Below, one piece after another: positions 1-64,000 of a DNA stretch of 64,000 nt (its first letter is position 1; every line of letters starts with the position of its first letter). The notes beneath the pieces were generated by a model. That model was not told the DNA's origin. It searched no databases and was given only the letters and a program-made list of their open reading frames with translations. Source of the DNA: an uncultured Acidobacteriota bacterium (lineage in GTDB: Bacteria > Acidobacteriota > Thermoanaerobaculia > Multivoradales > JAHEKO01). The DNA is taken from the NCBI GenBank assembly GCA_963713825.1, contig CAVQNG010000003.1:1664001-1728000 (forward strand), written 5' to 3'. The position numbers and the translations under genes are program-made.

Positions 1-166
1 GACCTGGAAGCGTAGCGGTGCACAAGTCCCTCCGTTTCGGTGCGGTTCAAAATCACCGCCAGAGACTATCCCGAAACGAAGGTTCGAGAGCTCCGGACTC
101 GTGGTTCTGTCCCCGGCTCGAGGTGTGCGCTCGAGATGCCTGGACTGGTCTCTTGGTTTTCCTGGC

Positions 167-1390
167 TCAGTCGGAGTCGATGCCGACAGGGAGAGGCTCG
201 CCCTGTTGGACAGCGTCGAGTGCCGCACTGAGGTCCTGAATCAAGTCCGCGGTGTCCTCGCAGCCGACCGCGAGTCGGATCAAGTTGTCATCGATCCCGG
301 CCTGTTCTCGCGCCTCCTGAGGCAGGCTGGCATGGGTCATCGAGGCCGGGTGCTCGATCAGGGTCTCGACCCCGCCAAGCGAAACCGCGAGAGTTGGGAT
401 CTTCACCTGTTCCATCAAGAAGCGACCGGCTTCGAGCCCACCGTGGACCCCAAAGCAGAGGATAGCTCCGGGTCCGTCCATCTGCTCCTCGGCCAGCTCG
501 CGCTGAGGGTGATCCGAGGCTCCCGGATACCTCACCCACTCCACTGCGGGATGGCCATGAAGAGTCTCTGAAAGAGCGATAGCACTCTTCTGCGCCTGGG
601 CGACTCGCAATCCAAGGGTCTTGAGGCCACGGTGTACCAGCCAGGCCTGGTGAGGGTCGATGCAGCCTCCGTGGTGGTTGAGCACGTCTCGGATGGCCTT
701 CCTTTGCGGCTCCGTGGAAGTCACGATGATGCCGGCCACGACATCGGCATGCCCATTCAGAAATTTGGTCATGCTGTGCACGACGATGTTGGCGCCGAGC
801 TCGAGGGGCCGCTGCAACACGGGGGTGGCGAAGGTGTTGTCGACGACGAGCACCAGCTCATGCTGTCGGGCGATCTCGGCGCATTTCCTGATGTCGGTGA
901 GGCGGATCGTCGGGTTCTCGGGCGTCTCGATGTAGAGCACTCGGGTCTCGGGGCGGACCGCGGCACGAATGTTCTCGGTATTCGTGGTGTCGACGAAGTC
1001 CGATTGCACCGCAAATCTCCTCAGGTGCTTCTCCACGAGAACTCGAGAGGGGCCGTAGACCGAATCCGTTCCGACCAGGTGGGCACCTGCTTCCAGATAG
1101 GTGAGCAGAACCGTGGTGATGGCAGCCATCCCGGAGCTGGTGGCCAAGCCAGCATGACCGCCCTCCATCGACGCGATCGCACCTTCGAGGGCGGCCACAG
1201 TCGGGTTGCCCATGCGGGTGTAGATGTAACCACTCTCGTCTCCCCGGAAGCGGGCGGCACCCTGATCGACGCCCTCGAAGGCAAACGTCGAGGATTGGTA
1301 GATGGGGACCGAAACCCCTCCATGAAGGGGATCTGGCTCGCACCCGGCGTGAACGGACTGGGTATTGAATCCACCTTTTTCCTGGCTCAT
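167..1390 (-). CDS. PLP-dependent trans-sulfuration enzyme (methionine gamma-lyase / cystathionine gamma-lyase family)
   Basis: Family motifs PIYQSSTF, YTRMGNPT, SSGMAAI, VVDNTF, HSMTKFLNGH (PLP Lys) and AVSLGGVETL. Confidence 0.9.
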   Translation of the reverse strand: MSQEKGGFNTQSVHAGCEPDPLHGGVSVPIYQSSTFAFEGVDQGAARFRGDESGYIYTRMGNPTVAALEGAIASMEGGHAGLATSSGMAAITTVLLTYLEAGAHLVGTDSVYGPSRVLVEKHLRRFAVQSDFVDTTNTENIRAAVRPETRVLYIETPENPTIRLTDIRKCAEIARQHELVLVVDNTFATPVLQRPLELGANIVVHSMTKFLNGHADVVAGIIVTSTEPQRKAIRDVLNHHGGCIDPHQAWLVHRGLKTLGLRVAQAQKSAIALSETLHGHPAVEWVRYPGASDHPQRELAEEQMDGPGAILCFGVHGGLEAGRFLMEQVKIPTLAVSLGGVETLIEHPASMTHASLPQEAREQAGIDDNLIRLAVGCEDTADLIQDLSAALDAVQQGEPLPVGIDSD

Positions 1391-1402
1391 CAGTGTGCCC
1401 TC

Positions 1403-1879
1403 CTACGAGTGAACTTTGGATCTCATGCTGCGAACCGGACGATCCGAATGATCATGGCCATGGCCATCTCCACAGCAGTGTCCTCGACCATGACCCCTCC
1501 CCGCGCCATGAGCGCCTCCTGGCCTGCCTCCACCGCAAACCTCGTCAGCCGACAGCTTGCGCAGCTGGCCGAGACGCAACGCCTCGAGGATCTCCCCTAC
1601 CGTTCCAGGCTCTGGGATCAAGACGTCTATCCCAGCTTCCTGCAGTCCGGCGAAGGCCCGGCGGCCAAGACCCGCACAAGCGACAGCATTGATGTCATGA
1701 GCCCGCAGCTCATCGACATGGTGGCAGCCTCGAGGATGGGAATGAAGCCCGAGATTGCCCATGACCTGCAGGTCTCCGCTGTCGACCTCCACAATCGTGA
1801 AGAACGGGGCACTGCCGAAATGACTGAACAGTTGCGACTCGAGTCCCAGGTCATCCTGGGTCGGAATACAGATCTTCAT
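1403..1879 (-). CDS. NifB/NifX-family Fe-Mo cofactor-binding domain protein with a His/Cys-rich tail
   Basis: MKICIPT...SHFGSAPFF and GLGRRA motifs; AGGAG upstream of the ATG at 1879; tail GHGRGHCCGDGHGHDH. Confidence 0.85.
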   Translation of the reverse strand: MKICIPTQDDLGLESQLFSHFGSAPFFTIVEVDSGDLQVMGNLGLHSHPRGCHHVDELRAHDINAVACAGLGRRAFAGLQEAGIDVLIPEPGTVGEILEALRLGQLRKLSADEVCGGGRPGGAHGAGRGHGRGHCCGDGHGHDHSDRPVRSMRSKVHS

Positions 1880-2162
1880 GATGAGCTCCTTCCTCGATAA
1901 GTAGGGCGCAGGATTGCAGCAAGGCTCGAAGCACTTTTTCGCGCCCGCTCTTGAGCAGGCGCTGAACGGTTCCCCGAGAAATCTCCATGCGTTGTCCGGC
2001 CGCCTCCTGGTCGAAGCCGTCGAGGTCACACAATCGCATTGCCTCCAGCTCGCTCAGCTCGAGACGAATCGCCTCCAATTGGTGCATTGGGATGCTCCGA
2101 GGTTTGAAGACCCGGTCACCTTCGTAGGCTCGGCACAGCTTTCGTTTTAGTGGTCGCGGCAT
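1851..2162 (-). CDS. DUF134 (UPF0251) HTH DNA-binding protein
   Basis: MPRP-x-K-R, FKP, ELEAMRLCDLDG-x-DQEAAGQRMEISRGT; overlaps the NifX-like gene as in an operon. Confidence 0.9.
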   Translation of the reverse strand: MPRPLKRKLCRAYEGDRVFKPRSIPMHQLEAIRLELSELEAMRLCDLDGFDQEAAGQRMEISRGTVQRLLKSGREKVLRALLQSCALLIEEGAHHEDLYSDPG

Positions 2163-2179
2163 GGAATCGAACCTATATC

Positions 2180-2191
2180 GTGCATATGCAC
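2180..2191. promoter_or_regulatory. Perfect palindrome GTGCATATGCAC, candidate DUF134 operator
   Basis: 12-bp palindrome ending 17 bp upstream of the DUF134 start codon. Confidence 0.5.
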
Positions 2192-2235
2192 AATACTCCC
2201 AATGGACATCGGGGTCAAGGCAGAGAGAGTCGGGC

Positions 2236-2418
2236 CTACGCCGTGTGCAGAAGCGTGATGAAGAACCACACCGTCAACACTGCGCAGGCGGCGGCCATGA
2301 GAGCGAGCAGGCCGGCAACGGCGGGGTTCTTCCGGACATTGACGACCGCAGCAATCACGAAGACCACGACCAGGGCTATGTGAAGGAGTGGTAGTAGAGC
2401 GAGAAGCGGTGTTTGCAT
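2236..2418 (-). CDS. Small two-helix membrane protein
   Basis: 60 aa with two hydrophobic segments; GGAGG upstream. Confidence 0.6.
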   Translation of the reverse strand: MQTPLLALLPLLHIALVVVFVIAAVVNVRKNPAVAGLLALMAAACAVLTVWFFITLLHTA

Positions 2419-2478
2419 GATTCTGCACCTCCAGTCGAGAATGGTGGGCAGGTCCAGGCGGCGGCGAAAGATACCTCT

Positions 2479-3420
2479 CTAGTAGCTGAAGGCCGGATGG
2501 ACTGGAAACTCGAGAGCATGATGGCCAGGCGTCTGACCCTTCATTTCCAGCGCGTCCACCAGTCCTTGTACCTCCCGCTTTGCCTGCTGCGACTCGAGCC
2601 GCTCACCCATCAACCAGGACTCCGAGATCGAAGGGTCGTGACGAATCTGGGCCACCGGGTGAATGCCTCGCCTGGCCAGCAACTCGAACAGATGTCTCGA
2701 GCTCTTTGGTTCGACGCGATTGAGGACCACGAGTACGCGCTGAATTCGTGCCTGCCTGTAGAGGTTCCGAGCTACCGACACCAGGTCGGGGTGGTCAAGG
2801 TGGGCTGTCGCTGGCAGATCGCCTTTTTGGATCCGATCGATCAACTCGCTCAGATCGATGGCCATCTGGACAGCGGCCAGAGTCGGATCGACAACGACCA
2901 CGGCCTGGTCGAGACCGACTAAGACGCCCCGAGCGGAGTCTTCAAAGCCCGCCTTGAAGTCCAGCAAGGTCACACATTCTCCATGTCTCAAATGGAGCCT
3001 GAGATCGCGAGCGATCTTCGCCATCGGGCCGTCGCATCCTGCTCCCGGACCTCTGTCACCCATTTTTCCGGCGGCCAGAAGCCAGACGCCATCGATGCTC
3101 CGCCTGACGAAGCGACTGGGCAAGTCTTCGACAACGATCTCTGCGCCGGGCAACGGAGTCGGGTCATCCACCGGGCAGGTGACCGCGCCGCCGCTGAACA
3201 CCATTCCCCCAAAACAGTCGACCAGAGGCTCTGGCGCGTCATCGAGTCCGAACGCCCGATGCAACCCCACATTGGTGGAGTCGGCATCGAGAACACAGAC
3301 TTCATATCCTCGCTTGCGAAGAGCCTTCGCGGCCAGGACCGTGATGGTGCTCTTACCACTGCCCCCTTTCCCGAAGATGCCAACTCGGGTACCTGAAAGT
3401 GGTTTCGAAGTTGGGCTCAT
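2479..3420 (-). CDS. CooC/MinD-ParA family ATPase (nickel-insertase-like)
   Basis: Deviant Walker A GKGGSGKST, LDADS, GAGCDG, LLDFKAGFED, VLNRV. Confidence 0.8.
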   Translation of the reverse strand: MSPTSKPLSGTRVGIFGKGGSGKSTITVLAAKALRKRGYEVCVLDADSTNVGLHRAFGLDDAPEPLVDCFGGMVFSGGAVTCPVDDPTPLPGAEIVVEDLPSRFVRRSIDGVWLLAAGKMGDRGPGAGCDGPMAKIARDLRLHLRHGECVTLLDFKAGFEDSARGVLVGLDQAVVVVDPTLAAVQMAIDLSELIDRIQKGDLPATAHLDHPDLVSVARNLYRQARIQRVLVVLNRVEPKSSRHLFELLARRGIHPVAQIRHDPSISESWLMGERLESQQAKREVQGLVDALEMKGQTPGHHALEFPVHPAFSY

Positions 3421-3626
3421 GACCTAGTCTCCTTTCCAGGTTGGAGATCGGAGCGGCTGTCCCAAGACGTCCTCGAGACGTCAGCTTCGGAAGGCGTGAG
3501 GTACATTGCCACATGACCTCCACCTTCTTCGATTATAGGACTGTACAAGTACTAATTCATCAACCAGAAGGACGATTCTTGCTACACGAATCGTTGACCT
3601 GAGCCCAGGATCGGGACAACTCTTCG

Positions 3627-4589
3627 TCAGTCTGGGTTTCGGAGGCGGGTGACGGCCTCGATGTCGACCCAGAAGATGTCAGGGAAACCGTTTGGATTGT
3701 CGCGAGCGCTGCTGAAGAAGAGGTACTTGCCGTCCGGTGAGATGACGGGCCAGTTCTCTTCTGAGGTCGAGTTGACTTCAGGCCCAAGGGTGACTGCCGG
3801 GCCCCAAGAGTCGTCGGGCCTTCGGAAGCTGACATAGAGGTCTCCGAGGAGACCTTCACCCATCTGATCCGGGCGTCCGGCCGAGTAGAAGACGATGAAA
3901 CTGCCATCGGGTGCTAGCGCCGGCTCGGCGTCCACGGCTGCGGGATCATTGATCACTGGTCCCAGGCTCTCGGGTGCCTCGAATGCACCGTCGGTGAGCC
4001 GTGTACGGAGGAGATCCTTTGCCAGGGCTCCGCATCCGAAGTAGAAGTAACCGTCGGAGTGGAGCCTGGCAGTCCACCAGCCCTGGGTGTGACCGGTGGG
4101 GGACCCGACATAGGTGGGCTGTGCCGAATCGATCTCCTCGGTCGACAGCTTCCAGAGATGGGCGTCGCGGCCTGGCTCGCCCTCACCGCTTCGGGGTCTC
4201 ATGGACATGAAATAGAGGTCCGAGCCAGCGGGTGAGAAGAAGGGAGCAGCGTCGTTGAATCGCCCTGAGAAAGGTGCGGTGGTCGGACCGTTCCATCCGT
4301 CCTCCGTCTGTTCCAACACGAGGATCGACGAAGTGAAGGAGGCGTCCATCCGGCTGAAGTAGATCCGCTTGCCGTCCGGGCTGATGGCAGGGTGAAACTC
4401 AGGCGCCCCCGTGGAGACCAGACCAGGGGCAAAAACCTCGGGTATCAATTCTGGCGGAGCCTGTCCCAGGTAGCCACCGCTCGAGGGAACGAAGGTTGGA
4501 CCCTGTTCTGCGAACGCCGTTCCGAAGGTGGCGATGAGGGTCACCGTTAGAACGAACGACGAGATGTAGCGCCTTTCCAACCGCATCAT
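3627..4589 (-). CDS. Secreted PD40/TolB-like beta-propeller protein
   Basis: Signal peptide; repeats PAISPDGKRIYFSR, PFFSPAGSDLYF, PALAPDGSFIVF, PVISPDGKYLFFSS. Confidence 0.85.
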   Translation of the reverse strand: MMRLERRYISSFVLTVTLIATFGTAFAEQGPTFVPSSGGYLGQAPPELIPEVFAPGLVSTGAPEFHPAISPDGKRIYFSRMDASFTSSILVLEQTEDGWNGPTTAPFSGRFNDAAPFFSPAGSDLYFMSMRPRSGEGEPGRDAHLWKLSTEEIDSAQPTYVGSPTGHTQGWWTARLHSDGYFYFGCGALAKDLLRTRLTDGAFEAPESLGPVINDPAAVDAEPALAPDGSFIVFYSAGRPDQMGEGLLGDLYVSFRRPDDSWGPAVTLGPEVNSTSEENWPVISPDGKYLFFSSARDNPNGFPDIFWVDIEAVTRLRNPD

Positions 4590-4728
4590 CTTCTTCCCTT
4601 GTCAATCCTACTAAGGAGCTGGCACTGACAGACAGATATCGTCTTTGTTTGAGTTCGAAGTGTCCCGCACCCAGAGAGAGCCTTCAGAACGACTAACTGG
4701 ATGGGAACTCGCTAGTCCCAGCGGTGAC

Positions 4729-7134
4729 CTACTCGTCCCGCAAGACGTCAGCCGGATCTGTGCGAGTGGCTGAGAGGGCGGGCAACAAGGACGCTGCCAG
4801 GGCGACGGCTGCAAGGAGCGTCGCTGCCCCGACGAGTGTGGTCGCATCCATCGGACTGACCCCGTAAAGCACCGAGCGCAGGCTCCGAGTCAGGATCAGG
4901 CTGCCGATGAGACCCAGGCCCAGACCGAGCGTCGAGATCCTGAAGCCGCGCCAGAGGATGCTCTTCAGGGTCTTCGCGTTGTCGGCACCGAGAGCCATTC
5001 GGATGGCAATCTCCCGCCGTCGCCGAGTGACGCTGTAGGCCATGGCCGCATAGATCCCCGAGGTTGCCAGCACCAGACCCACCACAGCGAGAATCGAGAA
5101 CAGCAGAGTCCTGAACCGGGCAGGCGCCTCCGATCTCCGGACGCGTTCTTCCATGAGAGCCAGGTCTCGGACTGGAATCCGGGGATCGAGGTCGGAAACG
5201 ACCTTGCGGACAGCGGGCATGAGCGCTGCCGGGTCGCCAGTCGAGGTCCGGATCGAAGTGTAGAGTCCGCGCCAGGGATTCTGCAGGAAGGGTGTGTAGA
5301 CGGTGGGTGCGATCCCTCCTGTGGCGCCGGAGTCGTAGGGCACGTCTGCTGCGATCCCCACGATGGTCAACCAGTTGCCATCAGGGTCGAAGTCACCTCC
5401 CTGGAATCGAGCCCCGACCGCATCTCGGTCGGGAAAATGTCGTCTCGCGAAAGTCTCGTTGACCACCGCGACGCTCGTGCTTCCCGGTCTGTCGTCGGCT
5501 GTGAAGGAGCGACCGCTGAGGACCGGGATGCCGAGAGTGGTGAAGTACCCCTCGCTGGCCAGCATCCACTCTGCCGTGAGTTGCTGCCCGGCGGTGCTCG
5601 ATTCGTCTCCTTCGAGGTTGTAGTTGTTGGTCATCCTCAACTCATTGGGCGGCAGCGAGGTGGAGAAGCCGACACCAGTGACCCCTGGAACCGACAGCAG
5701 GTTCAGCTCCAGGCGGTCGAAGAACTCCACCCACGCAGCGGAGTCCCCGTAGGCTTCCTCGGGCAGGTCGATCCTCCAGGTCACCAGTCCCTGCGTTGGG
5801 AAGCCGAGATCCTCGTGCTGGAGCAGCATCATGCTTCGCAGAAGCAGTCCTGCCGCGGTAATGACCGTGAATGCCAGGGCGAACTCGCCAATGACGAGTG
5901 CCTGACGCAAGCGGGTCGAGGCGCTTCCGGCGGAGCTTGTTGTGCCACTCTCTCGAACGTGTTGCCCGAGTTTGCGCCAGGGGATCTGAATCGCCGGAGC
6001 CAGGCCTGCGAGGACACCTGCCGCCACGCCCAGCACAAGAGTGAAAGCGAGGACGGTGAGATTAACCTCGACCTCATGAAGCCTGGGTACGAAGGAGACC
6101 CCGGCAACGGAGATCAACTGCACGCCCCAGAAAGCCAGGGCGAGACCGGCCAGCGAGCCGATCAGACCCAGCACTGCCGCTTCGGTGATCAGTTGCCTGA
6201 CGAGGCGGGTAGGCGCGGCTCCCAGCGCGGCGCGGGTGGCCATCTCGCGACTTCGTGCCGTGGAGCGTGACAGAAGGAGATTCGCCACGTTGCCGATTGC
6301 GATGAGGAGCACCAGAGAGACGGCGCCCATAAGGAGCCAGAGCGTGGTGTTCGTGTTGCCCACCACGGCCTGTCTCAGCGGCTCAACTTCGTAGCGCCAG
6401 TTGTCCGAGGCATCCGGGAAGCGTTCCTGCAGAGCCGATTGAGTACGGAGCAGATCTTCCCGAGCCGCTATCAGGTCGGCGCCCTCCTCGAGCCTTCCCA
6501 CGCCGCTCAGATAGAAGGGACCCTGTCTGGATGGGAGGTCGAACTCGAGCAGCGGCCAGACATCTTCCTTCTCCTGGCCGGGTACGGCGAATCCTGGTGG
6601 CATCACCCCGACAATGGTGAAGGGTCGGCTGTCCAGTTCGATTCCGTCTCCGAGGACCTTCTCAGAACCGCCAAACCTGTCCATCCACAGGTGGTGGCTG
6701 ATGAGGGCCGCCGAGTCGTCATCGGGTGCGAAAGTTCGGCCGACGGCCGCCTCCACTCCCAGGACCGCAGGCATGGTCCGGCTCAGCCAGGAGCCATCGA
6801 CGATCTGCGGCCCCGCGGAGGTGATCAGCGTAAAGCCGTTGGATTCACGATCGTAGGCGCCAACCGCTGTGAAGCGTTGTTGGGTCTCGACCCACGTCAT
6901 CAGATCAGCGTCCGAGATGGCGCCCCCGAACTCGGGCCATTGGATCCACATGTGCACCAGCTGTGGGGAGTCGGGATATGGCAGCGGCTGCAGTAGAACG
7001 CCGTGGAGCACGCTGAAGATGGCGGTGTTGGCTCCGATCCCGACGGCCATGGAGAGAATCGCCACGGCCGACAGAGTCGGTGTCTTGAAGAGGGTGCGAA
7101 TGCCGAAGCGCAGATCCGTAAACAGACTCATCAT
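4729..7134 (-). CDS. ADOP-type duplicated ABC transporter permease (MacB_PCD/FtsX x2)
   Basis: DLRFGIRTL, GIGANTAIFSV, LLIAIGNVANLLL, REMATRAALGA, RRREIAIRMALGA. Confidence 0.92.
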   Translation of the reverse strand: MMSLFTDLRFGIRTLFKTPTLSAVAILSMAVGIGANTAIFSVLHGVLLQPLPYPDSPQLVHMWIQWPEFGGAISDADLMTWVETQQRFTAVGAYDRESNGFTLITSAGPQIVDGSWLSRTMPAVLGVEAAVGRTFAPDDDSAALISHHLWMDRFGGSEKVLGDGIELDSRPFTIVGVMPPGFAVPGQEKEDVWPLLEFDLPSRQGPFYLSGVGRLEEGADLIAAREDLLRTQSALQERFPDASDNWRYEVEPLRQAVVGNTNTTLWLLMGAVSLVLLIAIGNVANLLLSRSTARSREMATRAALGAAPTRLVRQLITEAAVLGLIGSLAGLALAFWGVQLISVAGVSFVPRLHEVEVNLTVLAFTLVLGVAAGVLAGLAPAIQIPWRKLGQHVRESGTTSSAGSASTRLRQALVIGEFALAFTVITAAGLLLRSMMLLQHEDLGFPTQGLVTWRIDLPEEAYGDSAAWVEFFDRLELNLLSVPGVTGVGFSTSLPPNELRMTNNYNLEGDESSTAGQQLTAEWMLASEGYFTTLGIPVLSGRSFTADDRPGSTSVAVVNETFARRHFPDRDAVGARFQGGDFDPDGNWLTIVGIAADVPYDSGATGGIAPTVYTPFLQNPWRGLYTSIRTSTGDPAALMPAVRKVVSDLDPRIPVRDLALMEERVRRSEAPARFRTLLFSILAVVGLVLATSGIYAAMAYSVTRRRREIAIRMALGADNAKTLKSILWRGFRISTLGLGLGLIGSLILTRSLRSVLYGVSPMDATTLVGAATLLAAVALAASLLPALSATRTDPADVLRDE

Positions 7135-7358
7135 GATGTCGTCTCCATCCTCTGGACCTCTCTGCTAGATCTGCAAGGCAGGTGCCACAGGTTGGAGACC
7201 AAAAGTCCAAGGGACAGGCATGTCGAGATCGCCTGGAAGTCCGATTGTGGGACTCGCATGCGCCGAAAGCGCACACGAAGGGGAGCTGGCTAGCAAGCCT
7301 TCTTGAAGGTGGCGCCACCTAGGTGTAGGCTGAAGGCACCTCGAAAGGAGGTCTCGAG

Positions 7359-8048
7359 ATGCGCGCAACGCGGGTCCTGTGTTTGCTAATGGCGGCATGG
7401 CTTCTCGGGTCGGGAGGCGTGTTCGCGGCCCACTTCGACAATTCCGAATCCCGGGAGTCGGCGCTGTTCGCGGATGGGCTCGAGTCGGGCGATCTGACAG
7501 CTTGGTCGAGTACGACACATTCGATCCTCGATTTGCCGCCGTACGCGGACCAGTCTCAGATCGCTGGCCTGTTGTGGCCCTACTGCGACAGTGGTGACTG
7601 CCCGGCACCGTTGCAGGCCCATGACGGACTCGACTTCACGCCGAACCAGAACCTAGCTGTCTTTCATGCTGCGGTACCAGGTGTGGTGACCAACGTGGAC
7701 CCCTATTTCAACCCCGGCAACGGCTACTGGCAGGTAAATGTGAGAGTGGAGTACGCGCACGACCACACCCACGCTTTGAACTACGCCTTCGAGCCGATGG
7801 GCGACAGCACCGATGATCGCGATGCGCAGCTGGCCGAGATCGATGTCGTGGTGGGACAGGTTGTTGCACTTGGCGATGTCATCGGGCGACTGGTGGTGGT
7901 CGGCGCGCATGCCCACCTCCATTTCGGGCTCTTCGAGGTCTGGGACCAGGTCTGTCCCGAGCCCTTCATGTCCGAGGCAGTCCGGACGGAGCTGCGAGAC
8001 CTGATTCAGTCGGAGCCGGGCCACGAAGACTGGGAAATCTGTAATTGA
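7359..8048 (+). CDS. Secreted M23-family peptidase-like protein
   Basis: Signal peptide; HDGLDF (HxxxD) and HLHF zinc motifs; AGGAGG RBS. Confidence 0.75.
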   Translation: MRATRVLCLLMAAWLLGSGGVFAAHFDNSESRESALFADGLESGDLTAWSSTTHSILDLPPYADQSQIAGLLWPYCDSGDCPAPLQAHDGLDFTPNQNLAVFHAAVPGVVTNVDPYFNPGNGYWQVNVRVEYAHDHTHALNYAFEPMGDSTDDRDAQLAEIDVVVGQVVALGDVIGRLVVVGAHAHLHFGLFEVWDQVCPEPFMSEAVRTELRDLIQSEPGHEDWEICN

Positions 8049-8150
8049 GGGTTGAGGCGGCCGTCATACCTCCGGCCGGCCCTTGAGCAGTGAGGTCGGG
8101 GCGATCCCTCGTACCTCCCGATCGACCTTTGGGCAGTGAGGCAGTGAGAG
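8046..8150 (-). repeat. REP-like hairpin pair, family 3 (CCTCAAAG-stem-GGAGGTACG-stem-CCTCAA)
   Basis: Reverse complement resembles copies at 30171, 37334, 53921, 59166, 60840 and 61885. Confidence 0.65.
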
Positions 8151-8180
8151 CTTAGGTGGCCGGCGCCCCTGCCGGCCGTC

Positions 8181-9245
8181 CTAGAAGTAGTCGGTAAACA
8201 GAAGACCCAGGCCGAGAGTGTTGGTGTGGACGTTGTAGTCGATCAGGCTCTCGCCGTAGCCATTGAAGTACTGCACGTAACCCCTGAGCCGCTTGTGGAT
8301 CGGGAAGCTCCAGTCGGTCTGGAAGGTTCCCTTGCTGAAGCCTGACTGGAGGTTGTTCCTCAGCAGCAGGCTGAACGTATTCTGCCGCCATTTGTAGGCG
8401 CCACGGATCTCGACATTGCCCATGTAGTCCTGGATGTCTTCGTTGCCGATCTTGTCCCCGATGATGATCCAGGGCTTGATGCTGAGAGCGATGTTGTTCC
8501 TCTCGAAGATGAAGTTGGCGAAGAGCCGGTTCCAGCTTCGAGAAATGGGTTCGTTCCGGCCGTTCGACTGGTGGACGAAGCCGAAACTGTTGAGCCGATT
8601 GGTGAACCCGAGAATCTTCCACTTGTTTTCAAACTGAAACCAGAGCTCAGGTTCGTGATTGGTCTCTCTGAACGGTAAAGATTCTTCCTGGTTGAACGCC
8701 TGCCAGAAGGAGCGGTTGGTGTAGGCGATGTACATGTGGCCGTTGTCCTTGATGATGTTGCGAACGATCGGCACCATGAAGCTGATCTGAAACTTGATCT
8801 CGGCCGCATCCAACTCGATGTCCTCGTCGGGGAAGGCCTCTTGCCAGGGCGTCTCGTTGGGGTCGGGGTTGTATCCGACCAGGACGTAGTTGGGTTTGTA
8901 GGGAGTGATGACGAAGCCCATCTCCTCGGTGGCCTTGGTCTCCTGGATTCTGGCTTCGAGTGGCGTCGCCTCTTCCTCTGCGCCAGCCGGCTCGAGTTGG
9001 CCTTCGGTCGCTTCCCGAGCCACTTCGAGACAGGCGTCCCTGATCTCTCGGACGAGCATCGTGTCGGAGGCGTCACCAAACCTCTCGAGCACGCAATCAT
9101 TGAATACGTCTTCGTCGAAGTCCGGCTCCTCGATGGCATACGCACTACGGGTCACCATCGTGCCAAGCATGACACCCAGCAGTAGGCCCATCGACAGGAG
9201 AGCTGTCTTGCTGGCAAATCTCGGAGAGCTAGTCACTTTCGCCAT
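8181..9245 (-). CDS. pldA: Outer-membrane phospholipase A
   Basis: EIKFQISF, PFRETNHEPE, catalytic HQSNG, SRSWNR, YFNGYGESLIDYN, C-terminal Phe; GGAAGG upstream of the ATG at 9245. Confidence 0.92.
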   Translation of the reverse strand: MAKVTSSPRFASKTALLSMGLLLGVMLGTMVTRSAYAIEEPDFDEDVFNDCVLERFGDASDTMLVREIRDACLEVAREATEGQLEPAGAEEEATPLEARIQETKATEEMGFVITPYKPNYVLVGYNPDPNETPWQEAFPDEDIELDAAEIKFQISFMVPIVRNIIKDNGHMYIAYTNRSFWQAFNQEESLPFRETNHEPELWFQFENKWKILGFTNRLNSFGFVHQSNGRNEPISRSWNRLFANFIFERNNIALSIKPWIIIGDKIGNEDIQDYMGNVEIRGAYKWRQNTFSLLLRNNLQSGFSKGTFQTDWSFPIHKRLRGYVQYFNGYGESLIDYNVHTNTLGLGLLFTDYF

Positions 9246-9339
9246 TTCGACCTTCCCTTTCCCATGCCATGAACTATTCTGGTTCGATCGCGCCATTACC
9301 ATATTGCAGAATCGCTGCAATGTCAGGTTTGACTCTTCC

Positions 9340-9396
9340 CCAGGACCCAGGACCCAGGACCCAGGACCCAGGACCCAGGACCCTAAGCCCCTAAGC
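9340..9396. repeat. Short tandem repeat (CCAGGAC)x6 followed by (CCCTAAGC)x2
   Basis: Directly visible in the divergent pldA/amn intergenic region. Confidence 0.9.
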
Positions 9397-9415
9397 GCCA
9401 AGTTACAATGTCCGC

Positions 9416-10189
9416 ATGCCCGACCGCCTCGAAATCGCCCGCAATTGGTTGCCCCGCTACACAGGGATGTCTCTCGACGAGATCGGTGACTACATCCTGC
9501 TGACAAACTTCCACAACTACACCCGCAAGTTCGCCGAGCAGTTCGACTGCGAGATCCGAGGCGCCGACAAGCCGATGCAAGCGGCGACCAACGCCGATGG
9601 TCTCACCATCGTCAATTTCGGTATCGGATCGCCGAACGCCGCCACGATCATGGACCTGCTGAGTGCCCGACAGCCTAAAGGCGTCCTCTTTCTGGGCAAA
9701 TGCGGAGGGCTAAAGAAATCCTCCGAGATTGGTCACTTCATCCTGCCCATCGCTGCCATTCGTGGTGAAGGTACGAGTGACGACTACTTTCCGCCCGAGG
9801 TGCCGGCCCTGCCATCGTTCAAGCTCCACAAGTTCGTCTCCGAGAAGATCGCGTCGAAGGGACACGAGTATCGAACGGGAGTCGTCTACACGACGAACCG
9901 CAGGCTTTGGGAGCACGACCTGGAGTTCCTGGATCGGCTCAAACGCAACACCTGCATCGGCATCGACATGGAGACGGCGACGCTCTTCATTGTCGGCCAC
10001 TACAACCGGATCTCCCGCGGCGCCCTGTTGCTGGTCTCGGATGTCCCCATCACCCCGGAAGGAGTCAAGACCGAGGAGTCCGACGCGGCCGTGACTGAGG
10101 ATTGGGCGGACATTCACCTACAGATCGGCATCGAGGCGATGACAGAGATCGACGACAGCGGCGAGGCGATTCGCCACTTCCGTTACTAG
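9416..10189 (+). CDS. amn: AMP nucleosidase (short PNP/UDP-1 type)
   Basis: NWLPRYTG, ILLTNF, NFGIGSPNAATIMDLL, LFLGKCGGL, IDMETAT. Confidence 0.9.
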   Translation: MPDRLEIARNWLPRYTGMSLDEIGDYILLTNFHNYTRKFAEQFDCEIRGADKPMQAATNADGLTIVNFGIGSPNAATIMDLLSARQPKGVLFLGKCGGLKKSSEIGHFILPIAAIRGEGTSDDYFPPEVPALPSFKLHKFVSEKIASKGHEYRTGVVYTTNRRLWEHDLEFLDRLKRNTCIGIDMETATLFIVGHYNRISRGALLLVSDVPITPEGVKTEESDAAVTEDWADIHLQIGIEAMTEIDDSGEAIRHFRY

Positions 10190-10205
10190 GTCTTCAGAAG
10201 TCAGG

Positions 10206-11492
10206 TCAATCGAGGGCTGAAGCCCCGTCTTCTTTGGTCGGGTTCTCGGCCTTCCAGGTCATGGCCATGTGGATGCGACTGCGGCCGCTGGGGTGATCGA
10301 ACATGAGCCACTCCTCGAACGGACCCGGTTCGAGCTTGCGGTACTCACCCAGTTTCAAAGCGACCTCCGCAAAGCCGTCGGGCTCTCTCGCAGCGTGAAG
10401 GGCGAAGAGGTCGGCTTCCGCTTCGTTGGACCGGATGATGTTGTTGAAGAACGGCGTCATAGCGAAGAAGAACAGGGTGAACAGAGCCGATAGGAGCGGC
10501 ATGCCAGCCAGGTCGCCGATTCCGCTGACAGACCATTTCCCGCCCCAACGTCGCAGCACGCGATCGAAGGACCAGCGGATGAAGACGAATCCGACAACCA
10601 GGATGATCGCGAAGTAGATGACCATCTCGTACATGTGGTTCAGCACGTAGTGCCCCATCTCGTGGGCCATGACGATCTTGATCTCTTCGAGAGAGCAGCG
10701 ATTCAACAGGTTGTCGTTCAGGCGTATGGCCATCGTGCCCAGGAATCCGCTGACGTTGGCGCTGACGCGATTCGACTGACGAGAGGCGTCGAATTGGTAG
10801 ACATTGTCGACGTCGATGCCATTGGCCCGAGCCATCGAGAGAATCGGGTCCTTGATCGTCTCGTCTTCGAGCGCAACGTAGGTGTTGAAGAGAGGATCGA
10901 TGTAGACGGGCGCGATGAGGATCAAGAACATCACGAAGACGATCCCCACTACCGAGCCCCAGATCCACCAGGTTTTCGGGGCCTTGCGGAAGACACCGTA
11001 GAGAGGGATGAGCAACAGCGAAAGAAGGATCACCGAGGCCCCGAGATCCACGAGCTGGTCCCGCGTCCATGACAAGAAGGTCTGGGTAGCGAGCCCGTAC
11101 TGATGCTCGCGAAAGAAGCCCTGATACACCGTCAGCGGAAAGAAGAGAACCGTTGCGACCACGATGTACTGGGCGCTGTAGAAGAAGGTCTGTAGAGGTC
11201 TGCGCTTGGTCAATCTCTCGGCCAGATCGCGCATTCGTGCCGAGAGCCCCGACCCGAGTAGCAGCCACGAGACGCCGAGGGTGTAGAGAACACCCCAGAG
11301 CTGGAGCCAGTACCCGCCCTCGAAATAGGCATCGGAGCTTTCCTTCTCCTCAGGGGTCTGCTGGGCCAAGTAGGCGTCGGTAGCCGCCTCGACATCGAAG
11401 GAGTCCGATGGGGCTGGCTGTGCCAATAGCGCTACCGGGACTACCAGCCAGACGAAACCGAAGATTACGAGCCAACTCGGAACTTTGCGCAT
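10206..11492 (-). CDS. M48 (Ste24-like) membrane metallopeptidase
   Basis: Multiple TM segments, HEMGH, EAEADLF, DHPS. Confidence 0.92.
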   Translation of the reverse strand: MRKVPSWLVIFGFVWLVVPVALLAQPAPSDSFDVEAATDAYLAQQTPEEKESSDAYFEGGYWLQLWGVLYTLGVSWLLLGSGLSARMRDLAERLTKRRPLQTFFYSAQYIVVATVLFFPLTVYQGFFREHQYGLATQTFLSWTRDQLVDLGASVILLSLLLIPLYGVFRKAPKTWWIWGSVVGIVFVMFLILIAPVYIDPLFNTYVALEDETIKDPILSMARANGIDVDNVYQFDASRQSNRVSANVSGFLGTMAIRLNDNLLNRCSLEEIKIVMAHEMGHYVLNHMYEMVIYFAIILVVGFVFIRWSFDRVLRRWGGKWSVSGIGDLAGMPLLSALFTLFFFAMTPFFNNIIRSNEAEADLFALHAAREPDGFAEVALKLGEYRKLEPGPFEEWLMFDHPSGRSRIHMAMTWKAENPTKEDGASALD

Positions 11493-11579
11493 TGGGATTC
11501 CCTCCAGAATTCCTCAAGTCATCCATCACTACTTCTCGTGAGGCTGAGTTGTTTCAGCGAGATTTCGCCCGAGATCCTT

Positions 11580-12731
11580 CTACTTGCCGAACCACTTCTC
11601 GATGCGGCTGCGCTCGAACTCCTCTTTGTAGGCGCGAAACTCGAGGGATGGACCTTGAAGCGCCAGGTCGGGGGCCTGTCCGCCGAGGAAGTTGGCTGCG
11701 ATCTGCGCCACTTTGCCGTCGCCGAACTCGAAGTAGCAGGCGCCCTGGGCCTGAAATGGATCCACCTCGCCGTGACCCTGGATGGTGCGCAGGATGTCGG
11801 CCGCAACGGTAGCGGCGGCATCTTCTGCGAAGGCACCAGCCTTGGGAACGGAGAACTCGCCAATCGGAATCTGCACTACGTCTCCCATGGCCCAGACCCT
11901 CTCGAAGCGCGTCTGCATGGTGGCGGGATCGACCCGGATCCAACCCTGGTTTCCGAGAGGGCATTCGAGGACGACAGCCGGCGGGCGATGGATGGGGATG
12001 CCCAGGAAAAGGTCATAGGGGTAGCGGGTCTCGTTGGCGACCACAGCTTGCTTGTTTTGGTAGTCGACCTCGACGACCTTGTGGCTCTTGTGTAGGGCTA
12101 TCTGTTTCGAGGTCAGCGCCTCCTCGATGCCTGCCGAAACCGTGGGAGAGATTGGCAAGGGCATCGGGCCAGGGATCAGCATGTCGATGGCTACGTCCTG
12201 TCGGATGCCCCTTTGGCGGTAGAAGTCATCGAGTTGAAATGCGGCTTCGTAGGGGGCGGGCGGGCATTTGTAGGGCTTGTCGAAGATCGCGATCAGAATT
12301 TGGCCACCCTTGAACTCGTTCACCAGGGGCCAGAGCCACTCAGCCGCTGCGAAGGAATAGAAATGGTGGCCTCCCGATTCCAGGAAGCCAGGGGTGGCCT
12401 CGGGAGCGATGTCGGCTCCGAGGGCGACCACCAGGAAGTCGGCGTTCAATTGCCCCTTCGAGGTCTCGACCCGTCTGCCTTCCGGATCGATCGATTCGAT
12501 CGCCGCGTGATGGAAGCGGATGCCCTTGTCGTTGAGAGCCGAGAGCTGCTCCTTGCACGCCTCCGGTGCTCGCCGACCGAACATCAGTTCGAACTTCGTG
12601 AAGCCGAAGTTGAAGAAGTCGTTGCGGTCCACGATGGTGATCTCGAAGCTCTCATCGAGCGCTGCTCGCAGACGCGTCGCGGCTTCGAGACCACCGAATC
12701 CGGCTCCGAGAATCAGAATGCTGCCCCCCAT
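11580..12731 (-). CDS. FAD-dependent oxidoreductase, sulfide:quinone oxidoreductase-like (type III-like)
   Basis: GAGFGG, KCPPAPYE, WAMGD, PKAG, GACYFEFG (both catalytic Cys positions present). Confidence 0.78.
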   Translation of the reverse strand: MGGSILILGAGFGGLEAATRLRAALDESFEITIVDRNDFFNFGFTKFELMFGRRAPEACKEQLSALNDKGIRFHHAAIESIDPEGRRVETSKGQLNADFLVVALGADIAPEATPGFLESGGHHFYSFAAAEWLWPLVNEFKGGQILIAIFDKPYKCPPAPYEAAFQLDDFYRQRGIRQDVAIDMLIPGPMPLPISPTVSAGIEEALTSKQIALHKSHKVVEVDYQNKQAVVANETRYPYDLFLGIPIHRPPAVVLECPLGNQGWIRVDPATMQTRFERVWAMGDVVQIPIGEFSVPKAGAFAEDAAATVAADILRTIQGHGEVDPFQAQGACYFEFGDGKVAQIAANFLGGQAPDLALQGPSLEFRAYKEEFERSRIEKWFGK

Positions 12732-12850
12732 GACCACCCCTCCCTGGGAAGTTCGCTGCTTTCGAGTTGACGCCCAGAATCATAGTGTGCCGGCGAGATC
12801 TCTGCAAAGGTCTTGCAGGGCCGAAGGTCTAGAGGTCAGCGCGAAGCAAT

Positions 12851-13708
12851 TCAGCCGAGCTCTCGGGTCTCGAGGTGAAGAGCCGCAGCTCCGAGGATGG
12901 CAACGTGCTCGATCTCGCTGCAGGTGATGGAGGTTGTCTCGAGGCTGTGCTGGAAATCGAAGTCCTGCAGTCGTCTCCGGAGCCCGGCCTCGAAGAGCGA
13001 GTAGCCCGCACTGACCGATCCACCGAAGACGATGAGATCGGGATCGTAGGCGTAGAGGGCGGTCATGACCGCCTGCCCGAGCTCGTACCCGAATTCGTCG
13101 AAGAGCTCGAGCGCCTTCTGGTCGCCCTGCTGGGCCCGCTCGAAGATCGCATCGCCAGACTCTCCCGCCGCCCGCTGGAAGAACTCTCCGGAGCAGTAGG
13201 TTTCGAGGGCGCCGTCCCGGTAGGGAATCGAGCCGATCTCGCCCGCACCACAGTTGGCGCCGCAGTAGAGGTGGCCATCGATGATGACGCCGACTCCGAG
13301 ACCGGTTCCGAGGGTCATCCCGACCATGTTTCGAGCGCCTCGGCCCTTGCCGAAGTAGAGCTCGCCCAGGGCGAAGAGGTTGGCATCGTTGTTGACGAGG
13401 ACGGGCAAACCGTAGCGCTCTTCGAGCTTCTGCTTGAGCGGCGTTGCCTTCCAGGCAGGAAGGTTCTCGACGGCGTAGACGATGCCGGTCTCCAGATCGA
13501 CCACGCTGGGGACGCCGCATCCGATAGCGACGACGTCCGTATCGAGGACCTCCTCGATGGCTTGATACATCTCGCCGAGAATCACTTCCTCCGCGGCATT
13601 CGAGGAGATCCTTTGAGCGAGATGACGAACGACCCTGCCGTCACACACTTTGCCCAGGCGGATGTTGGTTCCGCCGAGATCGATGCCGAGGATGGCGTTG
13701 GAATCCAT
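12851..13708 (-). CDS. ROK family sugar kinase (glucokinase-like)
   Basis: GIDLGGT, NNDAN, TLGTGLG, GAGEIG. Confidence 0.9.
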   Translation of the reverse strand: MDSNAILGIDLGGTNIRLGKVCDGRVVRHLAQRISSNAAEEVILGEMYQAIEEVLDTDVVAIGCGVPSVVDLETGIVYAVENLPAWKATPLKQKLEERYGLPVLVNNDANLFALGELYFGKGRGARNMVGMTLGTGLGVGVIIDGHLYCGANCGAGEIGSIPYRDGALETYCSGEFFQRAAGESGDAIFERAQQGDQKALELFDEFGYELGQAVMTALYAYDPDLIVFGGSVSAGYSLFEAGLRRRLQDFDFQHSLETTSITCSEIEHVAILGAAALHLETRELG

Positions 13709-13975
13709 GGACAGTGCCTCCAGACGCGAGAGCGTACCGTAACTCCTCGGCGCGCGGCCACCCTGGTCGGGTTCACAGAGGACTGCTGCAAGCTCGTGAT
13801 ACCCTTTTTAACAAGCGCCCTGCGGCGGCACTCCTGGTGAGAGCTTGCGCTTCCAGGCTTGTCGAGGGTTTTCGACCTCGGTGGCCGCGCTGTCACATCG
13901 GCACTTGGAGGTCAGCACCGCCGAAGGGCCCAGCGGAGACCAACCTGGACTACCGGTCTCCAGAAGAGAGGGACA

Positions 13976-14227
13976 ATGGCTAGAAATCAAGCATCGATGG
14001 TCCGCCGACAGAGGGAGAGGGCTCGCCAGCAGAAACGGCGTGAGAAGCAGGCCAAGCGAGCCGAGCGGCGAGAGTTGAAAAAGGAAGAGTCGGACATCGA
14101 GGTGGCAACCGACAACCCGATGGACGATCCCACCATCGATTGGAGTGCGGCCGTTCGTCAGACGAAGGTCGACGAGTCGGATTTTCCGATCCCCGAGCTC
14201 GACGAAACGGAAGAAGTGGAGTCGTAG
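13976..14227 (+). CDS. Small hypothetical protein with a basic N-terminal helix and an acidic tail
   Basis: GAGAGGG RBS; MARNQASMVRRQRERARQQKRREK; coding-like codon usage. Confidence 0.7.
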   Translation: MARNQASMVRRQRERARQQKRREKQAKRAERRELKKEESDIEVATDNPMDDPTIDWSAAVRQTKVDESDFPIPELDETEEVES

Positions 14228-14242
14228 CGGCTGCTCGAGACC

Positions 14243-14755
14243 TTGCCTACCAGGACCCTCAGCCTGATCGTTCTGCTGGCCTTGGCCCTGATCCAGGGGC
14301 CGGCTGCGGTTGCTGCTGCAGACGATTCGGGCTCGGTAGGCCGACTGCCCACTGAGCAGGAGCTGCTGGATCTCCAGAAGTCGCTCCGAGAGACCGAGAC
14401 CGCTTTCGCGGCCAGTGTTGCCAACCAGGATTGGGATCAGTTCGCCAGTTTCATCGCTGACGAGGCGATCTTCGTTTCCGGCGCCGTGCTGCGTGGGAAG
14501 CAATCCATCCTGGATGGGTGGGCCGTCTTCTTTCGAGAGGACGCTCCGAAGCTGACCTGGAAGCCCGAGGTGGTGGAGATCCAGGACGATGGCGAGCTTG
14601 GTATGACGCGAGGGCCGTTCACTCTCGAGCAGCCTGGACCCGACGGCACGGTCGAATCGGTGTCCGGGCTCTTCACTTCGGTCTGGGAGTACCAACCAGA
14701 CGGAAGTTGGCAAGTGATCTTCGACGCCGGCTGCCCACCCTGTCAGGCCCCGTAG
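14243..14755 (+). CDS. Secreted NTF2-like/DUF4440 protein
   Basis: Signal peptide; ETAFAA, LRGKQSILDGW, FTSVWEYQPDGSWQVIFDAG. Confidence 0.85.
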   Translation: MPTRTLSLIVLLALALIQGPAAVAAADDSGSVGRLPTEQELLDLQKSLRETETAFAASVANQDWDQFASFIADEAIFVSGAVLRGKQSILDGWAVFFREDAPKLTWKPEVVEIQDDGELGMTRGPFTLEQPGPDGTVESVSGLFTSVWEYQPDGSWQVIFDAGCPPCQAP

Positions 14756-15194
14756 CAGGTCCGCCTAAGCATCTACCATCCATTTTTGGATAGGGGCAGT
14801 GCACCAATAGAGACGCCCGCGGGCCTCTCTGTGCTATTGTGCGCCGACTGAACCCAAAGTCGAGAGGGTGCTGAACCAACCCTCGAGATTGGGCAGAGGA
14901 AAAGTGTTCAGGGCCGGTTTTCGGCCTCGACATAGGTGACGCTGATCCGCGTCTGCCAGAGCTTGGAAACGACCCTATGAATATACGCATATTGCAGAGA
15001 ATCGATAATTCCTACCTGCCCGGATGGGGTGCCAACCAACCCCTCCGGGTGTTACGCCGACGGTCGCCAGCTTGGTATAAGGGTCCGTTACATGTTGAAC
15101 CAAAGGTGACTGAGCCCAGGGAGACCTGGAGGCAGCGGATGGTCTGGCTTCAGGAAGGCCGGACCAGCGGCTGTGCTGGACACGGGGGAAAGCC

Positions 15195-18100
15195 ATGAAG
15201 AAATCAGTATTGATGATGCTGTTGGTAGCGCTGGCCGTGTTGGCCATCGGTCAGGTGGGCTATGCCCAGCAAGTCGGAGACAACATCAACGTCTTGCCCG
15301 TTTTCAAGTCCGCCGCAGACTACATTGATGAGCTCGACTACGCTCGAGGTGACCTCTATGGGAACCGTCAGGGCGAGCCGAAAATCGCGGTCTCGACAGC
15401 CAATCCCGATCACATGTTGGCAGTCTTCAACGACTTCCGCCTGGTCGACGCTCCCGACGATCCTCCGCTGCCTGGGTTGCTCGCCAGCTTGCCCGAGGAG
15501 AAGCACTGGGCGCTGACAAGGTACTTCGGGGTACCCACCCCAGTTTTCGAGCAGCCGGCACACCTGGCCGGAGTCGAGGCCGGGATCGGGATGTCCGTCT
15601 CCTACGACGGCGGCATCACCTGGGTGGGTGGGTACGTGCCCGGTCAGTTCGATGGGGATACCACGCCCGCATCGCTGGCCTCACCGGGTTATGGCCTTGA
15701 AGGCGGTAGCGATCCGATTCTCCTGGCCGCCCCGTGCGGCAAGTTCTACATGGTCTGGCTGCAGTTCACCCGCAACGGCGTCAGTCGACTGATGGCGGCC
15801 CTGATCCAGGACCATAACGACAGCGATCTGGAGCACACCTTCACCTGGGAGCACACGACGCTCATCGCAGAGGCGAACAACTCCGCGAACGGGCCCTTTG
15901 TCGACAAGCCGGAAGCGTCCCTGAGTCTGACCGGGGCGAGCGACTGCAGCGACATCACCGAAGAGCTGAACGTCACCTGGACGCAATTCACCGGCAAGGG
16001 GAATCTGTCGAATTTCCAAAACAAGCTCTTCTTCGGGAAGTCTGTCGATCGCGCTCAGACCTTCGATATCACCAAGGTGGATGACAACTACACCGATACC
16101 AGCGGCACGGCGACGGTTGTCGATCCGGTCACGAACGACATCTACGTCTTCTTCCGCTCGTTCAATCCACCCACCATGGTCATGACCAAGTCTACGAACA
16201 ACGGCGTCAAGTGGACCAAGCCAGTCGACCTTCTCGATACCGCGCCCATGGAGCCTTTCGACCAGCCCACGGTCTCCATCCTGGACATGCCCTACGGTTC
16301 CTCGATCAAGGACGAGATCGCACCTCGAGCGAACGCCTTCCCGACGGCAGCCATCACTCCCGATGGCGGAACGCTGATGTTGGCGTGGCACGAGCGGGTG
16401 ACTCTGGAAGGAGCACCGGATCCCTTCGAGGCTCCCAAAGTGGTGATGATCTACTCCACGAATGGTGGCAACACCTGGTCGGATCGCGTGGTGATTGCCC
16501 CAACTCATCCACCATCACCCTCGGGCCTCGGGTTCTTCAATCCGGGATTTCCGGTCGGCCCTCAGATCCAACCTCGCCTGAGCTGCACGGCGGGCGAGCC
16601 CAACCAGTGCCTGGCGATCTTCTTCGAGTCGCGCCCATTCGCCGAGCCCTGGTCGAATCCGGTGAACTCTGGGGATGTACAGTCCAACGGCCTTTCAGCC
16701 GATGGCTTCGTCGGCGGCTACGACCGGGTCATGGATGTTCGCGGAGTGCTGATCGACGCTCCAATTGGCGGGGACCCAGTCTTCAACCCCAGCTTCCAGA
16801 TCTCACGGTACTCCTACCGGCCGCTGCTCTTAGGCGAGGAGACCGGGGAAACGGTGGACTACGTAGAAGAGATTTGTCCCCCTGGACAGACCTGCTATCC
16901 GTCGCTCAACTACAGCGGCTATCCCCACACCGGCGGTGGCACCTCTCCCTTCCTGCACGACTACCTGTCGAACGATCCCCTGGTCACCCACGTGAAGGAC
17001 GCCGAGACGGGCGTGTGGCGGGTGGCAGAGAGGCCTGAAGACACTCCCTACGGCGCCGCCTTCATCACGGCTTTCCCCGACAACCGCAACGTGGTGCGGC
17101 CCTTCGAGAACTGGGACGGAAGCCCAATCCCAGAGGGCGACAATTGGCAGGGCTTTGGAGTCTATACCCCGGCGGGTTTCGAACTCGACACAAACGGCCA
17201 GCCTGTCTTCGGCTCGTGTTTCAACCCCGGGTCGCGCGACCAGAACGTGCTGACCGCCAAGATCAGCCTGGGTCTTCGAGTCACCGCGCCGACCAACTAC
17301 AAGCCTTTCGAGGCCCCGGTGATCGAGTTTCCGATGACGATCTGGAACAACACCGGCCAGGAGCGACAATTCGAGCTCATGCTCACTGGGAATCCGGATG
17401 CGTCCTTCGCCAAGGATCCGGACGGTGACTACCCATTTCCCCTTCAGGATGGCGCGGTCAAGATCCTGCCCTACTCGAGCAGCTCTCTCAATGTCTACGT
17501 GGTCGACGGTGTTCCGGGAACGGTGACCGATCCAGTGACCGTGAACGTGGTGGAGTGCGATTTCGTTGACTGCGCCCTACCCGTCGGCGATCCTCTCACC
17601 GGGTCGATCACTTTCAACGCCCCGGCCTACGCGCCGCCAGGCACGGCGACCCCGAACTACCAGTACCAGTCCTCGGCGGTGGCGGTAAACCCGGTGCCGA
17701 GAAATCCGGTACCGAGGAACCCGGTGCCGAGAAATCCGGTACCGAGGAATCCGGTGCCCCGAAATACCACGACCGAGGAGCCAGTTCCAGTCTACGACGT
17801 CATCGACTATTCCTGGACTGTGACGACAGCGAGTGCCGACGATGCTGGCACCTACCTCACCATCCCGAACATCGACAAGGCGTTCCAGGACGACTACATC
17901 TTCCAGGTCTTCGTCACCAAGCCGTCAACCCTCCATCAGGTCGACGGCGCATGCAACCCGAGCAACCTGCCGCTCGGCACGCTCGTCGGACATATCAGTG
18001 ACCCGGCGAACCCTGTGCCGAGGAATCCTGTGCCGAGGAACCCTGTGCCTCGGAACCCAGTCCCGAGAAATGCGTCGCTTTCAGACACGCTCGTGCAGAA

Positions 18101-20897
18101 CACGACGTTCACCATGTCTTCCGACACGACGGCCGGCGGTGAACTGCGTTCGATCAGCGCTTTCGGCCCCGAGAACTGCGACCCGGTAACCGGCGGAGGA
18201 CGCTTCGGTGAGTGCACCCTGTTCGCGCCGCGTGATCCGAACCAGGTCACGATTACCATCCGCTCTTACCAGATTAATCCGGAGCCGACCCGTGTCTGGA
18301 ATCCGCATGGCGATCCAGGGTCCCCGCAAACCCTTCCCAGCGTCATCGTGGCCGACTACTGGTGCGAGCAGGCCGGCGAAGGATGTTCGTTCGCCCAGGA
18401 TGGACCCGAGTTGGAACCCGACTCGAATACCGCCGATGTAGCCCCGACGCCGGTGCAAGCTGGGAAGACCGTGACCTTCCCGCTAGACGGTTTCAGCTAC
18501 ACCAATGTAGGCACCCAGGCGGCTCAGGAGCATGGAATCGGCTACTACATCTCGGCGGCTTCCGAGGTGGAGGACCTGCCGCGCAATAACGACGGTACGA
18601 TCGACACCGGCGGCCCTGAGACCGAACTACTCGATTGGGTGGCCGCCGCTGCACTGGAACCGGAAGACGCTGCGAATGTTGGTTCGAAAGAACTGACGAT
18701 TCCGCTCGACATTCCCAGGCCCGATGGCGGAGTGGGCACCTACTATGTCTGGGTCTACATCGATGATCAGCGAGTCGTCTCCGAGATCGACGAAGACAAC
18801 AACTTCATCCGGGGTGGACCGATCATGGTGGTGCCGGCAAACGAGCCGCCAGGCAACATCGGGTTTGGAACGATTGTCGACGCCAACGAGGGGGAACCCG
18901 TCACGCTGACGGTGACGTTCGACGATCCAGGAGATACCGGCGAAGGCTACACCTACATCTGGGACTTCGGGGATGGGACGACTTGCGATTCCAGTGAGAC
19001 TCCCGACGACTGCGGAATGACTGCGGTCCACATCTATGAGGAAGATGGCCTCTACAACCTCACAGTGACCATCATCGATAGCGGTGGGCTCGATGGGACC
19101 GGCTCGGTCGAGGTGGAGATTCTCAACGTTGCGCCCGCAGTCGATGCAGGGCCAGATGTGACTATCGATGAAGGTATTGATTTCACGAGTTTCGGGAGTT
19201 TCATCGACCTTGGAGCCGACACCTGGACGGCGACCGTGAGCTACGGTGATGGATCGGGAGGCCAACCGTTGGCCCTCAACCCTGACCAGACCTTCACCTT
19301 GAGTCACTCGTACGCATCGGATGGTGTCTATACAGTGACCGTGACGGTCTCGGACGACGATGGTGGATCTGCCAGCGACACTGCCACGGTGACTGTGGCG
19401 AATGTGGCGCCGGTGGCGAACAGCCAGTCGGTGACAACCGCCGAGGACACGCCGGTCGGGATCACGCTCACGGGTTCGGATGTCGGAGGAGACGAGCTGA
19501 CCTACAGGGTCACTTCGGGTCCCGCGTCCGGGGCTGTGAGTGGCTCGGCGCCAAACCTGACCTACACACCCAACCTGAATTCCAATGGCTCGGACTCGTT
19601 CGATTTCGTGGTCAACGATGGAAAGATCGATTCCGCTCCGGCGACAGTGATGATCACCGTCGACGCGATCAACGATGCGCCGATTGCGGTGGCGGATACC
19701 TACGCCACGAGTGAGGACGTGCCGCTCATCGGTGCCGCTCCTGGAGTACTGGATAACGATACTGACGTTGACAGCGCCACCTTGACGGCTGCGGTGGTCT
19801 CTGGCCCTTCAAATGGCACGCTGGTGCTCAGTCCTGACGGGTCCTTCAACTACACGCCGAATACAGACTTCAACGGTTTGGACAGCTTCACCTACGTTGC
19901 CAACGACGGAGCTGCCAATTCCACCGCTGCGACGGTGACGGTCACCGTGAACGAGGTCAATGACAGCCCGGTGGCCAACGTGGATCTGTATGGAACGAAT
20001 GAGGACACCCCGTTGTCCGTCGGCCCGCCTGGAGTGCTCGGTAACGACACCGACGTGGACAGCGCGACGCTGACTGCAGAGTTGGTGAGTGGTCCAAGTA
20101 CTGCCGCAGGCTCTTTGGTTTTCAGTTCCGATGGCTCATTTACTTTCACACCTGCCGCCGAAGTTTTCGGTACGGCAACGTTCAGCTATCGAGCGTTTGA
20201 TGGAAACAGCTACTCGGCTCCAGCCGACGTCACCATTACCGTTGCCTCGATCAATGACGTACCGGTGGCGAACGACGACGCCTACGTCCGGACCGACGGT
20301 GCCTCTCTGACGGTCGCTGCACCGGGAGTCCTCGAAAATGACACGGACGTTGCGGATGGTGACACCTTGACTGCAGTTCTGGCCTCTGACCCCACGAATG
20401 GAGCTCTGAGCCTGAACGCAGATGGGTCGTTCAACTACACGCCGAATCCGGGGTTCTTCGGTTTGGACAGCTTCACCTACAAGGCGTACGACGGTACTGA
20501 CGAATCCAGCCCGGCCACTGTAACCGTAGGCCTGCCCTACGGCTTTGTCGGCTTGCTCTCGCCTTGGAAAGAGAAGCCGCTCTACACGTTCAAGGTTGGC
20601 AGTTCGTTCCCGATCTCCTGGCAATACACTGATCCGGCCACGGGTGGGGTCGTAGACAGCGAGGACGCCATGATCGAGGTGCGAATCAAGGGAGCCTTCG
20701 ACTGTAACCAGGGTGAGAATGGTGACGTCGTAGAGATCATCAAGTTCCCAGGCAACAGCGACTACCGGTACTCCACCGGTACTCACAAACTGAACTGGGA
20801 TACCAATAATCAGGAGCTGGGCTGCTACAACCTTCGGATCTACAGTGGCCTGACGGGACAGATCAACGGACCGTTCAAGGTCAAGATTCGGAAGTAG
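15195..20897 (+). CDS. 1900-aa secreted/surface protein: BNR-sialidase-like propeller, NPVPR repeats, CARDB, PKD, four Big_9/cadherin-like repeats, PxKF-like C-terminal domain
   Basis: Signal peptide; Asp-box-like SYDGGITW, STNNGVKW, STNGGNTW; EIDEDNN; WDFGDG; VLDNDTDVD...DGSFNYTP repeats; GFVGLLSP...KVGSSFPISW. Confidence 0.85.
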   Translation: MKKSVLMMLLVALAVLAIGQVGYAQQVGDNINVLPVFKSAADYIDELDYARGDLYGNRQGEPKIAVSTANPDHMLAVFNDFRLVDAPDDPPLPGLLASLPEEKHWALTRYFGVPTPVFEQPAHLAGVEAGIGMSVSYDGGITWVGGYVPGQFDGDTTPASLASPGYGLEGGSDPILLAAPCGKFYMVWLQFTRNGVSRLMAALIQDHNDSDLEHTFTWEHTTLIAEANNSANGPFVDKPEASLSLTGASDCSDITEELNVTWTQFTGKGNLSNFQNKLFFGKSVDRAQTFDITKVDDNYTDTSGTATVVDPVTNDIYVFFRSFNPPTMVMTKSTNNGVKWTKPVDLLDTAPMEPFDQPTVSILDMPYGSSIKDEIAPRANAFPTAAITPDGGTLMLAWHERVTLEGAPDPFEAPKVVMIYSTNGGNTWSDRVVIAPTHPPSPSGLGFFNPGFPVGPQIQPRLSCTAGEPNQCLAIFFESRPFAEPWSNPVNSGDVQSNGLSADGFVGGYDRVMDVRGVLIDAPIGGDPVFNPSFQISRYSYRPLLLGEETGETVDYVEEICPPGQTCYPSLNYSGYPHTGGGTSPFLHDYLSNDPLVTHVKDAETGVWRVAERPEDTPYGAAFITAFPDNRNVVRPFENWDGSPIPEGDNWQGFGVYTPAGFELDTNGQPVFGSCFNPGSRDQNVLTAKISLGLRVTAPTNYKPFEAPVIEFPMTIWNNTGQERQFELMLTGNPDASFAKDPDGDYPFPLQDGAVKILPYSSSSLNVYVVDGVPGTVTDPVTVNVVECDFVDCALPVGDPLTGSITFNAPAYAPPGTATPNYQYQSSAVAVNPVPRNPVPRNPVPRNPVPRNPVPRNTTTEEPVPVYDVIDYSWTVTTASADDAGTYLTIPNIDKAFQDDYIFQVFVTKPSTLHQVDGACNPSNLPLGTLVGHISDPANPVPRNPVPRNPVPRNPVPRNASLSDTLVQNTTFTMSSDTTAGGELRSISAFGPENCDPVTGGGRFGECTLFAPRDPNQVTITIRSYQINPEPTRVWNPHGDPGSPQTLPSVIVADYWCEQAGEGCSFAQDGPELEPDSNTADVAPTPVQAGKTVTFPLDGFSYTNVGTQAAQEHGIGYYISAASEVEDLPRNNDGTIDTGGPETELLDWVAAAALEPEDAANVGSKELTIPLDIPRPDGGVGTYYVWVYIDDQRVVSEIDEDNNFIRGGPIMVVPANEPPGNIGFGTIVDANEGEPVTLTVTFDDPGDTGEGYTYIWDFGDGTTCDSSETPDDCGMTAVHIYEEDGLYNLTVTIIDSGGLDGTGSVEVEILNVAPAVDAGPDVTIDEGIDFTSFGSFIDLGADTWTATVSYGDGSGGQPLALNPDQTFTLSHSYASDGVYTVTVTVSDDDGGSASDTATVTVANVAPVANSQSVTTAEDTPVGITLTGSDVGGDELTYRVTSGPASGAVSGSAPNLTYTPNLNSNGSDSFDFVVNDGKIDSAPATVMITVDAINDAPIAVADTYATSEDVPLIGAAPGVLDNDTDVDSATLTAAVVSGPSNGTLVLSPDGSFNYTPNTDFNGLDSFTYVANDGAANSTAATVTVTVNEVNDSPVANVDLYGTNEDTPLSVGPPGVLGNDTDVDSATLTAELVSGPSTAAGSLVFSSDGSFTFTPAAEVFGTATFSYRAFDGNSYSAPADVTITVASINDVPVANDDAYVRTDGASLTVAAPGVLENDTDVADGDTLTAVLASDPTNGALSLNADGSFNYTPNPGFFGLDSFTYKAYDGTDESSPATVTVGLPYGFVGLLSPWKEKPLYTFKVGSSFPISWQYTDPATGGVVDSEDAMIEVRIKGAFDCNQGENGDVVEIIKFPGNSDYRYSTGTHKLNWDTNNQELGCYNLRIYSGLTGQINGPFKVKIRK
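17688..17765 (+). repeat. Intragenic 15-bp repeat x5 encoding (NPVPR)5
   Basis: AAYCCGGTRCCGAGR-like units. Confidence 0.95.
18009..18071 (+). repeat. Intragenic 15-bp repeat x4 encoding (NPVPR)4
   Basis: AAYCCTGTGCCGAGG-like units. Confidence 0.95.
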
Positions 20898-20927
20898 GCC
20901 GAGAGCTGGGTGACCCCAGAAGACCAT

Positions 20928-20960
20928 CGACCCCGGCTGCCTTCCAGGTGGCCGGGGTCG
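20928..20960. terminator. GC-rich hairpin between convergent genes, possible terminator
   Basis: CGACCCCGGCTGCCT-TCC-AGGTGGCCGGGGTCG; U-tract is weak. Confidence 0.6.
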
Positions 20961-20977
20961 TTCTCACAGTCTAGAGG

Positions 20978-23900
20978 TCAGCCTGTTTCGGCTTGGCCCA
21001 GCAAGCTCCATCGCTGGCTCGCGTCGGCTGCGAGTGGGTCGGGTGAATCGGCTTCGGTCCTATGCTCGAGGAACCACTCGTAGTTCTCTCGCGCTTCGGC
21101 GACACCGATTGCCTGCTGGGCTCGCGCCAGCCAGTAGTAGGCCTCTGGCAGGTAGCGAAGACTCGGCGTGTCGTAGAAGAAGACGTCGGTCACCTCTCCA
21201 TGGCGCTCTACCGCTAGGTCGAGCTCGGCCATCGCCTCGGGGTAGAGCTCCCTGTCGACGTAGAGCCTGCCGAGGAGAAAGCGAGCGAACCAGGTGTCGC
21301 GCCGCTCGATGCTGTCACGGAACTTCTCGATGGCCTTCGCGTACTGACCCTGGCTTACCGCAACCTCGGCTTCGATGAGACGGGCATAGGCGCTTGTCAA
21401 GGTCTGTAACCGATTGTCGAGCTCCAGTGCGATTGCTTCCGCTTCCGCCACTGATCCGGCGTGAAGAAAAACGAGGGCAGCAGGGAAGACCACGCTCTCG
21501 TGAGAGCTGAGCTCGATGGCCTTGCGTGCCGACTCGATAGCTCCCTTCTTGTCGTCGACCACGAGCAGGGCCTCGGCTGCAGCCACGTAACTCTGGGCCA
21601 GCATCCCAGAGTTGCCAGATTCCTCGTCCTGAACGATGGCCTGTTCCAGGATCTCCAGTGCCTGGCTGAATCCGCCCCGGTACATTTCGAGATCCGCCCT
21701 TCCGAAACTGGCCAGCGACGACCCGTAGGGGCTCGTCTCAGCAAGGAGGTCGTAAACGGAAAGAGCGCTGTCGAACTCATCGCGCGCCAGTCTCGACAAC
21801 GCTACAGGAAGGAACGCGAGCTCGAATGTCGGCACCTGTTCTACAACCCTGGAGCCCTCGGCCTCGGCGGTATCGAAGTCGCCGGCATACATCGAGTACA
21901 TCGCATAGTTGTAGCGGTCCGCCCACTGACCAGGGTAGAGCTCCAATGCCAAACGACCCTCTTCGAGGGCGCGTTGCACGTTGCCGGTGTTCAGATAGGC
22001 CAGCGCGAGGTTGCCGTGCCCTACGTTGTCTGCGGGGTAGAGCTCGACGAGAGTTTCGTAGTTCTCGATCGCCTTCTCGTAGTTGCGCGCCACACTCATG
22101 TAGTAGGTACCGAGCGTGCGGTACTTCTCGCGCTCGCTCATCCGATCGACGAGCTTGAGTGCCTCATCGTAGGCGGCCTTTGTCTTCTCTTCGTCCTTGA
22201 AGATCGTGTAGATGACGCCCATCCCGGCGTAGGCTCGGCCGAAATTCGGGTCGAGCTCGACCGTCTCCTGATAGGCGGCCAGCGCCTCTTCGTTCTTGTT
22301 GGCATCGGCCAGATTCTGCGCCCGAGTGTAGGCCTGTAGGGCCTCGAGCGAGCTTGCCGTGACCGTCTCGGAAGCAGCCAATCTTGCACTCTCGGGCGTC
22401 GAGTCACCAAGACGCTTACGTAGGTCGGAGGCGACACGCGCGACGGCTGACAGAACGTCTTCCCTCGTCTTGGCTGAAGCACTCGCCTTGGCCAGGGGCT
22501 TGGCGTCTTCGGTTTCGAGCGCTGCGTCGAGGGCCTCTACTGCAACGCGATATCCAGATCCCTTCTCGCTCACTGTTCCAGCCAAGACCACGTCGATCCC
22601 TTCGCGGCGCGAAATCAACTGCGCCATCTCTTCGTCGAGGCCACTCCCTGGCTGCAGCTCCTTCGCTGTATCGAGTGCGCTGGATCGCGAATAGGCGCTG
22701 ATGAAGCCGGCACCCTCCATGGCGATGGTGAGAGCCTGCTCGAGGGCGGAGTCGAAAGCCTGGTCTCCTGTCTCGTTCTGAAAGTCGGCAACGAGTATCG
22801 ACATGGGTTCCGGCGCCTCTTCTGGTGCGCGCGTTCGGGCAAACCAGAAGGTACCGGCCAGCAGAGCGACCACGATAGTGGCTGCCGTCGCCATCAGTTT
22901 CCAGGTCAGGGTTCTTTTGACCGGCTTCAGGGTGCCGTCATCGTCGAGAAGGTCGAGCGCCTGTTCGAGCTCCTTGGTGGTTTGGAATCGCTCGTTCGGG
23001 TCCGTCTCCAGACAGTGCGAAACGAGTTGCTCGAGCGGCTCGGGGATCTCCGGATCGACCTCTCGCAGTGGGGGAGGGGACTCCTTGGTTCGCTTCTGTA
23101 CCTCGGCAACCGCACTGTGGCCGCTCTTGGCCCGCCTCTTGCCGGCCAGCATGTCGTAGAGGATCAGCCCCATGGTGTAGAGGTCGGACCGTTGGTCGGC
23201 GACCTCGCCCCGGAACTGCTCGGGGGCCATGTACTCGAAGGTGCCGACGATGGCCCCAGCCACCGTGTGGCCGTGTACGGGAGTCGTTGTCGTGGGAGTC
23301 GGGATGTCACCGTCAGGAAGCGCTTTCTTGACCACCTCACTCGCCGAGCGAGCGATGCCGAAGTCCATGATGTAGGCGTTGCTGTCTGCCTTGGCGATCA
23401 TGATGTTCGCCGGCTTCATGTCGCGATGGACGACGCCGGCCTCGTGCGCGACGACCAGTCCGGAGACCACGTCGCGGGTGATCTGCAGCGCCTGAGGAAT
23501 CGGCAGCTTGCCTTCCCGTTTGATGATCGAGGACAGATCCTCGCCCTCGATGAAGGACATGGTGATGTACTTGATGCCCTCCATCTCGCCCAGGTCGTGA
23601 ATCCGCACGACGTTTTTGTGGGTGACCTCGCGGGCCAGGAGAAGCTCGCGCTTGAACCGCTGATCCAGCTCGGCGGCCATCTTGGGGTCAGAGGCGGCCT
23701 CGGGTCGAATGACCTTGATTGCGACCACGATCTCCAGCTCTGTGTCCCAGGCCTGATAGACGGCCCCCATGCCGCCCAACCCCAGGAGCTTGATGATGTG
23801 ATAGCGGTTGCCGAAGTTCTGGCCCGACTCGAGGGGCCCGTTGTCCTGCTTGGCCCTGGGTGGGGAAGGGGAGGGCTTGCCTGCGAGTAGCGTCGCATCC

Positions 23901-24205
23901 TCGCCCATCAGTTGTGTGGCATCTTCGTCCATCAGGACCGTGCCGTCTTCAGGGCGATCCGTCTCGTCTTGTGGCCCCGAGTCCTCGGTGGTTGGAGCCT
24001 CGATGACCGTCGCACCCTCGCCTGCGAACAGGGTCTCTTCGTGATCCTCTGAAGCGAGAAATTGAGTCTTATCCTCAGAGCCATCGGGCGTAGGGATCTC
24101 GGTCTCCCGCTCGCGGAACAGCGTGTCCAGGCCGATTGCGGCGCTGCAATCCGGACATCGGCCTTCGGCAGGCTCTATTTCGCTGGCACAGTGTGGGCAG
24201 ATCAT
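20978..24205 (-). CDS. Membrane Ser/Thr protein kinase with an N-terminal zinc ribbon and extracytoplasmic TPR repeats
   Basis: CPHC/CPDC; LGLGGMGAVY, VAIK, HRDMKPAN, DFG, YMAPE; one TM segment; TPR array. Confidence 0.93.
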   Translation of the reverse strand: MICPHCASEIEPAEGRCPDCSAAIGLDTLFRERETEIPTPDGSEDKTQFLASEDHEETLFAGEGATVIEAPTTEDSGPQDETDRPEDGTVLMDEDATQLMGEDATLLAGKPSPSPPRAKQDNGPLESGQNFGNRYHIIKLLGLGGMGAVYQAWDTELEIVVAIKVIRPEAASDPKMAAELDQRFKRELLLAREVTHKNVVRIHDLGEMEGIKYITMSFIEGEDLSSIIKREGKLPIPQALQITRDVVSGLVVAHEAGVVHRDMKPANIMIAKADSNAYIMDFGIARSASEVVKKALPDGDIPTPTTTTPVHGHTVAGAIVGTFEYMAPEQFRGEVADQRSDLYTMGLILYDMLAGKRRAKSGHSAVAEVQKRTKESPPPLREVDPEIPEPLEQLVSHCLETDPNERFQTTKELEQALDLLDDDGTLKPVKRTLTWKLMATAATIVVALLAGTFWFARTRAPEEAPEPMSILVADFQNETGDQAFDSALEQALTIAMEGAGFISAYSRSSALDTAKELQPGSGLDEEMAQLISRREGIDVVLAGTVSEKGSGYRVAVEALDAALETEDAKPLAKASASAKTREDVLSAVARVASDLRKRLGDSTPESARLAASETVTASSLEALQAYTRAQNLADANKNEEALAAYQETVELDPNFGRAYAGMGVIYTIFKDEEKTKAAYDEALKLVDRMSEREKYRTLGTYYMSVARNYEKAIENYETLVELYPADNVGHGNLALAYLNTGNVQRALEEGRLALELYPGQWADRYNYAMYSMYAGDFDTAEAEGSRVVEQVPTFELAFLPVALSRLARDEFDSALSVYDLLAETSPYGSSLASFGRADLEMYRGGFSQALEILEQAIVQDEESGNSGMLAQSYVAAAEALLVVDDKKGAIESARKAIELSSHESVVFPAALVFLHAGSVAEAEAIALELDNRLQTLTSAYARLIEAEVAVSQGQYAKAIEKFRDSIERRDTWFARFLLGRLYVDRELYPEAMAELDLAVERHGEVTDVFFYDTPSLRYLPEAYYWLARAQQAIGVAEARENYEWFLEHRTEADSPDPLAADASQRWSLLGQAETG

Positions 24206-24431
24206 CGAGGTATGAAAGGTACTTTATCCGCCAGCCTCACCAGCAGTCCACAGGTATCGAGCTCCTTGGAGCAGCGCGATCCAGGTTCGAGCGACGGAAC
24301 GACCCGGGGGTAGAGAAAGCAACCCGTGGGGCATAACATAGCCCTCGCAACGGTTTCGACACTTCAAGTCAATTCCAATCAAAGGAATCAACCTCTCATC
24401 AGCCCAACTTCCCGGGGGGAGAACTCATCTC

Positions 24432-27400
24432 ATGAAGCGCTTTTTAGGGATCATCGTCGCCATCGCGCTGGTATTGCCGTTCAACGTCGCAGCACAAGAA
24501 GCGGAGGAGGACAACGGCTCCGTTCTGAAGGCTGGGACCTTCGCGGGACTCGAGTTACGAGGCATCGGGCCAGCCCTGATGTCGGGTCGTATCGCCGACG
24601 TGGCGCTCAACCCGGAGGACCCTTCCATTTGGTATGTCGCGGTAGGTAGCGGCGGCGTCTGGAAGACCGAGAACGCAGGTACGACCTGGGAGTCGATCTT
24701 CGATGGCCAGGAGTCGTATTCGATCGGCTGTTTGAGGCTCGACCCGAACAACTCGAACACGGTGTGGGTCGGTACTGGAGAGAACGTCGGTGGCCGCCAT
24801 GTCGGTTATGGAGACGGTGTCTATCGGAGCCTCGATGGCGGACAGACCTGGAAGAACATGGGTTTGAAGGAGTCGGAGCACATCGGCACCATCCTCGTCG
24901 ATCCTCGTGATTCGAATGTCATTTATGTCGCATCCCAGGGTCCCCTGTGGTCGGGTGGCGGCGATCGTGGCCTCTACAAGTCGATCGATGGCGGTGAGAA
25001 CTGGGAAAAGATCCTCGGCGGTGGCGAGTACACCGGTGCCAACGAAGTGGCCATGGATCCGAGCAATCCGGACGTCCTGTACGCCGCCATGCATCAGCGG
25101 TTCCGCACCGTGGCCGCGCTCATCGATGGAGGCCCAGAGAGCGCCATCCACAAGTCCACCGATGCCGGCGCGACCTGGCGCAAGCTGGAGAGTGGACTGC
25201 CCAAAGAGGACATGGGCAAGATCGGCCTCGCAATCTCGCCCCAGAAACCCAATGTCGTTTACGCCACCATCGAGCTGGCCTGGCGCAAAGGTGGGTTCTA
25301 TCGCTCCGAAGATGGTGGGGAGAGCTGGGAGAAACGAAGCGACTATCTGTCGGGTGGTACCGGTCCCCACTATTACCAGGAGATCTTCGCCAGTCCGCAC
25401 TACTTCGATCGTGTCTACCAGATGGATCCGGACATGCACGTGACCTACGACGGCGGCAAGACCTTCGTGCCGCTCGGGGAGAAGGACAAGCACGGCGACA
25501 ACCACTCCATCAATTTCCATCCCACGGATAGCGAGTACGTGCTGGTCGGCAGCGATGGGGGGCTCTACGAATCCTGGGATCACGGCCAGAACTGGAAGTT
25601 CATCGCCAATCTGCCGATCACACAGTTCTACAAAGTGGCGGTCGACTACGACGAGCCCTTCTACAACGTCTACGGTGGCACCCAGGACAACAACTCCCAG
25701 GGTGGGCCATCGCGCACGGACAATATTCACGGCATCCGTAACAGTGACTGGTTCATCACGTTGTTTGGCGACGGCCATCAGTCCGCCGTCGATCCGACGA
25801 ACCCCGATATCGTCTACGCTCAGTGGCAACAGGCCAATCTGGTTCGCTACGATCGCAAGACCGGCGAAATCGTCTACATCCAGCCGCAGCCGGGCAAGGG
25901 TGAGCCAGCCGAGCGCTGGAACTGGGACAGCCCGATCCTGATCAGTCCCCACGATCCGGCACGGCTCTACTTCGCCAGTCAGCGGGTATGGCGCAGCGAC
26001 GATCGCGGTGACAGCTGGCAGCCCATCAGCGGCGACCTGTCCCTCGGTCAAGATCGGATCACCATGCCCATGATGGGACGCGTCTGGTCGGTGGATGCCA
26101 TCTGGGATCTGTGGGCCATGTCCAACTTCGGCAATGTGACATCGCTAGCAGAATCGCCTCTCCAGGAAGGACTGATCTATGCCGGCACCGATGACGGCCT
26201 GATTCAAGTGACCGACGATGGCGGCGCCAATTGGCGGCGGGTCGGTGTGCCCGGCATTCCGGATGGCAGCTTCGTGAACGACGTCAAGGCCGACCTCTAC
26301 GATGTAGACACGGTCTACGCTGCCTTTTCTAACGACAAGACGGGCGATTTCGCCCCTTATCTCGTCAAGAGCACGGATCGAGGTCGGACCTGGAGGTCGA
26401 TGGCCGGCGATCTGCCGGATAGGCACCTGGTCTGGCGCATCGTGCAGGATCATGAGAAGGCCGACCTGTTCTTCGCCGGCACCGAGTTTGGCATCTTCTT
26501 CACCATCGACGGTGGGAGCCAGTGGATCCAGCTGTCCGGCAACGCCCCGACGATTCCCTTCCGCGATCTGGTGATCCAGAAGCGGGAGAACGATCTGGTC
26601 GGCGCTTCGTTCGGTCGCAGCTTCTGGATTCTGGACGACTACTCACCGCTGCGCTCCGTGACCGAGCAGTTGCTGGAGGAGCCGGCGACACTGTTCCCCG
26701 TTCGTGACACTTGGTGGTACATCCAGCGGCGGCCCCTGGGGGGTGGAGAAAAGGCGAATCAGGGAACGGCCTTTTTTACGGCTCCCAATCCGCCGTTCGG
26801 TGCGGTATTCACCTACTACCTCAAGGACGGGCTGCAGACCCAGAAAGCAATCCGGCAGGAGGCGGAGAAGGAAACTGCCAAGGAGGGTGGCGACACTCTC
26901 TATCCCGGCTGGGACGCGCTTCAAGAGGAAGCTAGAGAAGAAGACCCGGCAATCGTGCTGATCGTCCGGGACTCGAGTGGCAATGTGGTGCGACGGGTGA
27001 CAGGTCCGAGCGGAGCTGGCTTCCATCGGGTGGCCTGGGATCTGCACTATCCCAAAACCGACGCGATCACCAGCCTGGAGCCGGGCGAAAGCTGGATGCC
27101 CAGCTTCGGTCCTCTGTCTGTACCTGGTACCTACACCGTGACCCTGGCCCAGCGCTTAGCGGGGGAGGTCACGCCTCTCGGCGAACCGCAGAGCTTCGAG
27201 GTGAAGCAGATGAAGAAGGGCACACTGCCAGGGTCGTCGCCCGAGGCAGCGGTGGCCTTCTCGCGCGAGCTGGCCGAGACCAAGAGGCAGGCGCAGGGTG
27301 TGGCCGAGATCTTCGAAGCCACGGGTGAGCAGCTCAAGCTCATCAAGCACGCCTTGATGCAATCCACGGTGAGCGACGCCTCGCTCGACGACGAGGTCAG

Positions 27401-27707
27401 GGCGTTGGAGCAGAGGTTGTTCGATCTGAGGGCGCTGGCTGTCGGTAACGAGGTTCAGGACCAACTCGGTGAGCCGGTTCCGCACACCATCGAGCGACGA
27501 CTCTCAGCGGCTTCCATCGGCACCATGATGTCCACCTACGGCCCGACGGCCGACCATCGCAAGACCCTCGATATCGCTCAGGAGGAACTGGCGGAGGTCA
27601 GCGCTGGTCTGGCGCAGCTCGTGGACGTCGATCTCCCAGCCTTCGAGCAGAAGCTCGAGGCAGCGGGAGTGCCCTGGACACCGGGGCGTGGAGTACCGGG
27701 TCTGTAG
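24432..27707 (+). CDS. Secreted BNR/Asp-box (VPS10/sortilin-like) glycosyl hydrolase-like protein
   Basis: Signal peptide; RGIGPALMSGRI; many S-x-D-G-G-x-x-W boxes; GGTQDN. Confidence 0.88.
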   Translation: MKRFLGIIVAIALVLPFNVAAQEAEEDNGSVLKAGTFAGLELRGIGPALMSGRIADVALNPEDPSIWYVAVGSGGVWKTENAGTTWESIFDGQESYSIGCLRLDPNNSNTVWVGTGENVGGRHVGYGDGVYRSLDGGQTWKNMGLKESEHIGTILVDPRDSNVIYVASQGPLWSGGGDRGLYKSIDGGENWEKILGGGEYTGANEVAMDPSNPDVLYAAMHQRFRTVAALIDGGPESAIHKSTDAGATWRKLESGLPKEDMGKIGLAISPQKPNVVYATIELAWRKGGFYRSEDGGESWEKRSDYLSGGTGPHYYQEIFASPHYFDRVYQMDPDMHVTYDGGKTFVPLGEKDKHGDNHSINFHPTDSEYVLVGSDGGLYESWDHGQNWKFIANLPITQFYKVAVDYDEPFYNVYGGTQDNNSQGGPSRTDNIHGIRNSDWFITLFGDGHQSAVDPTNPDIVYAQWQQANLVRYDRKTGEIVYIQPQPGKGEPAERWNWDSPILISPHDPARLYFASQRVWRSDDRGDSWQPISGDLSLGQDRITMPMMGRVWSVDAIWDLWAMSNFGNVTSLAESPLQEGLIYAGTDDGLIQVTDDGGANWRRVGVPGIPDGSFVNDVKADLYDVDTVYAAFSNDKTGDFAPYLVKSTDRGRTWRSMAGDLPDRHLVWRIVQDHEKADLFFAGTEFGIFFTIDGGSQWIQLSGNAPTIPFRDLVIQKRENDLVGASFGRSFWILDDYSPLRSVTEQLLEEPATLFPVRDTWWYIQRRPLGGGEKANQGTAFFTAPNPPFGAVFTYYLKDGLQTQKAIRQEAEKETAKEGGDTLYPGWDALQEEAREEDPAIVLIVRDSSGNVVRRVTGPSGAGFHRVAWDLHYPKTDAITSLEPGESWMPSFGPLSVPGTYTVTLAQRLAGEVTPLGEPQSFEVKQMKKGTLPGSSPEAAVAFSRELAETKRQAQGVAEIFEATGEQLKLIKHALMQSTVSDASLDDEVRALEQRLFDLRALAVGNEVQDQLGEPVPHTIERRLSAASIGTMMSTYGPTADHRKTLDIAQEELAEVSAGLAQLVDVDLPAFEQKLEAAGVPWTPGRGVPGL

Positions 27708-27730
27708 GTCGCGCGGTGCTTGCGACCTGA

Positions 27731-27766
27731 GGGCGTAGGGGCTTAGGGGCGTAGGGGCTTAAGGGG
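27731..27766 (+). repeat. G-rich octamer tandem repeat (TAGGGGCK)n
   Basis: GGGCGTAGGGGCTTAGGGGCGTAGGGGCTTAAGGGG. Confidence 0.85.
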
Positions 27767-27812
27767 TCCCCCTCCTGCTCGCCTGTTCTTCCACGACCGA
27801 TGAAACTAGTGG

Positions 27813-27975
27813 GAGGTCCGTTCGGGTGGCTCGCAGGCGGACGGTGGCGGCTACTCAGACTGCAATGGGGGGCCGCCACCTCGTCTCGTCATCGCGCCCC
27901 ATCTCCTGCGACCTATCAAGGACCTGGCGCTGCGCTCGACTCGGCGCCCCCTGTCGAGTCACCCGAACGAACCTC
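27813..27975 (+). repeat. 163-bp palindromic element, family 1, copy A (MITE/REPIN-like)
   Basis: About 25-bp terminal inverted repeats; core shared with four other copies. Confidence 0.9.
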
Positions 27976-28044
27976 TGGCACCGGTATGTCGGCTGAGGCC
28001 TCAGAGCTGCCGTGGCTGACCCTAGAAGAGGATGTGACATCCCA

Positions 28045-28875
28045 CTAGTTGGCCCCGGATTTGAGGTCCATCTGGAGTACCGTCGGCACCGGTCGCCCGT
28101 CAAGGGTTGCCGGCTTGAACCTCCAACTGGCAAGGGCTTCCAAGGTGCGGTACACCATGGTGATGTCACCAGCCGCGCCCAGCACTTTCGGTCGATAGAG
28201 TCGACCATCTAGAGCAACTGTGCACTCGACGATGACCCGAGAATCGTTTTGACTCAGTCTGGCGGAGGGTAGGTTGGGCCTAGGGTTATGGACCCTCTTC
28301 GGAGGCACATATTTCTCGTCGGAGTGGTCCATTGCGAAGATTTCGGCAGGAGACAGAACCTCCCCTTGGTCTTCGACGATAGTGATGGGATCGGGCAGAG
28401 GATAGGCGAGCGCGAGACTGTCCCTGCGCAACGCCGCTGCGACAGATGATCCGTATCGGTCAAGGTCCAAATTCGCGACCTCCGGGAAGAGCTGCTGAGA
28501 AACCTCCCACATGAACAGCGCTTCATGCTCGTTGCCGAGGCCTGCGCGAGCAATAGCATCAAAGGAGGCCAACATGCCAATCAGGCCTTCACCTTGGCCG
28601 ACAACGGTTGTGAACAGCTTCCTTTGGAGACGTCGAACCCTCTTGTCTGCCTTCTTCCAATCATGAGCGAGAAGAAGTTCATCGATCTCTTGAATCTCGT
28701 CCTTGACAGCGTCGATTCCGGCGCCGGCAAGAGTACTGTTCGCCAGCAGCAGGGGAATGAGAGCGCAAGCTAGAAGGACCCACTGGCAGCGCCTCGCGTC
28801 TCGGAGAGATCTCGCAGACATCGGCAAGAGAGCCACGATCGTCACGCTAACAACAGCGCAGTGGTGACACACCAC
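28045..28875 (-). CDS. Exported protein with a TonB C-terminal-like domain (start uncertain, possibly 28821)
   Basis: C-terminal VIVECTVALDGR...ALEALASWRFKPATLDGRPV. Confidence 0.7.
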   Translation of the reverse strand: MVCHHCAVVSVTIVALLPMSARSLRDARRCQWVLLACALIPLLLANSTLAGAGIDAVKDEIQEIDELLLAHDWKKADKRVRRLQRKLFTTVVGQGEGLIGMLASFDAIARAGLGNEHEALFMWEVSQQLFPEVANLDLDRYGSSVAAALRRDSLALAYPLPDPITIVEDQGEVLSPAEIFAMDHSDEKYVPPKRVHNPRPNLPSARLSQNDSRVIVECTVALDGRLYRPKVLGAAGDITMVYRTLEALASWRFKPATLDGRPVPTVLQMDLKSGAN

Positions 28876-28970
28876 CCCTTCGGGTGGTGACGGTTCAGGG
28901 GCGACCCACCGGGCTGTCGTTTCCTCCTGGCCTATACTCGGGCCAGGTTCTCGATTGGGAGGTGGCGGAA

Positions 28971-29456
28971 TTGCGTTGGAAACGGCTCGTTCTTGTTGTT
29001 GCCCTAGGTCTGCTGGCGGCGGCCTGTTTCTACGCCGGCTGGCTGACTGGCAGTCTGCGGAAGTTCGGCTGGATGCTCGAGGTTCAAGAAGCCGAGGTCA
29101 CAGGCTCCCTCGATCATGAGGTGACTGCGCTGGCCTTTATCCGAGCCGGTGAGTCGGGCAAGGCCATTCATCTCTTGGAGACAAGGGTTGGCACGGCAGC
29201 GACCACCCTGCCACAGGGCCGCGAGTGGGTGGAACTAGGGGAGAGCCAGCGGCAGAGCCTGCTTCTGGCCAAGAAGTACTTTGCGAGGTTCCCGCCTCAG
29301 CCACAGTCCCAGTCCGGAGAGTCACTCGAACACCTTCACGAAGCGCTGCAGTGGATTCCCGACGAACCGCTCGACCCGGGGTCATGCAACCCGGCAGTCC
29401 GCCTCTTCCTGGAAGGCAATCTCGCAGGCGGCGGCTCACCGAGTCGAGCAGAGTAA
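28971..29456 (+). CDS. Hypothetical membrane-anchored protein
   Basis: GGAGG before the TTG at 28971, TATACT upstream, N-terminal hydrophobic helix. Confidence 0.6.
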   Translation: MRWKRLVLVVALGLLAAACFYAGWLTGSLRKFGWMLEVQEAEVTGSLDHEVTALAFIRAGESGKAIHLLETRVGTAATTLPQGREWVELGESQRQSLLLAKKYFARFPPQPQSQSGESLEHLHEALQWIPDEPLDPGSCNPAVRLFLEGNLAGGGSPSRAE

Positions 29457-29477
29457 GCCGCCACATGCGTAGATCTG

Positions 29478-30110
29478 CTACTTGTTGAACTTCTGAAGCC
29501 GTCGCGCGGCTTCCTCTTTGTCGTAAGCGTAGAAGTAGGTCATCCCGTCCACGAAGATCTCATGCGAGCCGTTGGCGGTGCTGAACTTGGCCTGGACCGT
29601 TTCCATGCCCTTGCGCTCGACGCCGACCCTCTGGGGGTGCCAGCGAAGCTTCATCTCCATGTCGGGGAACTCGAGAATGGTGATCTTGTTGCCGTTGGTC
29701 AGGGTTTGCTCGATGAGCTCACATCGAAATCGGTGCATCTTCCCGTCCCCGGTTCCGGTCCAGCCACAGAGGGTGTCGAACCTGTCTTCCGTTGCGACAC
29801 CGATTGGCTCTCCGCCATTGTCTTCCCCACAGTCGGCATCAGGTGCGTACTCGATGGAGGCGTATAGGCCATTCGTGGTGCGCACCTTGACACAATGGCC
29901 CGACCGGTTGTCCTTCCAGAACGAGTAGGAGCTGAAATCGTCCTTCTCCGTCCGTACGTGGGTGTAGCCGCGCTGCTGCATCTGGTATTCCCCGTCTCTA
30001 CCGCGGGCTCCCTTGAGATCCTGCAGATGGGAAACCGGATCCTGGGCATAGAGACTGGTAGCCGCCGCGAGGGCGATTATCCAAAGGGCAGTAGTCCTGA
30101 TCGAAGTCAT
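29478..30110 (-). CDS. Hypothetical secreted protein with paired cysteines
   Basis: Signal peptide MTSIRTTALWIIALAAATSLYA; GAGGAG upstream; four Cys. Confidence 0.75.
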   Translation of the reverse strand: MTSIRTTALWIIALAAATSLYAQDPVSHLQDLKGARGRDGEYQMQQRGYTHVRTEKDDFSSYSFWKDNRSGHCVKVRTTNGLYASIEYAPDADCGEDNGGEPIGVATEDRFDTLCGWTGTGDGKMHRFRCELIEQTLTNGNKITILEFPDMEMKLRWHPQRVGVERKGMETVQAKFSTANGSHEIFVDGMTYFYAYDKEEAARRLQKFNK

Positions 30111-30170
30111 TCTGTTCTCTCCTCGTTCGATTTGGTGGCGAATCGTAGCACATCAACCCAGGGCCCACGT

Positions 30171-30263
30171 CCCAAGCCCTCAAAGGCCAGCCGGAGGCAC
30201 GACGGCTGGTTCAACCCCAAGCCTCCACGAATCGGTCGGAAGGTACGCCCGACCGCCTCAACC
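30171..30263 (+). repeat. REP-like hairpin pair, family 3
   Basis: Two tandem units with stems CCAGCCG/CGGCTGG and CGGTCGG/CCGACCG. Confidence 0.75.
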
Positions 30264-32141
30264 TCATTCCAGTGGATTCTGCTGGTACATCTCGATGTCG
30301 GCCTCGGTGTAGCCCAACTCTTGCCAGTCGAGCACGCCTTCGGGGCTGTGACAGTCGACGCAGGTGAGTGAGCCTTCGCGGCGGATCGCATGGCTGATCT
30401 CCATGGATGCGTCCATGGGAATCCAGCGAGCCTCGACGTTCTTCATGGCTTTGACGTCCTCGTAGGAACCGGCATCCCAGCCTTCGGCGCCCATGAAGGA
30501 CATGAACTCGTCCATCAGATAGAACTTGAACAGCTTGCCGTACATCATCGCCATCATGCTCTTTTCCATCTCCTTCGCCGCCGCCTGTTCGGGGTCGCCG
30601 GTGGTGTAGTAGGTCGGCAAGTTGTAGGGCACGTACATGCCACCGAAGGGAGAGATGTTGGCCAGGTCGATGTGCTGTTTGCCGTTGAAACGCTTCATGG
30701 CGTAGAGCTTCGAGGGCTTCTGCTTGGCGATCGGTCGCATGACGCTCTCGTACCAACCTTCGTAGTCGAAGTCCTGATACTCGGGCCAGACATGCTCGGG
30801 TTTGTAGAAGCTGTAGAGGTCTTTACCGTTGGGATGGTCGCCGATCGGATTGCCGAGAAACGTTCCGTCGCCATTCCACCACTTGAACACGATGCCGCGC
30901 TTGGCGTCGACTTCCTTCTCCAGATCCTCGTAGACGTAGATTCCGGGGTGCTCCTCGAACAGGGGGCTGTCGAAGTCGCGCATGGTGGCATTGTCGGCCT
31001 GCAACGTGGGGATATGGCAGGTGACACAAGCGATCCGCCGGGTATGAGTATTGTAGAAGTCGGCAAGCTCTGGGTCGTCCCGGTGGGGCTCGGCCGAATG
31101 GCACTTCTCACACCGCACTTCGACGTCGGGCAGATCGTTCGCCATCATCGTCGTCGTGTGCGTGCCTTTGGCGATGAGATGCCCCTGGGTGGTATGACAC
31201 TCGATGCAGGCCATGTTCTGCGCCGCGTGCACGTCCCAGGTGGGGGAGTAGGGTGTGCCCCGCTTCGAGCCTGGATGGGCGATTCTCGGCTGGGTGTCGC
31301 CCAGATTCCACTGACTCTGCATGAAGAGCGAGTCCAGTTCGTCGATGTAGATGTCGCCACCGAAATTGTGCTGATGGCAGCGCAGGCAGGTCTTGGCTGT
31401 CGGAGTGACGATCGACAGCGCTGCCCGCATGGAGCGGTCCTGGTCCCACCGGCCCCGCCCGTCCGCACCCACCACGACCTGTTTCTTGTTCATGTCGTAG
31501 GCGGCAGCGTGACAGATCAGGCAGTCGATGGCCGCTTTTTCGGCTTGGGTTGTCCGATAGGCCGGCATGATCTCGCCCAACGGCGCCTGATACTGACCAC
31601 CGATGTGGCACTGGCCGCAACCCTCTGAGAGAGTCGTACCGTCTTCCAGTTCCACGACCTCGGCCCAGGCGGTGAACGCGAAGGAGCCCGGCTTGGGACA
31701 GGGCCGATCGATCTTGCCCATCGGAAAGTTGTCGGCCAGCTCGCCGTTGAAGCCGTAGACGTTCGGGTGACGCGTCGTGAAGAACCGGTAGTGCGAGGAC
31801 TCCAGCAGGTTCTGCATCAGGTCGACGTTCTTGATCTCTCCCGTTTCGGCGTCCTCGATCTGCGCATACTCGTGGCACTGGAGACAAGTTTTCGGCCCTT
31901 CGTAAGCCCGGATACCTGCTTTGCGAAATCGATCGACGTGATCGAACCTCTCAGGGAAGCTGCCGGTCAGGAACTGGGCGATCTCTTCGAACTCCTCTTC
32001 ACTGACCGGCTCGACGGGGAAATCGATGGGCGCCGGCCGGCTGTCGGCCGGCAGCATCCAGTTGATGATGGACGGCCAGGCTACATAACCGATCAGGACG
32101 GCGAGGAATAGAAGGAGTCCTGCAATCAGTAGGGTCTTCAT
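30264..32141 (-). CDS. Membrane-anchored octaheme cytochrome c (octaheme tetrathionate reductase-like)
   Basis: Eight CxxCH motifs (CLQCH, CGQCH, CLICH, CLRCH, CIECH, CEKCH, CVTCH, CVDCH); N-terminal TM segment. Confidence 0.85.
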   Translation of the reverse strand: MKTLLIAGLLLFLAVLIGYVAWPSIINWMLPADSRPAPIDFPVEPVSEEEFEEIAQFLTGSFPERFDHVDRFRKAGIRAYEGPKTCLQCHEYAQIEDAETGEIKNVDLMQNLLESSHYRFFTTRHPNVYGFNGELADNFPMGKIDRPCPKPGSFAFTAWAEVVELEDGTTLSEGCGQCHIGGQYQAPLGEIMPAYRTTQAEKAAIDCLICHAAAYDMNKKQVVVGADGRGRWDQDRSMRAALSIVTPTAKTCLRCHQHNFGGDIYIDELDSLFMQSQWNLGDTQPRIAHPGSKRGTPYSPTWDVHAAQNMACIECHTTQGHLIAKGTHTTTMMANDLPDVEVRCEKCHSAEPHRDDPELADFYNTHTRRIACVTCHIPTLQADNATMRDFDSPLFEEHPGIYVYEDLEKEVDAKRGIVFKWWNGDGTFLGNPIGDHPNGKDLYSFYKPEHVWPEYQDFDYEGWYESVMRPIAKQKPSKLYAMKRFNGKQHIDLANISPFGGMYVPYNLPTYYTTGDPEQAAAKEMEKSMMAMMYGKLFKFYLMDEFMSFMGAEGWDAGSYEDVKAMKNVEARWIPMDASMEISHAIRREGSLTCVDCHSPEGVLDWQELGYTEADIEMYQQNPLE

Positions 32142-32204
32142 CCGTGAGTCTTCTCGTCTTTCTGCGCGGGTGATTCGAGCGATCCAACACTCTGAGCGCG
32201 CAGT

Positions 32205-34385
32205 TTACTCGACGATCAGGCTCCAGGCCGAGGTGTCGCCGGTTTCGAAAGCATCCTCGAAGAGCTCTGGCGGTCGAACGCTGATGCGGACAGTGGCCTC
32301 GTTGCTCTCGGACAGCTGATCCTGGGCCCGGTAGGTGAAGGTGTCGTCGCCTTCGAAGCCGGGGAGCGGCGTGTAGATCAGGGCGTAGTCGCCGTCATCA
32401 CTGGAGAGGCTGCCGGACACAGGTGGATCGACCACTGAGTAGGTGAGGGGGTCCTCTTCGAAGTCGGTAGCCACCAAGTGAATGAGCACCGGGGTGTTCA
32501 CAGTCGCAACCATCGATTTGTCGAAGGCTTCAGGGGGTTGATTGCCTACCCGAATTGTCGCGGTGGCAGTATTCGAAGTGGCGATTGCGTCGCCGACGGT
32601 CCAGCGGAACTCGTCCGGGCCGTTGTAATCGGTATCCGGGGTGTAGGTGACGACACCCAGGGAGTCGATCTCCGACAGGCCTCCGAAGGCCGGCTGCTGT
32701 GCAACCGTGAAGCCGTAGGGGCCCGGTCCGTCGGGATCGTCGAAGGACAGCGCGAAAGGCAGCGCAGTGTCGGCGTCCGTCTCCAGGCCCTGGTCGAGCG
32801 CCACCGGTGCCACATTCGGGCCAGTGCCATCCTTCACGAGAAGAAGCGTCCAATCGAGAGTGTCGGGAGCGGTGAAGGAAAGGATGGCACCTCCGGTCAC
32901 GGGGCCGATCTCTGTCGAGTCACCGGTTCGTGGATTGAACCAGGTAGCTTCGAAGACGTTCGTGTTGGAGCTCAGATCGAGGTCGATCGAGCCGCCGCTC
33001 GGCAGATAGCAAACATAGAAGTGGCCCGCCTTCGAAAGGACGTACCCGGTACCGCTGGTCAGGAGCTGATTCGAAGGGACCATCTGCCAGAAGGGCAGGG
33101 CCTCCAGGAAGGTGCGGGCCCTCACCAGGTCGCGGAAGTAGGCCTGCCAATCGCGGTAGTCGGCCAGGGGGCGGGTGTGGATTTCGTAGATTCCTCCGCC
33201 CAGGAAGATCGACCATACGAGATGCCGATTCCCGTCCTGAGTACCGGTGAAGTCTCCGGTCTCATCGAAGGAAATGGGGATCGGTCTGCCCGCGGTCTCG
33301 CTCTTTTGGCGGGCCGCAATCGCCGCGGCGTTCTGAGGGTTGCCGGAAGTGTGGAAGCTGGTCAGGTCGAACCGATCATCACCGTAGAAGGGATCCCATC
33401 TGCTTGTCGATCCCTGGTGGTGAACCGTCAGGGGGTGGTCATAGGCGTCCAGGTCGCTGAGCAACTGGGCGAAGGCCTTCATCTGGTCCGCCGTGTAGTT
33501 CTCGTTGTACTCCTCCGAAAGGTTCCAGATCAGACCGTTGTAGTGGCCGAAACGCGCCACCATCTGTCGGTAGTAGAGATCCCGATTGAATCCGGTCCAA
33601 CCACTGTCGTTCTCCAGGACGAGGTGCAGGACGATTCCGTGTTGCTGCAGGTCGTCGAGAATCAGATCCCAGCCGTCGAGCTTGGCGATGTCGAAGTGTT
33701 CGGAGTCACGCTTTTCCACCCAGGGCCAGACGTTGTCGCGATCACCTCCGGTGTTGTCCGTCATGAAGTAGAGCGAGCTCAGGCGCTCGTTCGAAAGGTA
33801 CTGAATGGCCTCCGCCTTAGTGGGGAATCCCGCGTTCTCGCCAGGCGCCAGGAAGTCCTCGGGGTCGTCGACCCCTCCCTTGAGCCAGTAGGTTCCATCG
33901 GCGAACTGGAGATAGAAGTCCACAGCGTAGAGAAGGCGGCCCGTACAGAAGAAATCGGGCAACTCACCTGGCTCCCGAGGGTCGCAGGTGGCCGTATCTT
34001 CGACCTGAAAGGTGGCACTGTAGCCGTCGAGGATCGGATCTAGGCTACTGGTGGACATCGTCCAGTTGCCGACGGCGTTGGGTGAGAAGCGGGCCACCCA
34101 AACATCTCCGTCCATCCCGCCTGCGCCGTCGCCAGAGTAGAAGGCTGGCACGGCAAACGAGCCTCCGGGACCAGAAAACGTTGCCGTCACTTCGATCAGA
34201 AATGGATTGGAAGTGTCACTGAGCCCCACCGAGGTCGGGCCCTGAAGCTCGACCTCGAGCTTTTCCCACTTCTGGACGGTGCCCACGTCTCCCAGGTCGC
34301 TCCCGGCTTCGGCGGTCACCGCCATCAGCCCTAGCCCTGATGTGAGCGCGAGGAAGAGGTACCTCTGGAGGGACGGCAGCGGCAT
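32205..34385 (-). CDS. Secreted DUF5060/glycoside hydrolase-like protein with a putative collagen-binding domain and two Big_9 repeats
   Basis: Signal peptide; V-x-K-W-E-K-L-E-V N-terminus, WNLSEEY, ISFDE, ATWFNPRTG, YTP-x-x-x-F/Y-x-G-x-D. Confidence 0.78.
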   Translation of the reverse strand: MPLPSLQRYLFLALTSGLGLMAVTAEAGSDLGDVGTVQKWEKLEVELQGPTSVGLSDTSNPFLIEVTATFSGPGGSFAVPAFYSGDGAGGMDGDVWVARFSPNAVGNWTMSTSSLDPILDGYSATFQVEDTATCDPREPGELPDFFCTGRLLYAVDFYLQFADGTYWLKGGVDDPEDFLAPGENAGFPTKAEAIQYLSNERLSSLYFMTDNTGGDRDNVWPWVEKRDSEHFDIAKLDGWDLILDDLQQHGIVLHLVLENDSGWTGFNRDLYYRQMVARFGHYNGLIWNLSEEYNENYTADQMKAFAQLLSDLDAYDHPLTVHHQGSTSRWDPFYGDDRFDLTSFHTSGNPQNAAAIAARQKSETAGRPIPISFDETGDFTGTQDGNRHLVWSIFLGGGIYEIHTRPLADYRDWQAYFRDLVRARTFLEALPFWQMVPSNQLLTSGTGYVLSKAGHFYVCYLPSGGSIDLDLSSNTNVFEATWFNPRTGDSTEIGPVTGGAILSFTAPDTLDWTLLLVKDGTGPNVAPVALDQGLETDADTALPFALSFDDPDGPGPYGFTVAQQPAFGGLSEIDSLGVVTYTPDTDYNGPDEFRWTVGDAIATSNTATATIRVGNQPPEAFDKSMVATVNTPVLIHLVATDFEEDPLTYSVVDPPVSGSLSSDDGDYALIYTPLPGFEGDDTFTYRAQDQLSESNEATVRISVRPPELFEDAFETGDTSAWSLIVE

Positions 34386-34665
34386 GCGACCAGTCTATAG
34401 CGTCTCGCCGGTGGCTGGCAGAGTCCAACCCACGAGTCGAAAGGAGGTCTCCATCGGAGCTAGTGACGGATACGAAGACCACCCATTCGGGTAGGGCCCA
34501 CCTCACCCACGGAGTATTCGCGGGTCGGTGGCATGTGTGTTAGGAAGAAAGGTCGAAAGCCGACGAATCTCGGACGTCAAGAGATTCGCGAGGTTTCGAG
34601 ATTCACCCTCAGTCCAACATTCAACGCACGGATCCAAAGACACATCGACGGGGAGGTCGACAAGT

Positions 34666-36792
34666 ATGACCAAAGTACTCATGCCATTGTTGGCGATTGC
34701 GCTGCTGTCCGGGGCCTGCGCCAAGCAACCAACGGAGGAGACCGTGGCCACTGGAGAGAACCTACTTCTCTCGGAATTCGACACACCACTTGGGGCACCG
34801 CCGTTCGACTCGATCGAAGTAGCCCACTACCTTCCCGCCTTCGAGCAGGGAATGGAAGAGCATATGGCCGAGGTTCTTGCCATCGCCGAGAGCACAGAGC
34901 CGGCCACTTTCGAGAACACCGTCGAGGCCCTGGAGCGCTCGGGCGATACGTTGAGCCGGACAGTAGGAGTGTTCTACAACTTGAACGGCTCCAACACGAA
35001 TGACGAGATGCAGGCCATCGCCAAAGAGGTCGGCCCCCGGTTGGCCAAGCATCAGGACGACATCAACCTCAACGAGGCCCTCTTCGCGCGGGTCAAGGCA
35101 GTATACGAGCAGATGGACGAGCTGGAGCTCTCAACCGAACAGGCCAAGCTCCTGGATGAGACCTACAAGGGCTTCGTCCGTGGTGGCGCCAATCTCGAAG
35201 GCGAGAAGAAGGCCCGTTTCCGAGAGATCAACGAGGAGCTCTCGCTGCTGACGACCCAGTTCGGCGAGAACGTGCTCAAGGAGATGAACTCCATCGCCCT
35301 GCTCATCGAGGACGAGGCGGACCTGGCCGGCCTTCCACAGTCGGTGATCGACTCGGCAGCCGCGACAGCCGAGGCGCAGGGCGAGGCGGGTAAGTGGGCC
35401 TTCACGCTGCAACGCACGAGTTGGACGCCGTTTCTGGAGTCCTCCGAGCGCCGGGACCTGCGCGAGAAGCTGTACACGGCCTACCTGAATCTGGGCAACA
35501 ACGACAACGACAACGACAACAAAGTCATCGCCGCCAAGATAGCGGCCCTGAGGGCCGAGCGGGCCGAGATTCTGGGCTACGAGACGCACGCGGCCTTCGT
35601 GCTCGAGGAGAACATGGCCGAGAACGCGGACAATGTCTACGGCCTGCTCGATCGGCTTTGGGTGCCAGCTCTGGCCCGCGCCAAGACGGAGCTTGCAGAC
35701 CTGCAGGCCATGGCCGACAAGGAGGGTGGCGACTTCGAGATCGAGTCCTGGGACTGGTGGTACTACTCGGAGAAGGTGCGCGCAGACAAATATGCCTTCG
35801 ACTCGGAGCAGCTCAAGCCCTACTTCGAGCTGGACAACGTCCGCCAGGCTGCCTTCGACGTTGCCAACAAGCTCTTCGGAGTCACGTTCGAGCCGCGTCC
35901 CGACGTGCCGGTCTACCACCCGGATGTCCTGGCCTACGAGGTCAAAGACGCCGACGGCTCGACTCTCGCCCTCTACTACGTCGACTACTTTGCACGCGAA
36001 AGCAAGCGTGGTGGGGCGTGGATGAACACCTTCCGGGAGCAATGGAAGGTAGACGGCGAGGATGTCCGGCCGATCATCGTCAATGTCTGCAACTTCTCCA
36101 AGCCGTCCGAAGGCCAACCGGCGCTTCTCAGCATCGACGAGGCCAAGACGCTGTTCCATGAGTTCGGGCATGCCTTCCACGGCATGGTCGCGAACGGCAC
36201 CTACGCCAGCTTGTCGGGTACCAACGTGCCCCGGGATTTCGTGGAGCTGGGCTCACAGATGATGGAGAACTGGGCGCTGGCGCCAGAGGTACTACCGACC
36301 TACGCACTGCACTACGAGACGGGTGAGCCCATTCCTGCCGAGCTGATCGAGAAGCTCCAAACATCCGGCCAATTCAACCAGGGCTTCACTACCAGCGAGT
36401 ACGTCGCGGCCTCGCTGTTGGACATGGACTGGCACACCCTCACGGAGCCGGTCGAGAAGGACGCGATGGAGTTCGAGGCGGCGGTCGCTGAGCGGCTCGG
36501 GATGATCCCCGAGGTCGTCTTCCGATATCGCACGCCGTACTTCAGCCACATCTTCGCTGGAGGGTATGCGGCTGGATACTACGGCTATGTCTGGGCCGAG
36601 GTCCTGGATGCCGACGCCTTCGAGCTCTTCAAGGAAAAGGGGCTCTTCAACCAGGAAGTGGCTCAGTCCTATCGCGAGAACATCCTGGAGCCGGGTGGGT
36701 CCGAGAACCCGATGGAGATGTACGTCCGCTTCCGCGGTGCCGAACCCTCGGTCGAGCCGCTGATCGAGCGGCGAGGATTGGGTGGGGAGTAG
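34666..36792 (+). CDS. dcp: M3-family metallopeptidase (peptidyl-dipeptidase Dcp-like), lipoprotein
   Basis: Lipobox SGAC; KRGGAWM, HEFGH, DFVE, YFSHIF, GYAAGYY; GGAGG RBS. Confidence 0.9.
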   Translation: MTKVLMPLLAIALLSGACAKQPTEETVATGENLLLSEFDTPLGAPPFDSIEVAHYLPAFEQGMEEHMAEVLAIAESTEPATFENTVEALERSGDTLSRTVGVFYNLNGSNTNDEMQAIAKEVGPRLAKHQDDINLNEALFARVKAVYEQMDELELSTEQAKLLDETYKGFVRGGANLEGEKKARFREINEELSLLTTQFGENVLKEMNSIALLIEDEADLAGLPQSVIDSAAATAEAQGEAGKWAFTLQRTSWTPFLESSERRDLREKLYTAYLNLGNNDNDNDNKVIAAKIAALRAERAEILGYETHAAFVLEENMAENADNVYGLLDRLWVPALARAKTELADLQAMADKEGGDFEIESWDWWYYSEKVRADKYAFDSEQLKPYFELDNVRQAAFDVANKLFGVTFEPRPDVPVYHPDVLAYEVKDADGSTLALYYVDYFARESKRGGAWMNTFREQWKVDGEDVRPIIVNVCNFSKPSEGQPALLSIDEAKTLFHEFGHAFHGMVANGTYASLSGTNVPRDFVELGSQMMENWALAPEVLPTYALHYETGEPIPAELIEKLQTSGQFNQGFTTSEYVAASLLDMDWHTLTEPVEKDAMEFEAAVAERLGMIPEVVFRYRTPYFSHIFAGGYAAGYYGYVWAEVLDADAFELFKEKGLFNQEVAQSYRENILEPGGSENPMEMYVRFRGAEPSVEPLIERRGLGGE

Positions 36793-36979
36793 AGGCTCGA
36801 AGTCCTGGGGCTTGGCTCCTGGGTCCTGAGTTTGTGATACGGCCGGCCCTCGGGCCGGTCGTGTCCTTCTGGCAAGTGTCGTGACCGCTTTCGAGTGGAG
36901 GTCCGTCCGGGTGGCCCGTGACAACGTCCTGGGACTTGGGGCCTGGGTCCTGGGCCCAACTCAGATGATTTTAGGTCTC

Positions 36980-37065
36980 TGCAGGGTCCGACGTGGGGCC
37001 CCCAGGGGGCTATCCTCCCTTCCACAGTAACCAACCCCCTGGAGGTCTCCACGCCGAACCCTGCA
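36980..37065. repeat. About 80-bp hairpin repeat, family 2
   Basis: GGGTCCGACGTGGGGCCCCCAGGGGG-CTATCCTCCCTTCC...CCCCCTGGAGGTCTCCACGCCGAACCC; also at 54981 and 61601. Confidence 0.88.
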
Positions 37066-37135
37066 CGACTGTCCGAACATCGGGCCAACGCTAGGCCCTT
37101 GCGCCCCTGGGTCCTGCTGCCCACTCCGGTGCTAA

Positions 37136-37299
37136 GAGGTCCGTCTGGGTGGTTCGACAGGGGGCGCCGAGTCGAGCGCAGCGCAAGGACCTTGATAGTG
37201 GCTCGGAAGTTGGGGCGCGATGACGAGACGAGGTGGCGGCCCCCCGTTGCAGTCTGAGTAGCCGACGCCGTCCGCCTGCGGACCACCCAGGCGGGCCCC
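37136..37299 (-). repeat. Palindromic element, family 1, copy B
   Basis: Reverse complement of copy A with compensatory stem changes. Confidence 0.9.
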
Positions 37300-37333
37300 C
37301 ACGAGCAGAGGGTCATCTGTTCAGGACCCAGGA

Positions 37334-37385
37334 CCCAAGCCCTCAAAGACTGGCCGGGAGGTACGCCCGGACACTTCAATCCCAA
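37334..37385 (+). repeat. REP-like hairpin, family 3 (single unit)
   Basis: CCCAAGCCCTCAAAG...CCGGGAGGTACGCCCGG...TTCAATCC. Confidence 0.7.
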
Positions 37386-37392
37386 CCCGGCG

Positions 37393-40314
37393 CTACTCGC
37401 CCTTGTACGGTACTCCGTCGGTCATCCAGGCGGGGGCTGGTGTTCCCTTCAGGTGGTGATCGAAGAACTGCATCATCTTGATCGAGTAGTCCACCTTGTT
37501 CGGGTACTTCTTCAAGTGGTGGGGCTCATCTCGGTACTGGAGGAAGATGCAGTCCTTGTCCAGGCGCCGGCAGGCCAGATAGAGCTCGATTCCCTGGTAC
37601 CAGGGTACCGCTTCGTCCTGGTCTCCAAACTGGATCAACAGCGGCGTCTCGATCTGGTCAGCGAAAAAGACCGGTGAGTTCTCGATGTAGAGGTCCCGAG
37701 CCCCCCAGAGGCTGGCGCCGATACGACTCTGCGACTGCTCGTACTGGAACTGTCGGGCCAGCCCTGAACCCCAGCGGATGCCGCTGTAGGCGCTCGTCAT
37801 GTTCGAGACCGGCGCGCCGGCGACGGCCGCTTTGAAGACATCGGTCTCGGTGACGACAAAAGCGGTCTGATAGCCGCTCCAGGAATGGCCGTGCAGGCCG
37901 ATGGCCTCGGGGTCGGCCACGCCCATCTCGACGAGTTTCTCGACTCCGGGAACCAGGCATCTCGTGGCGGAGGATCCCGGCCGGCCGATCTCGAAGCGGA
38001 TGTCGGGCAGAAAGACCGCGTAGCCGTTCGAGGCGTACATCGGAAAGCTGGGCCGGTGGTTGATGACCGGCTCGTTGAACTCGTTGAGCCGCTGTGAGAA
38101 GAAGCGGTAGTAGTAGATCAGCACGGGGTATCGCTTTTCCGGGTCGTAGTTTCCCGGCTTGATCAAGACACCCTGCAGCGGGTCGCCATCGAGACTCTCC
38201 CATTCCACGAGCTCGGCCTCACCCCAGGCGAAATCCGCGATCTGGGGATTGGCATCGCTCAGCATCTGGGGCTCACCGAAGCTTCCCGCCGAGAGGTCCG
38301 GAGTGGTTGTCCGGAGGTCGGGGAACTCGTCGTAGCGCTCGCGGGTGAAGAGGACCCTGCTTGTATCCTCCGCTTTGGCGATGAATTCCACGAGATGCTC
38401 GCCGGTGCCGAGGAGCTTGGTAGCGCCGCTCTGACCAGGCTGGGAGGTGTAGAGGGCGTCGTGCTTCTGCTTCTGGTGATAGCCCTCGACGAGCAAATGG
38501 GAGTCCGGCTCGATGACATCCTCCTCGGGATCCACATCGACGACTCTGAACGTCGTCTCCTGCCGGCGCCCCGAGCCGCCAGTCAGGCTGAACGGCTCGC
38601 TGCCGTCTGTCGGGACCTGCCAGATGTCGTACTTGTCGTAGACGAAGATCGCGCTGTCGTCGGCCAGCCATTCGCTGAAGCCGTATCCCGGTGGGGCGCT
38701 GGGATAGTCGTGATCTTCGTCGGCGAAGGGAGCGTCGAGGTCCGCCGTGACGTTGTGGCTGGCGCCTGAAGCAACGTCGAAGAGGTGGTAGTTCCCCTCG
38801 TCGTAGTAAAGAACAAAGCGGCCGCCGGGTGACAGGGTCCAGTTCGGCTTCCAGTCTTCCTCCAAGCGCTTGGCGACCAGCGTGCGCTCACCGTTGGTGA
38901 GGCTCACCGTGTAGAGGTCGACGAAGGCGCCTTCCCAGGTGCGCTCCCTGAGATAGGGCACATCGGCCAATGCTAGAGCGACAACGGGATTGTCGTTCTG
39001 TTCGACGATGCGCGCCTCGAGGTCGGCCAGGGGCACGATCGAACCCTTGTCCAGGTGGTACACAGCCCGATAGGTGCGGTCCTTCTCCTCGTCCTCCCAC
39101 CTCTCCTTCTGATTGGGGATGATGAGGGGGTCATTCCAATGCCAGACATCGACGCCCCTGTCTTCAACGATACTCTCGACGTCATAGGGCTCGAACGCCT
39201 CGTCTTCTTCCTCTTCACCTTCGACCGCTTCCTGTTCCTCATCGGGATCGACAGGCTTGAAGCCGAAGAAGAGGCGCTGGCCGTCGCGGCTCCAGGCGAG
39301 CTCTTGGACGGCGGGCAACGTCCAGCCTTCGGGTGCGTCGGCTTCGGAGGCTACTGCACGGGCGCCGCTATCGTCCCAGATCCAGAGAGTGCCGTCGCCA
39401 GGCTCTGCCTCGTCGTCGAGCGGTGCCTCTACGAAGGCCAAGCGACTGCGGTCTTTGGTCCGGGTCAGGTGGGCGTAGCGTGCTCGGACTTGCTGCGTCA
39501 GGGTCTCTTCCGGCAGGCCTTGCTGGTCGAGACGCCGCAGATAGACGCCATCGGTTCGGTCTTGCTCTTCATCGGCTGGGGCCGACACCGCGTAGGCGAG
39601 AACGGTGGAGGGCTCGTCGAACGAATACTCGGTGACGTGGGGCAGCTCCAGCTCTTCGCCGTTCGTCAGGTCTCGCAAACGAAGCGTCGTACCGAGCTTC
39701 TTCTTGTCCTCTTCGGTCTCGTCTTCCTTCTCGGCCTGCTCGCTGGCCACGGTCACAGGTTCTGATTCCCCTTCGGCCGCGACTTCTTCGTGACCGGTCG
39801 GGGTGCCATCCGTGGGCTCGTCCTCGCTCTCGCCTTCCTCCTCCTCGAAGAGTTTGTAGGCCAGGAAGTGGCCGTCCTCGGAGAAGGCGAAGCTCTCGAC
39901 TCTTTCGAGCCGCTCCTCGCTGCCGTCAGTGAGATCGAGAATCGCCAGGCCTGTCTTGGGCCCGTCCTCGTCGCTCTCCTCCTCTGCCTCGAGTCGTGCC
40001 TCGAGGCTCGGTTGAATCGCCGCCGCAACCCAATGCTCGTCACCCGAAATCGCAGGATCCGAGCCGAGCTCGATGTGGTACACAGCCTCTCCGACTGTCG
40101 ACCTGACGACAACCTCGCCGTCACCGCGGTCCGGCTTCAACGAGTAGGCGACCCAGGTTCCTTGCTTTGACAGCACCGCACCCTCGATCTGTCGAAACTG
40201 CATCAGATCGACCCAGGTGAGGGGCTTGGTTCCAGCGTCGGAATCGCTGGCTCCAATCAGCTGGGCGAGAAGCAAGAGGACTGCCGGAAAGCGCAGGCAT
40301 TTCAAGGCAAGCAT
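37393..40314 (-). CDS. Secreted S9 prolyl oligopeptidase-family peptidase
   Basis: Signal peptide; GHSWSG nucleophile, GDQDEAV, EPHH. Confidence 0.92.
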   Translation of the reverse strand: MLALKCLRFPAVLLLLAQLIGASDSDAGTKPLTWVDLMQFRQIEGAVLSKQGTWVAYSLKPDRGDGEVVVRSTVGEAVYHIELGSDPAISGDEHWVAAAIQPSLEARLEAEEESDEDGPKTGLAILDLTDGSEERLERVESFAFSEDGHFLAYKLFEEEEGESEDEPTDGTPTGHEEVAAEGESEPVTVASEQAEKEDETEEDKKKLGTTLRLRDLTNGEELELPHVTEYSFDEPSTVLAYAVSAPADEEQDRTDGVYLRRLDQQGLPEETLTQQVRARYAHLTRTKDRSRLAFVEAPLDDEAEPGDGTLWIWDDSGARAVASEADAPEGWTLPAVQELAWSRDGQRLFFGFKPVDPDEEQEAVEGEEEEDEAFEPYDVESIVEDRGVDVWHWNDPLIIPNQKERWEDEEKDRTYRAVYHLDKGSIVPLADLEARIVEQNDNPVVALALADVPYLRERTWEGAFVDLYTVSLTNGERTLVAKRLEEDWKPNWTLSPGGRFVLYYDEGNYHLFDVASGASHNVTADLDAPFADEDHDYPSAPPGYGFSEWLADDSAIFVYDKYDIWQVPTDGSEPFSLTGGSGRRQETTFRVVDVDPEEDVIEPDSHLLVEGYHQKQKHDALYTSQPGQSGATKLLGTGEHLVEFIAKAEDTSRVLFTRERYDEFPDLRTTTPDLSAGSFGEPQMLSDANPQIADFAWGEAELVEWESLDGDPLQGVLIKPGNYDPEKRYPVLIYYYRFFSQRLNEFNEPVINHRPSFPMYASNGYAVFLPDIRFEIGRPGSSATRCLVPGVEKLVEMGVADPEAIGLHGHSWSGYQTAFVVTETDVFKAAVAGAPVSNMTSAYSGIRWGSGLARQFQYEQSQSRIGASLWGARDLYIENSPVFFADQIETPLLIQFGDQDEAVPWYQGIELYLACRRLDKDCIFLQYRDEPHHLKKYPNKVDYSIKMMQFFDHHLKGTPAPAWMTDGVPYKGE

Positions 40315-40468
40315 GGCTGTGGAACCCTCCAGACGAGCGACAGATGGGATCTCCGATTGCGACGCCAGGAACTATATCCGAGGCTTCGGGCCAATCGGCT
40401 ACAATGAGCCTCGCTGCTTTGAAGTGAAACGCTGATTGAGTCGCGGATCGCGGTTGGAGGTCACGGGT

Positions 40469-42850
40469 ATGATCGGGGAGACCCTCGCTCGCTACAAGAT
40501 TGTGGACCAGCTCGGGGTTGGTGGAATGGGAGTGGTCTATCTGGCCGAGGACACGGACCTCGACCGTAAGGTAGCGCTCAAGATGCTGCCGGCCGAGATG
40601 GCCGGGGACCCGGAGCGCTTGGAACGGTTTCGCCGTGAAGCGAAGGCCGTAGCCGCACTGAATCACCCCAACATCGTCACCATTTACAGCATCGAAGAGA
40701 GCGCTGGAACCCAGTTCCTCACCATGGAGCACGTCGATGGGGAGAGCCTGGATCAGATGCTGCCGCCCACAGGGATGCCGCTGTCGAAGGTGTTCGACAT
40801 TGCGGTACCCCTGGCCGACGCGTTGGCGACGGCCCATGAGCGAGGCATCGTCCACCGGGATCTCAAGCCGGCCAATATCATGGTGAACAAGGAAGGCCGC
40901 GTGAAGGTTTTGGACTTCGGGCTGGCCAAACTGACCCAGGACGACGCCCCTGAAGGAGCCGAAGGGGATCTGACTCAGATTCCGACCCGTATCGCCACCC
41001 TGACCGGCGAAGGGATGGTGATGGGCACAGCCCCGTACATGTCGCCCGAGCAAATCGAAGGTCGGGCTATGGACCACCGAACCGACATCTTCTCGCTCGG
41101 GGTCCTACTTTACGAACTGGCTACAGGACGCCGTCCCTTCGACAGCGACAATTCTGCCGGTTTGGTCTCGAGCATTTTGCGCGATACCCCGAGCTCGGTG
41201 ACGGACATCAATCCAGGGCTGCCGCGACACCTGGCACGAATCGTCCAGCACTGTCTGGAGAAGGATCCCGAGGCGCGCTACCAATCAGCCAAGGATGTGA
41301 GGAACGAGCTCAAGAGCCTGCGCCGTGAGGTCGATTCGGGTACGGTCACGACAGGCAGCGGTATCTCGCCAGCCGAGCCGCCGCTGGGTGAGCTGCGGAA
41401 GAAGTCGGGCTTGGGACTTTGGATCGGACTTGCAGCTGCCGCGGTATTGATCCTGCTGATCGGCTGGTGGGTGGGGCGTGGTGGCGGAACCGACGAAGCG
41501 ACGTCGGGTGATGTAGCTGACCGGGCCGCCCCAGTACCGGTGGCAGCACAGTCGGAGGTGCCTTCGGTGGCGATTCTGCCGTTCAAGAACCTGAGCGCAG
41601 ACCCCGACAACGAGTACTTCGCTGACGGTCTCACTGAAGAGTTGATTGGTGCGCTCGCCAAGGTCGATGGCCTGCGCATACCAGCCCGCAGCTCGGTATT
41701 TGCCCTCAAAGGGAGCACCCTCAGCGTGCAGGAGATCGGCGAGCGTTTAGGTGTCGACAACGTTCTGGAGGGCGGCGTTCGCAAGGCTGGCAATCAATTG
41801 CGCATCAGCGCCCAACTGATCAAGGTGGCGGACGGTTTCAACCTCTGGTCCGAGACCTACGACCGGGAGCTCGAGGACGTCTTCCTGATTCAGGATGAGA
41901 TTGCCACCAGCATCGGGGAAGCCTTGCAGCTGACGCTGGCGCCGGGGGGCGATAGGCTCGTACAGGCCGGGCGTAGCACCGACATTCGCGGCTACGACTT
42001 CTATCTTCGAGGACGGGGCTACTTTCGCCGCCGCACCCGTGATGACATCGAGTCGGCGCGCCAGATGTTCATCAAGGCCATCGAGATCGACCCGGAGTAC
42101 GCACCGGCCTATGCCGGCCTGGCCGACACCTACACGGAGTTCTGGCGCAACTACGAGAGTACCGATGAGAACCTGCAGCAGGCGGACCAGGCAAGCCTCA
42201 AGGCGGTTGAGATGGATCCCGACCTGGCAGAGGCACGCGCCGCCAGAGGGTACGCCCTGGGGCAGCAAAGGAAGTACGACGAGGCCAGGCAGGAGTTCGA
42301 GACGGCAATCAGTCTGAACCCCAAGCTCTTCGAGGCCTACTACTACTACGGCACTGTCGCATTTGCCCAGGGAGAGCTCAAGCGGGCCGGCGAGATGTTC
42401 GAGATGGCAACGGAGGTGGCGCCGGACGACATCAGGGCTCTGCAGCTCTTGCCTCAGATCTACCGCAGTCTTGGCAGGGAAGACGAAGTTCGAGAGGCTA
42501 GCGAGCGCCGGCTGGCACTCGCTGAGAGGCTGCTGGAGCTCGATCCGGACGACGTCCAGACACTCCTCTATGGGGCCAATGCACTGGCCACGCTCGGGGA
42601 GCGGGAGCGCAGCTTGGAATGGGCGGCACGGGTACTGGAAGTCGACACCGATGACGCTCTGGTGCTGTACAACATTGCCTGTTTCTACTCACTTGCCGGG
42701 GAAGTCAAGCCGGCGCTCGAAGCGCTCGAGCGATCCTACGAGGCCGGTCTGGCGGATCCGGAGTGGATGGAGCAGGACAGCGATCTCGACAACCTGCGCG
42801 AAGAGGCCCGCTACCAGGCCTTGGTCGAGCGCATGGAAGCCCACGGATAG
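40469..42850 (+). CDS. Ser/Thr protein kinase with TM segment, TolB-N-like domain and TPR repeats
   Basis: LGVGGMGVVY, HRDLKPAN, DFGLAK, YMSPE; SVAILPFKNLS...YFADGLTEELI; GGAGG RBS. Confidence 0.93.
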   Translation: MIGETLARYKIVDQLGVGGMGVVYLAEDTDLDRKVALKMLPAEMAGDPERLERFRREAKAVAALNHPNIVTIYSIEESAGTQFLTMEHVDGESLDQMLPPTGMPLSKVFDIAVPLADALATAHERGIVHRDLKPANIMVNKEGRVKVLDFGLAKLTQDDAPEGAEGDLTQIPTRIATLTGEGMVMGTAPYMSPEQIEGRAMDHRTDIFSLGVLLYELATGRRPFDSDNSAGLVSSILRDTPSSVTDINPGLPRHLARIVQHCLEKDPEARYQSAKDVRNELKSLRREVDSGTVTTGSGISPAEPPLGELRKKSGLGLWIGLAAAAVLILLIGWWVGRGGGTDEATSGDVADRAAPVPVAAQSEVPSVAILPFKNLSADPDNEYFADGLTEELIGALAKVDGLRIPARSSVFALKGSTLSVQEIGERLGVDNVLEGGVRKAGNQLRISAQLIKVADGFNLWSETYDRELEDVFLIQDEIATSIGEALQLTLAPGGDRLVQAGRSTDIRGYDFYLRGRGYFRRRTRDDIESARQMFIKAIEIDPEYAPAYAGLADTYTEFWRNYESTDENLQQADQASLKAVEMDPDLAEARAARGYALGQQRKYDEARQEFETAISLNPKLFEAYYYYGTVAFAQGELKRAGEMFEMATEVAPDDIRALQLLPQIYRSLGREDEVREASERRLALAERLLELDPDDVQTLLYGANALATLGERERSLEWAARVLEVDTDDALVLYNIACFYSLAGEVKPALEALERSYEAGLADPEWMEQDSDLDNLREEARYQALVERMEAHG

Positions 42851-42918
42851 CTCCCCTCCTGATCGCCCGACCTGGGACTCGGGACCTGGATCTTGGGCAG
42901 TTGAACCCTCTTCTCGTA

Positions 42919-43081
42919 GAGGCCCGTCCGGGTGGTCCGCAGGCGGACGGCGTCAGCTACTCAGACTGCAGTGGGGGGCCGCCACCTCGTCTCGTCTTCG
43001 CGCCCCATCTCCTGTGCTCTATCAAGGACCTTGCGCTGCGCTCGACTCGGCGCCCCCTGTCGAACCACCCGAACGAGCCTC
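42919..43081 (+). repeat. Palindromic element, family 1, copy C
   Basis: Matches copies A and E. Confidence 0.9.
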
Positions 43082-43115
43082 TTTTCACCGGTAGAGCCAG
43101 ACGATCACCCTTCGT

Positions 43116-43144
43116 GTAGGGGAGAGGCTTGCCCCCTCCCGCGG
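43116..43144 (+). repeat. GTAG-type REP element
   Basis: GTAG-GGGAGAGGCTTGCCCCCTCCC; near-identical copy at 44739. Confidence 0.8.
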
Positions 43145-43212
43145 CGTTACCAGTCCTCTCAACGACAAAGCTCATCGTACTTCTCGGAGATCTTGGGCCA
43201 CAGTAACTACAC

Positions 43213-43244
43213 TTGACAAAGTACTTAATATTGTAAAGTATAAG
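43213..43244 (+). promoter_or_regulatory. AT-rich promoter-like region with TTGACA and an imperfect inverted repeat TACTT...AAGTA
   Basis: TTGACAAAGTACTTAATATTGTAAAGTATAAG directly before the ATG at 43250; -10 spacing is non-ideal. Confidence 0.45.
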
Positions 43245-43249
43245 CCTCC

Positions 43250-44887
43250 ATGACGAGATTCCTGCCGAGTTGGATGCACGAACCTCCGGAGCTGGAGCAC
43301 GAGGCCTTTGGACCCGTCGAGCACCGACAAGCTCTCCTGGTCAACCCTTTCTACGCCAAGGACCCTTGCGGCAGTTTCGGCAAGCACGTTCTGACCCCTA
43401 GCCTGGCGCTGACCAGCATCGCTGCCGCGACGCCGCCCCATTGGCGGGTGACCTACTGGGACGAGAACCTGTTGCAGGGCCCGCCACCTGGTCGTCCGAT
43501 TCCGCAGCTCGTCGGAATCACCGTCCATTTGACCTTTGCCGATCGCGCCTATCAAATTGCTCGCTACTATCGCGATCGAGGCTCGAAGGTGGTGCTGGGG
43601 GGGCTGCACATCCAGAGCTGCTCAGAGGAGGCCCTGGCTCATGCTGATGCGGTTGCGATCGGAGAAGGGGTTCAGCTTTGGCCTCGAATCGTCGCAGACC
43701 TGGAGCGCGGAGAGCTGAAGAAGGTCTATGAGGGCAGCTATCAGTCGCCCTACCAGTCCGATCCGCCGCCGCGTCGCGACCTCATACCACGACGGTCTTT
43801 TCTAACTACCGGCAGCCTGATTGCCACTCGTGGATGCCACAACCGGTGCGGGTTCTGTTATCTCGCGACGGCAGGAACGCATATGCCGTATCAGTTGCGA
43901 AACGTCGAGGACATTGTCGCGGAGATCCAGGCTTGTGGCGAACCGTATGTGGTTTTTGTCGACAACAACCTCGGCTCGCGACGAGACTATCTGCTGCGTC
44001 TATGTGAGGCTATTCGACCGCTCGAGATCATTTGGAGTGCCGCCGTCACGATTGATGTCACTGATGATCCCGCCCTGATCCAGGCCATGGCCCTGGCTGG
44101 TTGCACAGGCGTCTTCGTGGGCTTCGAATCGCTGGGGATGGAGAATCTGACCGCTGCCCGAAAACGGACCCCAGACCCGAGGGACTATGGCCGTCGAGTT
44201 CGGATCTTGCACGATTCTGGGATCCAGGTGAACGGCAGCTTCGTTTTCGGATTCGATGGCGATGGCCCGCGGGTGTTCGACAGCACCCTCCGGTGGATCG
44301 AAGAGAACCGGCTCGAGTGCGCCACCTTTCATATCCTCACCCCTTACCCGGGTACTCCGCTGTTCCGAAGGCTCGAGGCTGAGGGCCGCCTTTTGCATCG
44401 GGACTGGAATCTCTACGACACGGCGCATGTGGTCTTCCGACCTCAGGGAATGAGTGTCGATCAGCTACAAGAGGGCTACGACACCTGCTATCGACAACTG
44501 TTCTCGCATCGGTCGATTTGGCTGCGGCGACCGGACGACTGGCGGGCCACCCCGTCCTACCTGGCGGGTAGCTACCTCTACAAGCGCAGCAATCGCTTGT
44601 GGAGCTTTCTGATCCGCAGGCGGCTCGTTCACCAGGCGTGGCAGCCTCTCATCGAGCTGTCCCGCCGGCGCCATCTGCGATTTCGACGGCGACTGATGTC
44701 GGAGGCGGTTCCCCTACGTCCTGTGGGCCCGCCCGAATGTAGGGGAGGGGCTTGCCCCCTCCCGCGGGAGCCCGCAAGGGACTCCCATACATTGCCGACG
44801 CCGTCCCCTTGCGAACCACTGGGACAGACCTTCACAGGTTTGTCGAGCTTTGGTCGAGCGACGACTACGAATGGTGGTAGCCGCTGA
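43250..44887 (+). CDS. B12-binding domain radical SAM protein
   Basis: VVLGGLH, TRGCHNRCGFC (CxxxCxxC), FVDNN, VGFES, TPYPGT. Confidence 0.9.
   Translation: MTRFLPSWMHEPPELEHEAFGPVEHRQALLVNPFYAKDPCGSFGKHVLTPSLALTSIAAATPPHWRVTYWDENLLQGPPPGRPIPQLVGITVHLTFADRAYQIARYYRDRGSKVVLGGLHIQSCSEEALAHADAVAIGEGVQLWPRIVADLERGELKKVYEGSYQSPYQSDPPPRRDLIPRRSFLTTGSLIATRGCHNRCGFCYLATAGTHMPYQLRNVEDIVAEIQACGEPYVVFVDNNLGSRRDYLLRLCEAIRPLEIIWSAAVTIDVTDDPALIQAMALAGCTGVFVGFESLGMENLTAARKRTPDPRDYGRRVRILHDSGIQVNGSFVFGFDGDGPRVFDSTLRWIEENRLECATFHILTPYPGTPLFRRLEAEGRLLHRDWNLYDTAHVVFRPQGMSVDQLQEGYDTCYRQLFSHRSIWLRRPDDWRATPSYLAGSYLYKRSNRLWSFLIRRRLVHQAWQPLIELSRRRHLRFRRRLMSEAVPLRPVGPPECRGGACPLPREPARDSHTLPTPSPCEPLGQTFTGLSSFGRATTTNGGSR
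44739..44790. repeat. Inverted REP doublet (REPIN-like) inside the radical SAM 3' end
   Basis: GTAGGGGAGGGGCTTGCCCCCTCCC-GC-GGGAGCCCGCAAGGGACTCCCATAC. Confidence 0.8.
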
Positions 44888-45281
44888 GCAGGTAGTCGAT
44901 GCCAATGCCCATCATCTTCTCCCAGGCTTCTTCGACCTCGGTGCTGAACGCGGGATCGCACCGCTTGACCGATTCCAGCAGGCTGTCGAGCCACAGGTCG
45001 TAGAGCTCGGCCCCGACATCGAGGTCCTTGGCGCTGTGCCGTGCCGCCAGGTGGCCGAGGTATCTCTCGGGGCCATCCACAGGATCTTCCGAGGCCAGGA
45101 GGATGAGGTAGAAGGAGGCCCTCAGCAGTCGCTTTTGACGATGGAAGTCGGTGTTGGCGAAGCGCTCCTTGATCTTCGGTGACGAGTCCAGGAAGCGTTC
45201 GTAGAAGATGTCCAAGAACGCCGGGTTGCTGTCACACCGGCGCAGGCTCTGCTCGAAGATCTGGATCGTCTTTTCGTCCAC
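44865..45281 (-). CDS. Single-domain globin
   Basis: FYERF (B10 Tyr), F at CD1, RQK (E7 Gln), LAARH (F8 His), AW; AGGAGG RBS before GTG. Confidence 0.88.
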   Translation of the reverse strand: MDEKTIQIFEQSLRRCDSNPAFLDIFYERFLDSSPKIKERFANTDFHRQKRLLRASFYLILLASEDPVDGPERYLGHLAARHSAKDLDVGAELYDLWLDSLLESVKRCDPAFSTEVEEAWEKMMGIGIDYLLSGYHHS

Positions 45282-45327
45282 CGATTCCTCCTGCCCTAGT
45301 TTCGACTGGGGCTATTGTAGGCCAAAT

Positions 45328-46842
45328 CTAGGGAGGCGGCGTCGGTGCGTCGACCCAGCGCTCCAAATCGATCTGTTCCGCAGTGCGTCGGATTCCGTTG
45401 ATCATGCTGCGGAAGATGAAGCCGTGGAAGGGCAGGACGGAATACCAATAGAGGATTCCCAGCAGGCCCTTTGGCTTGAAGCGAGCGATCTGTTGGAGTT
45501 GGGACCGTCCCACGAGCCCAGGGACCGGTTCGATCCGAAACTCCAATAGAGCCTCTCCAGGGACCACCATTTCGGCTCGAAGGCTGAGCCAGCGGTCTCT
45601 TTCGAGGCCTGCGACGCGCCAGAAGTCGAGGGCGTCTCCATGACGGATCTCCTCTGCATGGCGCCGCCCTCTACGCAGTCCGGGCCCGCCGAGCAGGCGG
45701 TCGATACCGCCCCGTATCCGCCAGAGGATCTGCGAGGAGTACCAGCCGTTGCTACCACCGATACGGCAAATGGCGCGGAATACCTCCGAGGCCGTAGCGG
45801 CAACCTGAGTCTCTTCCTTGTGCACATAGGTCGTGCCACCGGCCCAGTCCGGATCACCGGGAATGGCACCCGCATCGGTCCAGGAGGTTTCGACGTCGCC
45901 GCGCTCGACGTTGCCCAGTGCCTCGTCGATGGCTTCTCGCACACTGAGGAGCTCCTGCGGCATGAGTTGTCGAGCTGTGTTGTTGCGGCACACGACACGG
46001 TTGCGGAGGCCTTCGGCCAGGGGTCGGGCGATGTGTCGACTCAACGGTGTTACGAGCTGGATCCAGAGAGAGCTCAGCCGCGGCGTCAGGACCAGCACTG
46101 GAATGACGAAGCGGTGCCGCAGACCCAAAGCCTCGGCCATGATTCTCATCATGTCGCGGTACGAGAGTATGTCGGGCCCGCCGATGTCGAGAGTTTGGCC
46201 GATGGTCTCCTCCATGACCAGCGCGTCGAGGAGGTATTCGATGACATTGCGCACCGCGATGGGCTGGCATTCCGTCTGCACCCACCGAGGTGTCACCATG
46301 ACGGGCAGTCTCTCGACCAGGTAGCGCAGAATCTCGAACGAGGCGGACCCCGCCCCGATGATCATGGCCGCCCTCAAAACAGTGACGGGAACGGGTCCAG
46401 AAGCTAACAGCTCTTCCGTTTCCCGCCGTGAGGAGAGGTGTTCGCTCAGGCCCTCACCGGTCTCGCCGAGGCCGCCAAGGTAGAGGATGCGTTCGCATCC
46501 CGCGTTGGCTGCTGCGGTGGAGAAGGCTCTGGCCAGCTCGGCGTCTTTCGAGGCGTAGGCGGGCCCCGCCGCCAGCATGGAGTGCACCAGGTAGTACGCC
46601 GCGCTGCAACCCTGCATCTGCTCGGTTAGGAGCGCGGTGTCGCTGACATCTCCGGCAACGATCTCGACCGTCGGCTCAGTAGCCCAGCTTCTCGATTCGA
46701 GCTTCTTCGGGCTTCTCGCCAGGCATCGGACTCGATAGCCCCGTTCCAGCAGACGTGGAACCAGTCTCCCCCCGATGTAGCCGGAGGCGCCGGTTACGAA
46801 GATCGCCGGTGCGGTACTGCCGGCTGGAATTGAGTTTCCCAT
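45328..46842 (-). CDS. Atypical SDR/NAD(P)-binding protein with DUF2867 (YbjT-like)
   Basis: VTGASGYIGGRL, YYLVHSM, HLSSR, GSASFE, LDFWRV, LRAEM. Confidence 0.9.
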   Translation of the reverse strand: MGNSIPAGSTAPAIFVTGASGYIGGRLVPRLLERGYRVRCLARSPKKLESRSWATEPTVEIVAGDVSDTALLTEQMQGCSAAYYLVHSMLAAGPAYASKDAELARAFSTAAANAGCERILYLGGLGETGEGLSEHLSSRRETEELLASGPVPVTVLRAAMIIGAGSASFEILRYLVERLPVMVTPRWVQTECQPIAVRNVIEYLLDALVMEETIGQTLDIGGPDILSYRDMMRIMAEALGLRHRFVIPVLVLTPRLSSLWIQLVTPLSRHIARPLAEGLRNRVVCRNNTARQLMPQELLSVREAIDEALGNVERGDVETSWTDAGAIPGDPDWAGGTTYVHKEETQVAATASEVFRAICRIGGSNGWYSSQILWRIRGGIDRLLGGPGLRRGRRHAEEIRHGDALDFWRVAGLERDRWLSLRAEMVVPGEALLEFRIEPVPGLVGRSQLQQIARFKPKGLLGILYWYSVLPFHGFIFRSMINGIRRTAEQIDLERWVDAPTPPP

Positions 46843-46861
46843 GTTTGGGCAGGGCCGGAGC

Positions 46862-47875
46862 TCAGCGCCCTAGAATTCTTCGACGCTTTCTGGACAGCGC
46901 ATAGAGACGCCGCGGCTCGTCGAATCCCTTGACCTCGCGCTCTCCGAGGTCATGGAATTTGAAGTCCTTGGAGGCCATCTTCTGCGTCGACTCGCAAGCG
47001 ATGATCGAACCAGTCTTCTCGTTGGCGAATTTCTCGATGCGGAAGGCGAGTACCACGGGCTCACCGATCATGGAGAGCCCCATCGCGCCGGTCTCGCCGT
47101 GGCCGGACATCACCACGGTGCCGGTGGCAAGAGCCCAGTCCACATGCAGTGGGAAGCTGTCGATCTGCCAGAGGCCAGGAACCTCGGCCAGTTCCTTGGC
47201 GAGTCGGTCGAGCTTCAGGGCCGCCTCGCAGGCGCTGGCGGCGTGATTCTCCGAGGTCTCCTCCTCCCAGAAAGCGAAGACCGCATCTCCCTGGAATTCT
47301 TTGATCGTGCCTCCGAGAGAGATGATCTCTTTCTCGAGACGCTCGAAGAGTCGGCTCACCGACTCCTGAAGGGCTGAAGTGGTGGCCTGCTGCACCAGTA
47401 CCGTGTAGTCGCGGATGTCCCCGACGAGCACCGTGAGTCTCTTCACCTCTTCCACCTTCATTGTGAGCTTGGAGAACTCGGATGTCGGGACTTCGGTGTC
47501 GCTGGGTTGGTCTCCTTCGAGACGAAACGTCAATTGCCTACCGATGGACAGGGTCTGGCCGACATGAATCTCGGTCTGGAGATTGGGAGACAGTCGCCGA
47601 CCGTCCATCCGAGTTCCGTTGCGGCTCACATCCCGGGCGTGGCAACGGCCGTCCGGATCCTGGGTCAGGATGCAATGCCGCGAGGAGACCGTCGGGTCGA
47701 TGAGCAGCAGGTGGCCGGCGGCCTCGCGGCCCGGACGGTAGCGCCCAATCTCGATTCGATCGAAGAAAGGGTAGCTCGCACCGTCATCGAGACCACCCAC
47801 CTGCACCAACCGTTTGGCAGGGTGCTGGGTGGGTGCCGGTTCGATGTAGCTTTCTACTTTGATTGCCTCACTCAC
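46862..47875 (-). CDS. FHA-domain class III nucleotide cyclase
   Basis: FHA motifs IGR, VSSRHC, SRNGT; cyclase motifs GDIRDYT, KEFQGDAV, LAFRIE, VKGF. Confidence 0.88.
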   Translation of the reverse strand: MSEAIKVESYIEPAPTQHPAKRLVQVGGLDDGASYPFFDRIEIGRYRPGREAAGHLLLIDPTVSSRHCILTQDPDGRCHARDVSRNGTRMDGRRLSPNLQTEIHVGQTLSIGRQLTFRLEGDQPSDTEVPTSEFSKLTMKVEEVKRLTVLVGDIRDYTVLVQQATTSALQESVSRLFERLEKEIISLGGTIKEFQGDAVFAFWEEETSENHAASACEAALKLDRLAKELAEVPGLWQIDSFPLHVDWALATGTVVMSGHGETGAMGLSMIGEPVVLAFRIEKFANEKTGSIIACESTQKMASKDFKFHDLGEREVKGFDEPRRLYALSRKRRRILGR

Positions 47876-47900
47876 CGCCGACTCTCTGTTCCGTTCGGGC

Positions 47901-48281
47901 CTAGCCCCTTAATCGAGCCACTTCGTCACCGAGCTCGCGGACTCGCTGCGACATGGTTTGGACGATTTTAAAGGCAAGTGAGGGATCTACGTGAATTCTC
48001 TTGAGAAAGTTCTTCTTATCTATGGTCAGGACCTTGACCTCACCCTGGGCCCTGAGGGTTGCGGAGCGCACCTCGTGGTCGAAGATTGCCATCTCACCCA
48101 GGAACTCGCCCTCCTCGGCGACTCTCAAGAGGGTCTCGTGGCCGTCTCTCTCGACTAGGATGTCCACCTTCCCCTTCTGGATGACGTACATGACCTTTCC
48201 TACGTCGCCCTGTCGGGTGATGATCTCGCCGTCTTGGTAGACCTTGCCGAGGGCTCCCTTTTCGATCGACTGCTTTCTCAT
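47901..48281 (-). CDS. Stand-alone cyclic nucleotide-binding domain protein
   Basis: QGD-x-G-x-x-MYVIQKGKV, FLGEMAIF...RSAT; ATGA overlap with the upstream gene. Confidence 0.9.
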   Translation of the reverse strand: MRKQSIEKGALGKVYQDGEIITRQGDVGKVMYVIQKGKVDILVERDGHETLLRVAEEGEFLGEMAIFDHEVRSATLRAQGEVKVLTIDKKNFLKRIHVDPSLAFKIVQTMSQRVRELGDEVARLRG

Positions 48282-49657
48282 GGATGGCTCCTTTTGCCGG
48301 GGACTACCGCAGCCAACAGCTCCCAGGACAGTCGGCCCAGCAACCTGGGATGGATGGCTCGTGTGAAGATCTCCAAGTACGCTGCGCTACCCGTGAACAT
48401 GTCCCACAGGACCTGACTGATGTCCTTGTGACGCCCTGGGATGCTCTGCTCCTTCTGGGTCATTCTGAGCATCGCCCGACGTGCGAAGGGCATCATTTGA
48501 ATCAGCTTGGTGCCGCTGAAGGTCACCTTCCCGATGGCGTTGTCGCGCAGGATGGTCTTGAGAATGGGTGCATAGTGGCGCCGAAAAGCCTCCTCTGAGA
48601 TGCCCTCGAACACGGCTGTTGTAGCACAGGCCTTGGCCGTCTTGTAGGCCGCACCGATGCCATCTTTGTAGAGGCGCGTGACGCCGCAGTCGCCGACGAA
48701 GACGATGCGATCTCCGTAGGGCTGGAGCGCTCCCTTGACAGCGATCTTTGGTGAGCATTGGCAAGAGCGGGGCTCGGGGACCCAGTCGTCGGGCATGCAA
48801 TCTCGGACCTCGTCCGAGTTGAGAAAGGCGTCGATGAGTTCCTTGTCGATGGCGTCTCCCAGGAGGCAGACGCTGACGTAATCGCCCTTCGGGATGATGG
48901 CGGCGAACTCCAGCCGCGGGATGTTGAGGAGAAAGACGTGCATGGAATCGCCCAGCGTCTCTGCGATGACCTCTTCTCCAAAGAAGTACTCCCTGATGAA
49001 GGTCTTGGTTGTCTGGGGAGGTTCGTAGCCGAAATCGAGCTCCTTGAAGAGCTTGAGCGCAGGGGAGTTCACCCCAACGGCAGCCACCAGGAGGTCGTAG
49101 CTCTGGGGCTCACCACCCTTCACGGCGAGGCAGGGGCGACCGTTGTCGATGGAGATCTCGGTCACCCGGCCCCGTGTGACATGGGCGCCTCTAGCAACGG
49201 CTAGCTCCTCGAGATGATGATCGAAGCTGCCCCACTTGCGGACCTGAATGTCGCGAGGCCCAGCGCCCCGATAGACGGCCGCGATGCGCTTCTCCTCAAT
49301 CGGAGTCTCGATGCGGACCGTTCCGACATCCATGTGCAGGACGTAGGACTCGATGCCCCTCTGCACTACGGTGTCCGGCAGGTTGATGCCCTCTGCAGCG
49401 AGGTTCTGAACCAGGGTTTCGGAAATGATGCCGCCGCACATGTTGCAGCCGCCCGGTGCGACGCAGGAGAAGTCTCTGGGCTCGTAGATTTCGACGTCGA
49501 TCTCGAGGTCGGCACGGTCGGCCATTTCGAGCAGGAAGTAGCTCGCAAACGAGCCCGCGGGTCCGCCTCCAATGACAGCGACTCGGGAACCGTCGACCAG
49601 CTCCAGACAGTCCTGACTGGGTTGGGCCTGACTGGATTGGGGATGCGAGTCTGCCAT
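48278..49657 (-). CDS. FAD-dependent oxidoreductase (geranylgeranyl reductase-like)
   Basis: VIGGGPAG, GCNMCGG, VFVGDCG...DGIGAA; AAAGGAG RBS. Confidence 0.82.
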   Translation of the reverse strand: MADSHPQSSQAQPSQDCLELVDGSRVAVIGGGPAGSFASYFLLEMADRADLEIDVEIYEPRDFSCVAPGGCNMCGGIISETLVQNLAAEGINLPDTVVQRGIESYVLHMDVGTVRIETPIEEKRIAAVYRGAGPRDIQVRKWGSFDHHLEELAVARGAHVTRGRVTEISIDNGRPCLAVKGGEPQSYDLLVAAVGVNSPALKLFKELDFGYEPPQTTKTFIREYFFGEEVIAETLGDSMHVFLLNIPRLEFAAIIPKGDYVSVCLLGDAIDKELIDAFLNSDEVRDCMPDDWVPEPRSCQCSPKIAVKGALQPYGDRIVFVGDCGVTRLYKDGIGAAYKTAKACATTAVFEGISEEAFRRHYAPILKTILRDNAIGKVTFSGTKLIQMMPFARRAMLRMTQKEQSIPGRHKDISQVLWDMFTGSAAYLEIFTRAIHPRLLGRLSWELLAAVVPGKRSHP

Positions 49658-49987
49658 CGGCACTCCTTTCGTCTGCCGAGCACAGTTCCTCTGTGTTCGA
49701 CCAGCGCGTATTGAGCTCACGGATGACGCGGAGCTTCGGCGCCGGCCCCCGAGGCCGGGGCCGCTCTGTCTTCCGTGTTCAGGACTCGTCCACCTGCCCA
49801 GCAAAGTATTTGGTTGTGGAAGACCGCGCCACCCCAATTCGGGTGGTGGGCTGCGCTATCCGTTGGGGTGGGCCGATCGACGCATAGCCAAATGTCGATA
49901 GGGTCGCGGGTAGATTGGATTGACTGCCGAGCGTGTCTGTGCGAGCGTTTCAAGTTGGACTGCGTTGGATCCAATCCGGGAGGCCGC

Positions 49988-51586
<1,599 letters not shown>

Positions 51587-51612
51587 TGGCCCGGACTTGG
51601 GTAGGCTCCTTC

Positions 51613-53274
51613 CTATTGCTTGCGAAGCAGTAGCAGCGTCCGATCGTCGGCGTAGGGAGCTCCCTCGACGAACTCTTCCAGCGCGTTCTCGATCGTTCGG
51701 GTCAAGGTTCCCAGTTCGGCATGCCGATTGCTGGCCACGACCTCGGCCAGGCGCTCGGTCCCGAACTCCTCGTCAGCAGGATTGGTGGCTTCGATGAAGC
51801 CGTCCGTAAAGAGAACCAGGGTATCCCCGGATTCGAGAAGGGCACTCGACTCCGAGTACTCGATGCTCGGGAAAGCCCCCAGGGGCGGTCCGGTGGAGCC
51901 CAAGCGGAGGACATTGCCTTTCGATCCCACCAAGAGGCCGGGGTGGCCGGCACTCGCGTAGCGCAGTATCCGACCGTGTGGTTCGACGACTACCATGAAG
52001 GCAGTGGCGAAACGGTTGGGCAGGGTTCTCGAGTGTAGGCGTCGATTGACTCGAGTGCAGATCTCGGCCGGCGACCGCCCCACCTCGATGGGCCCGGCTG
52101 CCAGGGCCTCCAGGGAGAGGGTGGTCAACGATGCGCAGAGTCCCTTGCCGCAAACGTCGGCGATGATGAGCACCGTTTCTTTTCCCCCGAGGCGCTCGAC
52201 GGCCTGGTAGTAGTCTCCCGACACCCCGCGTGATGGCATGATCGAACCTGTCAGATCGTAGCCGTCGATCGTCGGCAGCTTGGTGGGAAGCACCGCGGTC
52301 TGGATGCTACGAGCCAGGTTCAGGTCGGCTTCGTAACGATGTCGCTCAGCGGCCTCTTGGGCGGCCCGCTGAGCGAGCTTGACGTTGTGGATGCGCAGAG
52401 ACGCGATGGAGGCGAGAGACGCCAGGAGATCGCGATCGTCTTTACCGAAAGAAGACTTTCCCTGGTTGGAAGCCAAGGCGATCATGCCGAGCGAGCCTTC
52501 GGGGTCCGACAGGGGCGCTGCAACGAGACTGTGGACCCCGATGCTCAGCACGCTGTCGGCCGTGTCAAACCGCTCGTCGTGGGCAGCATCAGTTACCAGT
52601 GCCGCCATTCCGTTATCCGCTACCTGGTGCAGGAGCGTCTCGGAGTACAGGTGCTCGATTCCGGGGCCGTCCGCGCTGCGTTCGGCGGCGAGGTAGTAGT
52701 CGCCGTTGTCTCGCTTGAGGAAGATCACCTCCTGGTCGGGCTGAAGAGTCTCGAAGCAGCGATTGAGAATCAAGTCGAGTAGCTCGTCCAATTGGAGGGT
52801 CCCACTCAGCTCGCGGTGGATCGAGTGCAGCAGTTGGAGTCGATCGGTCTGTCGCCGGAAGGATCCGCGCTGGGATAGGCTCGCGAGGTCGGTCGGACTG
52901 TCCGAATCGATGAGTTCGGATGCCCGCCGATACTCGGTGTTGTGCTCGGTAACCGGGTCTCTGCGGGGCGTGGGCGTCTCGATCCCGTCCGAGAGCAGGG
53001 TGATGTAGCTCGTCGAGAGCCGCAGCTCGTCACCAGGATGGATCTCTGTTGGTTCTTCAACGCGTTGGTCGTTGACCCAGGTGCCGTTGCTAGAGCCGAG
53101 ATCCTCGACCCAGACGTGCTCTCCTGTGCGATAGAGCCGGGCATGCTGGCGAGAAAGAAACCTGTCCTTGACGACCAGATCGGACTCCGACACTCGACCG
53201 ATCGAGATCGACTCTTCTTCCAGGGGATACTCGAAGTCCTCCCCTTGGCTCGGGAACACTCGCAGGCGATACAT
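51613..53274 (-). CDS. FHA-GAF-SpoIIE (PP2C) protein phosphatase
   Basis: IGR, SRQHA, SSNGT; VSGDYY, ADVCGKG, FTDG, DDRT. Confidence 0.92.
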   Translation of the reverse strand: MYRLRVFPSQGEDFEYPLEEESISIGRVSESDLVVKDRFLSRQHARLYRTGEHVWVEDLGSSNGTWVNDQRVEEPTEIHPGDELRLSTSYITLLSDGIETPTPRRDPVTEHNTEYRRASELIDSDSPTDLASLSQRGSFRRQTDRLQLLHSIHRELSGTLQLDELLDLILNRCFETLQPDQEVIFLKRDNGDYYLAAERSADGPGIEHLYSETLLHQVADNGMAALVTDAAHDERFDTADSVLSIGVHSLVAAPLSDPEGSLGMIALASNQGKSSFGKDDRDLLASLASIASLRIHNVKLAQRAAQEAAERHRYEADLNLARSIQTAVLPTKLPTIDGYDLTGSIMPSRGVSGDYYQAVERLGGKETVLIIADVCGKGLCASLTTLSLEALAAGPIEVGRSPAEICTRVNRRLHSRTLPNRFATAFMVVVEPHGRILRYASAGHPGLLVGSKGNVLRLGSTGPPLGAFPSIEYSESSALLESGDTLVLFTDGFIEATNPADEEFGTERLAEVVASNRHAELGTLTRTIENALEEFVEGAPYADDRTLLLLRKQ

Positions 53275-53343
53275 GGTTCCCTCCTGTCTGGCTTCCTACA
53301 AGTCTACAGACTTCGGTAAGACGGTGCAGGGCGGAGGATGGCA

Positions 53344-53712
53344 TCAGCTGTCAGATGGGTCGACCGGCCGCCTAGAGCGCTTCTTTTGTGACTCTCGCAC
53401 TCTTTCCTGCCGCTCTCGCTGACGCACAGAGGTCCTCTTCTTGGTGGGCTTTCTCGGTGGATCTTCGTGAAAGTGCTCGGCCAGCCGGCGAGCCAACCGT
53501 TCAAGAGCGATCTTGCGGTTCCGGAGCTGAGACCTGGAGTCGCCTGCCGTGACGACAATGCCTGTGGGAAGGTGCTTCAAGCGGACGGCCGAGTAGGTGC
53601 GGTTCCGGTGCTGTCCACCGGGCCCCGACGCCTGATAGACGGAGACCTCGACCTCGTTCTCCAGGTCTTCGAGATCGGGCACGCCGCCCTGTTCCTTCCT
53701 CTCTTCGGTCAT
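53344..53712 (-). CDS. Peptide chain release factor-like peptidyl-tRNA hydrolase (ArfB/YaeJ-like)
   Basis: SGPGGQH, SRSQLRN, basic C-terminal tail. Confidence 0.85.
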   Translation of the reverse strand: MTEERKEQGGVPDLEDLENEVEVSVYQASGPGGQHRNRTYSAVRLKHLPTGIVVTAGDSRSQLRNRKIALERLARRLAEHFHEDPPRKPTKKRTSVRQRERQERVRESQKKRSRRPVDPSDS

Positions 53713-53920
53713 CTGACTACCCCTTCGAGTCTCGCACCGTTCGAGCCAATGAGGCAATATCCTGTGAGGTCCGCTCGGGCACCGATCAGGCCTTCAGGCC
53801 TTGAGGCAGTATGGCATTAGGAAGTAGGGGCGTCGGGGCCTAGGGGGTGGTTCCTTGAAAGGAGCCTCGGTACTTTCAGGCTCTCTCAGAGCCAAAAAGC
53901 GATGAACAGTCCCCGTCATT

Positions 53921-54016
53921 GCCCCACTGCCTCAAAGGTGGGCCGGAGGGACGACGGACTTTTCAACCTCCAAGCCCCCAAAGGTCGGCCGGGAGCCACG
54001 ACCGGACGCCTCAACC
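53921..54016 (+). repeat. REP-like hairpin pair, family 3
   Basis: CCTCAAAGG...GGAGGGACG...TCAACC unit followed by a second unit. Confidence 0.7.
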
Positions 54017-54904
54017 TTCAATCTTCTTGTACCAATCGGCGAGACCGGCACCGATTCCGTGGGGGTTGTCTTCTTGCACGTAGTGGATGCCCTTGCCGAT
54101 GTCCACGCCCTCGATATTGGGCAGGTTGGCGAGCAGCTTGTCGGCAAGTGGGCGAGGAATCAGACCGCCCGGAGTTGCATAGAACAAGAGCTTCGGCAGA
54201 TGGGTCTTCCCCAGCCATTCCGCATAGCTCTCCACGGCTGCCTGAACGTCGCCAGGGTCACCGTCGATGGGGATCTCCCGGGGCCACTGGCGCACCGGGA
54301 GTCGACTGGCAATTGTGGGGAAGGGCTCTGCGTAGTGGGCCATTTCCTCAGCGGTGAGTGTTCGCGCTGTGGCTTTCGGCAATAACCTCTGAATGAAGAC
54401 ATTCCCCACGGAGATCATCAACCAACCCACTCCCGATGTCCGAAAGAGCTTGAACCCCATCTTGTAGTCGGGCGGGAAGTCGCTCCAGCGTGATGGCTGG
54501 ACGATGGCCTCCATGAAGGCTACTCCCTTCACATTTGCCTCATGGCGGCAGGCGTAGTGAAACCCCAGGCCCGAGCCCCAGTCGTGAATCACCAGAGTCA
54601 CGTTCTTGAGGTCGAGAGCCTCGATGAAGCCCTCGAGGTACTTCGAATGGTCGAAGAATCGGTAGGGGATGTCCGGCTTGTCGGATCGGCCCATGCCGAT
54701 GAGATCGGGCGCGATAGCCCGAGCCACGGGAGTGACGTAGGGGATGATGTTGCGCCACAAATAGGACGAGGTCGGATTGCCGTGCAGAAACAGAACGGGA
54801 TCCCCCTCCCCCTCGTCGATGTAGTGCATCTTCGAGCCGAGAACCTCTACGTACTTGGACTCGAACGGGAACTCGGCAGAGATCGGTTGCTCAGAAGTCA
54901 TCAT
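54011..54904 (-). CDS. Haloalkane dehalogenase (DhaA/LinB-like)
   Basis: HGNPTSSYLWRN, HDWG nucleophile, FMEA, WPREIP, HYVQED. Confidence 0.92.
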   Translation of the reverse strand: MMTSEQPISAEFPFESKYVEVLGSKMHYIDEGEGDPVLFLHGNPTSSYLWRNIIPYVTPVARAIAPDLIGMGRSDKPDIPYRFFDHSKYLEGFIEALDLKNVTLVIHDWGSGLGFHYACRHEANVKGVAFMEAIVQPSRWSDFPPDYKMGFKLFRTSGVGWLMISVGNVFIQRLLPKATARTLTAEEMAHYAEPFPTIASRLPVRQWPREIPIDGDPGDVQAAVESYAEWLGKTHLPKLLFYATPGGLIPRPLADKLLANLPNIEGVDIGKGIHYVQEDNPHGIGAGLADWYKKIEG

Positions 54905-54980
54905 CAGCTCCTCGTGTGGCGGCCCGGTTCGACTTACCCGATTGGTTTGGGAAGCAGTATACCCAGCGCCGTTGTCGACA

Positions 54981-55060
54981 AGGGTTCGACGTGGTGCCCC
55001 CAGGGGGCTATCCTCCCTTCCGCTGCAAGAACCCCCATGGAGGTCCCCACGCCAAACCCT
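54981..55060. repeat. Hairpin repeat, family 2
   Basis: Matches 36980 and 61601. Confidence 0.88.
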
Positions 55061-55177
55061 AGACCGGAATTGTCGAGAGTGGGATCGACCAAGTGGTCTC
55101 CTGAGTCTGCGGCCTCACCCGTGCATACCCCGCCGGTTCAAGTGACCCCTTGTCTAATTTTGCACCGTCGGTTCCAG

Positions 55178-55340
55178 GAGGTTCGTTCGGGTGGTTTGCA
55201 GGGGGCGCCGAGTCGAGCGCAGCGCCAGGTCCTTGACAGGTCACAGGAGATGGGGCGCGATGACGAGACGAGGTGACGGCCAGCCCGTCATAGTCTGAGT
55301 AGCCGTCGCCGTCCGCCAGCGAGCCACCCGGACGGACCTC
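55178..55340 (-). repeat. Palindromic element, family 1, copy D
   Basis: Reverse complement of copies A, C and E. Confidence 0.9.
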
Positions 55341-55465
55341 TTCGAGATACCTGTCCCATGCCGAGGGCATCTTTCCGCGGTAGACTACGCGAGCCCGGTG
55401 TCTGGCCGGGTGATTCGAAATTCGCACCCACCTTCTGTGCCCATTGCACCCTTTGGAGGTTGAGA

Positions 55466-58400
55466 ATGACCCACTCCTGTCCATCCTCGTTTTCTTTTAC
55501 TTGCTGGATTCGTCGGATCACCTTGGGACTCGCGCTGGTCGCACTGCTTCCCTTGTCCGCGGTGGCTGCTGACGGCGAAGCCCGGCTGTTGCGCTACCCG
55601 TCGATTCACGAGGACTTCGTGGTCTTTGTTTATGGCGGCGATCTTTGGCGGGTTCCGGTTGAAGGCGGCCGAGCCTTTCGGCTCACTTCGCACGAGGGCA
55701 CCGAGCTCACTCCGAAGATCTCGCCCGACGGGGAGTGGGTGGCGTTTTCCGGGGAATACAGCGGTTCGCGGCAGGTCTACGTGATGCCCTCCGATGGCGG
55801 CACCCCGAAGCAGCTCACCTTCTACAACGATGTCGGGAGCATGCCCCCGCGAGGCGGCTTTGATTATTGGGTTCAGGGATGGTGCCCGGACGGCAAGATC
55901 CTGGTGCGGATGAACCGGACTCCCTGGGGGCAGCGTCCGGGTCTCTACTACCTGGTGGATCCGGCCGGTGGTCTCGAGGAGCGGCTGCCGATCCAGGTGG
56001 GAGGCAGCGCCAGCTGCTCTCCGGACGGCACGAGTCTCGCCTTCACCTACTTCGACCGAGAGTTCCGGACCTGGAAGCGCCACATGGGTGGGCGCAACCA
56101 GGACATCTGGACTTTCGATCTCGATGCCATGGCTTCGGAGCGCCTGACTGATTGGGCAGGGTCCGACAACTTCCCGATGTGGCACGGCGACACGATCTTC
56201 TTCACCTCGGACCGCGAACACACGCTGAACATCTTCGCCTACGACAAAGCGACCGGCGCGACTCGGAAGATCACGGACTTCGACGAATACGATGTGTTGT
56301 GGCCGAGCTTGGGGCCAGACGCAATTGTCTTCATGAACGGTGGTTGGCTGTACCGGCTGGATCTCGCCACCGAGCAGGTCGAGAAGATTCCGGTCACCAT
56401 CACTTCTGGTCTGCCCTCCACGTTGCCCCGATGGGAGGATGTCAGCGACAACATCGACGTGTCGGATGTGTCGCCTGGTGGCAGTCGGGCGATCTTCGAA
56501 GCACGCGGCGACCTCTACACCGTGCCGGCCAAGGACGGAGCGACCCGCAATCTCACGGACACTCAGGGAGTTCGGGAGAGCGCCCCGAGGTGGTCACCCG
56601 ACGGTCGGTGGATCGCCTACTACTCCGACGTCACCGGCGAGATGGAGCTGTATGTCCGCGAGCAGGATGGCTCCGCGGATCCGAGACAGCTCACGCAGGG
56701 TGGTTCCGAGTGGCGGTTCCCGGCGGAGTGGAGCCCCGACTCCAAGAAGCTGGCCTACTCCGATAGCGATCGCAACCTCAACGTCATCGATGTCGCGAGC
56801 GGTGCCGTGACGGTGGCGGATACCGACTCCCAGGGATTCATCGACACCTATCGGTGGTCGCCGGACAGCAAGTGGCTGGCGTTCGAAAAAGGGCATCCGG
56901 AAACGACTCTACCTGGCCTGGCGATCTATTCGCTGGCCAGTGGCGAGGTTCAGATGCTGGGCGATGGGCTCACTGTCGACTTCGCTCCGGCCTGGGGTTC
57001 CGGCGGCAAGTACCTTTTCTTCCTGAGCAACCGCGACTACAACCTGAATTTCTCCGATTTCGAGTTCAACTACGTCTACGACAACTCCACGAGAGTCTTC
57101 GCTGTCGCGCTGGTTCCGGAAGCGGACGCCCTCTTCCCCTTGAAGAGTGACGAAGTGGAGGTGGATAGCGACGACGAGGAGTCGGCCGGCAACGGAGACG
57201 GCAACGGTGACGAAGATGAGAAGTCGGCACCTGAAGTTGCGGTGGCACTCGAGGGTCTGACAGCAAGAACCTTGGCGGTACCAGGAGTGACAGCCGGCAA
57301 CTACGGCAATCTGAGCGCCGTCGAAGGGGCACTGCTCTATCTGAAGATCCCGGACGATGGACCACCTGCGCTGGTGCGATTCGACTTAGAGGAGCGCGAG
57401 GAAAAGGAAGTCGTCACCGGAGTCGCGGACTATCGACTGGCGGCACGCGGTGAGAAGGTGCTCTACCAGTCGGGAGGCAAGTGGTCCATTGCGGATGCCA
57501 AGCCCGACTCCAAGGGTGACGAGCTCGATCTCTCCGATCTGCGCATGCGGCTCGATCCGCGAGCCGAGTGGGCTCAAATGTTCCACGAGGACTGGCGCAT
57601 AGGTCGCGACTGGTTCTACGACTCGGAAATGCACGGCATCGGCTGGGACCAGATGAAAGAGCGCTACGGAGCCCTGGTTCCGTACATATCGACCCGAGCC
57701 GACCTGGATTTCATCTTCGGCGAGATGGTGGGTGAGCTCGAGGCCGGTCACACCTATGTGCAGAGCGGCGAAGACCAGGGGGTGGATCGTGTCGAGGGCG
57801 GCATGCTCGGCGCTGAGCTTGAGGCCGACAGCTCTGGTCGCTACCGCATTGCCAAGATCTTCGCCGGTGAGAACTGGGACGACGGCTATCGCTCGCCGCT
57901 GACCGAGCTGGGCGTCGACGTCTCAGTCGGGGACTACCTGCTGGCCATTGATGGAGTCGAGCTCACCACCGAGCAGAATCCGTATCAGCTGTTGGAGGGC
58001 AAGGGTGGCAAGCAGGTAGCGCTGACGGTCAACTCGGAACCCTCCAAGGCCGGATCTCGAACCGAGACCGTCAAGACCATCACCAGTGAGCGCAACCTCC
58101 GCTATCTGGACTGGGTGATGAGCCGGGCGGCACTGGTCAACGAGCTTTCCGGTGGTCGGATCGGCTACATCCATCTCCCCAACACCGCCGGTGAGGGTAA
58201 CCGCATGCTGCAGAAGCTCTTCTACAGCCAGTCGCAGAAAGATGGCCTCATCATCGACGACCGATACAACGGCGGCGGCTTCATTCCCGACCGGATGATC
58301 GAGATGTTGTCGCGGACCACTCTCTCCTTCTGGACTCGGAGAGGTGTCGAAGCCAACCGCACTCCCGGCTTTGCTCACGATGGGCCCAAGGTGATGCTGA

Positions 58401-58759
58401 TCAACGGCTATGCCGCCTCCGGTGGTGACGCCCTGCCGTACTACTTCCGGAAGCGCGGGCTGGGCCAGATCATCGGCACCACGACCTGGGGCGGCCTGAT
58501 CGGTCTGTCGGGCAATCCGATGCTGGTCGATGGTGGCGGCGTGCTCTATCCGACCTTCCGGCTCTTCGACACCGAAGGCCAGTGGGCGGTGGAGAACGAG
58601 GGTGTGGCGCCGGACATCGAGGTCTGGGATCTTTCCGAGGCCATCGCCCAGGGTGGCGACCCGTCGATCGAGAAGGCGGTGGAGGTGCTGCTCCAGGAGC
58701 TCGAGAGCTACAGCGGCGACCCGGAAAGCCCGACTCCGCCTGACATGGGCGGAGACTGA
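55466..58759 (+). CDS. Tricorn-like S41 peptidase
   Basis: Signal peptide; LLRYP, PD40 repeats, GELEAGH, PDZ, RYNGGG, AASGGD, TWGGLIG. Confidence 0.93.
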   Translation: MTHSCPSSFSFTCWIRRITLGLALVALLPLSAVAADGEARLLRYPSIHEDFVVFVYGGDLWRVPVEGGRAFRLTSHEGTELTPKISPDGEWVAFSGEYSGSRQVYVMPSDGGTPKQLTFYNDVGSMPPRGGFDYWVQGWCPDGKILVRMNRTPWGQRPGLYYLVDPAGGLEERLPIQVGGSASCSPDGTSLAFTYFDREFRTWKRHMGGRNQDIWTFDLDAMASERLTDWAGSDNFPMWHGDTIFFTSDREHTLNIFAYDKATGATRKITDFDEYDVLWPSLGPDAIVFMNGGWLYRLDLATEQVEKIPVTITSGLPSTLPRWEDVSDNIDVSDVSPGGSRAIFEARGDLYTVPAKDGATRNLTDTQGVRESAPRWSPDGRWIAYYSDVTGEMELYVREQDGSADPRQLTQGGSEWRFPAEWSPDSKKLAYSDSDRNLNVIDVASGAVTVADTDSQGFIDTYRWSPDSKWLAFEKGHPETTLPGLAIYSLASGEVQMLGDGLTVDFAPAWGSGGKYLFFLSNRDYNLNFSDFEFNYVYDNSTRVFAVALVPEADALFPLKSDEVEVDSDDEESAGNGDGNGDEDEKSAPEVAVALEGLTARTLAVPGVTAGNYGNLSAVEGALLYLKIPDDGPPALVRFDLEEREEKEVVTGVADYRLAARGEKVLYQSGGKWSIADAKPDSKGDELDLSDLRMRLDPRAEWAQMFHEDWRIGRDWFYDSEMHGIGWDQMKERYGALVPYISTRADLDFIFGEMVGELEAGHTYVQSGEDQGVDRVEGGMLGAELEADSSGRYRIAKIFAGENWDDGYRSPLTELGVDVSVGDYLLAIDGVELTTEQNPYQLLEGKGGKQVALTVNSEPSKAGSRTETVKTITSERNLRYLDWVMSRAALVNELSGGRIGYIHLPNTAGEGNRMLQKLFYSQSQKDGLIIDDRYNGGGFIPDRMIEMLSRTTLSFWTRRGVEANRTPGFAHDGPKVMLINGYAASGGDALPYYFRKRGLGQIIGTTTWGGLIGLSGNPMLVDGGGVLYPTFRLFDTEGQWAVENEGVAPDIEVWDLSEAIAQGGDPSIEKAVEVLLQELESYSGDPESPTPPDMGGD

Positions 58760-58813
58760 ACAAGGTCCTGGGGCTTGGGACCTGGGTCCTGGGCATAGGA
58801 CCGTGATCTCGTA

Positions 58814-58976
58814 GAGGCCCGTCCGGGTGGTTCGCAGGCGGACGGCGGCGGCAACTCAGACTGCGGCGGGGGGCCGCGACCTCGTCGCGTCATCGCGCCC
58901 CGTCTCCTGTGTCCTATCAAGAACCTTGCGCCGCGCTCGACTCGGCGCCCCCTGTCGAACCACCCGAACGAACCTC
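58814..58976 (+). repeat. Palindromic element, family 1, copy E
   Basis: Matches copies A and C. Confidence 0.9.
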
Positions 58977-58985
58977 TGGCACCAA

Positions 58986-59032
58986 TAGGGGGATAGGGGC
59001 CTAGGGCAGTAGGGGCTTAGGGGCGTAGGGGG
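58986..59032 (+). repeat. G-rich degenerate octamer tandem repeat (TAGGGGCN)n
   Basis: Six TAGGG(G) units. Confidence 0.8.
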
Positions 59033-59165
59033 CGGCGAGTCAGCCGATTGAATCTTGATGTGTTTCGAAGGTGGTAGATCGGGCCATGGGTCTCCCTCGT
59101 CGGAGGGGCATGGTCGGGTGAGGCCGCAGACGAGGGAGATCCCTGGTTCGATCGGCCGTCTCATC

Positions 59166-59213
59166 CCCAAGCCCTCAAAGAACACCCGGCGGAGAGCCGG
59201 GTGCCTCAACCCT
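59166..59213 (+). repeat. REP-like hairpin, family 3 (single unit)
   Basis: CCCAAGCCCTCAAAG-CACCCGGC/GCCGGGTG-CCTCAACC. Confidence 0.7.
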
Positions 59214-59411
59214 CGAGGCTTCGGGTCATTTGACCGAAGCCGCTCAATGCTGGTACAACTTCCCTCAAGTACCTGTCCTAGGCAGATGCAGTTGGGCCCT
59301 CGATGAAGGGCTAGATGCGCCCTTTGGCCATCCATGGACGTCCCGTGGAAGGGGCAGGTTCTCAAACGATGGAAGAAGCTCGAAGACGAAATCTCTAGAG
59401 AGGAAGTACTG

Positions 59412-60827
59412 ATGCCGACAGTAAAGACCCTGAGTGGTGGTGAAGCGACGATCGACGACGCAATGATCCAGGCCCTGTCCGAGAGCCTTCATGGAGATGT
59501 CGTAACAGCGGCGAGTCCGAGTTACGACGAGGTCCGGGAGATCTGGAACGCCATGATCGACCGGCGCCCCGGGGTCATCGTGCGCTGTGCCAGCGCGGAA
59601 GATGTCGTGAAGGCTGTCAACCTTGCCCGTGAGAACGAATTGCTCGTCACTGTGCGCGGAGCTGGCCACAATATTGCCGGCAGCTCGATTGCCGATGGCG
59701 CCTTGATGATCGATTTGTCGGGCATGAAGGCGGTAGCGGTCGATGTAGCGAGCAAGACGGTGACGGCCCAGCCCGGAGTCACTCTCGGCGAGTTGGACGC
59801 CGCGACACAGGAGCATGGTCTGGCCGTCTCGGTCGGCATCAACTCGACGACTGGCGTGGCGGGGCTGACCCTGGGAGGAGGATTCGGCTGGCTGAGTCGG
59901 AAGTATGGGATGACAATCGACAATCTGATTTCTGCCGATGTCGTGACGGCCAGTGGCGATCTGGTCAAGGCGAGCGCGGACAGCAACCCCGATCTCTTCT
60001 GGGCCATCCGAGGGGGTGGTGGCAACTTCGGTGTCGTGACCTCGTTCGAGTATCAGGCGCAACTTGTCGGTCCCGAGATCCTGTCCGGTCTGATCGTTCA
60101 CCCAGGTAGCGAGGCCCGAGCCTGCTTCGAGTTCTATCGAGACTTCACGGCCCAGGCACCGGAAGAGCTCACCACATGGGTCGTCATGCGGAAAGCACCG
60201 CCACTACCGTTCCTTCCCGAGGAGGTTCACGGTACCGACGTCCTGATCTTTGCGGTGATGTACACCGGAGATATGGCATCGGGGGAGAAAGCAGTCCAGG
60301 CTCTGCGCGATTTCGGCAGTCCGATCGCCGACGTGATCGGCCCCCACCCATTCGCGGGTTGGCAGCAGGCGTTCGATCCACTGCTCACGCCTGGCCTCCG
60401 GAACTACTGGAAGTCGCACAACTTCAGCGGCCTGAGCGATGAGTTGATCGACGTCCTCGTGGCCGCCGCCAGTAACATGCCGTCGCCGCACTCGGAAGTC
60501 TTCATGGCGCAGCTCGGTGGTGCTCAGAGCCGGATCGATCCCACCGCGACCGCCTACTGGCCCCGAGACTCGGCATTCACCATGAACGTCCATACGCGGT
60601 GGGAAACTGCCGCTGAGGATGAGCAGTGCGTAGCATGGGCGCGGCAGCTCTTCAACGACACCGAACCCCACGCAACGGGCGGTGTCTACGTGAACTTCAT
60701 GCCGGAAGACGAAGCGGACCGCGTCGGCAAGGCCTATGGTGGCAACTACGACCGCCTGGCTTCGATCAAGAAGGAGTGGGACCCGACGAATCTGTTTCGG
60801 GTGAATCACAACATCAAGCCCGAGTAG
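59412..60827 (+). CDS. FAD-linked oxidase, VAO/berberine bridge enzyme family
   Basis: VRGAGHN, GLTLGGG, LFWAIRGGGGNFGVVT, YVNF, WDPTNLFR. Confidence 0.92.
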   Translation: MPTVKTLSGGEATIDDAMIQALSESLHGDVVTAASPSYDEVREIWNAMIDRRPGVIVRCASAEDVVKAVNLARENELLVTVRGAGHNIAGSSIADGALMIDLSGMKAVAVDVASKTVTAQPGVTLGELDAATQEHGLAVSVGINSTTGVAGLTLGGGFGWLSRKYGMTIDNLISADVVTASGDLVKASADSNPDLFWAIRGGGGNFGVVTSFEYQAQLVGPEILSGLIVHPGSEARACFEFYRDFTAQAPEELTTWVVMRKAPPLPFLPEEVHGTDVLIFAVMYTGDMASGEKAVQALRDFGSPIADVIGPHPFAGWQQAFDPLLTPGLRNYWKSHNFSGLSDELIDVLVAAASNMPSPHSEVFMAQLGGAQSRIDPTATAYWPRDSAFTMNVHTRWETAAEDEQCVAWARQLFNDTEPHATGGVYVNFMPEDEADRVGKAYGGNYDRLASIKKEWDPTNLFRVNHNIKPE

Positions 60828-60836
60828 GGGCTTTTT
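60816..60836 (+). terminator. Possible intrinsic terminator overlapping the stop codon
   Basis: AAGCCC-GAGTAG-GGGCTT followed by TTT. Confidence 0.45.
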
Positions 60837-60839
60837 GGG

Positions 60840-60935
60840 AGTGAGGCGAACGGACTCTGTCCGTTCGATCTTTGAGGGCTTGGGGATTGAGGCAGCCGAG
60901 CGTACCTTTCAGCCGGTCTTTGAGGCAGTGAGGTT
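60840..60935 (-). repeat. REP-like hairpin pair, family 3
   Basis: Reverse complement contains CCTCAAAG...AGGTACG...CCTCAATC and CCCAAGCCCTCAAAG. Confidence 0.72.
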
Positions 60936-61028
60936 GTAGCGGCCGGGCCTGTGCCGGCCGAATCCCAGAGGGAGCCACCGACTCGTGGCTCCCATACTAT
61001 TTGGTGGATCTACAGTGGAGATTCTCGA

Positions 61029-61586
61029 ATGCGACCAAGGATACTGAGTACCCTTACCCCTGCCTTGCTTCTGGGATTGGTGACCTTTCCGGCGGCAGCC
61101 GAGGAAGAGATGATGCAGTCGCCCCGGGTCGAGGTGGGCGAGGAGGCGCCACCTTTCACCCTTCCTACAACCGAGGGCCAGACCCTCAGCCCCGAGAGCT
61201 TGCGCGGGGACAAACCCCTGGTTCTGACGTTCTTTCGGGGAACGTGGTGACCGTTCTGTCGCCAGCAGCTCGGCGAGCTGCAAGCAGGTTTGGATGAAAT
61301 GCGACAACGGGGTGCCGAGCTCTGGGTGGTGAGCCCCGATGACGCGAAGAAGCTCAAAAAGTTCCGACAGCAGGAGGGGCTGGATTTCCCGGTTTTAGTC
61401 GACACGGACCTGGCGGTCAGCACCAGCTACGGCCTGATCAACGAAGCGAACCCCGTTGTGCCTCACCCGACCACCCTGATCATCGACAAGCAGGGCGTGA
61501 TTCGCTATCTGCGGGTGGACGTCGATTACAAAGTCCGTCCCTCCGTCGCAGAGCTGCTCGAAGCCCTCGATCAGCTGGGCCAGTGA
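61029..61586 (+). CDS. Exported AhpC/TSA peroxiredoxin-like selenoprotein (in-frame TGA at 61248-61250 read as Sec)
   Basis: FFRGTW-TGA-PFCRQQL gives UxxC; the frame continues into the 61290-61586 ORF (VSPD, FPVLVD, PHPTTLIIDKQG). Confidence 0.9.
61251..61281 (+). promoter_or_regulatory. Candidate bacterial SECIS element
   Basis: Perfect stem GCAGCTC-GGC-GAGCTGC; loop begins with G, 21 nt after the UGA. Confidence 0.75.
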
Positions 61587-61600
61587 AACGCAGGGGATTT

Positions 61601-61677
61601 GGGTCCGACGTGGGGCCCCCAGGAGGCTATCCTCCCTTCCGCTGCAAGAACCCCCTGGAGGTCCCCACGCCGAACCC
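61601..61677. repeat. Hairpin repeat, family 2
   Basis: Matches 36980 and 54981. Confidence 0.88.
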
Positions 61678-61782
61678 TCGGCAACTGGAGAGACCTCGGA
61701 CGCGGCTTTGCACCTCTGTGATCTTGGAGATCGCTCTCTAAGCCGTTACGCCCCTATGCCCCTACTGCCTCTAACGGCGCCA

Positions 61783-61863
61783 GGGGTTCGTTCGGGTGAT
61801 TCGACAGGGGGGCTATCCTCCCTTCCGCTGCAAGAACCCCCTGGAGGTCCCCACGACGAACCT
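61783..61863. repeat. Chimeric family 1 / family 2 repeat
   Basis: Family-1 arm GGTTCGTTCGGGTGATTCGACAGGGGG joined to family-2 core GGCTATCCTCCCTTCC...CCCCACGACGAACC. Confidence 0.85.
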
Positions 61864-61884
61864 CCAAGAGATCTTGGCGATCTG

Positions 61885-61980
61885 CCCAAGCCCTCAAAGA
61901 TCGGCTGGCGCAGGTGCCAGACGCTTCAACCCCCAAGCCCACAAGGATCGGCCGGAGGTACGACGGCCGCCTCAATCCTC
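61885..61980 (+). repeat. REP-like hairpin pair, family 3
   Basis: Two tandem CCCAAGCCC...TCAA units. Confidence 0.75.
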
Positions 61981-62040
61981 ATTGCCTTCCCGGGACTCTT
62001 GTCCCGGGAGGGCAGTGACCGCTATCCTGGGCCGACTCGA

Positions 62041-63456
62041 ATGACGCAGCCCGTTACCCTGCCCCTATGGCTTGTGGTCTTGCTGGTCGCCTTCGCGACT
62101 CTGGCGGCCTTGGACTATCTGATCAGGCCGAGCCTGCGATGGGTGGTTCGGCGACGGGTCCGGCGGGTGCTCGAGGATCTCGAGAGTCGCTTTCAGATCC
62201 GCGGGCGACCCTTCAAGCTGACGAAAAGACAGGTCCTGATTGACCGGCTCGTCTACGACCGGGAAGTGGCGGCCGCGGCCGAGCGGCACGCCCGGGAGAC
62301 GGAAATGTGTCCAGAGGAGACGCTGGATCGGGTCCAGCGATACGCCTCCGAGATCGTGCCGGCCTTCAATGCCTACTTCTATTTCAGACTTGGATACGGG
62401 ATCGCACGGTGGTTTGCGCGTTCGCTCTACCGGGTGCGCCTGGGGGTCTCCGATGGAGGAGCGCTGGCGGCCATCGACGAAAGCTCGACAGTGGTCTTCG
62501 TCATCAATCACCGTAGCAACATGGACTACGTCCTGGTCTCCTATCTGGCGGCGGAAAAGGCGGTTCTGAGCTACGCGGTGGGAGAGTGGGCGCGGATTTT
62601 TCCTCTCGAGTCCCTGATCCGATCCATGGGCGCCTACTTCGTGCGGCGTCGGTCGCGCAACGATCTCTATCGCAAGGTACTGCAGCGCTACGTGCAGATG
62701 GCCACGGCGGAAGGAGTGACCCAGGCCGTCTTTCCGGAGGGCGGCCTGAGTCGGGATGGAGGCCTCCAAGAGCCGAAGCTCGGTTTGTTGGACTACATGT
62801 TGCGGGAGTTCGATCCCGAAGGAGAGCGCGATCTGGCGTTCGTGCCGGTGGCTCTCAACTACGACCGGGTCCTGGAGGACCGAACTCTCCTGTTGGACCT
62901 CGATCCCGAGGCCAAGCGCAAGAAAGGCCTATCGGCGATGCAAACGACGGGGCGATTTGTCACTCGACAGCTGCAATTGATGACGCTGGCGAAATGGCAT
63001 CGCTTCGGCTACGCGTGCGTGAACTTCGGCAGCCCCGTCTTCGCCAAGGCCTATCTGGCAGAGCAAGGGGTGGATCTGCGAACTCTCGAAAAGGAAGAGC
63101 GCTTCGCGCGCGTTGGGGAGTTGGCAGACCACCTGATGGGCGAGGTTGGCCGGATCGTCCCCGTCACCCCCGTGGCGCTGGTGGCCACGGTCCTTTTGCA
63201 CGAGCCGGGACGGCGCATCAGCGACCTGGAGCTCAAAGCCGAGGTGCAGCGACGCATCGATCAATTCGAAGCCTCGGGACACCACGTCTATGTTCCGCGC
63301 CAGGACAGGGAATACGCTATCGATGTGGGGCTGCGCATGCTGGTGTTGCGGAAGGTGGTGGAGCGGGACGAAGAAGGCCTGCTGCGTGTGGAGCCTGACG
63401 AGCTCCCGCTGCTACGCTATTACGCGAACTCGATCGCCCATCTGGCAAGCGAGTGA
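62041..63456 (+). CDS. Glycerol-3-phosphate acyltransferase (PlsB-like)
   Basis: NHRSNMD (HxxxxD), GAYFVRR, FPEGGLSRDG, VPVALNYDRVLED. Confidence 0.88.
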   Translation: MTQPVTLPLWLVVLLVAFATLAALDYLIRPSLRWVVRRRVRRVLEDLESRFQIRGRPFKLTKRQVLIDRLVYDREVAAAAERHARETEMCPEETLDRVQRYASEIVPAFNAYFYFRLGYGIARWFARSLYRVRLGVSDGGALAAIDESSTVVFVINHRSNMDYVLVSYLAAEKAVLSYAVGEWARIFPLESLIRSMGAYFVRRRSRNDLYRKVLQRYVQMATAEGVTQAVFPEGGLSRDGGLQEPKLGLLDYMLREFDPEGERDLAFVPVALNYDRVLEDRTLLLDLDPEAKRKKGLSAMQTTGRFVTRQLQLMTLAKWHRFGYACVNFGSPVFAKAYLAEQGVDLRTLEKEERFARVGELADHLMGEVGRIVPVTPVALVATVLLHEPGRRISDLELKAEVQRRIDQFEASGHHVYVPRQDREYAIDVGLRMLVLRKVVERDEEGLLRVEPDELPLLRYYANSIAHLASE

Positions 63457-63589
63457 GCTCGGTGTCCAACCCACCCGTTGGGGTGTTGCACCACCGAGGC
63501 TCAAGCTGTAGATGATGGGTTAGCAACCAAGTTCTGGGGCTGCTGGCTCTTGCCGGGCCGGTAAGCTGCCTGCCATTGGGGGAACCACC

Positions 63590-64000
63590 ATGGACTATCC
63601 ATCGCTGTACCAGATGTTCCAGGAAGTCAGCACCATCAACGGATCGAAGCTAGCGTTCAAGCACAAACGGAAAGGCAATTGGTTCGATGTCACCTGGACC
63701 GAAGCCAAGGAGACGGTGCAAAGAGTCTCGAAGAGCCTGATCGCTCTGAAGATCGAGAAGGCAAGCAAGGCGAGCATCCTGTCGCAGACGCGGCTGGAGT
63801 GGGTCCTGTGTGACTTCGGCATCGTCAGCTGCGGTGTCGTGACCGTCGGGATCTACCATTCGAACCTGCCCGAGGGCTGCGCCTACATCCTCGATCACAG
63901 CGATTCGGAGATCGTCTTCGTGGAAGATGCCGAGCAACTCGCCAAGGTCCTGGAGGTTCGAGAGCGGCTGCCCAACTTGCGGCACATCGTCATCTACGAA
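63590..64000 (+). CDS. Long-chain fatty acid-CoA ligase, truncated at the window end
   Basis: Not in the ORF track because it has no stop codon in the window. My translation: MDYPSLYQMF...ILSQTRLEWVLCDFGI...GIYHSN...YILDHSDSEIVFVED. Confidence 0.85.
   Translation, partial: MDYPSLYQMFQEVSTINGSKLAFKHKRKGNWFDVTWTEAKETVQRVSKSLIALKIEKASKASILSQTRLEWVLCDFGIVSCGVVTVGIYHSNLPEGCAYILDHSDSEIVFVEDAEQLAKVLEVRERLPNLRHIVIYE

Follow-up and report, generated by a model that had tools for sequence, protein, structure and literature searches.

A probable cyclic-nucleotide-gated flavoenzyme beside a class III nucleotide cyclase in an uncultured Acidobacteriota bacterium

The window, a 64,000-nucleotide stretch of DNA from an uncultured Acidobacteriota bacterium, contains five neighbouring genes for a flavoprotein, a cyclic-nucleotide-binding (CNB) protein, a nucleotide cyclase, an SDR-like protein and a globin (Table 1). 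An earlier note had taken them for a candidate cGMP/redox signalling operon. This raises the question of which of the five genes belong together and what such a cluster might do. All five are co-directional on the minus strand. The CNB start overlaps the flavoprotein stop (ATGA, with AAAGGAG close upstream), and the following gaps are 25 bp (CNB/cyclase), 19 bp (cyclase/SDR-DUF2867) and 46 bp (SDR-DUF2867/globin). Coordinates and junction sequence showed that this layout, as the note had described it, is real. A consensus scan of positions 44500–50200 found neither a sigma-70-like promoter nor, on the minus strand, a terminator-like site. Operon status is suggested by the spacing of the genes. 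Pfam confirmed the domains of the cluster, but the supposed plain SDR is actually a 504-aa SDR-DUF2867 protein, and the FAD enzyme scored below every curated cut-off. The window is rich in Ser/Thr kinase, FHA and TPR genes.

Table 1. Features of the five-gene locus, in positions of the window.
Feature	Position	Strand	Basis
FAD-dependent oxidoreductase (flavoprotein), 459 aa, ATG at 49657	48278..49657	-	Pfam, NCBIfam, homologues, AF2
Stand-alone cyclic-nucleotide-binding (CNB) protein, 126 aa	47901..48281	-	Pfam, synteny, fusions, predicted complex
FHA-class III nucleotide cyclase, 337 aa, GTG start	46862..47875	-	Pfam, PDB matches, active-site columns
SDR-DUF2867 two-domain protein, 504 aa	45328..46842	-	Pfam, predicted fold
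Single-domain 3/3 globin, PA3967 type, 138 aa, GTG start	44865..45281	-	Pfam, PDB match
46-bp spacer 5′ of the globin, with TACAAT and GGAGG	45282..45327	-	Sequence, relatives

The flavoprotein start is preceded by GAAAGGAG, and coverage of the protein by 454-aa homologues was 100%; more than 5431 homologues were found. Its N-terminus carries the dinucleotide-binding motif GGGPAG, and four cysteines (C71, C74, C299 and C301) were invariant columns of the family alignment. The top curated match was TIGR02032, the geranylgeranyl reductase (GGR) family, over residues 26–347 (49.7 bits vs a cut-off of 158.8), and the Pfam match to DAO (21 bits) was below cut-off. Its Cys-Gly-Gly and 'IPKGD' stretches appear to resemble motifs of geranylgeranyl reductases. 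No sequence relative was found in the PDB below E 0.017. The folds nearest to the AF2 model (pLDDT 89) were those of kynurenine 3-monooxygenase, flavin-dependent halogenases, FixC, squalene epoxidase and GGR, with TM scores of about 0.6 (0.5–0.63); they range over monooxygenases, halogenases and reductases. The flavoprotein resembles them in overall fold, but identity is only 11–18% and the invariant C71-x2-C74 and C299-x-C301 are additional to them. By profile matches and model, we class it as an orphan, geranylgeranyl-reductase-like flavoprotein of the PHBH fold.

The CNB protein matched cNMP_binding (PF00027) at residues 14–94 with 80 bits and has no output domain in Pfam. G62, E63, R72, S73 and A74 were invariant or nearly so among 64 sequences. 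Its CNB fold is shared with the CRP/FNR transcription factors; unlike them, it lacks a helix-turn-helix domain, and CRP, its top NCBIfam match, scored 60.4 bits against a cut-off of 266 (residues 15–124, model positions 28–139 out of 214). The Pat model NF058543 also matched, at E 3.4e-11, far below its cut-off.

A genome contig scan returned 595 pattern matches containing 468 relatives, and the best 80 of these 468 loci, all from MAGs, were searched with the window's proteins by tblastn. The CNB gene was co-directional and directly downstream of the flavoprotein gene in 72 of the 74 loci whose sequence extends at least 450 nt past the latter, under about ten phylum labels. Of these 72, 30 had the 4-bp stop/start overlap, 7 had a single ORF, and the others, except one, were spaced by −41 to +90 nt. 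Pfam confirmed both of the scanned fusions, FAD-CNB in L013 and FAD-CNB-CNB in L072. Among the best 150 of 1409 library hits, 26 database representatives of long or odd length were scanned as well, and in 12 of them cNMP_binding followed the flavoprotein part. The gene-neighbourhood check proposed in the earlier note revealed conserved synteny of the pair.

We then compared genes at most three genes from the pair (near, n=341) with those farther away (far, n=352) in 78 of the 80 loci, using a home-made gene caller that overlooks some genes in very GC-rich loci. Cyclase domains were found in 41/341 near and 1/352 far genes, and DUF2867 in 10/341 and 1/352, although counts over these loci, and the Fisher tests, are not independent events because the loci share kinship. 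FHA genes were also enriched near the pair. There was no enrichment of Ser/Thr kinase genes (6/341 near vs 9/352 far) or of PP2C phosphatase genes. That unrelated signalling and redox genes came together by chance in a genome rich in signalling genes is extremely improbable: such a grouping would fit the many kinase, FHA and TPR genes of the window and the lack of enrichment of kinase, phosphatase and globin genes, but the adjacency, the fusions and the enriched cyclase, FHA and DUF2867 genes contradict it for the first four genes. The arrangement of the first three genes and DUF2867 is far beyond chance, the globin excepted. Chance grouping still appears to hold for the globin, as it does for the kinase and phosphatase genes on the flanks.

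Complex prediction for the flavoprotein and the CNB protein gave an ipSAE of 0.70 (0.72, 0.67 and 0.70) vs 0.01 for the best control, and so passed the controls. The same mark was reached in 116 of 157 solved complexes and 2 of 215 mismatched pairs, rates that apply only roughly here because our own alignments served as input. The runs shared at least 77% of contacts, with partner pLDDT of at least 77. Since the flavoprotein has no solved sequence relative, the model is unlikely to have passed by reproducing a known structure. The predicted interface residues matched the family consensus at 80%, the remaining protein at 70%; in two CNB-less enzymes fused to DUF2867 the interface match was 60%. 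One locus without a CNB gene nearby, L033, retained the predicted interface (consensus match 0.76). The CNB protein is therefore predicted to contact the flavoprotein. Taken with the adjacency, the overlaps and the fusions, this supports the earlier proposal that the CNB protein is a regulatory subunit, most likely one bound to the flavoprotein.

Alternatively, the target of the CNB protein might be the cyclase or the cNMP pool, in a feedback or buffering role, with the flavoenzyme merely co-expressed. Small stand-alone ligand-binding proteins can serve as buffers, and in the window, as in 16 loci with a full-length match to the FHA-cyclase, the CNB gene lies between those of flavoprotein and cyclase. 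However, the pair also occurs where no cyclase is nearby, or where the cyclase lies upstream or on the opposite strand, every CNB fusion found joins the flavoprotein and none the cyclase, and it is the flavoprotein that the CNB protein is predicted to contact. We consider this alternative quite unlikely.

A regulatory CNB subunit on the flavoprotein would have partial parallels. In cAMP-dependent protein kinase (PKA), a regulatory subunit with CNB domains is bound to the catalytic subunit. As in the PKA holoenzyme, a separate CAP-type CNB polypeptide is proposed to sit on the enzyme and relay cyclic-nucleotide binding, and, reportedly as in PKA, receptor and enzyme are encoded as a unit; unlike in PKA, the catalytic partner is a flavoprotein rather than a kinase, and the receptor is one CNB domain alone. 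Mycobacterial Pat is a cAMP-regulated protein acetyltransferase whose CNB domain acts on a metabolic enzyme itself and not via transcription. The fused FAD-CNB forms share its one-polypeptide logic, but the enzyme is a PHBH-fold flavoprotein instead of a GNAT acetyltransferase, and the window encodes two separate proteins.

The cyclase matched FHA (42 bits) and Guanylate_cyc (26.3 bits, cut-off 21.9) in Pfam, and its best PDB matches were CyaB (3R5G, 64.5 bits), followed by Cya2 (2W01). Both metal-binding Asp residues, Arg279 and Lys316 are kept, the specificity pair is Glu193/Ser268, and Val275 stands in for the transition-state Asn. The Glu at the first base-specifying position aligns with that of Synechocystis Cya2. 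According to PMC6005667, Glu-Cys/Ser is a specificity pair type of guanylate cyclases, to which the second-position Ser conforms, and the transition-state Asn of Cya2 is Asn569. The Val at this position sets the putative cyclase of the window apart from Cya2 and eukaryotic guanylate cyclases. Its FHA input domain also differs from their CHASE2 or H-NOX.

The Glu-Ser pair suggests that the window's cyclase clade is guanylate-cyclase-like, but its catalytic activity is uncertain because the transition-state position holds Val or Ile instead of Asn in 13/13 sequences. The clade might therefore be impaired, a scaffold or pseudo-enzyme, with the CNB ligand coming from other cyclases or none being bound. 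The 26.3-bit Pfam score, vs 134 bits for the FHA-GAF-cyclase of L027, would agree with this. On the other hand, the metal Asp pair, the Arg and the phosphate Lys were retained in 12/13 complete clade sequences (one has Lys→Asn), and the substitutions were uniform over sequences labelled Acidobacteriota, Eisenbacteria and Polyangiaceae, a pattern more suggestive of selection for a defined variant site than of decay. We give impairment only a small probability.

A cyclase gene lay within three genes of the pair in 38/78 loci, which supports a dedicated cyclase. The architectures beside the pair varied by lineage (FHA-CYC, FHA-GAF-CYC, CHASE2-CYC and CYC-AAA_16-TPR), and in other phyla the pair adjoined canonical Lys-Thr adenylate cyclases that carry different input domains. 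Since the phosphate-binding cassette of the CNB protein was the same in Glu-Ser and Lys-Thr loci, a cGMP-specific receptor gets no support. The cGMP of the earlier note thus stays plausible by the Glu-Ser pair, but not by the catalytic position or the cassette. Its link from FHA to Ser/Thr kinases is likewise plausible: residues that we take to be the phosphothreonine-binding signature were kept in 22/22 N-terminal FHA cyclases, but kinase genes did not gather near the pair.

The SDR-DUF2867 protein has an N-terminal NAD(P)-binding SDR-like domain (NAD_binding_10, 57.6 bits) and a C-terminal DUF2867 (126.6 bits). The latter is predicted (pLDDT 84.6) to adopt an SRPBCC/Bet v 1/START-like fold, with CoxG, CalU16, Bet v 1, PYL and START as Foldseek matches. 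DUF2867 occurred near the flavoprotein in 12/78 loci, and Pfam found the fusions DUF2867-FAD in L070 and SDR-DUF2867-FAD in L078. By this distribution, SDR-DUF2867 is a recurrent accessory of the module.

We consider it fairly probable that the locus is a layered cluster, with the flavoprotein-CNB core, the cyclase as source, a cyclic-nucleotide switch, SDR-DUF2867 as accessory and the globin outside. The two core proteins, translationally coupled and docked, would form a probable cNMP-gated flavoenzyme. The adjoining class III cyclase would make the CNB ligand, in the window possibly cGMP from GTP, as the Glu-Ser pair suggests. As the cyclase has an FHA input domain, a phosphothreonine protein would probably govern its activity or location. 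Once bound by the nucleotide, the CNB protein would raise or lower flavoenzyme activity, and the SRPBCC-fold domain would probably hold a hydrophobic substrate or product. Our literature searches found no description of a cNMP-gated flavoenzyme of this kind, in agreement with the earlier statement that no characterised system has this composition. The pairing and fusions in many phyla, often with a cyclase, would thus represent an undescribed cAMP/cGMP switch of a redox enzyme.

The globin (Pfam 25.2 bits, cut-off 22) was found with the module in 2/80 loci only, L001 and L002, the closest relatives of the window (flavoprotein identity 87–90%). It was not enriched near the pair (1/341 near vs 1/352 far genes), and none was found in or beside the other cyclase architectures next to it. 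The earlier note had seen a TACAAT and an RBS before the globin GTG. These are indeed present, and the spacer is conserved in both relatives, with TTTGGCCTACAATAGC and the RBS in L001 and TAGAAT in L002; this conservation suggests separate transcription, and the globin probably has its own promoter. By its distribution the globin is a lineage-specific addition. One pathway through all five genes, from a gas-sensing globin through the FHA-cyclase and cGMP to the CNB protein and the flavoenzyme, would fit the tight co-directional spacing, the Glu-Ser pair and the identical globin position in L001 and L002, but the restricted distribution, the lack of enrichment, the conserved spacer and the globin-free cyclase architectures all speak against it. 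We therefore regard it as improbable, and the comparison of loci does not support the O2/NO input proposed for the globin. The aligned proximal His of this 3/3 globin would also suit such a pathway: as a single-domain globin it resembles PA3967 of Pseudomonas aeruginosa (1TU9; 86.7 bits, E 1.6e-23, 125 residues), with the His of 'ARHS' aligned to that of 'ASHS'. The 1TU9 reference is given as an unpublished structural-genomics deposit in the reference list of PMC1457004.

Our analysis confirmed that five co-directional ORFs follow one another on the minus strand of the window, each with its domain found by Pfam. They encode an orphan flavoprotein, a small stand-alone cyclic-nucleotide-binding (CNB) protein, an FHA-cyclase, an SDR-DUF2867 protein and a globin. 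As had been read from the sequence, the stop codon of the flavoprotein gene and the start codon of the CNB gene overlap in ATGA, with AAAGGAG just 5′ of it, and the later intergenic gaps are 25, 19 and 46 bp. An NCBIfam scan of the five proteins gave no match above cut-offs beyond the Pfam domains. Neither a sigma-70-like promoter nor a minus-strand terminator-like site was found by a consensus scan of positions 44500-50200, and Rfam and tRNA scans of the whole window gave no matches.

Features of the gene cluster and of the rest of the window, in order of position
Feature	Position	Strand	Size	Remarks
ADOP duplicated permease	4729-7134			804.6 bits, above cut-off
Phospholipase A-like	8181-9506			
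Sulfide:quinone reductase-like	11580-12737			
Tandem-95 repeat protein	15195-20897		1900 aa	
Ser/Thr kinase	20978-24205	(-)	1075 aa	also TIGR04510 'putative peptide modification system cyclase', below cut-off
Octahaem cytochrome c-like	30264-32141			
Ser/Thr kinase with TPR repeats	40436-42850	(+)		Pfam; cluster flank
B12-binding radical-SAM protein with DUF4070	43250-44887	(+)		convergent; 23-bp overlap with globin 3′ end
Globin	44865-45281	(-)	138 aa	GTG start
SDR-DUF2867 protein	45328-46842	(-)	504 aa	
FHA-cyclase	46862-47875	(-)	337 aa	
Stand-alone CNB protein	47901-48281	(-)	126 aa	
Flavoprotein	48278-49657	(-)	459 aa	
GC-rich hairpin	49743-49763		7-bp stem	terminator-like on plus strand (scan); divergent region upstream of flavoprotein gene
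APH + AAA_33 kinase-like ORF	49775-51586	(+)	603 aa	Pfam; divergent from flavoprotein gene
FHA-GAF-SpoIIE (PP2C) phosphatase	51613-53274	(-)		Pfam; adjoins APH-AAA_33 gene
Haloalkane dehalogenase	54011-54904			391 bits, above cut-off
PlsB-like acyltransferase	61708-63453			

When one genome per species was scanned, 468 flavoprotein relatives emerged from 595 pattern matches, and the best 80 loci (L001 to L080), all from MAGs, were kept. Their labels are Acidobacteriota (including Aminicenantes), Chloroflexota, Planctomycetaceae, Polyangiaceae, Deltaproteobacteria/Thermodesulfobacteriota, Eisenbacteria, Krumholzibacteriota, Bacteroidota/Ignavibacteria, Dadabacteria, Binatia and 'Eubacteriales'. 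The closest relative is labelled Thermoanaerobaculia, with a flavoprotein identity of 90%. Together with the ADOP permease, this label makes an acidobacterial chromosome the most likely source of the window. By tblastn with the window proteins and a check of position, a same-strand CNB gene was found directly downstream of the flavoprotein gene in 72 of the 74 loci with at least 450 nt past the flavoprotein, out of the best 80 of the 468 relatives. The exceptions are L033 and L070; among the six shorter loci, two have a partial CNB and four have none. The 4-bp stop/start overlap recurs in 30/72, the two genes form a single ORF in 7/72 (L013, L016, L018, L024, L052, L064 and L072), and the remaining spacings range from −41 to +90 nt, with one exception. 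Pfam confirmed the single-ORF fusions that were scanned, L013 and L072. Among 1.84 billion cluster representatives, an exhaustive profile search returned 1409 flavoprotein matches, 484 of them at E <= 1e-30. When 26 long or odd-length entries among the best 150 of the 1409 were surveyed with Pfam, 12 carried cNMP_binding C-terminal to the flavoprotein part, one of them as FAD-CNB-GGDEF (fragment P0205).

The complex of flavoprotein and CNB protein, predicted from a 64-row alignment of each, had an ipSAE of 0.70 (runs 0.72, 0.67 and 0.70), as against 0.01 for the best control. Of solved complexes 116 of 157 attain this mark, and of mismatched pairs 2 of 215; as the alignments were self-made, these counts apply only roughly. 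The runs had at least 77% of contacts in common, with partner pLDDT of at least 77. This model supports binding of the CNB protein by the flavoprotein. Recall of a known complex by the predictor would be another source of such a score, but it is unlikely because no solved structure is sequence-related to the flavoprotein. The predicted interface involves residues 81-101, 120-126, 258 and 339-346 of the flavoprotein, of which 81-101 and 120-126 stand right C-terminal to an invariant GCNMCGGIISE stretch, and residues 8-13, 33-36, 57-58, 85-87 and 91-106 of the CNB protein, partly in its C-terminal helical part. In other CNB domains this helical part moves upon ligand binding. The match to the flavoprotein family consensus is 80% at interface positions and 70% in the rest of the protein. 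At the interface it is 60% in L070 and L078, whose CNB-less enzymes carry DUF2867, and 76% in L033, likewise without a CNB neighbour. This pattern of conservation in the model gives mild support to the flavoprotein-CNB contact. The earlier note had suggested that the CNB protein regulates the flavoenzyme, and had proposed a gene-neighbourhood analysis and a structure prediction of the pair. Both were carried out, and the suggested link is upheld by the neighbourhood, the ORF fusions and a predicted complex that passes its controls.

The CNB protein scored 80 bits against PF00027 (Pfam, residues 14-94; gathering cut-off 27.5), and its phosphate-binding cassette is GEMAIFDHEVRSA. CAP-type cassettes run from Gly-Glu to Arg-Ser/Thr-Ala. 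Across 64 sequences R72 is invariant and G62, E63, S73 and A74 are each present in at least 90%. By score and cassette the protein has a CAP-type cyclic-nucleotide-binding domain. A CRP/FNR transcription factor was also considered: the NCBIfam CRP model matches over its positions 28-139 of 214, with 60.4 bits against a cut-off of 266. This candidate was rejected, as the protein has 126 aa and no helix-turn-helix, and Pfam gives cNMP_binding only.

Neighbourhood counts were made in 78 loci (L051 and L073 were left out) with a codon-usage gene caller and profiles from the window's own domains. Class III cyclase domains were found in 41 of 341 near genes, within three positions of the flavoprotein, versus 1 of 352 farther genes, and in 38/78 loci; FHA was found in 28 near versus 3 far genes and GAF in 16 versus 2, the loci being related to each other and the counts hence not independent. 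The cyclase architectures vary. The FHA-CYC type of the window was found by tblastn in 16 loci (44-87% identity), and FHA-GAF-CYC in nine loci plus one split form. CHASE2-CYC occurs in L036 (Pfam), with a matching gene in L050 (own domain profiles), and CYC-AAA_16-TPR, with a single cyclase domain, in L038 (Pfam). Tandem CYC-CYC proteins of 900-1400 aa lie upstream of the pair in Anaerolineales; the one in L014 has two cyclase stretches, AAA_16 and TPR (Pfam). A constant receptor-enzyme pair with interchangeable cyclases would be the picture expected of a dedicated local signal source.

The cyclase domain of the window scored 26.3 bits (Pfam cut-off 21.9). Its best PDB match was P. aeruginosa CyaB (3R5G, 64.5 bits) and the second was Cya2 (2W01). 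The metal ligands D153 and D197 are kept in alignment with both enzymes, and on its profile score and these two Asp the protein is a predicted class III nucleotidyl cyclase. E193 aligns with the Glu of Cya2, whereas adenylate cyclases have Lys there, and S268 occupies the second specificity position. R279 and K316 are kept, and V275 stands where all reference enzymes have Asn. Among 13 complete members of the clade of FHA-CYC cyclases resembling that of the window (window included), the first base-specifying position is Glu in 13/13, the second is Ser in 11, Ala in 1 and Thr in 1, and the Asn position is Val in 11 and Ile in 2. A full transition-state Asn and Arg pair was thus rejected for this clade, in which Arg is kept and Asn is replaced throughout. 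In the FHA-GAF cyclases adjacent to the pair elsewhere, the active-site positions read Asp, Lys, Asp, Thr, Asn, Arg, the canonical set, in 10/10. According to a review (PMC6005667), guanylate cyclases have the pair Glu-Cys/Ser and adenylate cyclases Lys-Asp/Thr, Cya2 has Glu-Gly, and Asn569 belongs to the catalytic residues of Cya2. Because of its Glu-Ser pair, the clade of the window resembles guanylate cyclases, though its active site is unusual; because of the canonical Lys/Thr set, the same receptor looks to be paired with adenylate cyclases in most other lineages. No CNB column was found that separates the loci with Glu-Ser cyclases from those with Lys-Thr cyclases, and telling cAMP from cGMP through the receptor was abandoned. 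The proposed cGMP signal thus keeps the guanylate-type pair in its favour, but the catalytic Asn is Val and the receptor gives no cGMP signature.

The FHA domain of the window's cyclase scored 42 bits (Pfam cut-off 20.7). Phosphothreonine-binding FHA domains carry a signature of Gly-Arg, Ser-x-x-His and Asn-Gly residues. The window's cyclase and 22/22 N-terminal FHA cyclases of the loci have the corresponding GR, SxxH and NGT residues, and a tie of the FHA-cyclase to phospho-signalling is plausible from these residues. The link to Ser/Thr kinases that had been proposed stays plausible on the FHA side, but kinase genes were not enriched near the pair (6/341 versus 9/352 far genes). PP2C phosphatase genes were not enriched either (3/341 versus 2/352).

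The globin scored 25.2 bits (Pfam cut-off 22). Among solved structures its nearest relative is PA3967 (1TU9, E 1.6e-23), with the proximal-position His aligned, and it is a 3/3 single-domain globin of the PA3967 type with predicted haem binding. P. aeruginosa is among the genomes with single-domain globins in PMC1457004, where the 1TU9 reference is to an unpublished deposit. The globin GTG is preceded by TACAAT and GGAGG, and spacer and RBS are kept in the window, L001 and L002 (TAGAAT in L002). In 2 of the 80 loci, L001 and L002, whose flavoproteins are 90% and 87% identical to that of the window, a globin gene follows the module. Adjacency is the sole pointer that the globin may act with the module in this lineage. 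The earlier note had suggested the globin as a possible O2/NO input, in loose analogy with haem-regulated cyclases; the comparison did not support this, the globin being encoded by a separate gene that stands beside the module in 2/80 loci. No haem domain was found in the cyclase architectures beside the pair in the loci examined. An sGC-like or globin-coupled cyclase system was rejected, since the haem sensor is neither fused to the cyclase nor consistently partnered with it.

The AF2 model of the flavoprotein (pLDDT 89, pTM 0.88) had at least 500 matches to PDB structures at E <= 0.001, and the top-ranked among the matches listed were PHBH-fold flavoproteins (TM 0.5-0.63, 11-18% identity). 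These include kynurenine 3-monooxygenase, halogenases, FixC, squalene epoxidase, 3-hydroxybenzoate 6-hydroxylase and Ta0516 (3oz2), the last with a similar fold (TM 0.55-0.62) at 14% identity. PHBH-fold FAD sites have an N-terminal GxGxxG and a C-terminal Gly-Asp motif, and GGGPAG, G322 and D323 are conserved in the flavoprotein. From the model it is a PHBH-fold FAD-dependent oxidoreductase with predicted FAD binding. Group A flavoprotein monooxygenases have an Asp-Gly motif (GADG) for FAD and NAD(P)H; the stretch aligned to it by eye is AVGVNS, with G195 and N197 invariant. Membership in the geranylgeranyl reductase family was rejected (TIGR02032, 49.7 bits versus an NCBIfam curated cut-off of 158.8), and the flavoprotein belongs to none of the curated families of Pfam and NCBIfam. 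Sequence searches against the PDB gave nothing usable (best E 0.85 with the single sequence and 0.017 with a 64-sequence profile). More than 5431 homologues were found among 8000 candidates scored. The best 120, with 63-98% identity, have no functional name beyond 'flavin-dependent dehydrogenase', and the relatives in the ESM Atlas fall only in clusters automatically named 'FAD oxidoreductase'.

Four Cys residues (C71, C74, C299 and C301, in GCNMCGG and SCQCSP) are invariant in 64 flavoprotein orthologues and could form a redox-active dithiol or metal site beside the flavin. The CxxCGG motif is present in 31 of the best 150 representatives, mostly the top scorers. Distant forms of the flavoprotein include NDH-2-like fusions (P0191, P0222, P0235, P0243 and P0232), tandem FAD-FAD proteins (P0136, P0138 and P0146), N-terminal DUF7530 fusions (P0202, P0203, P0210, P0231 and P0241) and one FecR fusion (P0129). 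CxxCGG is absent from all NDH-2-like and tandem forms and from 4/5 DUF7530 forms checked. Because nearly all lack the motif, these three forms were treated as paralogous branches, whose context is not carried over to the window enzyme. A quinone hypothesis drawn from the NDH-2-like fusions was set aside, as these fusions are without the CxxCGG of the window's orthologue group.

The hallmarks of SDR proteins are an NAD(P)-binding Rossmann domain and a catalytic Tyr-x3-Lys. The SDR part of the window protein matched NAD_binding_10 (57.6 bits) and NmrA (47.8 bits) and has an N-terminal TGASGYIGG; no clear YxxxK was seen in the sequence by eye, without a reference alignment. Its DUF2867 domain scored 126.6 bits (Pfam cut-off 27). 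The AF2 model of this domain (pLDDT 84.6) had 213 PDB matches at E <= 0.001, led by CoxG, CalU16, Bet v 1, START and PYL (TM 0.4-0.56), and the domain is predicted to have an SRPBCC (Bet v 1-like) helix-grip fold, which may bind a ligand. Near the flavoprotein, DUF2867 occurs alone or as SDR-DUF2867 in 12/78 loci, and in 10/341 near versus 1/352 far genes. It also forms single ORFs with the flavoprotein: DUF2867-FAD in L070:2-1822 (607 aa, 5′-open, no CNB gene) and SDR-DUF2867-FAD in L078:7456-10386 (977 aa, with only 330 nt past the flavoprotein). A Polyketide_cyc2 (SRPBCC) gene follows CNB in L026, L044, L053 and L056 (blastp cluster 4, one Pfam-scanned), and a DegV-family gene on the opposite strand follows it in L009, L012, L014, L015 and L019, with Anaerolineales/Chloroflexota labels (blastp cluster 5, one Pfam-scanned). 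DegV and Polyketide_cyc2 families bind lipids or other hydrophobic ligands. From the SRPBCC-fold DUF2867 and these recurrent lipid-related neighbours, we infer that the substrate or product of the flavoprotein module is hydrophobic.

Relay of a cyclic-nucleotide signal to an enzyme by a CNB domain is known from the PKA regulatory subunit. The mycobacterial cAMP-dependent acetyltransferase is a CNB-controlled enzyme on the same principle, and its NCBIfam model weakly matches the CNB protein of the window. The new parts are the orphan flavoprotein partner, the minimal stand-alone receptor and the breadth in uncultured phyla. No description of the flavoprotein-CNB gene pair was found in the open-access literature, subscription journals being outside the scope. 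We tentatively propose, with a little less than even probability, that bacteria have in this pair a cyclic-nucleotide effector of a new class. The two subunits would make up a PKA-like switch whose minimal CNB protein gates a redox enzyme with a lipophilic substrate, found in about ten phyla of mostly uncultured bacteria and served by cyclases that differ by lineage. The cyclase of Thermoanaerobaculia-like Acidobacteriota and of some further lineages would come from a clade so far unnoticed, which is FHA-linked, has the Glu-Ser pair, lacks the Asn and may make cGMP.

To our knowledge, bacteria have few known proteins, transcription factors apart, on which cAMP or cGMP acts directly, and a metabolic redox enzyme would join them if the proposal is true. 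Because the design is kept across Acidobacteriota, Chloroflexota, Planctomycetota, Myxococcota and several candidate phyla, the module would be a handle on cyclic-nucleotide signalling where genetics is almost absent. It would also give a first functional context to a large orphan flavoprotein family (the 484 representatives) and likewise to DUF2867. The Glu-Ser/Val cyclase clade would be a test case for active-site variability in class III and possibly a new bacterial source of cGMP.

Around the cluster, the APH-AAA_33 and FHA-GAF-SpoIIE genes have the same place in L001, and the APH gene alone in L002; the APH-AAA_33 ORF probably starts downstream of the GTG at 49775. The flanking Ser/Thr kinase, PP2C phosphatase and APH-AAA_33 kinase were rejected as parts of the system, being unenriched or kept only in L001/L002. 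An FHA-GAF-PP2C gene lies directly upstream of the flavoprotein gene in L005. The last ~80 residues of the radical-SAM protein are Pro/Arg/Gly-rich and may be read-through; in the 80 loci this protein had a single match, to 44 residues of the tail in L001, and none in the other 79. Low-GC loci with Aminicenantes or 'Eubacteriales' labels have the pair embedded in a run of cyclic-nucleotide genes. By Pfam, its order in L036:4373-14731 is a CHASE2-cyclase, a metallo-beta-lactamase-fold protein, an MscS channel with a CNB domain, the flavoprotein, CNB, an FHA-GAF-cyclase and a 773-aa CNB-acetate kinase-phosphate propanoyltransferase fusion. By own domain profiles and gene lengths, a similar run is present in L050, and parts of it in L047, L060 and L074.
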